Shown: positions 1-64,000 of the stretch, piece after piece
Layout of the letters: every line of letters starts with the position of its first letter
Numbering within the stretch: the stretch's first letter is position 1
Assembly: GCF_006345805.1 (NCBI RefSeq)
Contig: NC_043007.1
Coordinates: forward strand, 52,204,001 to 52,268,000
Length of the DNA stretch: 64,000 bases
Direction: 5' to 3'
DNA from: Octopus sinensis
Lineage: Eukaryota
The notes under the pieces: model-generated
Database searches by the model: none
Told to the model about the DNA's origin: nothing
The model's input: only the letters and a program-made list of their open reading frames with translations
Made by a program: the position numbers and the translations under genes

Positions 1-517
1 TTCATTCAAATCCTGATTTGTCACAAACTCTCTCATACAACTCTGCATGACATGTCCTTTCTCTCTATGCATTGTCTGTCAAAACATAATTATAATTAAA
101 TATAATAATGGACAAATAATAATGTGCTCATCGAAAACAGAGAGACACTTTCCTCTTTTAGACTTTGTCATTGTTTGTATATAGTTAAGTTTATTTATCA
201 GTGACAATTAAAGGTTAGATTCCGGCAATCTAGGAATAGACATAATCTTTTATTTAGTTTTGCAAATATTAGAGGCTGAAAAAGAAAACAGAACGTTACA
301 CTCCAACATCGCCTATATAAAACAAATTTAGATGTTGATGTCATTAGAAGCAATAGGGAAATATTTTGGGTAAAGCGTTTCATATACAGAAATAAACAAA
401 CTTTAGATCATTCAAATAAGTCCGAAATACGTTTGAGACATTTGAACCTGCAAACACTGCGTACACACACATATATATGCGTATATGTTTATTTGTAAGC
501 GTGTTTACATGTGTGTA

Positions 518-603
<86 letters not shown>

Positions 604-1489
604 TACACACACACATACAGAGAGAGAGAGAGCAATACACATGTTATACACACATACATATATATAGGATGTCCTAAAAGCATTGTTTATGCTTGTAATC
701 CACTCTGCCCCACCAAGCATTCCCAAATACTTAACCCTCCATTACTCTTATCTATGGCACTATTCTTTGATTTTAAACACATAAGAGCAGAATAGGCACA
801 TATCATTCTCCTTCTCCACTTTCTTTGCAATACCATGTACCCCCTCCTCTTGGATCCACTTCTATCCCTTATCCTCGTTATCCTCCCCATCTCATACTAT
901 TTTTGCCCGATCACCTCTTTCCGGTGCCTCCAGTTATCTCTTTCTTCTACCATACTCCATTTTATCACCTCACATATCTGCTGTCATTCTCAACACCCTC
1001 TCGTATCTGCCACCAGACCCCACTAAAACTACATTTATGTACAATTCCTTCCTCACTTACTCTTGCACATCACCCCTCTTCCTTCTGGTCTATCCTCCTT
1101 CTTGAGCTACTTCTCTCACCCTCTTTCTCTCTCATTTAACACACTTTCTATACTAGTATTTTCCATCAACTGCTCCTCCACTCTGTACATTCAGCTTTAC
1201 TCCCATTTCTAACCATCTGTTACACTCTTCTTGTATTCTTATGAAACTACACCCAACCCGCTCACTCACCCATCTACAGTCCATATGCTCACCTTGCGAA
1301 TTTGCTTAACTCCAGTCACTACAATCTTTATCTCCTTCCTAACAACTCCCACCCAAATGTTATGTAATGTGAAGCCATGTATCTTTTCTATGCTTGTCCC
1401 TTCTATTATACACCTCTCAACACCTAGCATAAAACCATCTCCTCCTTTTGGTTCACCTTTTCGCTGTTCTTTCCATCTTGCAAATTACT

Positions 1490-1690
1490 TAGCAACCCCA
1501 CTCGTGCCAGAGGCATAAAAAAGAGCAGCCAGTCTGTACAGTAAAGTAGTTGGCATTAGGAAGGACATCTAGTCATAGAAACCATGCTAAAGCTGACACA
1601 AGGTTGGCACAGCCCTCTGGCTTGCCAAATCCTGTCTAAATATCTAGCCCACGCCTGCATGGAAAATTATGTTAAATGATGATATTGATA
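1490..1690 (+). mobile_element. SINE-like repeat 3' part with (ATG)n tail
   Basis: GTTGGCATTAGGAAGG...TAGAAAC...CATGGAAA...GTTAAATGATGAT shared with 20250-20440, 35600-35790, 50820-51010 and 55750-55990. Confidence 0.6.
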
Positions 1691-1734
1691 ACACTGATGA
1701 TATGTACATATTATGTAAGTATATCTTATCTTTA

Positions 1735-2105
1735 ATATTTTACTTGTTTCAGTCATTAGACTGTGGGCATGCTGGAGCACTCTTTTCAAGGGACTCTTGA
1801 AACAAATGGATTCCAGTACTTTATAAGCCTAATACTTATTGTATGGGCCCCTTTTGCTGAACTGCTAAGCGACAGGGATGTAAACAAATACTGGTTGTCA
1901 AGAAGTGTTGGGGACAATCACAACACACACATGTACATACATATATATACATAATGGATTTCTTTCAGTTTCTGTCAACCATATCCACTCACAAGGCTTT
2001 CATTGGCCTACAGCTTATAGTACAAGACACTTGCAGAAGGTAATGTGTGCTAGCACTGAAATTAAAATCACATGGTAAGGAAACAAGCTTCTTAAACACA
2101 GCCAT
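1735..2105 (-). mobile_element. tRNA-derived SINE (family A), degenerate
   Basis: Collinear with 50271-50662: same head, central CA microsatellite and TTTTACTTGTTTCAGTCA end. Confidence 0.7.
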
Positions 2106-2461
2106 GCCTACACACACACACACACACACACACATGTATGTATACCTGTATATACGTATGCATATGCACTCACACACACATACACACGCACATATATACA
2201 TATATATATATGTATGTATGTATGTATGTATACTTGTATATACATATGCACACACACATATATAAGATTCCTGAGGCAACTTGTTAGATTGGTATAAACC
2301 GCATACTCAAACAATATTAATTGAATATTGAATATCATGACTCCGTGCAGAGGTATTTGTACCTGATATTCCTGCCATGTGCAGACAATGCAACCCAGCT
2401 AAGTGAAGATATCTTGGACGTAGTAATTCAGACATGTACTTTTTATAAAGGTACTTTCTAT

Positions 2462-2634
2462 AGTATTTTCACACAACTATCTTCATCCATTCTCACTACA
2501 TGACCATACCAGCGCAAACGTCTCTCTTGCACACCACAACTGATGCTTCTTAGGTTCAACTTTTCTCTCAAGGTACTTACACTCTGTCGAGTATGAACAC
2601 TGACATTACACATCCATCGAAGCATACTGACTTC
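2462..2634 (-). mobile_element. RTE-clade LINE ORF C-terminal fragment
   Basis: Translates [13 protein letters not shown]...LREKL...[21 protein letters not shown], containing the RTE-type RLRWYGHV motif. Confidence 0.85.
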
Positions 2635-3154
2635 ATATAAATATGTATATATAAACATATAAATATGTATATATATATATATAAATATATGTATATATAT
2701 ACATATATATATATACATATATACATACATATATACATATATACATACATATATACATACATACATATATCCATACATATATACATACATACATATATCC
2801 ATACATATATACATACATACATACATATATATATATACATACATACATATATATATACATACATACATACATATATACATACATACATATATATATACAT
2901 ATACATGTATATATACATACATATATATATACATACATATATATATATATATACATATATACAAATATGTACATACATATATATATACATATACATGTAT
3001 ATATACATACATATATATATATACATATATACAAATATGTACATACATATATATACATATATATATACATACATACATATATATATACATATATACAAAT
3101 ACATATACGTACATATATATATACATATACACATATACGTATACATAAATATAT

Positions 3155-3185
<31 letters not shown>

Positions 3186-3186
3186 C
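2635..3186. repeat. (TA)n/(TACA)n compound microsatellite
   Basis: Directly visible low-complexity tract. Confidence 0.95.
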
Positions 3187-3189
3187 CGG

Positions 3190-3365
3190 AGTAAACACAT
3201 AAATGAGAAACAAGGTGGAAAAAGAGTACTCAAATACCAGTGGTAGAGTAATATACTTTATTTAAAGCAACAAAAAATTCAACGAAACCTGTTACTCTGA
3301 ACGGCAACGGGAAACTCAGAGTAACAGGTTTTGTTGAATTTTCTACTGCTTTAAATAAAGTATAT
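3190..3365. mobile_element. Fold-back Penelope-like pseudo-LTR remnant (about 50-bp arms, 15-nt loop)
   Basis: 3251-3300 pairs imperfectly with 3316-3365; the plus strand retains the 3' half of a hammerhead (GAAAC-UCAGA-GUA-ACAGG); same family as 50040-50220. Confidence 0.6.
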
Positions 3366-3419
3366 ACATATAACCCATGCTAGCATGGAAAGCGGACGTT
3401 AAATGATGATGATGATGAT

Positions 3420-3513
3420 GATGATACATATATACAAATACATATACATACACACATATATATATATATATATATATACAAATACATATACATACATACA
3501 TATATATATATAC

Positions 3514-3556
<43 letters not shown>

Positions 3557-3575
3557 CACATATACATATATACAT

Positions 3576-3608
<33 letters not shown>

Positions 3609-3659
3609 CATATATATACATACAAGTATATACACATATATATATACATATATATACAT

Positions 3660-3694
<35 letters not shown>

Positions 3695-3770
3695 CATATA
3701 TATACATATAAGTATATACACATATATATATACATATATATACATATACATATATAGATATATCTATCTC
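3420..3770. repeat. (TA)n/(TACA)n compound microsatellite
   Basis: Directly visible low-complexity tract. Confidence 0.95.
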
Positions 3771-4799
3771 TCTGACCTCACACGTCAGCATGTTCATGGA
3801 ACAAATAGTCAGAAGGAAACTAATCACCTTCCTTGAAGAAAATGACTTGCTGCCCGACACCCAACATGGTTTCCGACCAGGAAGAAGCTGCTTAACTCAG
3901 CTCCTACAACACTATGACTGGGTGCTGAAATGACTGCTCAACCACTCAAATGTGGAAGTGATATATCTCGACTTTGCAAAGGCCTTTGATAAAGTCGATC
4001 ATGGAATGATATGTCACAAACTGCGTGATCTTGGCATAGTTGGAAAATTGGGAGAATGGCTTCATGACTTTCTGAAGGATAGAAGTCAGGTGGTAGTAGC
4101 CACTTCCATTAACACGCAAATAGTGAGCGGTGTTCTGCAGGGCACTGTTTTGGGACCACTACTGTTCATAATGGCCCTCTCAGACATGCCCTCAGCCACG
4201 CATAGGGCCACGATCACAAGTTATGCAGATGATACAAAAGTTTCACAGGCAATACAGAACCCTGAAGACACTAAGCACCTGCAATGTGAGCTGGACAAAA
4301 TATACAAGTGGGCTGAAAAGAATAGCATGCAGTTCAATGCTGAAAAGTTTCAAGTTTTATGCTATCAGCATGCAAAACTAAATGCAATACCCAATGAATA
4401 CACTGGACCTGGAGGGATTGCAATCCCAGAGGCACAATCAGTGCGTGACCTGGGTATTTACATGAGTGATGACGCAACCTTTCATGTACATGTTGCTAAA
4501 TTGGCAATGAAATGTAGACGGCTGGCCAGATGGATTCTTAGAACCTTTAGAACAAGAGACCAAGAAACCATGATGGTCCTCTGGAGGACACTTGTTCTAA
4601 GCCACTTTGACTATTGCTCTCAGCTATGGTCACCATCCAGTGTCAAGTTGATCACAGAACTGGAGGCGATCCAACGAAGCTACATGAAGAAAATAGCCTC
4701 TGTGCAGCATATAAGCTACTGGGAAAGACTCAAGAGATTAAAACTCTATTCCTTGTCCCAAACTTTGGCATCGAGACTTACACAAATGCCAGAACTGGA
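3771..4799 (+). mobile_element. CR1/L2-type LINE reverse transcriptase fragment (defective)
   Basis: Translates LTSHVS...[15 protein letters not shown]...K*LL...IYLDFAKAFDKVDH...QGTVLGPLLF...SYADDTK...VRDLGI...YCSQLWSP; one in-frame TGA near 3931 and an apparent internal deletion near 4753. Confidence 0.93.
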
Positions 4800-7700
4800 T
4801 CTGATTCTTCAAGATGGGCAAGAAAGCTAAGGGAAAAAAGAGCGAAGAGGGAGGTGTTGAGGGTTGAAAAGATGAGGAAGTCAGGTAGGTCTAGTGATAT
4901 CTAGTTAAACTGCAAGTGTGACATAGTAGGGAGGAGAGGACCACTACCATCTGCAGTTATACTGACAGTATAGTATGACAGTTAATTCAATTATTTGGTC
5001 ATGGTTTTATGTCTGTCTTTCTGTGTTTGCAGTTTCCTGACCCTAATAAGTGATCTCTTAAAGAGATCACTTATTCAAAAGGACTTTGAAGGCATAAAGT
5101 GCCCAAACAATTTGCATTCATTTTCCAAGCTGACATAGGTAGGACAATATGATAAGTGTGTGTGTGTTTAATTATCTATATGTTTATGTGGATGTGTGTG
5201 TGTGCATATGCATGTTTGTATTTACGGGTGGGTTCAGAATGACTAAATGGTTAAAAAATTCACTCAGCAACTATGTGATCCTGGGTACGGTATTTGGGAA
5301 CATGTAATTTTCTAAAGCCTTGGATCAACCTATACCTTCTCAGTGAAAGTGGGATGAATGAAACAGCTTAGAATCCTGCTGGGTGAATTTTGCTTGTAAC
5401 TGAAGAGATTTGGCCTTGTCACACACACTGTCATGCTGATTCTGCTGGAGAATTATGTTATAGATTCAAACATCTGTGGAATATTTAGCTACTGATATGT
5501 TAATTTAGGAGCACAAAATTCAGTTGATTAAATAATTGAATTGTTATCATCAAAGGATAGAGATCCACTACTATAGAAGATTGGATAAGCAGAGAGAGAG
5601 AAAGAGAGATGGGGAGGGAGGGAGAGAGTGAGGAGGAAGCTTTATTTCTTTGACTTTAGTTTTTTTGTAACCTAGGGACAGTAGAGTCACATCTTGATAC
5701 ACTACCACAACAGTTGCTGCTATGGAAACCACAGTGATATTTTTTGTTTTATTTCTTCATTATTCACCCTCCACCCAGACTCCTGAGAAGAAAAATATGA
5801 CCAGACAGAAAGTGTATGAGTGCGGATGGCTGGGGTGGGGGTAGGGACAGGCATGTGTATATGTATGTACAGAGAGAATGAGTGTGTGTGTGTTTGTGTG
5901 TGAACAGGAAGGTACATAACATAAGTATATTTGAAAGAGTGAGCAACAGTATGTCTGTCAGGGTTAAAATGAGAAATACAAAAGTCATTTCTATGAAAAT
6001 GCATCCAAAGATGAGTGTGTGTGCGCGCACACACACACAGAGAATGTAAGCTAGTTCATCATTCTAAACTGTTGCAGCCCAACAAACAGAGGTTGTTTGT
6101 TTGAAATTATGACCTCTGTTGTAATGCCCATACCTTCATAACAACATCAAGGATAGAGAATAAGATAAAAATGAAAACAGTCAAAGGTGACTGAAAAACA
6201 GAGTTGATGAAGGAAAGATATTTAGATAGAGGAAATGACATAGTGACATTAAGAAAAAAAATCACATGACTGTAAATAATGAATGGTTTCACGTTTAGTC
6301 AGTGGAAAAACAAAAAAGGACTATAAAGCTGTCTCCTCTCTCTCTCTCTGTGTAGACTAGGAGATCCTGCTGTAAGAACAATAAGGTTCCTTCCCATCCT
6401 CTTTCTGTAGAATTGGAGATCCTTCTACAAGAGCTATAAAGTTGCATCCCCACCTCTCTCTTAAACTAGGAGATCCATCTCTGTGTTTTGAAAATACAGG
6501 ATTGAGGAAACCTGTGCTGGGTATCAGGAAACTCACCGAGGGAGCCTTTCTATGGTCAATCAACCATAGCAGTTAAATCTTTCTCAAATCACACCTTACC
6601 TACTGTCCTAGATTAAGGAAAATATATTGGACAATGTGATCACTAATGTGTAAAAAAGATGTGATGGTCATAACTGGAAAGTTTTTGATTATAACTCTGG
6701 TCTGTCAAGGACTCAACAACAATAGAATAAATGGGCCTGTAACACAAGAAGGAAGGAAAGTAGTTCGAGAGAGAGAGAGAGAGAAGAATACAGAGTGAAG
6801 GAGAATAGAGTAGAATCAATATATTAAAGGGTATACGGAAAAAGAATTTCAATGGATGCAGAGAGTATGAGTCAATGGATGGGTAGATATAGCAAAATAC
6901 AAAAACTGAGAAAAATGGACAAAGTAAACTGACTTAATTTTATAAAACTATTGTATGATTGACAAATTTAATTAATCAATGAATTGATTGATAGATAAAT
7001 AGTTTGATGAGGAAGAGAGATCAACCAGATCAATGATCAATGAATTAATAGAAAAGGGAATTTACATTTCCAAGATGAGTCAGCTAGATTATATATATAT
7101 ATATATTATGAGAATGGTGTTGGAGGAATGAGTCAATGTATTGTTGCTAGAGAGATGGGAGATTCAACACATAGAAACCACGACTAGATGGATTTATAAG
7201 TGAATGGATCTGGAATGGTATCCTGTTGGATGGAACAGTGGATGGATGAATGGATAGTTAAAGATATGAGAAAGAGGAAGATGGAGCAAAAGGGATAAAT
7301 GCTGAGTCACTAAAAATTAAGAAAAGGAAGGAGTTAAAACTATTACACAAGCTTCTTGTTGCCTGGAAGATGATGATGTTAAGACCTAAAATGGATATTT
7401 ATATCTAGAATCATCTACCAGTCCATAGAACAACAATACATCCAAATGCAATACACCTGTAGAGTTTATGTATGTATGTATATTGGGATCTATGTATATA
7501 TTAGGTATTTATGTATGTGTACAAACACACACACACATGCACAATACACGACAAGGCAATAAAATGGTAGAGTCAATATATGTATGTGTGTGTGTCTTGT
7601 GATATATATTCCACTCTGTGCTCTGAGTCCAAATGCCATAGAAGCCAACTTTACTTTTCATCCTTTCAGGGTTGATAAATACAGTCCAGTATTGGAGTGT

Positions 7701-9774
7701 GTGGGGGAGGGGGCAGTTCTCTCCCTCTCTCCAGGAATCAACTGTGTCCAGACCTGGATTGCCAGTGTCAGGTTTTAAAAGAGCAAGGGTAAACTATGTG
7801 ACAATGACTATAATTCCATCAGGAGTTGAGAACTGAAGGAAGGATACCACAAAGTTAGAACTAACTCTAACCCAACAATACAGACGTTATTTTTTCCACT
7901 TTTTAGTGGATTTCATCCTTATTGTATTTGTGGTAGCACTTTCGATAATTGATAATCTCCTATACTTACTGACTACAGAAGGAAGAAAGTTAAACTGGAT
8001 CTTGATGACGTTTAACTAAAACAAACGAAAGAATGTAGTTGAATAGCACAAAATGTATTATCTGATGCTCTACTGATTCTGCTAAACAAGCAATATATGA
8101 AGTAAAAAAGTAAATATGAATAACTGAAGCTCTTTCATAGTTGAGGTTTATTAAGCTAAGCAGAACACAGCGATTCCAATGTTAAAATATCTGTAGTTAT
8201 TCTGCATATTTTTGCCCATGCTATGTAGAATAGGTGGTAGTAGTGGTGGTGGTGGTGGTGATGGTGATTTTGGTAGTAATGGTGGTGGTGACTTCAACAG
8301 CAGGTCATGTTGTACAAGTCATTTCATTGGTATTCTAGATTACTAAGGCTACGGGAGTCCACCAGAATAAAATAGTAATGAAAGGGGTCTATACATAAAA
8401 ATGGTTGAGAACTCCTCTATGTAGTTGTTTAGTTTGCTAGAAATAATAGAAAATCTTTATGCTCCCCCACCACCACCAAATGACAGTCTGCCATCTTAGA
8501 AAAGGACACATTAGCTAATGTGGTCCTGGATTCCCAGCACAAAAGATGTGGTCAGGGTTGGAATAACTTTGCTCATAGGTCTGCTTGACATTGAGCAAAC
8601 AATGTCACTTTGTTGAGGTACATGGATGAACAGGAGTAAGAGTGAAAGGGATACGTATAAATAGACATGTGTACACACACACACTTTCATTTCTATTATG
8701 AAGTCACTCCAGTCTCTTGTGCAGATATTTACCCAAATTGATATAGCAACATTCAATTGATACAATGTGAAAATATATATATCAGAACTCGTGTGTGTTT
8801 TGAAGGAGACATAAGAAAGAGAGAAACAGAGGCCTATAAATGGAAGTGTTAAAATTATATCAAACTTGATATATTACTACTATCGTCATTTTAATGTTCA
8901 CTTTCCCATACTTGCATCAGTCAAACAGAATTCACTGAGGCAAATTTTCTATGATTAGATGCCGTTCCTGTTTCCAAGCACAATAATATTTCCCTTTCGC
9001 CAGACATGTTTTCATAGAAGTCTAAAAACAAAATAACTAGGCTCGTATGATAGCGATGCTTATATACAACCATTATGAGATGTCAAGACGAGGAGACACT
9101 AACACTCATACATATATACCCACATGCACACTAAGCGTATTTCAAATTCATTTACACGGTTTTGGTCAACCTGGGATTATAGTAGAAGACACTTGCCCAA
9201 GGTATCACAACATAGGAGTGAACCCTAAACTATCTGTGCATTAAGCAAGCTTCTTAGCCACATCTGCACCTATATTACTATTTGCAATATATCTAGGTGT
9301 TTCTAATACATACATCTAAAGCAAAACTTTTTCAGGAGCACTCAAAATACTATTGTGGATCCCCAATTTATTATTTTCTCGTCTAAAATTTTATACAGAC
9401 CTTCATATGGTTGAGAATCACTGAAGTGGTGCTGGAAATTGCCTGTAGCGAATTGTAAAGATCAAAGTTTATTGAACGACACAGTGTTAACAGATTAAAG
9501 GGAGGCAACTTCAGATGAATTCTATTAAACTAAAAACTAAACCAGTGGCTCTCGACCATTTATTATTATTATTATTTTTTTTTTTTTTTGCCTATGGATC
9601 CCTTTGATTCCTCTTTTACTTGGGTGAACCCTCAGAACCATTAGATGTTTAAAAAATCCTATTATATTTTCATAATTATTATTAAGAATTGTATTAAAAA
9701 TATGTTTAATACTTTGTGTATCGTACAAGTATAAGCAATTTATTGCACATAAATTTTAATAAAACTTTATGGAC

Positions 9775-10369
9775 CCCCAAGGTTTTGCCTTTCATTCTTT
9801 CGAGGTTGATAAAATAAGTACCAGTTGAACACTGGAGTCAACTGAATTTACTTAGCCCCTACCTGTCAAACCTGCTGGCCTTGTATCAAAATTTGAAATC
9901 ATTATTAGGTGGTGAATTGGCAGAATTGTTAACATACTGACAAAATGCTTAGTGGCATTTTGTTCAGCTTTATGTTCTGAGTTCAAATTCCACTTAGGTC
10001 AACTTTACTTTTCAGCCTTTCGAGGTCAGTAAAATAAGTACTAGTTAACCACAAGGGTTGATGTAATTGACTAGCCCCTCCCCAAAATTTCAGGCCATGT
10101 ACCTTATAGTAGAAAGAATTATTATTATTATTATTATTATAATACAGTAATCCTTTGTCGTATCACGGTTCACCTATCACAGTTTATTATTTAAGCTTAC
10201 ATTGATTACTCTGTGGTGTTGTTTTGCATTTATAATAAAATAAATATATACAAATTACAAATATATATATATCTCCTTCTTCCCTTAGCGTCCAATAATA
10301 CTTTATTTGTTCCACGTCCTTGCGTTGTTGTTTTTTTGTTTTTGTTTTCTTGTTTGGATTAACTTTATA

Positions 10370-10431
<62 letters not shown>

Positions 10432-10975
10432 TCAGTACTGTCTCTACTTTGTGGATTTTAACCTATCGCGGGGGGATGGGGTTGGAACATAACACCTGTG
10501 ATTGTTGAGGGATTACTATATTATTATTATTATTATTATTAAGGCAGTGAGCTGGTAGAATTGTTAGCATGCTGGGCAAGATGCTTAGCGGCTTTTCATC
10601 TGCCCTTATGATCTGAATTCAAATTCAGCTGAGGTCAACTTTGCCTTTCATCCTTTTGGGAGTCAATAAATTAAGTACCAGTTGAGCACTGGGGTTGATG
10701 CAATTGACTTGTCCCTCTCCTCAAATTTCAAGCCTTGTACCTATAGTAGAAAGGATTATTATTATTATTGTTAAGGCAGCAAGCTGACAGAACCATTAGG
10801 GTAACAAGTAAAATGCTTTACATTCTGACTTCAAATTCTACTGTGGTTGACTTTGCCCTTCATCCTTTTGGGGTCAATAAAATAAGTATCAGTTGAGTAC
10901 TGGGGTCAATTTAATCAACTTACTCCCTCCCACCAAACTTGCAAGCATTGTGCCAAACTTTGAAACTATTATTAT
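9775..10975 (+). mobile_element. Cluster of four head-to-tail tRNA-derived SINEs (family B) with (ATT)n tails
   Basis: Repeated GGCAGAATTGTTAGC (A-box-like)...GAGTTCAAATTC (B-box-like)...ACTTTGCCTTTCATCCTTT...AAGTACCAGTTGAG at about 9775, 9905, 10540 and 10775. Confidence 0.85.
10145..10518. mobile_element. pogo/Tigger-like MITE
   Basis: Degenerate TIRs CAGTAATCC.../...GGGATTACTA with TA on both flanks; sits in the (ATT)n tail between SINE copies. Confidence 0.55.
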
Positions 10976-13517
10976 TATCATTGTCATCATCATATCTGAA
11001 GGACTTGTATTAAATCTGAGCAGATAGTTGTGATGGAATGGTTTGATATACAGGCAAAATGAATAAAGAGCACAAGAGAAAAATAAATACTTGATTTATT
11101 GGAAATAACCAAAGATGAGTCAGTGACTAGCAAACAAAACGGACAGATAACACTACCATATTTATTGGTTGGCAACCTCACCTATATGTAAAGGCAGCAG
11201 TTTTGTGTTATGTAGCTGTGGCTCTTTCTCTCACAACGCTAAGAGATGAAGAGTGGAGATGTAGAACTGCCAGATGTGAATGGAGTTAAAGCAACAAGTG
11301 TAGTAGAAGTAGTGGTGGTCATTGTCATAGTGGTAGTAATACTAATAGTGGTGGTGGTGGTGGTAGTAATACAGGTGTTATTGGTAGTGTGTCCTTCACT
11401 GATTATAGCAATGGAACCTCAACACAGCACAGTTGCTCCTTGTATTGAAGCAGATGTAACAACAACAATGGTGGTGATGATAAGGAGAAGGAGGTGAAGG
11501 ATGAGTGGGAAACATAATGTGGTGACTGTGTCCAGGACTTATCTTAAGATATTACAGAAATCAAATATATAAGTCTCTCTTCAAACACACACACACTCTA
11601 CAATATATTCAGTTTTTTTGTTGTTTTTTTTCGTGTGTAAATGGTTTCCTTTATTCTTAGATTAAGATAATCATATCATCTATACAATTTATGCACATAC
11701 ACACACACACAAGTATTTGAGGAAATGCATAGATATATTGTTAACTACATTACATAAAGAAGTTCTCAGACACAACAACATTTGTAGTTGCAGTAGTGGT
11801 AGCAGCAGTAGTATTAATAAATCAATGACTAAGTGTTGTATATGAAAAGATTATTTATCACAACTACTTTATAAAATAGACTGTGTGCCATACCTCAAAG
11901 CAGTGAGATTATGTACACACATTTGATTGTTTTGCTTTCATAAGTATTTTGGAGAGGTCACTCCAATGGAGGTCTACAATGTCTCTGATTATACCATAAA
12001 CATACTAAAGAATACGCAAATGAAATCATTAGAAGCTACAGCTGAAAGACTGTCAACAGAGATCACATTTGCCTGACTGCAAGTCATACAAAATCATTAG
12101 AAAGACAGTCAACAAATTGATGTAACATAGAATATTAATATAACAAAACAAAAAGTAGTAGATGGACATAATGTTACACACATCAAGAATACAGACATGT
12201 GTCTGCTAGTGGTGATGGTAGTGGTGCAGAATAAATTCATATAAAATTGTTGAAAACATGATGGTGGTGGTGGTGATGATGATGTTGATAAATTCTAACA
12301 TTGACAAAACCACAAATTTCAGAGCAGGGAGTAGAGGGAGGGAGTGTTTACCAACCTCAGTATTTTATGGTTATGCTAGCATGGAAGGCAGACATAAAAC
12401 GATGATGATAATGAGTAAGATGACAGGCTAAATTGATCTCAGTAGGATTTAAATTCAAAATGTAAACAGATGTTTACAATGGGGGTGCCCAGGCATGGCT
12501 GCAGCTCTTGAGCTGAAACTAGCAAAAAAGTTAGATGTATTAAAATACCACCAGACCACATGAGTCATCTTGAAATGTAACACCTGGTTTTAATGACTTC
12601 CACATTAAAGACAACCAATGGCCTGAAGACAATGGTACATCTGGTGAGATTCCTCAGTTTCTCTTTACCGAATTCCAGTCAAGGCTTGGACTGACCCAGA
12701 TTTATTTTGCAAGTCATTTACCCAAGGTGCCATACACTAAAATTGCACCCAGAGACATTTGGTTGTTAAATAAACTTCTTAACCACTCAGTTATGAGTGC
12801 TTGCACTATAAATGTAAATAAAATCAAACAGAAAATGTAAAACATTTCATGTTTCCTTCATTTATTAATTACTTAATGTGGGATCTAATGATGGGGGCTC
12901 TAACAGATCATGCAAAACTGCTAGAAATAGCAACCAAATTATCTCTTACAGCAGGAAGGAAACATTAGACAATATAATTGTAAATATAGAAAAAGACAAA
13001 TTGATGTAGATTTTGTAAAGTGATTGACCAAATGCAAGAGTTTGCTAAAGGATAGGGATTTGCTAATTCCCAATTTGATATAAGACATGTGTTCCCTTTT
13101 ACCCAACTCCCAATCTTTTCCAATCCTCAAATAATAACGCCAAATAATAATTGGAACAGTTCTAGAGTGTTTAAAATAAGTAGGTAGACAACGCACACAA
13201 ACATGTATATACACATATATACATATGCACATAAATACACAAACATTTATACGCGCACACATGTTGATAAATAAAATTAGTTACGTTCATCCATTTAAAA
13301 AAATTGTTACCAATTCAACGTTAACTGTTAACATGTTTCTCATGGTTGGTTTGTTAAATTGATCTTCAATGACATCAGTGAGTTTTTTAGAGAGAGAGTA
13401 TTGTTTAGGGAGTAAAGAGTAAACACTCGAAGGAATTTGATATATATGCATGCGCGTACATACACACACAACATACATATAATATTATTTAGGAAGTAAG
13501 GAGTAATGGACACTTAC

Positions 13518-13673
13518 AGTCATAATATACAGCATCTTCAAAGAGATCCTCATCATAATCCTCGCCATCAATTTGCTCCTCTAAGTAATGCTCTAACTCC
13601 CCTCGTAAACCTCTGTACAATTCTCTGCGTAAATCATCGTTTATACACTTTTCTAACTCCTCCTCCTCCAGAA
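13518..13673 (-). CDS. Candidate internal coding exon (phase 1-1), acidic peptide of unknown family
   Basis: Long pyrimidine tract + TTAAG acceptor and GTAAGT donor; 156 nt open: (V)LEEEELEKCINDDLRRELYRGLRGELEHYLEEQIDGEDYDEDLFEDAVYYD. A possible upstream ATG GTC AAG GAG G|GTAAG ends at 14103. Confidence 0.5.
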
Positions 13674-14736
13674 CTTAAGGGGTAAAATGAAGAATGAGGG
13701 AGAAAGATGAAAGATGAAACAATGAGGTTGTGGAATGTAATCAGAATGATGATGGTGGATGGGAAATAAAATGAAAGGATGTTAATAGTAGTTTATTCCT
13801 TCCAAGTCATATTAATGACAGTTGCTCCTTGCAAGTGGTATTTAAAAGCATCATATGTAAAGTAATATATAGTCTTTCTAAATTCTGGGTGACTTTTAAT
13901 AGCCAATGCTTACTCAGTGCTAGATGAAAGGAATTCAGTAGTTGATAGATAAAAAATCTTATTCCTGAAGAAGGCACTAGTCTATTGCATAGATAACACA
14001 GTTACAGTCTGTCTCAACAGCCACAACTGTTGAAGAATAGTGTTGAGATATCTGCAGTAATTTCAAACTGATAATCTTAGAACAGGTAATCCAATACCTT
14101 ACCCTCCTTGACCATTTTGGGTTGGATTTTAAGGAAACAGGTTCAGGGCTCACTTCAAGATTTGAGTCATGAAAGGATAATAAAAAGGAAGAAGAGTTAA
14201 TTAGATACTAAACAGGATTAAGAGAGAACACAGACACACACACACACACACAAGAAAGTAAGATAAACAACAAGTTTATAATATTAGTTCCTACATATGT
14301 TTCACCATTATGGTTGTTTGGAATCATTCATTGGGTGTTCCAAGAGCATTTGGGTGCTTAACCAAAATGGATCATCAGGGAATACTTTATTACATTAAGT
14401 TTTCTCTGTAACCCAATGACGAGTTCTAAACAGCAATAATGGCAAAATTGTCTATCTTAATTTCTCCTACATTTGCTCTCTATTTCATAACTAGTAATAC
14501 TACTCAGTATAGGAGTTACTTAACCACTATACTGAAAACAGACTGGAATATGATAATCTACAAGGAGCTCTAAACTTTTCTCACTGTATTGCGTGTTTGT
14601 TTTTTCAATGTATCTGTTATTCTATTATTGATCTCCTATATAAATGAAGATATATCCTTTAGTTTGCTGCTTATCTTTACATGGAATGAGGAGATACACA
14701 GTGGAACTGTTATTTTAACGAGTTATTTATCACCAG

Positions 14737-14830
14737 AAGAGATACATCTGCACCATTGGATGCTCCTGAACCAGTTATTAAGTATCCCACTTGTGAGGGA
14801 TCAATGCTAGATGAGTTGAAACAATTGTAG
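14737..14830 (+). CDS. Candidate terminal coding exon
   Basis: CACCAG acceptor; RDTSAPLDAPEPVIKYPTCEGSMLDELKQL*; AATAAA at 14836-14841. No homologue recognised. Confidence 0.22.
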
Positions 14831-14876
14831 TGATGAATAAAAATTCTTGTATCTTCTCTTTCATTTACTATATATA

Positions 14877-15778
14877 TGATGGGGTACCCAAAAGAAACCA
14901 GAATTTTGCAATATTATTTTATTCACTTGGTTTTACATGTTTACACTTTTATTGCCTTCAAAGCATTCTCCATTTGAAACAATACATCGGTCCAGAAACA
15001 GTTTCCATTATTCAAAGCTGTGCTGGAACTCTTGCAAAATGATGCTTTTTAACGCCTCTGTTGTTTTTTCTTCATCTCTTCCACATCTTCAAATTCCATA
15101 GTAACAGCTTTTCTCACCAGTGATGACCTTTGAAAAAAGGTTCAGATCAATTTCCAACTGTTCTTTCAGTTCACGACACACATTCAGTCATGACTTTTGA
15201 CCTCCTGTGAGCAAGCGAGGCACAAATTTTGCTGCAACTATTCTCATTCGCAATTCCTTGCTCAAAATTCGTTGGCAGGAGCTCCAGGACACACCAGTCA
15301 TATCAAAAAGTTTGTCAATTATTCAGAAGTGGTCCTCCAAGATCAGTTCATGAATTTTCATGATATTTCAATTCGTTCGGGAGGTCAACAGATGCCCTGA
15401 ACAAAGTTGGTTTTCAAACGACAAGTGACCATTCCTAAAGCATGAAAACCACTTGTAAACTTGTGTTTTGCTTTTGGCAGCATCCTTGTAAGCTGTTTGC
15501 AGCATGACAACTGTTTTGGTTGCGGTTTTCCCCAGCAAAAAACAGAATTTCATGGAAGCATGCTTTTCCTTTGTTTCAGCCATCACAAAAATTGATGAAC
15601 AAGGGAGAAGTACTATAAAACAAAGACACATTATGTGGCAGTACAACTGCAACTGATGCAGCTGGTCGGCAGATTGATGTCAGAGGGTTGCATCAAGCGG
15701 CTTTTAGCAATGAAAGCCTGAACTACAATGGGCTTGTCCCACAGAGAACGTTTCCAGTTACTTTTGGGTACCTCCTCG
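14877..15778 (-). mobile_element. Internally deleted mariner element
   Basis: TIRs (T)GATGGGGTACCCAAAAG / CTTTTGGGTACCTCCTCG with TA flanks; transposase N-terminus from ATG at 15583 (MAETKEKHASMKFCFLLGKTAT...VYKWF...) and C-terminus (W..F.DRCIVSNGECFEG); central catalytic region missing. Confidence 0.9.
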
Positions 15779-16529
15779 TATATACACATACATGTGTCTA
15801 TATTCCATTTGCCAGCATGGGTTCCTCTTAAAGAGTTGTTAAATATATTAGAAACAGTAGCTAAATATCCCTTTCATCTTAAAAAAAAGACACATTGGAC
15901 AATGTAATCCAAATACAAATGTCTGAAATAAATGATGGATTGGTTAAAGCTTGAACAGTTTTGATCAAAGATCTGCTTGATCAAGGCTGGCCTGCGGTTA
16001 AATAAGACCAGCACCATAGAGTAAGGTTATAATTTCTAAACAATGTCTGGACATGTAGAACATGTGACTTGGGACTCTATAGCCTTAATGTTGAGTCATG
16101 AATAATGCAATCTTTTCAATGAAGTGTGGTAAAAATTTCTAAGGATACAAAGTGTAAATCACCCTTTATTTAAAATGTCTATGACTAATTGGTCAAAGAG
16201 GATGAGTTCCTTTTAAATAATGTCAGTTATCCTCTGACAGACTCTGTTAAAGATGGCAGTATTAAACTGGGTGATGGGCGCAGCCTATTCCTTACTGTAG
16301 AAGTGAAGAAAGAATAACTGACACATTTATACCCTGTCTTTCTGATAATATTTCATATATATTGTGTTTCTCTAAAGCATTTAATTGAGAATGATGGGAG
16401 TAGGAGAAAGACGAAATATATGAAAAGAGGAGTTGTTAATACAATTATATTTAGATTATTAATCTTTACAGATGAAACCTTATTTATAGTTGCACTACTT
16501 TTTAATTAATTTCCTGTCATTATCATCAG

Positions 16530-16706
16530 ATGTTATATTCCTGGATATGCACATAGTACCGGACATGATCCAAATAAGGAAAGTAGCATTTTTAAGCCAC
16601 TAATGCATGTACTATTTGAGACTGTGTATGTATCCATGAATAACACACCTGATGACAATATAGCAGATATTGAGAGGGTCTACTTACAAGCATTATAATG
16701 TTAGAG
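16530..16706 (+). pseudogene. Exon-like segment with strong splice sites but in-frame stops
   Basis: TTTCCTGTCATTATCATCAG acceptor and GAG|GTAAGT donor, 177 nt; reads CYIPGYAHSTGHDPNKESSIFKPLMHVLFETVYVSMNNTPDDNIADIERVYLQAL then TAA at 16696-16698; no frame is open across the whole exon. Confidence 0.35.
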
Positions 16707-19059
16707 GTAAGTCAATAAAAACACTTTGATGTCTAAATCTGTTAATAAACTTGGTATTCTAGATTTACTAGAAGGATTGGTTTTGAAAGAATAATTCTAA
16801 CTAATATTTGACTGTTTATTTAGAAACTGCTTTAAATAACATTCAAAGATGATAATAAATAACAGGTGTGAGGGAGAGATGTGTAGAGGAGGAATACATG
16901 AGACTTCGATGGAAGGATTTTGGCAAACATGGAGAAAAAGCTTTAAACAAAAACTACAAAACAAAACAAAAACAAGTGACCAGCATTCAATGAAAAGATG
17001 ATGATTATGATAAAGATACAGCTTTAATAAAACAAAAAATATTTAAATAAATGATGGGGATTATTGCAACATTGAAAAAAAGGAGGAAATATTTGGTGAA
17101 AATTTGCTGTTACTTGTCATATGAATTTTATTATTTTTGTCTTATTGAAATTGTTAATTTTTTAATTGGGTCCAAATATTGTTGTTGTTTACACCTAGAT
17201 CAGTCCTTACTGAAAACACTTTGATTCAAAAGTATTCCAGCTAGTCTATTAATATTAATTTTTTCAGCCTAATAATAGATTTTGTTCTAGACATCTTAGT
17301 TAGCATGTGATTTAAGAGAAATTTGGTTGCCATTTTAAGCAAACTGAACAACAACGAGACGTTTCCCACTTCTAATTTTACTTTTATGTTGGTTGTAAGC
17401 GCTACAGCAATGAATTTGTGAACAGATTTCAATTTCTGGCCAAACTAATTCACTTCTTTTATGTCTCTTTGACTAATTTTCACCAAAAGTCTTCAGAGTC
17501 AATGGAAGAAATTGTCCATTGACTGATTTCAAATCAGTGTGAGCTAAAAGAAATAACTCAAACTTTCCAGTGACAAAATGGTGTAACAAATGACACACAC
17601 ACACACACACACACAAAAAAAAAAGGGGGACAATGAACTGAAATTTCTTTCAGTTGAAGGAAGAATAAAAAAAGCCTAGCAGTTTTGTTTACAAGTTCCA
17701 AAGGAACGGGGAAATAACTTAATGAATTTGAGAATTAATTTCAGAGAAAATTTAATGTTTGTTAGGAATATAATACTGATCTTTGCCAGCAGAGCCAAAT
17801 TCCACTCTTATTCTTTATCAGCAAAGAACAGTCTTCTCATACCTACAGACAAATAACTTTCCTCATAAGTAATTTCTGTCAAAACAATATTCACTACCTA
17901 CCTCACTTATATAAATTTCCATGAGCATTAATTAATTAAACACTATCTCAACCATGAAAAATATCTTTAAATTTTCAAAATTTTTATTTTGTTATAAATG
18001 ATACAGAAATTTCATAGTATCCCAGGACCACAGAATTAGTAACAGACTTTTTCTGAGAAAAACATCTGAAAGTGAGAGTGATTTGTCCTCATCTGTTTAA
18101 TGTTGGACTTGGAACTGGTTCTACATAGATCTCTACAATTGTTTCAGAGGACAAACTGGAACTAACACTACAACTTTGCCAGGTCAAACCAACAACCAAA
18201 TTGTCCTCAAATCACACCCTGTTGTCCTGTAAAAGAAGACAATGTACTCCTTGGCCTTCAATCATAAGTCTGTTATATTAAAAGTTGAAGCAGTAACAAT
18301 TACTGTTTGGGGTAGTGTAGATGAGTAAAGAAACAATAATTTTAACCACTTCTTCCTCCCTCTCTTTTTAAATTTTGACCACAGAATATGTCATTTCCTT
18401 TTTGTCAAATTTAGAAGAAATGGCAGGAGAAAAAAATGTTAATGCAAATAAAATTTTAATTAATAACATGAAATTATAAACTGAAAATGTGGCAGAGGAG
18501 GATGATAATGGTAGAATGAGAATGGAATGATGTTAAATAACATGGCAGCAGGAATGGTAATGAGATTTAATTGGTAAATAACAACAATGATGATGATGAT
18601 GATAACAATGACAACAACAACAGCAGCACCACAAAAAAAAAAAAAGACAGACATGCTGATATGAACTCAGACTGACAGAATAATGGGGAAGAAGTAATAT
18701 TGCAAAGAAAACAACAAAGATGTCAATAATATTTGTTGTTACACCACAGGTATGGCAGCATTGATAGATTAACAAACATACATATATATCTTACACATAT
18801 ATTTATTCTCTCCCCCCACTCTCTCTTTCTCAAACTATATACAATGTGAGGATATTTAGTTATCAGTATATTATTTTCTTCAAACCAAAAGGCTTTCAGA
18901 TCTGCCATAGTAGGTAAAATGCTAACACAAGAATTGAAAATATATGTAGTTATTGATGCTGTAACACAATGATTTAAAAGCTGCCAACTTCCTAAATATT
19001 ACAAGATCTTTTGTACACAAAGTTTAGATAGAATTGGAAGCCTCTGGCAAGAATATTCC

Positions 19060-19830
19060 AACTATATGTTTGGACACTATATGGACACAGCAATTTATCC
19101 ATCAGGTTCAAAACATTATTAATGATAATCCTGGAAAATCAATGAAGGCTATTGCCAAAGAAACCTCAGAACTGCGGTACATGAGGGTATTAGATACAAG
19201 TCATATGTACAGAGGAGAGGCCAATTCGTGTCTACAAAGATACAAGAAAACTGTTTAATCTGTGCCCAACAGTTAACAAGATTAAAATCCCTCACAAACA
19301 TGGTATACTTTCATTCTTGCTTGATGAGAGAAACTTTGATCAAGACCAAAAGTCTAACAAGTGAAATGACAGTTATGTACAGATCCTTCTAATGTCCCCA
19401 GAGTGATACACACTAAGTTTCCATCAACAACTGTGATGGTTTTAGGAGTGATGAGTTACAAGCAACCTCACATCTTTCCATAGGGTCTTGGAATTAATGC
19501 TGCTGGATATGGTGAGTTTCTAGAGACAGTTTTTAAGACCTTGGTGGATGAAATACACAGTAGAAGGCCACACAAAGTTTTAACAAAACTTAGTATCTTC
19601 GCACAAAGCCTATATAACCCAAGAATGGCTGTTAGACAATCTTCACAATCTTGTAATACCAAAATTGTGGCATCCAAACTTGCCAGATTTATATCTTTTG
19701 GATTACTATGTTTGGAGCATTGGTGAAATATGGATTATCCAACAATCTCACAACACCATAACTTCATTGAAGGCCACCACTGCTCAGATAATGTCTGAAA
19801 TGATTAAAGTCCGTTTAGTGCAGGTATGTC
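19060..19830 (+). mobile_element. Decayed DD37D (maT)-type Tc1/mariner transposase
   Basis: Fragments FIHQVQNIINDNPGKSMKAIAK and WHPNLPDLYLLDYYVWS...HNTITSLKA...EAIIEA, with frameshifts. Confidence 0.75.
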
Positions 19831-19859
19831 AACTAACCTGGTCTGGCAGTGAAGCAATC

Positions 19860-20440
19860 ATTGAAGCTAAAAGCAGACCCGGCAAGCCAAGTGAGTCCAT
19901 AACCCATGGCCTATGCCAGGGGTGTAACCAGCCCACTTATGCATACTTTTCCTTCATTGGACACTAAACTCTGCTTGCGAAGACCTGTTGAGGCAAGTGA
20001 AATTGAAATTAAATTCGATGACTGGCATCCGTGCTAGTGGAGCGTTAAGAGCACCATCCGAGTGTGGTCGTTGCCAGAGCAGCTGACTAGTACCATTCAA
20101 GTGTGATCATTACCAGTGTTTCCCTACTGCCACGTGAAAAAGCATTCGAGTGAGGTTGTTGCCAGTGCTGCTAGACTGGCTCCTGTACAGCTGGCACGTA
20201 AAAAACACCATTTGAGCATGGCCGCTGCCAGTACCGCCTGGCTGGCCCTCGTGCTGGTGGCACATAAAAGCACCCACTACACTCTCAGAGTGGTTGGCAT
20301 TAGGAAGGGCATCCAGCTGTAGAAACTCTGCCAGATCAGATTGGAGCCTAGTGCAGCCATCTTGTTTACCAGTCCTCAGTTAAATCGTCCAACCCATGCT
20401 AGCATGGAAAGTGATCGTTAAATGATGATGATGATGATGA
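19860..20440 (+). mobile_element. Long SINE-like repeat with internal about 50-bp subrepeats and (ATG)n tail
   Basis: Repeated GCACCATTCGAGTGTG(G/A)TCGTTGCCAG-like units; the 3' end CCAACCCATGCTAGCATGGAAAG...TAAATGATGATG is shared with several other loci here. Confidence 0.65.
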
Positions 20441-23099
20441 TAATGAATGTTATAAGAGAGCTTCTGCACAAATTTATTAAAATACATTTGGTTTTTGTTA
20501 CATTAGAATGGTTTATTTCATTCCCAAATATGTCCTCAAATATCTCTGGCACCCTATATATATCTTACACATACATACATTTACTCTCTCTCATATACGT
20601 GCACGTGTGTGTGTAATATATATATATATATATATATATATACTGATTTGATAAGTGCCAACACACAAAACTCTTAGCTTGAGCTACTCTGTTGCTTCTG
20701 CTAAATACTAATAAAATAAAAATACTCATGATTTGAGTTCTATTTTTCCTGTTTGCATCACTAAACGTACACACACACACAAAGAGCTGAATGGACAATA
20801 CTATAAACTTCAAAAGTGTTGGAAATATTTAACAATCAAAAACCCTTGACCTTTTCTAGTAACAGCCTTTTACCAATCACAAATTGGCAAATGAATGAGA
20901 AAAATACACTATAAAATTATGTGTGTAAAGGGGCTGCAATTCCATTTTTAAGATAACAGTATTGACCAATGTTAACTACAAGAATTTAGTTGATATGCTC
21001 TTGAAGATCTAAAAATGTTGATATAAAAAGCAAAGGAATGAAGATAAGAGATAAATTTATAATCACAGGACATTATGCAAGGCCTAAGACACCAGAGTCT
21101 ACAACATGGTTTTTCTTACTCTATAGACGGCCTCAATCATGAATTAAACTTGTTACAGACTCCATGCCTAGAGGGCTTACTACCATTGCACAATGTGTGT
21201 GTGTGTAGAGAGAGAGATTCTCATAATACATGCTCCTACTCTAATGGTATTTCATTTGGAATTCAAGACTTAGAATTAAGAAAACTTTGTTCATACTTTT
21301 GTTAAACAATTGACCCATAAGATATTCTACATCCTTTGACACATTTCAGTATTCAAAAACCAGAGCTGGAAACTTTCAATTGTACACAGTAAAAATTCTT
21401 GTAAAATTCCTTCACCTTTTAATATAATAAATGTGAAAAGTAATTTGTGTGTGTCACACTTTGACCCCCTCTCTCACTATTCAATGACACTTCTACTATT
21501 CCTCATGCTGGGGTGAGAGTAATAGTAGGTATACAGATGGTGAGGGCAGTAGCAAAGACAGAGAGAGAAAGAGAAGGGGAGAAAGAGATACAAAGAAATT
21601 TAGGGAGAATCGATGTTTTATTAAAAGTGGTAGTGTTGATGGTGGCAGTGGGTGTAATAAGAGAGAGAGAGAAAAAGGGACTGAACTTTGAACCAGCATG
21701 CTGAACAATGATGGTAATGGGGTGATAGTAATAGTATGAGCTGTACTTGTGATGGAGGCGGAGGTGATAGTCAGGGATGACAGTGAGAGTAAGGGATGTG
21801 AAAGACAAGTGGTGGAGGGGAAGGTGCGTCAGAAGTCTGAATGGTGTATATGGCAGATGTGGTGGTGATGGTAGTGGTACAGTTGTTTATAATGCATATT
21901 TGCAATAAATTCCAAGTTGACAAATTATATCATTGTTTTAACGAAAATTGTTCATTGCTTGAAAAATATTGTTCAACTGTAATAAAATTTAATATGTACT
22001 CAATGCATGAAGTGTCATTGTTGGGCGCAAAGCCTAATGAAGAGCCTTCCACAGGAGATAGCTTAAAAGTCACCTGATAGGGTGGCTTAAGCCAGTCTAG
22101 TATAATTCCACACACATCTAGGGTACTTTATAAAAATATCAAATCACATCTAGACTGGTACTTTATTTCATCAAAGATGAAAGTTAACATCAGTGGCAGG
22201 ATTTGAACTCAGGCTGTAAAGAACCATAACTAAACATCACAAGCATTTTTGATTGATACTCTACTGATTCTTCTACCTGAATATATCAGTCTTGTTTTGT
22301 TACTTTTGTTTTACTTTGTTTTCAGTTGATGAAATACCATCATCAAAGTAGCACACAATTTTGTTTCTCTCCAAGACAAATGTCCATGTATAGCATAATT
22401 GAAATGACATCAACTACAAATGACATTGTTGTTGTTCTCTGTTATTTCCAGAAATAGTCACATGAATTTACTATTAACCACTTCTCTCTTTTGCTTTATT
22501 TATTGTTTCATAAGTTGAAGTTCTCTATTATAAAAACATTTTTCGTTTTAAATCTAGTTTTTTTTTCTTTTCTTCCAGGCAAAAATTTTACTTTCTAAGA
22601 CGTAAAATAGAAACAACAAACCTAACAAAATAGTTAATTTGAAGAACAGATTGAAATTTTAATCAAATTGAAAAGCTGTAGCGATAATTTTCAACCTAAT
22701 ATGGAAGGTTCTTTCAAGATGGTTAATTCTTCATTAAACTGCTCAGAAATACTAAAATAATAACTGATCAATTTCAAAATGAAGAATTAATTCTCAAATT
22801 GAAAAGCAAGTTGCAAAATAACAAAATGAAGTGGAGGAAATAATTGTGGATTTTCATTTCCGTTTTCTATAATAAAATTTTTTTTTTTTAATCCAGCAGC
22901 TAGAAGAAAAGGTGTACAGATTCTATGTAGAATCATCTTAGAGCTAGTTGCATAGTTTATGGGTGTGCAAGTATATATGTATTTGCATGCTTGTGTATCT
23001 ATGTATGTGTGTGTGCATGCGTATGCATATGTATGAGCATGTGTTTCCAATGTTAATATGATCTTAGATATTTTGCATATGGTAATGATAATACTTGTT

Positions 23100-23300
23100 T
23101 CAAATTTTGTTACAAGGCCAGCAATTTTAGGAGAAAGGGTTAGTCAATCACACAGGCCCCAGTGTTCAACTGATATTCATTTTATAAATCCCGAAAGGAT
23201 GAAAGCAAAGTCATCCTCAGTAGAATTTGAATTCAGAATGTAAAAAGCTGGTAGAAATGCTGCTAAGCATTTTGTCTGATGTTCTAACAATTCTGCCAGC
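23100..23300 (-). mobile_element. tRNA-derived SINE (family B)
   Basis: Reverse complement of the family-B consensus seen at 9905-10140. Confidence 0.75.
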
Positions 23301-24939
23301 TCATTGTTTTAATAATTACATTGTGCAACATGATTTTTGTCCTTGGGTAACAATTGTTATTTCCTATTTGCTTACCCCTAGGAACTATGAAAAATGGCTA
23401 TTTCCTTCAAACTTTACTTTTATTACATTTATTCAAGCCCCAAAGAATCCCTCTCAACACATGGCTATGATGCACTCCCACTACTACTGCTCTTGATCAG
23501 AGATGCACATATTGTCAGCCACTAAGAGACATGCTCAAGTGGTTAAGCTCAAGCAAATCTGTGGTATTGAGCAGAATATTTGCTATAACAATATTTCTGC
23601 TTCAGCAACCCAGCACTGAATCTGAAATGTAATGGAAAATAGGCCAGTTTCAAAAGCAAAGTTTGAAGAGAATAGTTGTCATTTCATTTGATTTTCAGAA
23701 TCTTCTCAAAAGAACGAAACTGTTTCCAAAGGGGCCAAGATTGATTAGAGAGTTGGCAAAAGAAGGTCTGGCCCAGAAAGGCAAGATATTAATAATTACT
23801 GGAAGAGTGCACAACAATAGAGTCTGTGTCTATATTGAGGCATGATTGCTGTTGTAGGCCCAAATCAGCCCTCATATTGCAGACCTTTAATCCGAAGTCA
23901 TTCAACCATAACTATACCATCTTTTTAAAGTCACAGGATAACTAGAACTACATTATCCATTGTGCCTTTCTTATTTTTAAGGCTGAAGGATGTGATTTGG
24001 GGGAGACTTGTTTGCTATGTCTAATACACAGAGGTTTTTACTTTATCTAAGTGAATGCAATAGCAGTAAGTGAATAATTAAAACTATCAGACTTTACTAT
24101 CAGTGGATGGAGTTAATTAAGTTTGATAAATTAAACTGAAACTGGATTTTGAATCATTTGTGAAATTAATTGTCAATAATGTCAATTACTATTTGACTAT
24201 TTATAGCCATGGTTTAATTTTGCTGTCAGCTATGAACTGGGTAGTAAAGGCTTGAGATGGCGTAGCTGTAGCATGTAGTGGTGAGCAACCACATGTGGCA
24301 GCAGTGGTGATAGATGGTTAGTTACCACATGGGGTGGCTGTGGTATCAGATGATGAGTTACCATATGGGTAGGCTACACTATTTGACCCAAACTCTATCA
24401 GCCTTTAAGAGTTTATTTTGTCTTCTTTTGTGCTCCAGCATAATCATGACCGATTGACCACAAGCAACTAAAGAGAAGAGAATTGATGGTTTGAAATATT
24501 ATCAGATAAGAATTTCTGATTGTTGTGATTTGTGAGCCGAGACCTTCAGAGTCAAACACAGATGATCGTGTAGTTCACTTCACGACTAAGTGGTTTGAGT
24601 TTTGATCACACCTTGAGTAAAGTTTACCACCAAACACTAGGTTTGACCCATGTCTTCAGAGTAAAACTTAGCAAAAGATACTTTGTGAAAGTTAATATGT
24701 TGTTGTTGAGTGGTTAGGATTAATATGGTCCTTGGGTGCTTTTAGTAATGTCCCCTCTGTTACAAGCATTAGGGGTCACTGGTCTGAGGATAACAACCTC
24801 ACTCATTCTCACAAGTCTCAGGGCTACTTACTGATGTCAAAAACAAACAAAAAAATTAATTAATTTACAAAAGTATTATAAACATAAATTTCACATCTTG
24901 AACTGCACTCCTACCAAAAAAAGTTTAAATAATAATAAT

Positions 24940-25370
24940 AATCATGGTTTCAAATTTTGGTACAAAGCCAGCAATTTCGCTGGAGGGGGTAAGTCAATTA
25001 CATCAACTCAAGTGCTCAACTGATACTTATTTTATTAACCCCAAGAGGATGAAAGGCAAAGTTGATCTTGGTGGAATTTGAACTCAGAACATAAAGATGG
25101 ATGATATGCCTCTAAGCATTTTGCCCGTGTGCTAATGATTCTGCCAGCTAATAATAACAGTCCTTCCTACTATTAGCACAAGGCCTGAAATTTTAGGGAG
25201 AGTGGGGGAAGAGTCAATTACATCGACTCAGTGCTTGACTGGTATTTGTTTTATTGATCCTGAAAGGATGAAAGGCAAAGTCAACCTCAGCAGGATTTTG
25301 ATGGGATTTGAATGCAAAATAAGAGCCAGAACAAATACTACAAGACATTTTGTCCAATGCTCTAGCAATC
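24940..25370 (-). mobile_element. Two tandem family-B SINEs
   Basis: Two consecutive copies of AAGGCCTGAAATTT...GGATGAAAGGCAAAGT...ATTTGAACTCAGAAC joined at (AAT)n. Confidence 0.8.
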
Positions 25371-25921
25371 TTGTGAAGAGAGAAAATGTTTTCTTTATTT
25401 GCATATCTCAAATAGACATCTTCAAGACATGATAGCAATATTGATGTAAAATTCTTAGAAGAAATCCATTCCAGCAAACAATGATGTCTAGTAAAATCCA
25501 AATTAAACTTTTCAGGAAAATTAATTTGGAAATAATTGTGACTGCAATGATGACAGCACCACCAGCAGAAATATGTACTAATCAAAGATATTTCATATAC
25601 AAAAGATATTGTTTTAAAAATAATTTTTAGAAAAAACAATTTTTATTTTTGCAAACAAAAACAAAAACTAAACAATAAATAAATAGCATATTTTGTTGCA
25701 TTTGACATGCAATCATGCAGAAATTAAAGCAAACCAAGACACATACATGCATGCATACAAATGTATACATATGCAAACCCTTGTGCATGCATATACATAC
25801 ACACACACCCACACAAATAAGTGCAAGCTTACATACACCCTGCTTCAATCTGTCCTTTAATCAACAGAGTGGATTTTTTGTTATTTACTTACATTGCCTC
25901 CCCACCCTAACATCCCCTTAA

Positions 25922-26145
25922 CCCTTTTGATACCAACCTGCCTGAAACTGACTCTGGCTCTGTAGTACAAATGTCTTGTTTTCAAATGTTCTGAATTAAA
26001 ATCTTCCACCAAACCATAATCAAAATTTATGTTCCTAATGCTAGCTTAATGATAACTAAGTTATTTTACAAAATTCTTTGTTATATTTAAAATTAACTTA
26101 ACACAGAACACAGAGTATCTCAAAAGAAATATGGTAACAAAAAAG
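25922..26145. mobile_element. piggyBac-type MITE
   Basis: TTAA at 25918-25921 and 26146-26149; degenerate TIRs CCCTTTTGATACC / GGTAACAAAAAAG. Confidence 0.6.
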
Positions 26146-26214
26146 TTAAGGAAAAAGACCGTAAAAATCCAACATGTGGGAACCTGCTTCATTAAGATTA
26201 AACAGTAACACTCT

Positions 26215-26832
26215 CCACCTCTTCTCCACTACACTAAGACAAGGAGGGGAGGTATGAATTACTCAATAGTCCACCGCTACAGCTACAACCACCATTTGTA
26301 ACTATCATACTGGAATCAATGATGAAAGGTGTGACTTGAGGGAGATTCGGTTGATCTTTCTACCAAATTGACTGACCATAGTTTGTTGTACCTCACAGTT
26401 TTCCTAATTACTCACAAGAGGCTGATACCAGCAGTGGCAAACCATTACAATGGTACAATCTTCATTAGGAATCACGTTCCTCTTGGGTGGAACTACATCA
26501 TCACCAAATTTCTTCAGATTTTGAACAATAAGCTGTTTTCAATGGTTGTTTTCTGTTGCATTGGTTTTTCTACATATTACATCAAAAGCGATTGTTTCTA
26601 TCATTGTTGACAGAAACATTATTAGAGCGAAACTGAATAGAAGAAACCATAACCTAGTGCCCAGTTTGACACTGCTACTGGGTCATTGGGTGTCTTTAAT
26701 TAACTTCTGCTACCAGTTTCTGATGTCTTAAAAAGATTCTTGATAATGTTTTCTATCTCTTTCTGAGCCAACAGAAACCCAAAGGTAATTCATACTGCCC
26801 CTCCTTGTCTTAGTGTAGTGGAGAAGAGGTGG
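26215..26832. repeat. 618-bp segment bounded by 48-bp inverted repeats (unclassified)
   Basis: 26215-26262 and 26785-26832 are reverse complements with 2 mismatches; no TSD seen. Confidence 0.8.
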
Positions 26833-28117
26833 ATCAAAGGGGTCTCCCAACACAAACCTCTGCTCCCTTTTACACACACAAGTTTTACAATGTAAGAAGC
26901 TCAATGTTCTTATTTAGGCATGTCTGCCACTCTACTAATAAACAGTTTACATTATGAGGAAACAATATTGAAGATCATTAATAAGATTATAATTTTCCAG
27001 CTAATTAACTTTGTCTTCAGAAATTACCATTTTTAAAGATTATTTTTACAATATTTATATCTGTGATACATTTTGATCAGTTTGATTGCTGATGGTTAAT
27101 ATGATGTTATGTTCCTGGGTGTGTATGTAGTACCAACTGGTGTGTATGTAGTACCAACTAGGAGTCTGTAGTTCTAAAGAAAAGTTCATAATATTTTTCT
27201 CCATTAGGCCACTGACATTTAGAGGTTTATTCTACTGTAGAGCTTTATTTTATAGATACAATTACATAGTTACATACACACAAGTAGATGTATGTCTGTA
27301 TGCAAGTTTGAATGTATGTTCATATGTATGAATGTATGTATGTAATTATGTACGTTTGTATGTATTATTTATGTATGTGTGCATGCATGTATGTCTGTTC
27401 CTGCATAATGTATTGATATATATTGCACACAATCACACAAAATTAGCAATATGTTGCCAAAGCATTGCAAATTATTAAAACATGCCAAAAATAAAGCATT
27501 ATCTTCCACAGACATTCTTATTGACACCAAATAAAGCCATATTTATCAAAAGTAAACAAAAACAACAAAACTCAACAATATTAAATGTTAAACATAAAAT
27601 AATATTAAAGAACAAGAAATGACTCTCACAACAAAAATATTAAAAGCATAACAAAATAAGCTCAACCTTTACAAAGATGTTTTTTTGTGATCTGATTTCC
27701 CTAGAATTGTTCCTTTATATGATAGAAACAGCTACACCTTGATACTGACAGAGTATGAGTATGGTGATATGTGTGTGTGTGGGGGGGGGGGGGGAGATAG
27801 ATAGGAACACCAGTGAAAATAGCCAAGCGGGTCAAATATTGGACAATCTACCATCTCATGGTACAGAATCTAACAAAGTTGTGTGTCATTGTTTTGCTGT
27901 TTCAGCTCATGACTGAAGGTCTCATGTTTTCTTATGGTCAGCAGCACCCACTCTAGGCCTCTATGGGAATGTTTTATCAGTTCGTTCATCCCCCAACTAC
28001 ATTTAACACTACCCCGACAGTTATTGTAATGAAATACACTGTCCACATATTTTTAATTTCTGAAATATTGAAGAATTTGGTAACATTCAGTAAAATAACT
28101 AATTTCTCCATTATTAA

Positions 28118-29412
28118 CCCTTTAGCATTCAGAGTCCTCTGTGAAATGTAATGCTTATTATTTATTCACATTGTTTTGAAGTAATCATGAATTATCTTAT
28201 AGACTTCATATTTCAATTTTGTGATTATTTTTAGAAAGACATTGTAGGATAAGTGTGAGAGGTTGAATCTGGTTAATTTCAACATAAAACAAGTAAAATA
28301 TTTGGGCCTGATATGGCTGGTTTAACCCTTTCGTTACTATATTTCTGACCAAATTACACCCCTTATATGTTTCAATTAATTTCTAACGTAATCATAAATT
28401 TAGTCTGGTTTCATTAAACAAGTATAACTTTTTTATTTATCGATATATTAATCTGATTTTTGGAAGATAATTTAATGAAATATTCTCAACCAATTCTATA
28501 CTATAATTTTTGTCACAAAGTGACTCTAATTGCAGGTAGATACAGGTAAATTCAACAAAATATAAAATTATTAAAATTTTGTTCAAACATCGCTATAGAA
28601 AATGGGTTATTAGCTAATATTCAATTGGGTATACAACAAAATTTTACGATAGAATTTGTTATTCTGGGTAACTTTCTGATACCCATAATAATATTTATGG
28701 CAAAATAGTCTTAATTTCATTTAAGGTTGTGGGAAATAACAAACTATCCTTTCTTTCGCTTTGTTTATGTTTAGCCTAACGGTTCGTTTCCGCCGTAATG
28801 ATTTCAAATAGGCTCATTCTAAAAAGTTAAAAGAAATAGTTTAAGGCTTTACTCTTCTGGGAAAGTCTGTGACTTGGTCCAGTTTCTTCAGAAAAATCAC
28901 CGAAAGAAACAGTTTTTAAATGTTCACTCTATTCGGGTGCCAATTCATTTTCTTTATCGCTGTCGATCTCGGATTCACAGTTTTCACTTTCGGAAAATGA
29001 AACATCAGATTCATTATCAAATACTGGGTGCTTTTTTTTTCAGTCATAGAGTTAGATTTATGAAGGTCTTCAGTAGAAAATCCTTCGAATTCTGACTCAC
29101 TGCTTGATATAATGAAATTCGTATCCATTTTTTGTCAGAATTACAAATTTTGAAAACACAATAGGAACAAATTTCGGAAAAAAATCTCCCAAAATTCACG
29201 GAATTAAGATTACACTTCGATTATTGTTCAAAACGGTAGTTGAACTCTTTACGAAGTATAATACGTGTTTTCACGAATGTACTAAAGAGATTTGCTCTGA
29301 TATTCTCATTTAAATATGAATAGGTAAATTCGGGCGGTTTGGTCTCATTAACCAAAATTTTTTTCGGGCGGCTTTGGGCGGTTTGGTAACGAAAGGGTTA
29401 AATGCTAAAGAG
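28118..29412. mobile_element. piggyBac-type MITE (outer), interrupted near its right end
   Basis: TTAA|CCCTTTAGCATT at 28114 and AATGCTAAAGAG|TTAA at 29401-29416. Confidence 0.75.
28326..29397 (-). mobile_element. Non-autonomous piggyBac-like element (inner, 1072 bp)
   Basis: Perfect 12-bp TIRs CCCTTTCGTTAC/GTAACGAAAGGG; TTAA TSD at 28322-28325 and 29398-29401; subterminal GGGCGGTTTGGT repeats; short acidic ORF start MDTNFIISSSESEFEGFSTEDL. Confidence 0.88.
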
Positions 29413-30133
29413 TTAAGTTACTGTTTGGAACAGAGCTCTTGGTGGTTTCTTCTACAAAAGGACTTAAATGGTGATGCAGTTGTCAAAAGGTAAACAACAA
29501 CCTATTAACAACCTTGGCAATTCACACTCACACACATAGAAATACGCATGGTGTACACATGAAGAGGGAATATTATGAGATTTATTAAATATCTTTGTAA
29601 CAAAAAGAATAAAAAGTATAAAACACTAAATCAATAGAACTTTAAAAGTAATGTAAGAGTTAAACAACAAAATTTTATCCTGTGTACTTTGAATGTACTT
29701 ACTTGCTGCTTTCTATCCCCTTTCATTTATTTTTTTTGCAATGAGTTGTAATACCCCTGAGTGCAGTGTGAGTGTTACATTTGTGTTTCTTGATAATCAA
29801 AATAACTAATGAAAATTCTGAAATGTACTTTATTCCATTTATTTATTTATTTATTTTTGATTTTTTAAGTTTATATCCATGGATTCCTTCTTTGGTCATT
29901 TCTTGAGTCTAAAAGATTTCAGTTTTCACAAGAGTCAAAGACTGACAACTTCTAAATAATATGTGGAAATTTTCTGTTGGGCAAAATTAGTGAAGGGACT
30001 TGCTTAAAAAGCAATATAGATGATAGAAATACAATATCTTTTCCACTTGGCTATTATACTTCCTCACTCACTCTATAATAATAAATATAAAAATAATAAT
30101 GATGATGATGGTGGTGGTGATGGTGATAACATT

Positions 30134-30171
<38 letters not shown>

Positions 30172-31260
30172 TGAAAGCAATAAAATTACTGAAACCCCTA
30201 ATGTAATTAAGAAATGGCAGGCTGAGTATTAATTGAGATATAATGCTGTTGAAATTATAATTGTTAAGTAGAGTGGGGGCAAGTCTTGGATGGTTAGTTG
30301 AAATTCAAGGATTGGGGCTGGGTCCTTGAAAGTGGGTTGTAGCCAGAACATGCTGCAACAACATTGCCACTTACTAAGTCTGTAACCGTGTAGATCCTTC
30401 ACATTGACCTCAGGCTCTTGTTCTGAACAGAGTGAGAAGAAGGATAAAATAAAAGAGATAATGATAAAAATAATAATAAAATTAAATAAAATGAATAAAT
30501 CAATTTTACTGATGACATTCAAAATAAAATAAAATAAAATGAATCAAATGTAATCCTTAAATACAAATAAAAATAAAAAGACAGTTTCAAAAAAAAAAAT
30601 TGGGTGAAATATAGAAGATAAATTCTTTTGTGGTAAACATAATGTATAAAAATATAAACAAAAAAGAAAATATAGGTAAAAACATAAAACATTTTACACA
30701 AATAAACATTGGTCTTTCTTATTTGAAAGTAACACTGTGTGTGTATATAAAACTAATTCTAAATTGAAAGACCCTAACAAATTTTCAAATTAAATGAATG
30801 CTATACTAGAAACTGAAATTTATAGATTTCAACTAAATAAAGAATTAAATAAAATGTTTAATAAAACTGATAAAATTTTATTTTGAAACAAAGATTAAAC
30901 AGAAAAAAAATTCACACACACACACACACACACATGTATTAACATACATGCACACACAAACATTATATATAATATTTCTCTTTCTTTTATATTATAACAA
31001 GAAGTACATTTGAAACCTAACACATTAATACACATACACACATTGAGGATTTTTGTCATTTATTTTAGATAGTTACTTTTAGCAATGAAAATGAAACTGC
31101 AGAGAAATCTAAGAACAAAAGAATAGAAGAGAATAGTAGATATGACCCTAAAGGGGGAAGAACAGGGACATATAAGGTATGACAGCTGTAAGGTTTAGTT
31201 GTAAATAACAGTAGTAATGTTGCTCTGGCAACCACCACTACCAAACATCATTGTAAACAC

Positions 31261-32543
31261 TAAAGGTGGGCACCGTTAATCGAAAAGTTAACTTCATTAT
31301 CTGTTAATCCATTAAACAAAAAAAGTTAACTTCATTAACCAAAAAGTTAACTTCGATAACTGTTAACCAGCTAATTCTTTAAAAATGTAACGTAAGTTAT
31401 TGATAAACCGTGAACATTAACTTTTATTATAGAAAAAAAAAATCAGTTTTTGCTCTAAAACCACCTAAAAACACCTTTAAAAGGTTCCAAAACTATAAAA
31501 ATCAAACTTTTTTTGGCCCTTTTAAGGGCTTTAAAATCCCCAAAACTATAAATTTTTTTTTTTTTTTTTTGTTTGCTTTGGAGTTAAAAATGCTGATTTC
31601 ATAATTTTGGTCCTTTTTTAGGTTTTTAAAGGCTTTTAGAGCCAGAAAAAAAAGGTGGGGGAAGAACTCAAGTGAAACACAATATTAGTATTACACTAAA
31701 AAAGTTAATTGATAAAGTGGCTATAAAAATAAAAAAACAAAAATCATGATATATAACATAATTTCATTTTTCCCTTTCTTCTTGTTCTCCAATTTGTTCA
31801 TGAGATGCATGTTGCCCTTCATGAAAATTAGCATGTCAAAGTTTTCATCAGGCAGGCCCTCAAGATGTCCTTGCCTTAGATAACAAATGTTCCACTGCAG
31901 TACTGGAGGGGATGGCTGTGTTGAACTTGATGAACAAGTCCACCAACACTTGATCATCCAAGAAGGCAATATCTGTCAACAAGTACTTGGAATTGGTCTC
32001 CAACCAGGTCTTGACCAAATTCTGGGCTTTGTCCTTGAGTGACCTGTGGCTCCTGCTGCTCTCATTTGGCTGGGTGACACCACTGGAGATGTCATCCTCC
32101 TCTTTGTTATTGCTACTCACTTCGCCAGACTGCTTCCACCTCAAGTTTCACCTCATCTGGTTGCATAAGTATGACAACACCAAGTTGAGGAATAGCATGG
32201 AGGGTGTTGTCATACTTATGCAACCAGATGAGGTGAAACTTGAGGTGGAAGGCAGCAGCCAGCTGGCATTCCTCATCCTCCAGGAAGGTCCTAAACCTTT
32301 TGCTGATGCCTGCCAAAAGTGCGTTGACCAAGGGGATGCAGTAGACAAGGCCCTTGGACTTCAAGTCCATGAGCCTAAAGATCATTGTAGCAACTTGAGT
32401 TAATGGAAGTTAACTCAAGAAGACTTGAATCAACAGAAGTTAATTAGTCTGATAATGATTTCCAAAGTTAACTTAAAAGTTAAATCATTAACGAAAATGT
32501 TAACTATATTAATTAATGATTAACGGTTTGGTGCCCAGGTTTG
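31261..32543 (-). mobile_element. Internally deleted hAT transposon
   Basis: Perfect 8-bp TSD GTAAACAC (31253-31260 and 32544-32551); imperfect TIRs ..TGGGCAC; subterminal GTTAAC repeats; transposase C-terminus AAAFH.KF and LFIKFNTAIPSSTAVE.L.S...NFDMLIFMKGN (hAT dimerization region). Confidence 0.92.
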
Positions 32544-32899
32544 GTAAACACACTGATCGATTACTTCTGGAAAGCCTTTGATAATTAGTCTGTTCTGTCA
32601 AAGATGAGTTGTGGCTAAATAACAACCCCTATAACTTTCTTCTTCAGAACATTTTACTTGAACACCCACATGTTCGACTCACTTCCACAACATCAAGACC
32701 ACATTTTTCACTCGTTTCATCACATGTTGAATTTATCTATGATGCTCCATAGTCACATGATCTTTGGTACCTCAAGACGTGTACATCACTCATTCCACTA
32801 TCAGAGGCCACACGTTGCACTCACCTCTCACCTCCTCAAAGATACACACTCCTCAAGGCCTCATATTGCAGTCACATATCTATCACCTCCTCCAACAGA

Positions 32900-33651
32900 T
32901 GTCCTTATGAAAGACTGCTGAATGTTGAGAATGAATGGGAGGAGGATAGTCTGTCAAAGGTCAACCCAACTGAGGGACCAGCAACCCCAATCAACAGTAC
33001 CCTAGAAGATAAAGAAATTAAGGATATGAAAACAGGGAAAGCACCTTGCCCATCAGGAATCACCGCTGAGATGCCTAAAATATCGGGTGGTGTGGGTTAT
33101 GGTCTTGTCACCTGCATCGTAAATCAGAGAGTTCTTGAAGGAGTCATACCCAATGACTGGTGTAGCAGCACCATAGTCAACTGCTACAAAGGTAAAGGTG
33201 ATGCTTTAGATAGAAACTACTATAGGGGTACCAAATTACTGGATCAGGTGATGAAAGTTACAGAGAAGGTCATGGCCCAACTAATTAGGGAGAGAGTTAG
33301 CCTAGATGAGATGCAGTTTTATTTTGTGCCAGGCAGAAGCACCACTGATGCTAAGGCAACTGCAGGAGAAATATCTAGCCAAAGATAAACGTCTGTATTT
33401 GGCTTTTGTTGACTTGGAGAAAGCCTATGACAGGGTCCCCCAATCCCTTATGTAGTGGTCAATGTGGAAACTGGGGATAGACAAGCAGTTGGTAAGAGCT
33501 GTACAGGGGTGATGTCAGTAAGTTGAGGGATGGCAACAAATATAGTGAAGAATTCCAAGTAGAAGTAGGGGTTCACCAAGGATCAGTCTTCAGGCCCCTC
33601 TTATTCATCATAGTCCTCTAGGCAATAATAGAGGAATTCAAGACAGGTTGC
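32900..33651 (+). mobile_element. RTE-clade LINE reverse transcriptase fragment
   Basis: YERLLNVENEW...MKTGKAPCPSGITAEM...IVNCYKGKGDALDRNYYRG.KLL...MQF.FVPGRSTTDA / AFVDLEKAYDRVP...VGVHQGSV..PLLFII, with frameshifts and stops. Confidence 0.92.
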
Positions 33652-34362
33652 TCCAGTACTCAGGTAACAAAATAATTTCATTTTGTTCCACCTCCAGAAT
33701 TATGTTTACTTATATAAAATCCCCTACATTAAATACATTGACTAAACATTTTGCAGTCCTTGCTAACTCACTCCCTGATCTAAAGACATCAATGTTACCA
33801 GGAGAAACTGAAGATGTCATAGTGGCTTGTATGCATGTGTGCATGGGAATTATAGAATTTCAATGGTGAAAGAGTAGCAAAGGTAACAGCTTTTCAAAAT
33901 GTCTCTCAAATTTATTTAATTCTGGTGGCACTTTACGAACCAGGGAGAAGTCAGTTCCACAAAAATGGTTTCCTGTAGAACTGATCAAGGAAAAATTGGA
34001 TGTTTCTCAATGCAGCCCTCACACAATTCCCATCTCTGTAACTGTAAGTTAGGTATCAGAGGGGGAACAGATATATTGTGGACTATAAAGTTTTACTACT
34101 GTTTGATCTGATTAAAAAATGAATTCAGATCAAACAGATTTGGGTACAAATCTAAGCTAGGTGAAAATCTAAGCTGCTCTTATTGACAAGCAGTGATGTT
34201 TAGCTATTATTCAAGGAATTTTAGCAGAACTGCTAATGCAATACTATTTCTATCAATCTGTTCACTCAAGAAACCAAATCTCCTTTAACAACAAGAACAA
34301 CATTTTAAATGCTAAATCTAAGGACCACCATAAACATAGACTGTAGCTAGAAAAGAACAGAA

Positions 34363-34447
34363 CTGGCATAGGTCTAACTTGGCATATGTCTAACTTTGAG
34401 TAGGTCTAATTTGGAGTATGTCTAAAATACTATGTATCTAACTTGGT
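34363..34447. repeat. Degenerate 16-bp minisatellite, about 5 units
   Basis: CTTGGCATA(G/T)GTCTAA-like units in tandem. Confidence 0.7.
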
Positions 34448-34964
34448 GTAAGTGATGCTAAGTATGAAACAATGATAACTACAACAGCAATAGCAAAGTA
34501 ATTTTTATATGCTTGTTCAACAAGCTAGGAATAATGACCAGATCTCCCTCAAGCCAAGCCCTAATGTCTTTAAATAGAAGCACACTTTGGATAATGAAGT
34601 CCAAGAGACATTATTTGTGAAAAAAATATTAAAGATAGTATGTCTTTGATTAAAAGTTTACTTAGGTGGACTTGGTACTAAAACAACACCCAAACTAGTT
34701 ATTCTACACTCTGATGATAGCTCAATTCCAAAAGAATTGTTGCACATAGTTTTACATTAACAGTAACAAAGTTGTAAAGAAGGGAAAAAAAGGCAACAAA
34801 ATAAAGATGGTTGTTGATGTTGTATATGGTAGCAGGAAGATACTTGTAGTTACACGGAAGGAAATGAGATTCTTCATACTTAAGAACTAAGTAAAACAAT
34901 TTTATGACTATCAGACATGAGGTATCTGTCTGTCTGTACCTAAATCTCTCTTATCTCTCTCTCT

Positions 34965-35040
<76 letters not shown>

Positions 35041-36849
35041 GACAGATCATACATACACACACAGATATATTTATGCAACAGCTATGAACTAACAATATTC
35101 TCAGATATTTCAAAGTGTGTCTGGAAGTGATACACAAAGTATGTTGCCAATGGTATAGCAACTGGTGATGCTAAACACAAATAAGTTTGGTATGGAGTAG
35201 ATGCTGGTAAACTAAACAGAGCTGAAAAGATGCAGTGTTTGGTAACTGCTTGGTAATACATAATTCATTGTTCATTGAAATGGTAGTCTGATTTAATAAA
35301 AGACAGTGCCATTTAATAAGAAGGTTTCTGGGAGTAAAAGAATAGTTTTCTTTCTGTTTGACTAAATTTAGTTATTAAACTTGAATAAATAGACAGCTTT
35401 AAATAACTTCAAATAGGAACACGGCTTCCTTTCTTTCTTCTACATAGATCTATATAAAAGGGAGAGTTTAAAGAAAAAAACTTAACTCAATTTCTCTATA
35501 TATCCCAAAATGTAACTGATATGTATGTGTGTAGAAAGAAAATGAGGAGCGAGACCAACAGACAGACAAGTCTGTCTCGTTGCCTTGACAACATGTATCA
35601 CCATCATGTAAGTGGTGTGATTCATTTCCAATTTTCCATGAAAACATGTCTGGTCATCAGGAAATATTACTTAACTTGGAAAGAGGAATGAGGGTTGGCA
35701 ACTTGATGGGAATTTAGCTGTACAAAATCCACCTCAACAAATCCTATCTAGCCCATGCAAGCATGGAAAACTGGTTGCTATAATGATGATTTTATTACAA
35801 ATATTTAATGAAACTTTGCAGAGACTGGTAGTTTCCGATGGAGTAAATTATGATTATGTTGATAGAATTTAGAAAAACCATAACATATATTTATTGCAAA
35901 TAAACACAAAAAATTTGTTTTATTTAATTTTATTTTAAGGTAATAAATACTTTCCTTCTGAAAATTAGTATTCAATCATCATCTAGTATATGCACAAAGA
36001 AATTTGATACAGCTAAATTGTAATTATTATTATAAGTATGCTATATTTCCTGACAAAAGGAAACTTTGAAAGTTACTGGTCATGTAACGAACAGGTAGCA
36101 CTCTAGTTTGCAAATACTAGCAGATAGCCAGATGTTACAAAATATCATAAGGATAATTTATATAATTATCTTAATGCAGAAATACAAATTATTGCTATTC
36201 AGTGAAGTACAATATTTTCTGAAAAACTAATTTTAACATCTATATAACGTCATGGTACAATTATTTTAATAAAAGAACTGGCAGAATTAGCCATGGGTAA
36301 GTAATGTTAGTCATTAGTACAGGGTGTGATGACCCTGTCCAGCATAGGTCCTGAACTCAGCTGGCCCCAGCTAACAGTATTAGGTATGTGTCCCTTTCTA
36401 GGGCTACAGGTCCTTAATAAAAACCATTGAAATACCAAGATGATATCTGATGGCAGATATTTATGTCCCAGAGGCAGGTGATGAACACTTTAGTTATGAT
36501 TAACACTAAGAACTAGTATCTCAAGGAAAAACATTGGTTGATAGTAAACCTTAAATTACATGTGACACAGTCATAGACTGACGTGTGACACAATGATATG
36601 TGACAAAGTGATATGGCAATGTGCGACAATGAGAGAGAGAGAGAGATACAGTGGCATAAGATACAGTGGGTATTGGATGTTTTTGAAAGGTAGACTTCAG
36701 AAGTAGTTACACAAGGGTTCATGTATCCCTAGGGAGGAGTTGTGAGATCTGTCTTGATTGATGACACCAAATAAATGAGAGAATAAGGCTAATACCTCGT
36801 AGTATTTTGTTATGTCCCTGTATGTTCTTGGTTCAAATCCAGCTGGAAG

Positions 36850-37640
36850 CAATAATAATAATAATAATCCTTTTTACTATAGGCACAAGGCCTGAAATTT
36901 TGGGAGAGGGAGTCAGTTGATTAACCTGAATGCTAAACTGGTACATATTTCATCAATCCCAAAAGGATGAAAGAGGCAAAGCCAACTTCGGCGGCATTTG
37001 AACTCAGAACAAAAAGATGGATAAAATGCCGCTAAGCATTCTGACTAGTGTGCTAATGATTCTGCCAGTTTGTTGCAATAATAACAACAGCAACAATAAC
37101 AATAATAATAATAGAAATAATAATAATGATAGATGTTTCTGATTTAGGTACAAAACCAGCAATCTTGTGGAAAGGAGTTAGTTAATGTCATCAACCCAGT
37201 ATTTGACTGGTGTCTTATTGAGCCTGGAAGGATAGAAGGCAATTAAAGGGAGAATAAGTTTATAATTGTCAAGAAACTGTAGAAACTGCAAGTGAAGATT
37301 GGGGAGGAATGAAACAAACAGTTTTTCTCTAGAATATTCAAAGAAATACATGAGTAAAAACTTTGAAAAATAATTATAAAGCATTCCCATTTTCATTTTT
37401 GGGTTTTGAAATTAATTGATTCACTGATTGCAATTATATAAAAATTACTAAAGGTGACACAAGGCCACAGAAGTGTGTGGAGTCAGAGGGCTGACCAGTT
37501 TATTTTGCAGGTTTTCATAAAAACCTAGCACAAAGATGAATGGCAAAGTCCACTCCAGCAGGAACTGAACTCAGAATATAAAGTAAGAGACATGAATAAA
37601 CACTACATGCCATTTTAACCACTGCTCTACCAATTCTGCC
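36850..37640 (-). mobile_element. Three family-B SINE copies/fragments
   Basis: Family-B motifs at about 36870-37075, 37130-37250 and 37510-37640. Confidence 0.7.
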
Positions 37641-38083
37641 AAATTATAATTAATAATATAAATATTATATACAACTTTATTAACTTCATAATTAAAGATA
37701 CAATTTTTTTTTAAATGTTTACCTCTACATTTTTGGATATGTACTAGAGAACCACCCTAAAATTGAACAAATACTGCCATCTCTGGGATGACATGTAAAT
37801 AGAGAAAAAGATTATTACTTTTAGTTTAGCAAAAAAATTTCCTTATATAAATTTAATTTGCCGCCATGTGCATGAGGGAATAAGATGCCTGATGATGATG
37901 ATGATGGTGGTGTGGTGATTAGGGGTAAAATTAATAAGAAATGATAATGTAAACATTTAAATAAAACAAATATGAAATTAATAAATAGTTTGATAAGCTC
38001 TCAACTTATCAACAACAGGTTATCTCACATATTTCAACATTCTTCAATGTGTGATGTCATATTGGGAATGAAGCAATGCCTAC

Positions 38084-38183
38084 CTTGCATTGGTTTCCAC
38101 GCACATTTTATATCTATATCCACCACACGGGCAAGATGACATTCTGCAACTTGCACATTGGGTTGCTCTGCAACAGACTCCAT
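38084..38183 (-). CDS. Candidate initial coding exon
   Basis: AAAATGG start context; MESVAEQPNVQVAECHLARVVDIDIKCAWKPMQ then CAAG|GTAGGC donor (phase 1); in-frame stop upstream. No homologue recognised. Confidence 0.3.
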
Positions 38184-39162
38184 TTTTAATTTACTTCTCG
38201 TTCTTCGTGTAAATTGTTTTTATTTTGAGCAATAAAAAGTAATCTTAACAATTATAACAATATATGTATGTATACACCAAGTTTTGATGTTTATATATAT
38301 ATATATGTTTGGGTGTATAAATAGGAGAAAAGTACTCAATATATTTAGTGGTGTTTACTTGTCCAAAGTTTGAAGAAATGCACACACAAGTGAGAAACTT
38401 GTAGTGATAGTTTTGAACAAATATATATGTCTATATATGTGTGAATATAGAACAAATTTAGAACTTCTAAATAATGTAAGATTTTTTTCCTGCTATTAAT
38501 AACTTTAGGGTTTTATAAAGGATATGGCATTTCAAAGATGCTGTTGCTTATAAATTAACAGAGAAATTATAATTATTATAGGGCTTTTTCTTTTCTTTTT
38601 TTCTTTCTATTTTATCTTTTTGTTTTGTTCTGAAATGAAATAAAATGGTCCCTTCACAAAATTTGAAAGAAACAAAGAAAGAAAGGGTGATCTAGAAGAA
38701 TGACAAAATAAAATGCATAGCCACTGCACACACACCCAGTGAAGATGTCAGTTGCAGTTTCTGTCTTAGTTTAATAACATGAAATAGTTGTGAAACTATA
38801 TACTTATATACCTATATAATCTATTTGTAGATGTGTATGTTTGTATGTAGTGCCACTCTCCAAGGGTGTGTGTTATATATTTCAGCTCGAAAGTCAGTTA
38901 GTATAGGGTACACATTACTGTTACTGTTATCTTCTGTGAGGAACTATAGCAGCCGGTTGGTAGAGAGCAACCCTAAGCAGTGGTTGGCAAGACACTAACT
39001 GAAGCACAGAAGAATAAAAGGAGACAGACAGACAAATAGACAAACAGACAGGAATAAAGATAGGATAACCATAAAAAGGAAAAAGATAAAGAAAAACACA
39101 TCAGTGATTTTTTTGTTAAATCATCTTTTTTTTTCTTCTTTGTATTCTCATAATTCTTCAAG

Positions 39163-39251
39163 ACACCACTACCACCACCACAACCATCAGCACCTCCCAG
39201 CATTACCTGTCTCACCCTCAAAACATTCCAATAGATTTCTGCAGGAAGATG
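39163..39251 (+). CDS. Candidate internal exon
   Basis: About 30-nt pyrimidine tract + TTCAAG acceptor and ATG|GTAAGT donor; two frames open (TTTTTTTISTSQHYLSHPQNIPIDFCRKM or HHYHHHNHQHLPALPVSPSKHSNRFLQED). Confidence 0.38.
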
Positions 39252-39669
39252 GTAAGTAGAACTACAACAAGAATCACAACCAGAAACAACCAAACTAAGC
39301 CAAAAAGTAAGGAGGGGAAAATAATGAACACACACACAAAAAAGAGATAAAATGATAATAATGATGGGGTAGAGGAATTAAAAGCCAAGTGAAATAAAAA
39401 CCATATTATGGGGGTGGGATGCTGGGGAGGGGAAAAAGTTATAAAGAAAACAAAACTATCAAAGAAAAAAAAACCAAAAAGAGCCACAAATAAAGATGAG
39501 GTGAAATATACACATAATTACATACATGACAAATGTGAGTGTAAAAGTGAGTATTTGTGTATATACGTGTTAGTATAGGTGTGTGTGTGTATATACACAC
39601 ACATATATGCAACATCCAACCCATGTCAGCAGGGAACATGGACACTAAATGATAATGATTGCATATGCA

Positions 39670-39706
<37 letters not shown>

Positions 39707-39728
39707 AAATATATATATATATATATAT

Positions 39729-39970
39729 ATATGAATAAAAAATGAAGTTAACGCAGGTTTAAACAAGTATTTTTACTTTCGACACATGTTTCGAAAATTC
39801 CACTGATACTATTCAAAAGAATAAATGGTATTTTTTTCACTTTCCCGAAGAGAAGATTGCATTGTTTATACCATTTATTCTTTTGAATAGTATCAGTGGA
39901 ATTTTCGAAACATGTGTCGAAAGTAAAAATACTTGTTTAAACCTGCGTTAACTCCATTTTTTATTCATAT
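39729..39970 (+). mobile_element. Fold-back (inverted pseudo-LTR-like) Penelope-type remnant: 103-bp arms, 36-nt spacer
   Basis: 39729-39831 is the reverse complement of 39868-39970 with one mismatch; a hammerhead-like motif spans the spacer and right arm; (TA)n on the left flank. Confidence 0.7.
39839..39924 (+). ncRNA. Hammerhead-like motif with variant core CCGAAGA
   Basis: ACUUUC-CCGAAGA-GAAGAUU...AAUUUUC-GAAAC(AUGU)GUC-GAAAGU: 6-bp stem I, 7-bp stem II with a large loop, GUC site; U4 replaced by C. Confidence 0.6.
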
Positions 39971-40113
39971 TATTCAAAATATTCAACGTAAACACGAAGT
40001 TTCAACCTTTATAAACAAGGAGTTACAACATCTTTACTTGTGAGATTTTTGCTGCCCTGGTAACTATTTATTTATTTTTCCGTGTTAATTGTTAACAAGG
40101 TAAAAATACACTC

Positions 40114-40146
<33 letters not shown>

Positions 40147-40638
40147 GTCAAGAATAAAAGGGTAAAATTAATTAATATATATATATATATATATACACAA
40201 ACATACATAGGTGTCTATACATATATTATACATGTGTGTGTATATAAATACATATCATCTAGCAAAAATGGAAATGAAAAGAAAAATGATGACAATGAGT
40301 GTTATTATGATGTAGATAAACAATTACAATCATATTGCTGATGCAATATATGTATGTGTCTGTGTGTTCACATTTGTCTCTGTATATGCAATCCATGGTG
40401 GCCAGCAAGTATTTAGGGGTTTACCGGGTTAAAAGAGAGATAGGAGTATTGAGGTTAGTATAAATGTGCATAAATATAGATATATATGTAATTTTTGGAC
40501 TAATGGATATATGTCAATTAGTGTGTTGATGTGTTGAGTAAAGCACTAGCACAGTTTAGGCTGCCTGGTTCATTTGCAGTTGGGGTATATTTCCATTGGA
40601 TCTACTTCAGGAATTCTGCAGTGTTAGTTGAGATTAAT

Positions 40639-41068
40639 AATTAAGGAAACAGAAGATGGATTTGGTATTTGATTTTATTCCATATGACAATTGTTTCGAC
40701 CCATGCTGTGACTGTCTTTTATGGGTGGGATGTTATACATCATACAGTGTTGCATCAGTTTTGTAGTCTGTGTCATGTCAGGTACACGCACACATAAAGT
40801 GGTATTTCATTATTAAGTTCAGGCAGTCATGTTGGTATTTGCCCTCTTCATTAAGTGGACAAATACCAACATGACTGCCCAAACTCAGTACTTTTAGTGG
40901 AACACCACTTGATGTATGCATGTACCTGACGTGTCCCGGACTGAAAAACTGATGCAACACAATATGGTGCACAACATCCCACCCATAAAGGACAGTTGTA
41001 GGATGGGTTGAAACAATTATCATACAGAATAAGGACGAATATTAAATCCCTCTTCTGTTTCCTTAATT
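40639..41068. mobile_element. Older, diverged fold-back element with about 200-bp arms (Penelope-like)
   Basis: Perfect inner 20-bp stem 40822-40841/40860-40879 around an 18-nt loop; outer arms are imperfect inverted repeats; minus strand has GAAAC-AAUU-GUC at 40686-40697. Confidence 0.6.
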
Positions 41069-41687
41069 GATTATATATATATATACAGACAGACAGATAG
41101 ATAGATAGATGTGTGTGCAGGTGTGTAATAAATATGTATTCATGTAAGCATGTATGTATGGTTATATATACATGCATACATACATGTGCACATACGTGTG
41201 GGAGTGTGTGTGTATGTGTAAATATATATATATATATATATATGCACATGCATGTATGTATACATATGTGTATATACACACACGCACACACACAGACAAA
41301 TAGATAGATAGAAATGTGTGTGTGTGTGCATGTGTGTAATAAATGAGTATTCACAAAGGCATGTATGTATGATCGTGTATACATGTGTGCATGTGTAGCA
41401 GGGAGTTAGGCACCTTCTTTGGGAGAATAGTTACATGAATAAGGAGACAAATTTGTCAGAATGCAGGCAGTTTTAATAAGTTTGTAGTATAGTGGGTGGG
41501 TGGGTGGGTGGGTAGGTAGGTAGGTAGGTGGGTAGGTAGGTAAGTTGGCAGGTAGATAGGTAGCCAGCCAGTCAAATATGAAAACAATAAAACTATTAAA
41601 TACCCCAGTTACCATTAAAGCAAAGTTTAAGGTTGCAAGTTTCTAAGATGCACAGATCTGCAGGGTATACCTGCTAGGTGACTCCAG

Positions 41688-41869
41688 AGTGGAAGTAAGC
41701 TGAAATATAGAAGTGGGAGGAGGCAAAGTGGGGTTAATATGGTAAGTAGTCAGATGAATTTAAAGAACCAAATCAGTGAACATGCAACCATTCCTTATTC
41801 CCAACATTTGAAGAACTTACTCAAAGAATTATCAAGTTCTTCATTGGATGCTCCAACATCTATAAAAAG
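41688..41869 (+). CDS. Candidate exon, 60 codons
   Basis: SGSKLKYRSGRRQSGVNMVSSQMNLKNQISEHATIPYSQHLKNLLKELSSSSLDAPTSIK, ending AG|GTAGAA; acceptor is weak. Confidence 0.25.
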
Positions 41870-43617
41870 GTAGAAATAACAAATAAATAGATTAATAAAT
41901 TTAGTTAATTGAAATATTACTTTTATGACTTATTTTTAAATGAGATGTTCCTAAGAGAAGAAGCAAGAACAAGATAAAAGAAACTCTTAATGAAAAATAC
42001 TGGAATTCTGGATTTTTGTTTTTTCTTTTACTAAATCCACAGATGTATTCGGACCAGACACTGCCCTTCACTCTGTCTTGAGACACTACACATGGCTGCA
42101 CATTCCTTTGTAAATCAACTACATTGATTTCACTGTGACAAACTCAAACTTTATAATTGTGTACAGTATAGTCAATAAAACTGATCCATTCTTAGTCTTA
42201 ATCTATAGCCTCATTTAACAACACTAATGGAGCCACATTGTTTAACACCAATGCATAAGTTCACTTTGTTTAACATCAACACCTAGCCTCCCCTGAGTGT
42301 TTGTAATACAGTCTACACTATTGCAAAATTCAGACCAGGTCACCAATCTGAGGATATTAAAACCTTCCCCTGTCTCTTCCTCACAAAACCACCACATCTC
42401 ATTCCTCAAAAAGAAAAAAAAAAAAGAGAAAAAAATCAAAGACACAACCCAGATCTTTTCTGTTTGCCTGTACCTGTGGAAATTTTAAAGTATAGTGAAA
42501 ATTTTTAAATTTGATATATTGATGTCATTTTCCATGCTGAATCTCAGGGGTTATTATCCCTTTTTCCAGAAACTTTTTTTAAAAAGTTAGAGTTTTAAAG
42601 TTTGATCATTTTTACCCAGTCAGAAAACAAGATTTGAAAGCTGCCATTTTGTACGTGACTGTACATGTCTACATGTCAACTGTAAATACATGAAATATTG
42701 GCGGAATTCTACTTTATGCATGCCATATAATCCTTCATATCTTTTTTTTTTTTTGGAATTTTCAGAAAATTTTTGCGAATTCATATGATTATGCCAAAAC
42801 CCCCCCAAAAAAGGAAAACTTTTGGTGAGTGATTTAAGAGCTATTTAGCTGTTATTTTTAGCACATCTCATGACCACCTCATACTGCATGTGTTTTAAGC
42901 ATTTAATAAGTCACAAAAAGAACGCTTGGTAACAGCTTTAACATTATGGAAACAGTGGCTTTCAACTGACTAAAATTGCCTAAAATTTGCAGCCGCAAAA
43001 AGTTATTAACTCTTTATTTGTTGATTTATTGTGAAAATTAATTTCATGTCAATGACTGGCTCACAAAACTACACAAATACACCAAATATGAAATCAATTG
43101 GAATAAAAATTGAAAAGATCGCACTATCCTTTTGACTAAACTATAAAAAGTACAGTATTGAGAGAAAGGATACATTATCAACCACACTATCCCCTTTTCT
43201 CATACAGCTGTCCACAGAATATTAAACAAATACTTCCATTACAACTAAATACAACAAAAGAATAATGACAGCTGAGTTAGTATATATGTATTATACACAT
43301 ACATTGGTGTTTCTAACAGTTTGTTGTGTAAAATAAACCCATATACACACCAATATGTAAATAAAATTCCCTCGCAAACCAATGATTGTCACTCAGCTTA
43401 TCAGTTGGAAGGCCTAAGGTCCTAGGTTGTACAGAGGTTAAACAACAAAAAATAATTTTTCAATTACCACTTGATCAAATATTTCTGATTTATAATAGAG
43501 GTAATGGTGTAGAAGTAATAACATGCTTCTAACTATTACTTAATACAATAGTATATAGCTACGATATTATATAGTAATGCCACTATATAGCACAAGTACT
43601 GTATAACATCACTATTA

Positions 43618-43825
43618 TGAGTGGGTACTGAAAAGTTCCTGGTTTTGGGGAAAAGAAAATACAAGAGGATCAGTTATTTATGATTTTATTCAACATGTTT
43701 CCCTCTCAGGTTCACACACTTCTAGCAGCAGTCCTTCAGTTTTTCTAAGCCCTGTAAAAGAACTCTTGCACCTCCAACCAAGCCTGTCACGATACCCTTA
43801 AAGCTAGAAATTGTTCAGCACTCCC
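43618..43825. mobile_element. Decayed mariner-type MITE
   Basis: Left TA|TGAGTGGGTACTGAAAAGTTCCTGG and right AAAGCTAGAAATTGTTCAGCACTCCC are imperfect inverted ends. Confidence 0.5.
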
Positions 43826-44071
43826 TGGAAAATAGCACCCAACTACTACATAGCAACAGTGCTATTGTTATAGAAGTATATGGCAAGATTAAGTTACCTT
43901 TAATGGAGTAAAGTACTTTATAAATAGCTATATGGCTAAGAAGTTCACTTCACAAGTAGATGATTCCCGGTCTAATCCTAGTTCTCTGCATCTCAGACAA
44001 GTGGCTTCTACAAGCTTCAGATCAACCAAAGTGACATCTGGATGATGGGTACTACTCCATGTGTGTGTGTG

Positions 44072-44196
<125 letters not shown>

Positions 44197-46569
44197 TAGG
44201 TCAATGTTGGGAACAGAAATGAATGAGGGAGTCAGGTGAACAATCTTAGTTTCAGTGGAAAATCAACCAAAGAGCTTCTATGAGGTTACTCAAACCTGCT
44301 AGATATAGTGGTAAAATCTCCTTCAAATCATATCTACCATCTAAATTAAAGAAGAACATATTGGATAATGTAATCCTAGATACAGTGTAACTGAATAAAA
44401 TATGGAATGGTCATGATCGGAATACATTTGATCATAGGTGTACTGGATTATGACTGACCTAGATAAACAACAAGAATGAGATAAAAAAGTTCTTGATATT
44501 ATAGACCACCAAATAGAATGAGTTGCAACACCAAAGTTAATGATGAGAGACACAGATACAGTCATAAACTTGCTGACTGGTGAAACAATACGATCATTAA
44601 GAAACATTTTCTTTTCTAAAAAATAGGAGTAAAAACTATTTTAAAGCTAAACAAGATACAAGGCAATTAATGATAATCATGCAATATTCAAACTGTATCA
44701 AACAGCAAGGCTTAGCAACTTAATCTTATAGAATTAGTCATTTGTAAGCTGATTAACTTTAATTAAAGCCGAGATTAAAAAATAAATATTTAACAAAATT
44801 AATGGAAGAAATATAACAATGAGTAGTGTTCCTATTTATTCACACTGAATTGTGAAAAAGAAAACGTGCTTCACCAAATGCTTTGTTGGAGGGGAAAAAA
44901 TCCGTTTTTGTCAACGTGAGTTATTGCCCCTGTCGGCAGGGACGGGTGTGTGTGTGAGAGAGAGAAATGTATGTGAATGTGTGTTTATTGTTGTTGCTTA
45001 CTCTCAGTTCACCTGAGTGAGCAGAAGTATGATAGAAGACATTTCAACAATAGCAATTTCAAGTCTGTATACTGAACACAACATTGTCCAATGTATCCTT
45101 CTTGTACAATTTAATTGTTAGGTCTAGTATTTCAAGCAAGCACATAGATGTTGGCTTATGTCCATCTTGTTAAATGAACAAATGTTGAGATTTGAGGGAG
45201 AGTATAGTCGATTATAGTAATCTCTGGTTTTATTTAATCTTTCCTTGAGAGAGAAATGTAATGTCAATCACAGTGGGATTTGAACTTGAAACACCATAAT
45301 TAAATAATACTGATTTAGCCATCTCTTGCTATTCACACACACACACACTAGGCTTTATTGATTGCTTATTACTTTTTAGCAATAACCACAAATAAGAAAA
45401 AAAGCCTCTTAGCTTAAAAAGTAAAATGTCAACTAATATGAGGTCATAGTAAATAAATAAATAATAATAATAGTATCTCTGAAATAACCAGCTGGTTGTT
45501 AATCAGATTATAATGAAGAGAGAAATGTATAAGATGTAGAGAGGGGGAAGTTGCGGATACACACACACACACACAAGTACGCACTCACCCACCCACACAC
45601 ACACCAAGTGGTGATGATGATAAGACGGTGGCTGTTGGTGGATATGATAGATTGATACATGAATTGGGGTGCGAGAGGAGAAAGCTAACTATGGAAGAGG
45701 TTGAGTTGTCATATTTTGGGATAAAGATGTGAGTTTGTAGTATTATGCCAACCTAAGTTTCATTAAGCTGTGGTTTAAGTGAATGGGACTATGAGGGAGA
45801 GAGAGAGAGGGGAAGGAGACACAATGAAGAGAGTGAGAGAGAGAGGAAGGAGACACAATGGAGAGAGAGAGAGAAAAATGAGAGAAAGGACAATGGCATG
45901 CCAAAATGTAAAAACTGATCACCTATTTTGTTGTTTATATTTCAAATAAAGAATTTTGTATGAACGAGATTTTTTTTAAAGAGAAAGTATAGTTGGCAAA
46001 ATGACTAAATTACTAGTAAGTGAACAGACCACTCTTTATAAGAAAATGAACTGATGCATGATGTGTTGGATAATTCACAGTGGATAGTGGACACTTAAAG
46101 TGTAGGAGTACTCTTCTCCATCACAGCTTAATATTTCAAGTTATTTCCCTTGGCTGATTTTTCCTGATGCAAATTATTCTGGTTGAAAATTATAACCGTT
46201 CTCTTTGTAATACCTACTGACAAACAAAACAAGTTTCATTAGAACAACACTTGATGAGCTGCTATTTCAAGCAGATTATGTGACCATGAAGCTGCCCCTT
46301 TGCTGACTTATGAAGGTGTTCTTGATAATCAATAACACTGGGACTTGACGTTCAATACTGTTGTCACTATTTAAAGAGTAGATAGGTTCTTCATCACATG
46401 AAGTTAATACTGATATAGTTTTGAGTAAAATGGAGTTGCTATTGTTGTGTATGAGTGCAGTAGTGATCTAGAAGTAACTGATCAACAAGTCACTGCTTGA
46501 ACAGTTCAATATGACAGATCATCATCTAAAAACCAGATGATAATGATAATGATGATGATAATAACAATC

Positions 46570-49500
46570 ATAATAATTAATTCTTTTATTAGCCACAAGG
46601 GCTGACAAAAATTAATTATCACATAAAGGGAGAAAACAGGACGAAAGGTTACAAAGGGTTTTGTCCGTTTGTGAAAAAATCCGAGTAAAAACAGTTTAAC
46701 AACGAAAGATTATAACAATGAAAAATTCCCAATAGGGGGAGGCGCTTCGAAAGGTTCCTGGTGGAAACAAACCCATAAAAGCCAACGGGAGCCTGGTCAA
46801 AAGGGGGGTAGAGAGCCCCTTTCTCCTTTTGTAATACTTTTTTAAATCACAGGTGTAACCTCAGAATGGCTCCTTTCACACTGGCCATTCTTGCGACATT
46901 TATCCACCTTTTATTAAACTTGCTATCGGATAGCACTTCCCTCTCTACTCTCACCTTCCTTTACAAGTGAAACTTGAAAAAGTTGATGAGATCTGGGCCA
47001 AAGAGGAAAGTGTCTGACCATAGCCCTTTCAAATGGGTCCACCATACCACCTCTTTCGCTACAGCCACTAGGCAAAGGAAAACTGCCTTGCCCTCCTGGT
47101 TAAAGGAGGTTGGCGGAGCAATCCTCACTATGGATTCAGCTGATAGCCGGATCCGTCCTATACGCGACAGTAGCTGTTTGACATAAACCCATAGTTCTGC
47201 AATACTCGGACACTCGACGAGTGCGTGTAGAATGGTTTCGTCGTCCTGGCAGCACCTCGGGCAGGCCCTGCTGACGGCACTTCTGTGCCAGTAGAGTTAT
47301 CTCGAACAGGCAGAGCCCCTCGGTAACACTGCCAGGCGAAGGACCTCTGGAAATTATCCATTGGCCCCGGCCTGAAAATCCTCCTGAACAGACTGCTCAG
47401 CTCTTTATCGTCACTGCCTAGAGTTTCCCCGAGAATGTCGTCGCACTTTTCTTCCACTAACCTTCTAAAGAACGCTAGGGTGGAACTACTACCGATCACA
47501 TTGCCCACTTGGCGGAGGGCAGAGAGAGCTTGATGGCACTCGAGGTGCCAAGTACCCTTTCTCGGTCTACGTTTGATCCAGGCCTGCAGCTCTGTCAAAG
47601 AGACGAGGTGCGGAAAGTCGCGTCTTACAAAAGATGACCACACCTGTTCACCGTCTAGGAAACGCTTGAGATGTCATAGCCTGAGCGCATGTCTGCGCAT
47701 CAGTAACCATGGTATGCCAAGGCCTCCATTCAGCAATCGTTGACAGCAGATGGATCGCCTGACAAGTGGTACCTGACCCTTCCACAAAAAGTCAAAGAGC
47801 AAGCGTACCAGCTTGGCCAACCACCAGTCGGGACAAGGGACGACGGACAAGCGGTAATAGATGACGGATGTGATGTATGCATTCACCACCTCCACTCGAC
47901 CTTTCAGGGACAGCTTCCTCTCAGCCCAATTCTGGGTGAGATTGGCCACTCTGCTCGTCACTTCTTCCCAGTTTTTATCCACCGAACCAGACCCCGAGCA
48001 GTTTAACGGATCCGTCTGTCCAGCGCCCTACGACGCTGTTGGACGGCATGGAGCTGCCTCTCCAGGTGCCTAGTTGCAAGCCCACGGACTTTCCCATGTT
48101 AATTTTTGTTCCTGTCACCGCTTTGTATTCGTTCAGCGTCTCGCCGATCAGGTCAATGTCCCTATAGCTCGACACCATCACAGTGACGACATCGGCATGG
48201 GCAGACATGCTGTTTCCACCTCCTAGATCGCGCGGGATACCCCCTCAAAGCCTCCAACTTGCGCAATAATGGCTCGAGAGTCAATACGTACAAGAGAGAG
48301 GAGAGAGGGCATCCTTGGCGGACCGAACGTGAGATGTCAAACAGCTCTGAAAGGTGACCATTCACCCGTATTACCGAGCAGATGTTGCTGTATAAAGCAG
48401 CGATCCACCCACGGAAGACTGGACTGAAGCCGGCTGCCTTGAGAACAGCTGCCAGGTATCGATGGTCGATCCTATTGAAGGCTTTACTTTGATCTAAATT
48501 GATCAAAGCCCCACCCGCGACAGCGTCGTTACCCACCCTCCCTATGGTGTAGCGCATGAAATGGAGATTAATGTGTATCGACCTGGTCGGCACAGCGCAT
48601 GTCTGCGCCTTGCCAACCAGCTTACCCACGACGAGCGCCAATCTCTTGGCCAAAATCTTCAGCTCTGCATTGAGCAGAGTGATGGGCCGAAAGTTCCCTA
48701 TAATGACCCCCTTGTTTGGGTCCTTTCTCAGCAAAGCCACCACTCCTCAACAAACAAAAGCAGGAATTCTCCCATTTTGCTGCCAGTTGCAGTAGACGTT
48801 TGCCAAGAGGCCCGCAAACAAGTCTGGCATTGAAGTGTAAAGCTCGTAGAGCAGACAATCTACCTCTCGTGCAGCTTTTCATTGCTTCCTCCACTTCCCA
48901 GGCAGATATTGGCCTTTCGCAGCACTCTGCCTCACTGTCCGAGAGTTGCGGTAGACCGTCCAGGTACACACCGAAGTCTGTACCGTTCGCCCCAAACAGT
49001 TGAGCTAAGTGCTGCTAAAACACCACACACATCTGCTTCGGCTCAGAAACCTCGCGCCTGTTCTGGTCCACCAAAGACCGAATGGTCGCTTTGTTGCCCC
49101 ACTTTGCCTCTGCCACACGGGCCCATCGAGCGGCCTTAGTCCCCTCCCCGCTTAGCGAACACACCTTAGCTCTGGCAACGCAGCCTTCGTGTTTGGCGTC
49201 AAAGTGTTGGTCGAGGGCCAACCTAGCCGCCAACACGTCAGTTGCGATGCCTGTCTCAAGAGCCTCGTCTAGTTTTCTAACTAATGCCACTTCGTTTTCC
49301 TACGTTCTACAGCTAGAGCCTTACTAAACCTAATCAACTCTGCCCTAATTGCTCTCTTGAGGGCAAACCACCAGTTGTTGTTGATGATTGCCCCCGTGAG
49401 CTCCCGTTTAACTAATAAACTAATCCGGTCTCTGTAGGCTTTGCACACCATTGACGACGCGTTCAGCTTCCAGTAGCCGGGTTCCTGTCTATGTAGCCTA

Positions 49501-49623
49501 TCTAATTCGACCGTACAGATCACGAATTTGTGGTCTGTGTAGTCGACTAGGTGGAAGTGTGGACACCCTATGCTGTCCTTATCCGCTGGCCTACAGAACA
49601 CTCTATCTAAGTACGATCTAGAC
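46570..49623 (-). mobile_element. 5'-truncated Tx1/L1-clade LINE (endonuclease end, RT, C-terminal Cys-rich region), defective
   Basis: SYLDRV...TDHKFV...GYWKLNAS (APE endonuclease end); NFRPITLLNAELKIL, LDQSKAFNRIDH and VRQGCPLS.LLYVL (RT); YADD degenerated to HADV; WQCYRGALPVRD then a Cys-rich motif; 3' UTR with AATAAA at about 46585-46590 and an (ATT)-like tail; multiple frameshifts. Confidence 0.92.
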
Positions 49624-49639
49624 AATCCGATGCGATTAG

Positions 49640-49860
49640 TCCAAAATAATACCAGTCAATGTACACCACTTGCCCAGAAGGAATGTAAGAGACACCAAGA
49701 CAATATAACAAGGCTTGTCCATTGGACACTTTGCAACAAGTTTGGACTTGACAGCAAAAAATTGGTACAACCATAAACCTGAAAGCATCACTGAAAATGA
49801 TAATGCAAAGATCCTGTGGGATTTTATGATTCAGTGCGACCATAAGATAGAAAATAGGTA
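49640..49860 (+). mobile_element. R4/Dong-like (RLE-type) non-LTR retrotransposon C-terminal fragment
   Basis: SQCTPLAQKECKRHQDNITRLVHWTLC / WYNHKPESITENDNAKILWDFMIQCDHKIENR matches the zinc-knuckle-to-RLE linker pattern (C..LA..EY..RHD.....HW.LC; KILWDF.IQ.D). Confidence 0.75.
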
Positions 49861-49899
49861 GAAGATAATTTTATACCAAAATTTGTTTATTGCTTGCAA

Positions 49900-50220
49900 C
49901 CAGTCACTGTAAAGTCCATTAATTGAAAGGACCAATGAAACAAAACCATTTTCAAATATGTATCAATTTAACTAATTGTATATGTTTCTTATTTTATATA
50001 TTTTATATATTATATTTCTTATTATATACATATAATTGTATATGTTTTCTTATTTTTGTTCCCTTCTTAACAAAACTGTCCGACGAACAGGAACATGAAA
50101 CTCTGAGTAACAGTTTTCGTGATATTTTTGCTGCGTTTAAATAAAGCATATTACGCTACTTTTGGTATTCGAGTACAATTTTTTCCATCTTGTTTCACAT
50201 GTATGTGCTTACTCTGGTGT
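49900..50220 (+). mobile_element. Penelope-like pseudo-LTR remnant
   Basis: Hammerhead-like motif followed by AATAAA; the tail TTTAAATAAAGCATATTAC...TTTCCATCTTGTTTCACATGTATGTGCTTACTC is homologous to the reverse complement of about 3190-3280. Confidence 0.55.
50072..50117 (+). ncRNA. Hammerhead-like motif with variant core CCGACGA
   Basis: AAAACUGU-CCGACGA-ACAGGAACAU-GAAAC(UCUGA)GUA-ACAGUUUU: 8-bp stem I, GUA site, weak stem II; AATAAA about 20 nt downstream. Confidence 0.55.
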
Positions 50221-50270
50221 ATGTATGTATATATATATATACACACACACACACACATATATATATATGT

Positions 50271-50662
50271 ACTCTTTTACTTGTTTCAGTCATTTGACTG
50301 TGGCCATGCTGGAGCACTGCCTTTAGTCGAGCAAATTGAGCCCAAGACTTATCCTTTGGAAGCCTAGTACTTATTCTATTGGTCACTTTTGTCAAACCGC
50401 TAAGTTACGGGGGACGTAAACACCACCAACAGTTGTCAAGCAATGTTGGGTGGACAAACACAGACACACAAACATATGTGCGCATACATATACATATATA
50501 TGATGGGCTTCTTTCAGTTTCTGTCTACTAAATCCACTCACAAGGATTTGGTCGGCCTGAGGCTATAGTAGAAGACCCTTGCCCAAGGTGCCACACAGTG
50601 GTACTGAACCCAGAACCATGTGGTTGGTAACCAAGCTACTTACCACATAGCCACTCCTGCAC
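50271..50662 (-). mobile_element. Near full-length tRNA-derived SINE (family A)
   Basis: Minus-strand head GGAGTGGCTATGTGGTAAG (A-box-like), GGGTTCAGTACC (B-box-like), CORE-like CACCTTGGGCAAG; internal CA tract. Related copies at about 5230, 9170, 12700, 43940, 57780, 59455 and 62760. Confidence 0.85.
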
Positions 50663-50710
50663 CTATGTATATATCTATAATGCATCTATATAATATAATA
50701 CATGTGTGTG

Positions 50711-50749
<39 letters not shown>

Positions 50750-50791
50750 CGCTATAATATATTTAATATATTATATATCATTATATATAAA

Positions 50792-50822
<31 letters not shown>

Positions 50823-51084
50823 CATTATCATTCAATGTCTTTTCCATGCTGGCATGGGTTGGATGGTTTGATAGGAACTGACCAGCTGAAGGGATGTTTA
50901 GACTCCAGGTCTGTTTTGGCATGGTTTCTACGGCTGGATATCCTTCCTAACACCAACCACTTTACAGAGTGTACTGGGTACTTTTATGCAGCACTGGCAC
51001 AGGTGCCTTTTATGTGACAACAGCACCTATGAGCCTGCTAGATTAGGGATGCTCAGCTGGAGAGGGTTGCAGGGGATGAGCCTC

Positions 51085-51212
51085 TCCACCTGGTGTCTCG
51101 ATTCTCTGTCATCCCCTCTGTGACTCCCAATGTCTGTAGATCCTTTCTCACCCCTTCATTCTACGTCTTCCTGGGTCTACCCTTTCCACATGTTCCCTCT
51201 ACACCTGCACCT
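51085..51212 (-). mobile_element. RTE LINE C-terminal fragment
   Basis: VEGTCGKGRPRKT*NEGVRKDLQTLGVTEGMTENRD, the RTE-type GRPRKTW region. Confidence 0.75.
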
Positions 51213-52198
51213 CCACTTAAACTGTTTATAAATAAGCTAATATCAAGAATAAATAATCTGGTCATGTTGATAAATAATAAATAGGTGAAGAAAATTATAC
51301 TATGTAACATACAGTGTATGAATAATTTTTAATGTAAGTAACTAATGCTAGCCTACTCTACAAAAAAACACCAAGAAAGAACAAGTGGGTTTAACAATGG
51401 AAGAGGAACAATTTCAATGTGGTTAGAGTATTGCAAAGAAATAGGTAATATATCCAGAATAAAACTCTGATGATGTTGACATGACAACAAATGTATTATA
51501 AACATTATATGACAAAATATAGGAATAAATTCTATTTCAGTAATTATACCTATACATATTATGTCATATTGACATTCATCATCAGCAACTTTTTGCTGTG
51601 TTTTCATATTTTTATTTTCCTTATCTGTCAGTCCACTATTTTCCTTCCATCAAACATTGTAAAACTAAAATTTCAAAATGTCACAGCTACAACTAACTTC
51701 TGTCAGAAATTTCACTAAAAGTAGCTCAAATAGTTAACTGATGCCCTGGTTTGGCTAAGTTTATCTATGAAATATGTCTACAATTAAAACAAACAAATAC
51801 AACGGCCATGGCAATGAGTAAGTGACTGAAATATTGAGACACAAGTAAATATAACATAACATCCACTGACCTGTGTCAGTAAAGAGATCAATATGCAAGC
51901 CTATGTCATTATTTAGGCAACATGACTCCTCAGGGCTCATATATATGTATGTGCATGTATGAGTGAGTGAGTGAGTACATAATACACACACACACATGTA
52001 GAGAGAGAGAGGTATCTATTATAAATTGTAGATGAAACAACTTCTTTATGGACAATTTTTTGATTGAATATAGACTGTTTGAAATTGATATTGGGAGTTA
52101 CTGTTCTCCTACAAAAATCCAAGACCCACATTTCATCATATGTTCCATTTTTTGCAGGTGTTCTGCAGTTTGATGCCCTTTCTATCATCAACCATTTT

Positions 52199-52283
52199 AC
52201 ACTTTCTGTGCCCTATTAGTATTTGCAAAGGGAAGTCATCCTGCCCAACTTCAACCTCACATGATACACACAAACCCAGGTTT
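52199..52283 (-). mobile_element. Diverged partial copy of the 353-bp retrozyme-like unit
   Basis: ACACTTTCTGTGCCCTATTAGTATTTGCAAAGGGAAGTCATCCTGCCCAACTTCAACC...ATGATACACAC aligns by eye to about 54651-54735; the ribozyme part is eroded (AAACCCAGGTTTG vs GGACTCGAGTTTC). Confidence 0.75.
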
Positions 52284-52344
52284 GTTTTTGATTTTGTCAA
52301 ACTACACAGTATAGTAGGATCAGTTGGGCACTGTCTGTGAGAAA

Positions 52345-53073
52345 TTCACTCTGACAGAAATCTAGAAATGACATGCTGTACTGCTTGGCATTCGTCCAGA
52401 AGCTCCAACACGACATTTCAGAGTGTTTGGGTGTCAATCTGAGGACATGTACCGAGAGTGATAAAAATCAAACAAACATCCAGTGAACATCATGGTGTTT
52501 GGAGTGATTACTAATGATGGTGACATTATGCCTCCATTCATCTCACATGGCCTCAGACTCAACGTGGAGGCCTACATCAAGTGCCTGGAGGAGGTAGTGC
52601 TGTCCTGGGTCAAGAGAGTGGTTGCTGGAAGACCCTATGTCTGGCAACAGGACTCTGCACCATGCCACGCAAGCAGGAGAACCCAGTCATGGCTGTCAGA
52701 CAATTTCTGCAACCACATCACCCCTAACATCTCACCACTCAACTCCCCAGACTGCAACCCCCTTGATTATCATATGTGGGATGCAGTTGAGCAAGAGACC
52801 AACAAAACTCCTTGTAACACCAAAGATGAACTGAAGGCAAGGATTATGGCAGAATTTACCAACTTAAACGAGACAGTCCAGAAGAGTTGCAGGAGATTCT
52901 GAAGTCATCTGGAGGCCATGGTTGAAGCCAATGGCGATTTTATTGAATAAATTTACTCTTTAGTATTTAAAAATATTTTTATGTAATTTTGGTAATTGCA
53001 TCTGTTAAAATGAGATGTCAGTGTTATTTTCATTTATCCGTAATTTAGATGACAGTTTATTCACTGCACCCTG
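52345..53073 (+). mobile_element. Internally deleted DD37D (maT) transposon
   Basis: ORF 52483-52902: VMVFGVI...YVWQQDSAPCH...SPDCNPLDY with 37 residues counted between the last two Asp; N-terminal HAVLLGIR fragment upstream; right end ...CACCCTG at 53073. Confidence 0.9.
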
Positions 53074-53421
53074 AGTATGTATGTGTGTATTTATATATAT
53101 ATATATGAATATATGAGTGATATGTATATATATATATGTATACATGGTGTGTCAGCAGACCAATGTTGTAATTCTTTATGTCAAATACATAACTTAGCAG
53201 ATCAATGAACAGAAATTCATAAAATAAGTACTCGACAGAAATAATTATTGAGATAAATGTGATTGACAGAAAATATCATGAAGGTGGTGTCCCAGAATGG
53301 TCACAGTCCAATGACTGCAGGTAATAAAAAAATAAAGGAACAAGGTTAGAAAGGGATAAAGAAAAGAAGGATGTTTGCAAAAAGAAAGATGTGTGTGTGT
53401 ACCTGTGAGTGAGAGAGAGAC

Positions 53422-53471
53422 TGAAGTGCATGTGTGAGTGAAGTGCATGTGTGAGTGAAGTGCATGTGTGA
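53422..53471. repeat. 17-bp tandem repeat x3
   Basis: (G)TGAAGTGCATGTGTGA repeated three times. Confidence 0.85.
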
Positions 53472-54511
53472 GGGATAGGAGGAGATGATAATGTGTGTAT
53501 CAAATCTAGCACTAAAACAGCAGAGTTTCTATGACCTACTTGTTGCCATTTAGTAGTAGTAATTATTGTAATAGTAGTAACTGTAGCTGTAGTAGCAGCT
53601 GTAGTAGTTATGTTGCTATGGAGACTGACAATGAGAGAGAGAGAGAGAGAGCAAGCTAGAAAATCAGAGAGATAGGGTAAGGAACACATGTACAAAATGA
53701 GGGGGAGGGAGGGGGAGATAGATAGAGAGACAGACAGCTGGACAGGAAGGTCAAATTCGGGTTTTTCTTCCTGCCTTCTCAATAGAGAGACAGCAACAAC
53801 AGAAGAGATAAGAGTGGTGGTTGTGGGGAAGGAGGTACTGCCAGCAGTAGTAGAAGCATTCTCTGTCCTCCTAAGACTGAAATTAGCATAAAATAGTGAT
53901 AGCAAGTAGAGTTATTGATGTGAAGCTTGATGCAGCATCATGTTTGCAGCTGCAGTTGCAGCACATTTAAAAGCTGCACATAATTAAAGCAATATAGCCT
54001 CAACAGGTCATAGTCACTGTACAGTACATGTGCACACACATGCACACAGCAATGTGCATCTGATTCAGAAGCAGTATTTTGTGAATGTATATTTAATTAG
54101 CTATGAATTATGTACAAGCATATATGCACACATACACATAGTTTACCATTCAAATATGTGCATGCACTCATGCAATATGTAAAAAAATACAAATAACTGG
54201 GTGAATGCAAACTGCAAATGCATACAACAAAATTGTGTAGACATAATGCATATGTGCATTCCATAGTGCACACAAATGCATTCATTAACAGAGGTACAGG
54301 TTCCAGAATACTCAATAACATTGGTGTTTACCAAAAACTTCTTTCTAGCTTGGTATAAAGCTGTAAGCAAGTTGAATGTCTTGTTTAATGTTTGTAATAA
54401 AATACACACGTTTGACCTGAGGTCATGTTTTGCATATCGTCATCATCATATGTGACATACTCCAAGTACACATGCTTGCACTCTCTCTTTCTGTGTGTTT
54501 ATGTGCATACA

Positions 54512-54555
<44 letters not shown>

Positions 54556-54717
54556 CGTATTTTTGCCATTTCAATATGGCTAACCCCTAAAGGTGGATGC
54601 TACTGTAGTTTTTAGCCCCAGGAGGACACACTCCTCCAGCTGGCCATAGACACACTTTCTGTGTCCTGTCAGTATCTGCAAAGGGAAGTCATCCTTCCCG
54701 TCTTCAACTTATGATAC

Positions 54718-54760
54718 ACACGGACTCGAGTTTCGAGGTATTGACCTCTCGTCAGCGTGT
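54718..54760 (-). ncRNA. Minimal type-I hammerhead ribozyme, copy 1
   Basis: Minus strand reads ACACG-CUGACGA-GAGGU(CAAU)ACCUC-GAAAC(UCGA)GUC-CGUGU: 5-bp stem I, canonical core, 5-bp stem II, short stem III with palindromic ACUCGAGU, GUC triplet; predicted cleavage between 54723 and 54722. Confidence 0.92.
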
Positions 54761-55070
54761 GACAATCATAGTTGTCGGCGAGAATTAGATTTCCTTCACA
54801 AATACTTATACTTTTTCCAGCGTCCACTGTCGCTGATATTGAAAAAGTGAAATCAAACAATGATAAATATCAAAGTGAGTTATATACAGTAGCGGTAACA
54901 CATCGTGACGTATTTTTGCCATTTCAATATGGCTAACCCCTAAGGGTGGATGCTACTGTAGTTTTTAGCCCCAGGAGGACACACTCCTCCAGCTGGCCAT
55001 AGACACACTTTCTGTGTCCTGTCAGTATCTGCAAAGGGAAGTCATCCTTCCCGTCTTCAACTTATGATAC

Positions 55071-55113
55071 ACACGGACTCGAGTTTCGAGGTATTGACCT
55101 CTCGTCAGCGTGT
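55071..55113 (-). ncRNA. Minimal type-I hammerhead ribozyme, copy 2
   Basis: Identical to 54718-54760, 353 nt away. Confidence 0.92.
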
Positions 55114-55422
55114 GACAATCATAGTTGTCGGCGAGAATTAGATTTCCTTCACAAATACTTATACTTTTTCCAGCGTCCACTGTCGCTGATATTGAAAAAG
55201 TGAAATCAAACAATGATAAATATCAAAGTGAGTTATATACAGTAGCGGTAACACATCGTGACGTATTTTTGCCATTTCAATATGGCTAACCCCTAAGGGT
55301 GGATGCTACTGTAGTTTTTAGCCCCAGGAGGACACACTCCTCCAGCTGGCCATAGACACACTTTCTGTGTCCTGTCAGTATCTGCAAAGGGAGGTCATCC
55401 TTCCCGTCTTCAACTTATGATA

Positions 55423-57774
<2,352 letters not shown>

Positions 57775-58889
57775 AAGGTGCTTCAGATGCAAGTATGGTT
57801 ACATGGTAAGAAGCTTGCTACACAGTCACATAATTCTGAGTTCAGTCCTAACTTGGCCAAGTGTCTTTTGCTATATAGTCTTGGGCTGTGAGTGGATTTA
57901 CTAGACAAAAACTGAAAGAAGCCAGTCATATATGTATATACATATGTATGTAAGGATGTATGTATGTATGTGTATGTGCTCCTGTCTTCTTGAATTGACA
58001 TCACATGATAGTTGGGTTATGGTTTTTGTTATCTGCAGTGGGTTATGGTTATTAGGATCTAGTAATTAAAAAGCATGAAGTGAAATTTTGCCACAAGTAG
58101 TTGATTTCCTACTTGATTGCTTGCATCCTCAACTCCTAATAGTTTTGTAGAAGTTATTGGGAGCTCTGGATAGACACATGGTGCTCTCAAATTGACACAG
58201 GGTAGTTGGGCAACATAAGGTCCCATCCATCTCCTAAATCCTTCATATGTGGCTGTAAGTGCTATCTTCAAGTAAACCACTTCAGCTAGTAGGCAAAATC
58301 ACATGATAGGGTGACGTCCAGGACAAAATCAACAACCAGAGCAGGAAAACTCTCAAACAGTGATAGATTGTGTTCATAACCAAAATGAGTAACTTAGATG
58401 GAGGAAATTAGCTGTAGCCAAACTTGGAGAGGGATAGGGTCTGCCAAATTTAGATGTTCAAAATATGTCATTTGAATGAATGAACCAAACTATACTATTG
58501 TCATCTTAAAAAGAATACAAATCTTTATTACTGAATGAAAATGCCTTACCACTAGAAAATTGTGTTGAGTATTGGGGAAGTGATTTATGCTTTAGTTCAT
58601 GAAGAGATGATAACTCAATAATGTCAACCATAGATAGGCTTCCATTTTCATCAAATAAACCTCTTTTCTAGATCCAAAAGTAACAAAATCAACTGAATGT
58701 TGGTCCTTTTTAAGGAAAACTCCAGTGTTTCTTTCCAATTTAAGTTTTTTGAATTCAATTCTAATGACTTCAAACAGCTTCCGATTGTGTCCTCTGAAAT
58801 AACTAGCTAAGATGATTTTTAATCTATTGATTCTTACTTAACTCAAGCATTGTATGTTGCTTGTATCAAGAGGAAACAAATATAAAATA

Positions 58890-59256
58890 ACTAGCAGTAT
58901 CGCCCGGCGTTGCTCAGGTTTGTAAGGGAAATAACTATAAAGCATTTTTAGAGAGTTATAGCCAAAAAATGGGAAAAAATGATGGTAAATTTTTTTTGAG
59001 AGTAAAAAAGGTGGAGTTGCGCCCCCTAGACGGTTTGTGTTTCTGATTCTCGACCCCATGTCGAATTTATCGATTTTTTTCAGAACTGGGGGAACTTTTC
59101 AAAATTTTCGCTGCGTTAGTTTTGAATCATGACATTGGGCTATGTGTGTGTCAAGTTTCATCAGAATCGGTTGAAAGCCGTGGTCAGGGTGAGGGTACAA
59201 GCAAACAGACACACAGAAACACGCACAGACAAACTGCCGTTTATATAGAGAGAGAT
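58890..59256 (+). mobile_element. Non-autonomous Helitron-like element (Lep1/HINE-like architecture)
   Basis: 5' ACTAGCAGTATCGCCCGGCGTTGCTCAGG; 3' AAGTTTCATCAGAATCGGTTG...AAACAGACACACAG...TTTATATAGAGAGAGAT; no TIR or TSD. Family assignment is from recall. Confidence 0.55.
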
Positions 59257-59664
59257 ATTGAATATGGAGAAATAGTGGATAGACCTTAAACAACAGTAAT
59301 ACCAAAGCAGCTGGAGGTACGATAGTTTGACCAAAAGAACTGGCTATTGCAAGCAAATAAATATTAAAAAACCGCATTTGGCCAAATTTGGACAACAGTT
59401 TAACATAATAGCAACAATATATATATATATAGATACACACACACACACACACACACGATGGTCTTCCTTCAGATTCTATCTGCCAAATCCACTCACAAGG
59501 CATTGGTTGGCCTGAGGTTATAATAGAAAACACTTGCCCAAAGTGCCATGAAGCGGGACTAGACTTAAGCTTCTTAACACACAGTCATACCCGAACCATA
59601 TACATATATAAATATATATATATATATGTACATACATTACATACATATATATATATATATATAT

Positions 59665-60008
59665 TGTTGGCAGTCTATCAGTGTCTGACGATGACAAAGT
59701 CTGTGATTTCAGAGATGAAAGTGCATGTGACTTTGCAGTCCAAAGTTGGAAGCACACAGGTGTTACAACAATAGTTTGTTGACTTGGATTGAACCAGACG
59801 CTGCCCTGTGATGTCTGTCTCCTGCAGCAATGAGAAGCTGTCGCTGGTCCTCTTCGAAGGTAGCTGCTGCTCATGAGGTGAGAAGCCACACTGAACTGTC
59901 CTCAACAGAGGCTTCAAGTTCATATGGACTAATGCTGCTCCATTTGAGTTTGTTTTTCAGGGTGTCCTTGTACCTCAGTTTAGGCCTTCCTTGTTCACAT
60001 GAGCTTGC
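59665..60008 (-). mobile_element. RTE (BovB-like) LINE 3' end
   Basis: Minus strand GRPKLRYKDTLK...EASVEDSSVW...AATFEEDQRQ...CCNTC, then a short 3' UTR ending in ...GACTGCCAACAA next to (TA)n. Confidence 0.7.
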
Positions 60009-60054
60009 CATAAAACAGCACACATACACACACACACACACACACATATATGCC

Positions 60055-60389
60055 GAGACCCCCTTTGGTCATGACTCACCATGGGATTGCACCCAGAAAA
60101 TTACCCTTCCAGACACAAGTCCAGGCAAAGTTGTTTATGGAAGACCAGCAGTCGCCCATGCATACCGGCCTCCCCTCTCCATGCCACCAGTGTTATCCAA
60201 GGGAAAGGCAAAGGCCGATACAGCTTGACACCTGTGACGTCGCAACTCATTTCTACAGCTGAGTGAACTGGAGCAACGTGAAATAAAGTGTCTTGCTCAA
60301 GAACACAACACGCAGCCCGGTCCAGGATTCAAACTCACAACCTCATGATTGTAAGCTTGATACTCTAACCACTGAGCCATGTGCTTTCA

Positions 60390-60390
<1 letters not shown>
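60055..60390 (-). mobile_element. Full-length tRNA-derived CORE-like SINE (family C)
   Basis: Head TGGCTCAGTGGTTAGAG (A box) and GAGTTTGAATCC (B box), followed by GTGTTCTTGAGCAAGACACT (CORE-like). Confidence 0.85.
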
Positions 60391-60436
<46 letters not shown>

Positions 60437-60473
60437 GCATATATACATGCATATATGTACATTAACATATATA

Positions 60474-60776
60474 CAGGGTGTCCCAAAAGTCACTGATGGG
60501 TTTCAATTTTTAATAACTTCCTTAGAAGTGGGGTTTCAAACTCTTGAGCATGTTATGGTGCAAGTTTTGGAAGAGCATGGACATGCAAAGCCAAAAATGG
60601 CTACTATTTAAGCAATATCATTTTTCATATATGATGTAGTGGTGTTGCAAAATTTGACTTGTGCATATTAATTTCCATTATGTCCTTTATATCGTATCAA
60701 AATTTCATGCATTTATTTGTAAAGTTAAGGAAGTTATTAAAAACTGAAACCCATTAGTTACTTTTGGGACACCCTG
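60474..60776. mobile_element. Tc1/mariner MITE, 303 bp
   Basis: 51-bp TIRs CAGGGTGTCCCAAAAGT... with 3 mismatches; TA on the left, TG(TA) on the right. Confidence 0.9.
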
Positions 60777-61334
60777 TGTATAAACGTTATTTGAAGTCAG
60801 GAACATGAAATGACACTTTGGGTCACCTTGGCCTACTCTAGTAATATAATTTGTGCCAACAAAATGGTTTGGGTAAAAAAACCCATTTAATTAAAATGAT
60901 GCTTGTGTTTCTGGAGGGGTAGATGGATGGGTAAACTCTTATCCTTGACCAATGTAAAAGAATATTGCACTTCCAATACCAACACCATTACCTCTTCCAT
61001 TTTGCTGCAGGAAATTATCCAATTAACAACCACCACCACAGCTACAACAATAACAGTAGCATTAAGTCAATGTTTGCCTGAATGCAGTTATTGACTAAAG
61101 AATTACAGTAAAACCAAATCTCCAATTATTGCAGCCTTTATTCTAGCAATGGAATAGCATTTCACACGTGTATGTGTGAGTGTGTGTGCGCACACACACA
61201 TATAAAATTAGGTGAAACAGTGAAAATATATATATACAGTGAAAGATAAAGAGAGGAATGAAAGAAACAGAGGAGAGAAAGGGAAGTATGTATATATATA
61301 TGTATGTATATATATATGTATGTATATATATATG

Positions 61335-61378
<44 letters not shown>

Positions 61379-62269
61379 CACACACACATAGAGAGAGAGA
61401 GAGAGATAACAAGAACAGAAGACAAAAGAGAAGAAATGGTCAACCTTGGAACAAACAAAATAGATTTTATGTCGTGCCAAATGGATGGCTTGAGTAAGCC
61501 TTCATTAATGCATGCCTATATATGTTTGTGTGTATGAGTGTAAATATGTGAAGGGATGTACAATTGGGTCTACAAACTAGTAAAAGATACTCAATACAGA
61601 AGTGTATGTACTTCTTGTAGTTCTCAGATTATTTGCTGTTGTAAAATTGGTTTATGATACATGTGGCATGGTGTTTATGATGTATATAACATGGTGTTTA
61701 TAGCAAAATATTTGAGTAATTAGTCATTGAATGCAAAATATAACTACTGAAAATAATTGAAAATAGTATAGAAGTCTATATAAGCCAGCCATACACCAAA
61801 ATCTCATCTAAGTAATAACAATGTTCAACTCAAACCATTTTCATTATTGGAGTTCTAAAAATGAAGAATGGGCAGCATTTTTAATGAAACACCAAGATAT
61901 GAATAAATAATGCATAAACTGTAAACCAGAGACAAAGCAAAATATTTCCATCACTGAAAATAATGGAAAATACTACAGAAGTATATATAGGCCAGCCAGA
62001 CAGAAGAAGCCACCAGCTTCCAGTCCAGCCATGTGCTCCAAGAAGTTCTTTCTGATGCATCTGGAGCTGCTGAAATGTAAATCTTACTGCTAACAATATC
62101 ATGTAACCCACCTTGATCAATAGCAGCCCAGTTTCCAGAAGCCATCTTGGGCTTCCTGTATCTCTTTATTCAGTTAACTGAGCCTGAATGAGCTAAGTTT
62201 CTGTAAGAAACCTGCAAAACTAAGGTATATGGAGCTGATCCAAATTGTTTAAATAATAATAATAATAAT

Positions 62270-62683
62270 TCTTTCGCCTAGAGGCACAAGGCCTGAAATT
62301 TTGGGGGAAGGGGCAAGTCGATTACATTGACCCTAGTACTCAACTGGTACTTAATTTATCAACTCTGAAAGGATAAAAGGCAAAGTCGACCTTGGCAGAA
62401 TTTGAACTCAGAACGTAGCAGCTGTTTAAATAATAATAATGATGATGATGGTGATAATGATGATAATAATAATAATACTTTCTACTATAGGCACAAGGCC
62501 TGAAATATTAGAGGAGGGTCTAAGCCAATTACATCAACACCAGTGTTTCACTAGTACTTAATTTATTGACCCCAAAAGGATGAAAGGCAAACTTCTCCTT
62601 GGCAGAATTTGAACTCAGAACATAAAGACAGATAAAATGATGCTAAGCATTTTGCCCAAGATGCTAACGATCCTGCCAGCTTA

Positions 62684-62690
<7 letters not shown>
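62270..62690 (-). mobile_element. Two tandem family-B SINEs
   Basis: Two copies separated by an (AAT)/(GAT)n spacer. Confidence 0.85.
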
Positions 62691-62721
<31 letters not shown>

Positions 62722-64000
62722 TAAAAATTCCCTTTACAACTACAGCTTTTGAGTTTATTGCACAGCACCTTGAGCAAGTATCTTCTGCTATAGCCCTAGC
62801 CTGACCAAAGCCTCGTGAGTGAATTTGGTCTTACATGTGTAAGACCAATTTGTTTAAAGCAGTGTCCCAGCAAGGCCACAGTCAAATGAGAGAAACAAGT
62901 AAAAGATAAATTATATAAATATATATAACACCATAACATTGTTATATAACTATATAGATAGCATATGCTGTTACTTAGATATACATTTATTATTGGTGTG
63001 ATATCTTGGCAGGTTATCTTTATTGAACGAAGGATATCAAATAGGTTGGTGTGGAGTTATAGGACATAGACATGTGTGCCCAATAGAATACATTCCAATG
63101 GAGAAACAGTGCTTGTATTGTCATTGTAATAATTTCCTTGAACAAGGTACTGGAAAACTTCAATGCTGCATGAGAGAGAGAGAAAGAGAGAGAGGGGGGA
63201 GAGGAAGGAAGGAAGTCAAAGGGGAAGAACTGTGAGTACCAAACTGGTTGAACTTGACAACTAGTTTAGTTGATTGAGATGCCAACATTGAATCTTACAG
63301 AAGAAATAAATCAATCAAAAAGTTACATTGATTTGCTTTCATTGTAAATGAATTATTTACAAATGTCTGGAATAGATTCCCTGTTGTTTCTCTTCCAATT
63401 ACAACCTGTTATTTAAGCAAACCTTCCATTATACCAATTATAAATCAATATTGTTGTGATCAATGACCAATGTCAGCTGAAATGTCATAAATGAAAATGA
63501 GTCTCTATATGGCCACCTGATTTTCTAGAAATAGCAGGCAAAAATCTTTCAAACTACACCCTACAGTCTTGCAAAGAGAAGGATATAAGATAATTAAATC
63601 CAGGCCATACACTGCCCCAGACAAGGATGAGATAGTCATGGCTAGAATGTTTTTGATGTAAGGGCTACTCAGTTTGAGATGACCTGATGCCTAGCAACAA
63701 CTCTTCTAGTTTAGTTACTGAAATTATTTTAGAATACAGAGAATATTAAGTATGAAGTAGAATAATTAAAATTTCATTGTGTTGACAATGTAATTGACCA
63801 AGTGAAAGCAAACCAGTTCTGACAACAGTCAGAAGACAAGCTCCTCTACAATAGCCTCAGGATGTTTTAAGGCAAACACAGAAACTCACCTCTTAGAAGC
63901 TTACTTCTCACCCAAAAGAAGCTCACCTCTCATTCACTAAAACCTTACTCTTATTCAATAATTTCTGGAGCAAATGAGACTCTCAACTTGCTAGAAATAG

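What the first reader, a model, noticed from the sequence alone, without database searches (positions are those of the whole stretch)
54552..55422. Young tandem 353-bp repeat carrying an intact hammerhead ribozyme in each unit: candidate retrozyme / circRNA system
Seen: about 2.5 almost identical 353-bp units between (TA)n tracts, with no transposase or RT, and an exact minimal type-I hammerhead on the minus strand of each full unit. Established: small non-autonomous 'non-LTR retrozymes' are tandem arrays of few-hundred-nt monomers with type-I hammerheads; they are transcribed as multimers, self-cleave to monomers and circularise, and are thought to use Penelope-like RT. Inference: this is a recently active member that yields a 353-nt linear or circular RNA. 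I do not know of a description of this family, but cannot confirm novelty.
Basis: partly seen in the sequence, partly recalled or inferred. Interest (0 to 1): 0.92.

Follow-up and report, generated by a model that had tools for sequence, protein, structure and literature searches.

The report
Young hammerhead-ribozyme tandem repeat (retrozyme)
This is a recent 2.5-copy insertion of a 353-bp non-coding repeat carrying a self-cleaving hammerhead ribozyme, inserted in a (TA)n microsatellite of what is probably a cephalopod genome; it fits a mobile-element class ("non-LTR retrozymes") already described in other animals, so it is a new family of a known kind.

Summary
Window 54552-55422 is a 353-bp repeat in 2.47 copies, with two substitutions in total. 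It lies between a pure (TA)18.5 tract and a long degenerate (TA/CA)n tract. Each of the two complete units carries a full-length type-I hammerhead on the minus strand (54761-54717 and 55114-55070). The hammerhead scores 32.2 bits in Rfam, just under the cut-off of 34. My own descriptor finds these two sites and none in 300 shuffles of the window.

Every sequence-testable feature of animal non-LTR retrozymes is met:
- monomer size
- one canonical type-I hammerhead per unit
- 43% GC
- no coding capacity
- a strongly self-paired RNA (z = -6)

A second, decayed copy lies 2.25 kb away (52199-52299), so the family has inserted more than once.

The hammerhead is not "minimal". It has the canonical metazoan architecture with a 2-bp helix III and a palindromic tetraloop, and it probably cleaves best as a dimer.

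I could not test genome-wide copy number, transcription, cleavage or circularisation. No related sequence exists in any searchable collection. The host is probably an octopod. No Penelope-like element was found in the window.

Verdict: a new member of a known kind, of moderate-to-low interest.

The parts
54552..55422 (-). Retrozyme-type array: 2.47 head-to-tail copies of a 353-bp unit. On the + strand the units are 54552-54904, 54905-55257 and the partial 55258-55422. The RNA sense is the minus strand.
   Evidence: TRF; unit comparison with 2 substitutions; self-BLAST at 99.4%
55070..55114 (-). Hammerhead ribozyme copy 2 (type I). Helix I 55114-55109 pairs with 55075-55070. Core CUGACGA is 55108-55102. 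Helix II GAGGU/ACCUC is 55101-55097 and 55092-55088, with loop CAAU. GAAA is 55087-55084. Helix III is A-U and C-G with tetraloop UCGA (55084-55077). C17 is 55076; cleavage falls between 55076 and 55075.
   Evidence: Rfam RF00163, 32.2 bits, model 1-45/45; descriptor scan; cleavage index
54717..54761 (-). Hammerhead ribozyme copy 1, identical in sequence to copy 2; cleavage falls between 54723 and 54722.
54723..55075 (-). The one complete 353-nt monomer that double self-cleavage of a minus-strand transcript would release. It would carry a 5'-OH C and a 3' cyclic-phosphate GUC end.
   Evidence: Follows from the two cleavage sites. Circular MFE -117.0 kcal/mol, z = -6.05 against 200 dinucleotide shuffles, 63% of bases paired
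54897..54914 (-). Predicted small hairpin (monomer nt 162-179, AAUACGU-CACG-AUGUGUU). The left end of the array (54552) corresponds to nt 171, inside this loop, in the next unit. It is a candidate internal start site for reverse transcription.
   Evidence: Boundary and structure. The parallel with initiation in an AC-rich stem-loop of a Penelope-like element comes from PMC11167929. Inference only.
54515..54551 (.). Pure (TA)18.5 tract abutting the RNA-sense 3' end of the array. It is part of the microsatellite target, so no target-site duplication can be read.
55420..55746 (.). (TA)n grading into (TACA)n/(CA)n, abutting the RNA-sense 5' end of the array. The compound microsatellite continues to about 57750.
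52199..52299 (-). Older, truncated copy of the same family, about 85% identical over the best 73 bp. It covers the hammerhead 3' two-thirds (decayed, helix II lost) and the first 71 nt after the cleavage site.
   Evidence: blastn E 1e-17; repeat families D9 and D11; local alignment score 54 against a shuffle maximum of 21.5

Best explanation
The array is a young insertion of a non-autonomous, non-coding retroelement of the animal non-LTR retrozyme type. The mechanism below is inferred from the anatomy here and from the published class.

1. A tandem donor locus is transcribed on the hammerhead strand (minus in this window).
2. [quoted passage not shown] Helix III has only 2 bp closed by the palindromic tetraloop UCGA. 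Two ribozymes of a multimeric transcript can therefore pair ACUCGAGU with ACUCGAGU to form an 8-bp helix III, and cleavage is probably most efficient in this dimeric form.
3. A host RtcB-type tRNA ligase circularises the monomer. The product is a compact, rod-like or branched RNA with the ribozyme at the tip of a long extension of helix I.
4. A reverse transcriptase and endonuclease supplied in trans, most likely from a Penelope-like element, nicks AT-rich DNA, here a (TA)n microsatellite. It then copies the RNA for more than one unit length and leaves a head-to-tail array.

At this locus cDNA synthesis would have started in a small hairpin loop at monomer nt 171. It would have run for 871 nt and ended 6-9 nt short of the ribozyme cleavage site. 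That end point fits run-off at a self-cleaved 5' end.

Shown here: the repeat, the intact ribozyme motifs, the absence of coding capacity, the strong predicted structure, the microsatellite context and a second older copy. Inferred: transcription, cleavage, circularisation, the mobilising enzyme and the reading of the boundaries.
For: - Repeat geometry and near-identity.
- A full-length hammerhead with every core position intact: C3 U4 G5 A6 C7 G8 A9, G12 A13 A14, A15.1-U16.1, C17, G10.1-C11.1 and C1.1-G2.1 (sequence). There were 0 descriptor hits in 300 shuffles.
- The architecture matches the published 'canonical' metazoan type-I form: helix I of 6 bp, helix II of 4 bp, and helix III of 1-2 bp with a 2-4 nt palindromic loop that works as a dimer in tandem repeats (PMC4209133; PMC7229834).
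- Cofolding two ribozyme segments gives the double hammerhead with an 8-bp intermolecular helix III as the minimum-energy structure, at -58.1 against -53.4 kcal/mol for two separate molecules.
- The monomer has 42.8% GC. The circular RNA has MFE z = -6.05, and the active ribozyme fold is compatible with the rest of the structure at a cost of 5.9 kcal/mol.
- No ORF exceeds 66 codons, and none of the six-frame products has any homologue.
- The class definition and life cycle come from PMC7229834. The link to Penelope-like elements comes from bioRxiv 10.64898/2026.07.22.740005.
- Penelope-like elements are reported to prefer (TA)n and AT-rich targets, and to initiate internally at a stem-loop without homology to the target.
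- A second, diverged copy lies at 52199-52299.
- The array is by far the youngest repeat in the window, at 99.4% identity against 67-82% for all other dispersed repeats.
Against: - No evidence of transcription, cleavage or circles could be obtained.
- Only one other copy of the family was seen, and it lies close by in the same orientation. Genome-wide dispersal is therefore unproven.
- No Penelope-like RT or GIY-YIG sequence was found in the window.
- The Rfam score is 1.8 bits under the curated cut-off.
- In the nearest-neighbour model an alternative local hairpin (CUCGA-AAC-UCGAG and neighbours) is 5.9 kcal/mol more stable than the active core.
- The boundary reading rests on one locus. A boundary within 9 nt of the cleavage site is expected by chance about 5% of the time, and many positions lie in hairpin loops.
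- The in vitro Penelope-like element study found that ribozyme cleavage is not needed for insertion.
Confidence: 0.72

Rival explanations
1. An ordinary DNA-level tandem duplication or small satellite. A single hammerhead-bearing dispersed repeat was amplified locally by slippage or unequal crossing-over next to a microsatellite, with no multimeric cDNA and no role for an RNA circle.
For: - Only 2.5 copies are present, and the locus is a recombination- and slippage-prone microsatellite.
- No external copies could be retrieved.
Against: - The array ends are clean junctions with (TA)n and are not flanked by unit-related sequence.
- The RNA-sense 5' end falls 6-9 nt from the ribozyme cleavage site.
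- An older copy elsewhere in the window shows the family moves.
- Short arrays are the norm for retrozymes: 75% of families have at most 7 units.
Confidence: 0.12
2. A remnant of an autonomous Penelope-like element. The 353-bp units would be tandem pseudo-LTR pieces left after the RT/EN body was lost or never copied, not a separate non-autonomous family.
For: - Penelope-like elements carry hammerheads in their pseudo-LTRs, insert as partial tandems and prefer AT-rich or (TA)n targets.
- Retrozymes are phylogenetically close to pseudo-LTRs.
Against: - There is no RT or GIY-YIG coding sequence in or next to the array, or anywhere in the window.
- The ribozyme has the canonical retrozyme-type architecture, not the atypical minimal form described for pseudo-LTRs.
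- The unit repeats at 353 bp, not at several kilobases.
Confidence: 0.1
3. An assembly artefact: one monomer expanded, or a larger array collapsed, by the assembler.
For: Near-identical tandem copies beside long microsatellites are hard to assemble.
Against: - The copies differ at two positions, each private to one unit.
- The junctions are in perfect register with no indels.
- This rival would change the copy number, not the nature of the element.
Confidence: 0.04
4. A chance hammerhead-like motif in a repeat with no ribozyme function.
For: The Rfam score is below the gathering threshold.
Against: - The match is full-length with all invariant core positions and three helices in place.
- There were 0 hits in 300 shuffled windows.
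- E is 4e-4 for the whole window against all 4227 families.
- Helix I continues into a long stem.
Confidence: 0.02

Closest known systems
Non-LTR retrozymes of invertebrates, e.g. the Mytilus galloprovincialis 350-390-bp repeats, clone Mg353 (Cervera & de la Pena 2020, PMC7229834)
   Same: - Both come from molluscs, if the host here is a cephalopod.
- The monomer length is the same (353 bp).
- Both are short head-to-tail arrays with low GC and no ORF.
- Both have one type-I hammerhead per unit, with a 2-bp helix III closed by a palindromic tetraloop (ACGCGCGU in the mussel, ACUCGAGU here).
- Both are predicted to form a strongly self-paired RNA.
   Different: - There is no sequence similarity outside the ribozyme architecture: best local alignment is 23 nt.
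- Helix II, loop 2 and helix I sequences differ.
- Expression and circularity are shown for the mussel and untested here.
Newt/axolotl satellite-2-type retrozymes, Rtz_331 and Rtz_353 (PMC7229834; first described by Epstein & Gall 1987, as cited there)
   Same: - Both are 330-350-bp tandem units.
- Both have a type-I hammerhead with a weak helix III and a palindromic loop, which is dimer-dependent for cleavage in the amphibians.
   Different: [quoted passage not shown]
- There is no sequence similarity.
- The helix III here has 2 bp, like Amex2 and the invertebrate ribozymes, not 1 bp.
Hammerheads in the pseudo-LTRs of Penelope-like elements (Cervera & de la Pena 2014, PMC4209133; Frangieh et al. 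2024, PMC11167929)
   Same: - Both carry a type-I hammerhead and have a tandem or partial-tandem genomic structure.
- Both insert at AT-rich or microsatellite targets.
- The array end here lies in a hairpin loop without homology to the target, which resembles the internal initiation described for the anole element.
   Different: - Those elements are several kilobases long and encode RT plus a GIY-YIG endonuclease; none is present here.
- Their ribozymes are mostly atypical minimal variants.
Plant LTR retrozymes (PMC4918200)
   Same: Both are non-autonomous, carry hammerheads, and have a proposed circular RNA intermediate.
   Different: The plant elements have type-III hammerheads inside LTRs, a PBS and PPT, 4-bp TSDs, 600-1000-nt RNAs and Gypsy-type mobilisation. 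None of these applies here.

Membership tests
Animal non-LTR retrozyme | Head-to-tail repeats with a monomer of about 150-450 bp | tested here: met
   353 bp x 2.47 copies; criterion from PMC7229834
Animal non-LTR retrozyme | One type-I hammerhead with an intact catalytic core in each complete monomer | tested here: met
   Two identical full-length motifs
Animal non-LTR retrozyme | Low GC content (<45-50%) | tested here: met
   42.8%
Animal non-LTR retrozyme | No LTRs and no protein-coding capacity | tested here: met
   The array is flanked directly by microsatellite. The longest open frame is 66 codons. The six-frame products have no homologues. PBS and PPT motifs were not searched for specifically.
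Animal non-LTR retrozyme | Monomer RNA predicted to be stable and highly self-paired | tested here: met
   Circular MFE -117 kcal/mol, z = -6.05, 63% of bases paired
Animal non-LTR retrozyme | Many copies dispersed in the genome | tested here: inconclusive
   One further decayed copy at 52199-52299. The host genome is not in any searchable collection.
Animal non-LTR retrozyme | Expressed as monomeric linear and circular RNA | not testable with these tools
   No transcriptome access
Animal non-LTR retrozyme | Co-occurrence with autonomous Penelope-like elements in the same genome | tested here: inconclusive
   None found in the 64-kb window. The literature reports such elements in Octopus spp. 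and the giant squid.
Hammerhead ribozyme, type I (Rfam RF00163) | Conserved core CUGANGA / GAAA / UH, three helices, helix I open | tested here: met
   Alignment; descriptor scan
Hammerhead ribozyme, type I (Rfam RF00163) | Reaches Rfam's curated gathering score (an operational cut-off, not a structural feature) | tested here: inconclusive
   32.2 bits against 34. Not reported at the gathering threshold. E is 4.2e-4 for the whole window.
Hammerhead ribozyme, type I (Rfam RF00163) | Self-cleavage at the predicted site | not testable with these tools
   Needs in vitro transcription
Autonomous Penelope-like element | ORF with a telomerase-like RT and a GIY-YIG endonuclease between pseudo-LTRs | tested here: not met
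   Pfam finds only two LINE-type RVT_1 fragments and a Mos1 HTH elsewhere in the window, and no GIY-YIG domain. The motif regex was negative.
Plant LTR retrozyme | Type-III hammerheads within LTRs, plus PBS and PPT | tested here: not met
   The best Rfam clan member is type I, and there are no LTRs
Viroid-like / deltavirus-like circular RNA replicon | Ribozymes in both polarities, RNA-only replication | tested here: not met
   A ribozyme is found on one strand only, and the sequence is integrated in chromosomal DNA

The most novel reading that the evidence does not exclude
The two ends of this young array may record the insertion mechanism. The RNA-sense 3' end lies in the loop of a small hairpin with no homology to the (TA)n target, as in the internal initiation shown in vitro for one Penelope-like element. 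The 5' end lies 6-9 nt from the hammerhead cleavage site. That would mean the template had been self-cleaved in vivo and the reverse transcriptase ran off that end. If all copies of the family show the same pattern, this would be the first genomic evidence for two things: that retrozymes use Penelope-type initiation, and that hammerhead cleavage defines the template end. In cephalopods the (TA)n-targeting Penelope-like elements reported in the literature are Naiads, which themselves lack hammerheads, so such elements could be the mobilisers.
Probability: 0.15. Interest if true: 0.55.

Novelty: new member of a known kind. Interest (0 to 1): 0.3.

Why it matters
Tandem repeats with type-I hammerheads are a documented source of abundant small circular RNAs in corals, mussels, amphibians and many other animals. 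I found no retrozyme family described for cephalopods in the searchable literature. The giant-squid genome paper only counts 235 Hammerhead_1 loci, and no paper holds this ribozyme sequence.

A copy this young, with two substitutions in 871 bp, suggests the family may still be active in its host. It also gives a clean substrate for three experiments:
- testing dimer-dependent cleavage;
- asking whether cephalopod tissues contain a 353-nt circular RNA;
- reading insertion junctions that older copies have lost.

There is also a practical point. The motif falls 1.8 bits below Rfam's gathering score, so standard genome annotation would miss the family.

Tried and rejected
**Searches for other copies, all empty**
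- The exact 33-nt ribozyme in viral, metagenome and prokaryotic genome collections.
- Relaxed ribozyme patterns.
- A 19-mer conserved between the young and old copies. It gave one hit in a bacterial MAG (L002), which is about what chance predicts for 19 bases in 596 Gb.
- blastn against plasmids, to exclude an engineered ribozyme cassette.

**Protein route to other assemblies**
- I concatenated the six longest open frames of the circularised unit into one query for the 5.8-billion-protein search, hoping that spurious ORFs called on other assemblies would lead to more copies. There were no hits.
- Exact look-ups of four unit ORFs found nothing on record.
- Exact look-ups of two transposon ORFs from the window, tried to identify the source assembly, also found nothing.

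**Comparisons and local checks**
- Alignment to the published coral, mussel and axolotl retrozyme clones found no homology outside the ribozyme.
- There are no tRNA genes in the window and no Pol III A/B boxes in the unit. A sense-strand TTTTT argues weakly against Pol III transcription.
- Apart from microsatellites, no inverted copy or 30-40-bp 'tail' of the unit lies near the array.
- All other Rfam matches in the window are microsatellite-driven microRNA look-alikes far below their cut-offs.

**A weak observation, kept only as a note**
Helix III in the old copy (ACCUGGGU) is still self-complementary, through one double change (U-A to C-G) and one wobble. That hints at selection for the dimeric helix. 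I do not rely on it, because the rest of that ribozyme is decayed and it is a single comparison.

Full report
**1. What is in the sequence**

Tandem Repeats Finder reports a 353-bp period, 2.5 copies, 99% matches and no indels at 54552-55422. A base-by-base comparison finds only two differences among the three copies, at 54591 and 55393.

The array is bounded on the left by a perfect (TA)18.5 tract (54515-54551). On the right, a (TA)n tract degrades into (TACA)n/(CA)n and continues, with interruptions, to about 57750. Self-BLAST of the window shows the array is by far its youngest repeat, at 99.4% identity. The dispersed SINE-like and other repeats are 67-82% identical to each other.

**2. The ribozyme**

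At Rfam's gathering thresholds the window has no match. At E-value thresholds, Hammerhead_1 (RF00163) matches the minus strand at 54761-54717 and 55114-55070. The match covers the whole model (1-45 of 45) at 32.2 bits against a cut-off of 34. E is 7.8e-6 for the 1.2-kb search and 4.2e-4 for the whole window against all 4227 families. Every other match is a microsatellite-driven microRNA look-alike far below its cut-off.

The sequence is CACACG-CUGACGA-GAGGU-CAAU-ACCUC-GAAA-C-UCGA-G-U-C / CGUGUG. All invariant core positions are present, with G10.1-C11.1, C15.2-G16.2 and a GUC cleavage triplet. Cleavage falls between 54723/54722 and 55076/55075.

A descriptor I wrote demanded the core and all three helices. 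It finds exactly these two sites in the window and none in 300 dinucleotide-preserving shuffles of the 64 kb. The motif is therefore real and not a chance match.

The partial third unit (55258-55422) stops 6-9 nt downstream of where the cleavage site would be, so it carries no ribozyme. A minus-strand transcript of this locus could release exactly one complete monomer (55075 down to 54723).

**3. Which kind of hammerhead**

In the literature, minimal hammerheads are the atypical variants found in the terminal repeats of Penelope-like elements. The 'canonical' metazoan type-I motif has a 6-bp helix I, a 4-bp helix II and a 1-2-bp helix III capped by a 2-4-nt palindromic loop, and it works as a dimer in tandem transcripts (PMC4209133).

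This motif is the canonical kind:
- Helix I has 6 bp, followed by a small internal loop (UGU opposite U). It then continues for about 30 more pairs, so the ribozyme sits at the tip of a long imperfect rod.
- Helix II has 4-5 bp.
- Helix III has 2 bp plus the palindromic tetraloop UCGA.

The 8-mer ACUCGAGU is self-complementary. Cofolding two ribozyme segments gives, as the minimum-energy structure, the double hammerhead with an 8-bp intermolecular helix III. Its energy is -58.1 kcal/mol, against -53.4 for two separate molecules. The mussel retrozyme clone has the analogous ACGCGCGU.

In the thermodynamic model a local alternative hairpin is 5.9 kcal/mol more stable than the active core in the circular monomer. 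That fits a ribozyme that is not constitutively active as a monomer. The model ignores tertiary contacts.

**4. The rest of the unit**

- The monomer has 42.8% GC.
- As a circle, the hammerhead-sense RNA folds to -117.0 kcal/mol, with z = -6.05 against 200 dinucleotide shuffles and 63% of bases paired. The antisense strand gives z = -5.1.
- No open frame exceeds 66 codons.
- A query made of all six long frames found no homologue among 5.8 billion proteins.
- There is no second ribozyme on either strand, no tRNA gene in the window and no Pol III box in the unit.

**5. A second copy**

At 52199-52299, 2.25 kb away and in the same orientation, lies a diverged fragment of the same family. It is 85% identical over 73 bp (blastn E 1e-17). 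It extends with gaps through the cleavage site into the ribozyme core, with an alignment score of 54 against a shuffle maximum of 21.5 (also families D9 and D11). Its ribozyme is decayed, with helix II lost. It abuts a mariner-like transposase fragment (52465-52899).

The two copies clearly differ in age, so the family has inserted or been copied at least twice. This argues against a one-off local duplication.

**6. Surroundings and host**

The window is 34.7% GC. It is rich in microsatellites and transposon debris:
- two LINE-type RT fragments (Pfam RVT_1)
- mariner/Mos1 fragments
- at least two SINE-like families

No GIY-YIG endonuclease or other sign of a Penelope-like element was found.

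The best named relative of the LINE RT at 3934-4827 is a protein of the octopod Argonauta hians, at 60% identity. The next named hits are about 45% identical. An unnamed metagenome contig gives 75%. I take the host to be a cephalopod, probably an octopod, with moderate confidence. No assembly of it seems to be in the searchable collections.

**7. Comparison with the known class**

Cervera and de la Pena (2020) define animal non-LTR retrozymes by these features:
- short tandem repeats of 150-450 bp;
- one type-I hammerhead per monomer;
- low GC;
- no LTR, PBS or PPT and no coding capacity;
- abundant 170-400-nt linear and circular RNAs that are highly self-paired;
- circularisation by a tRNA ligase;
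- probable mobilisation by Penelope-like elements.

They describe such repeats 'from molluscs to arthropods', including 350-390-bp mussel repeats. A 2026 preprint shows that retrozymes co-occur with Penelope-like elements and are related to their terminal repeats. It also reports that 75% of families have at most seven units per array.

Every criterion that sequence can test is met here. Copy number, expression and the presence of a mobilising element in the genome could not be tested. The unit has no sequence similarity to the published coral, mussel or axolotl clones outside the ribozyme architecture. That is expected, because these families are species-specific.

**8. Mechanism and the boundaries**

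The target, a (TA)n tract, agrees with what is reported for Penelope-like elements. Naiad and Neptune elements show a microsatellite bias, which also explains why no target-site duplication can be read. Penelope and Poseidon endonucleases prefer AT-rich DNA.

In the RNA sense, the 3' end of the array lies after monomer nt 171, in the CACG loop of a predicted 7-bp hairpin. It has no homology to the flanking TA repeat. [quoted passage not shown]

The RNA-sense 5' end lies 6-9 nt after the cleavage site. The uncertainty comes from UAU, which could belong either to the unit or to the microsatellite. A reverse transcriptase running off a self-cleaved 5' end would produce this result, whether the template was a linear multimer or a circle that opened during copying.

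Both readings are inference from one locus. A boundary that close to the cleavage site has roughly a 5% chance expectation. The PAc study also found that cleavage is dispensable for insertion in vitro.

**9. Rivals**

- Local DNA-level duplication, estimated probability about 0.12.
- A remnant of an autonomous Penelope-like element, about 0.10.
- An assembly artefact, about 0.04.
- A chance motif, about 0.02.

The evidence for and against each is given in the Rival explanations section.

**10. Verdict**

The element is a new family of a well-described kind of mobile element, in a host group where I found no published retrozyme description.

It would not surprise a specialist. Its value lies in its youth, its clean junctions, and the fact that standard Rfam annotation misses it. 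Interest 0.3.

Noticed in passing
window 55746-55990 (+); also 3384-3411 (-), 20263-20448, 50780-50988, 1541-1736: A SINE-like element of about 240 bp that starts with a (CAT)n run followed by TTTAAC(G/T)TCCG(C/T)T(T/A)TCCATG. One copy is inserted in the same compound microsatellite as the ribozyme array. The head motif occurs 3 times in the window against 0 expected, and the copies sit next to TA/CA microsatellites. Microsatellites seem to be insertion hot spots here.
   Followed up: partly
window 9784-10144, 10512-10994, 23083-23320, 24923-25298, 36851-37109, 62247-62689: A second dispersed repeat family with units of about 220 bp, often in tandem pairs, 70-82% identical to one another. Its translations give the recurring 'FHPFR(V/I)DK' ORF fragments. 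It is probably a tRNA-derived SINE, but I did not classify it.
   Followed up: no
window 52465-52899 (+), 19584-19964 (+), 15371-15679 (-): Mariner/Mos1-type transposase fragments. There is a Pfam HTH_48 hit at 15371-15679, and C-terminal DDE-region-like ORFs at the other two sites that got no Pfam hit. The fragment at 52465 lies directly beside the old retrozyme copy and may have truncated it.
   Followed up: partly
window 3712-4830 (+) and 46964-49655 (-): Two LINE-type reverse-transcriptase remnants (Pfam RVT_1, E about 1e-16). The best named relative of the first is a protein of the octopod Argonauta hians (60% identity). This is the only clue to the host.
   Followed up: partly
window 55999-57750: A very long (about 1.75 kb) degenerate (TA)n/(TACA)n microsatellite. 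It produces dozens of spurious sub-threshold mir-297, mir-466 and mir-3149 matches in Rfam E-value mode.
   Followed up: no
window 52276-52283 versus 54726-54733 and 55079-55086 (helix III): Helix III of the decayed copy reads ACCUGGGU where the young copies read ACUCGAGU. It is still self-complementary through a double change (U-A to C-G) and a wobble (C-G to U-G). This is a single-comparison hint that the dimeric helix III was under selection.
   Followed up: partly
window 54717-54761 and 55070-55114: The hammerhead scores 32.2 bits, 1.8 below Rfam's gathering score, so a default Rfam/Infernal annotation run reports nothing in this window. Counts of Hammerhead_1 loci in published cephalopod genomes may therefore miss families like this one.
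   Followed up: yes
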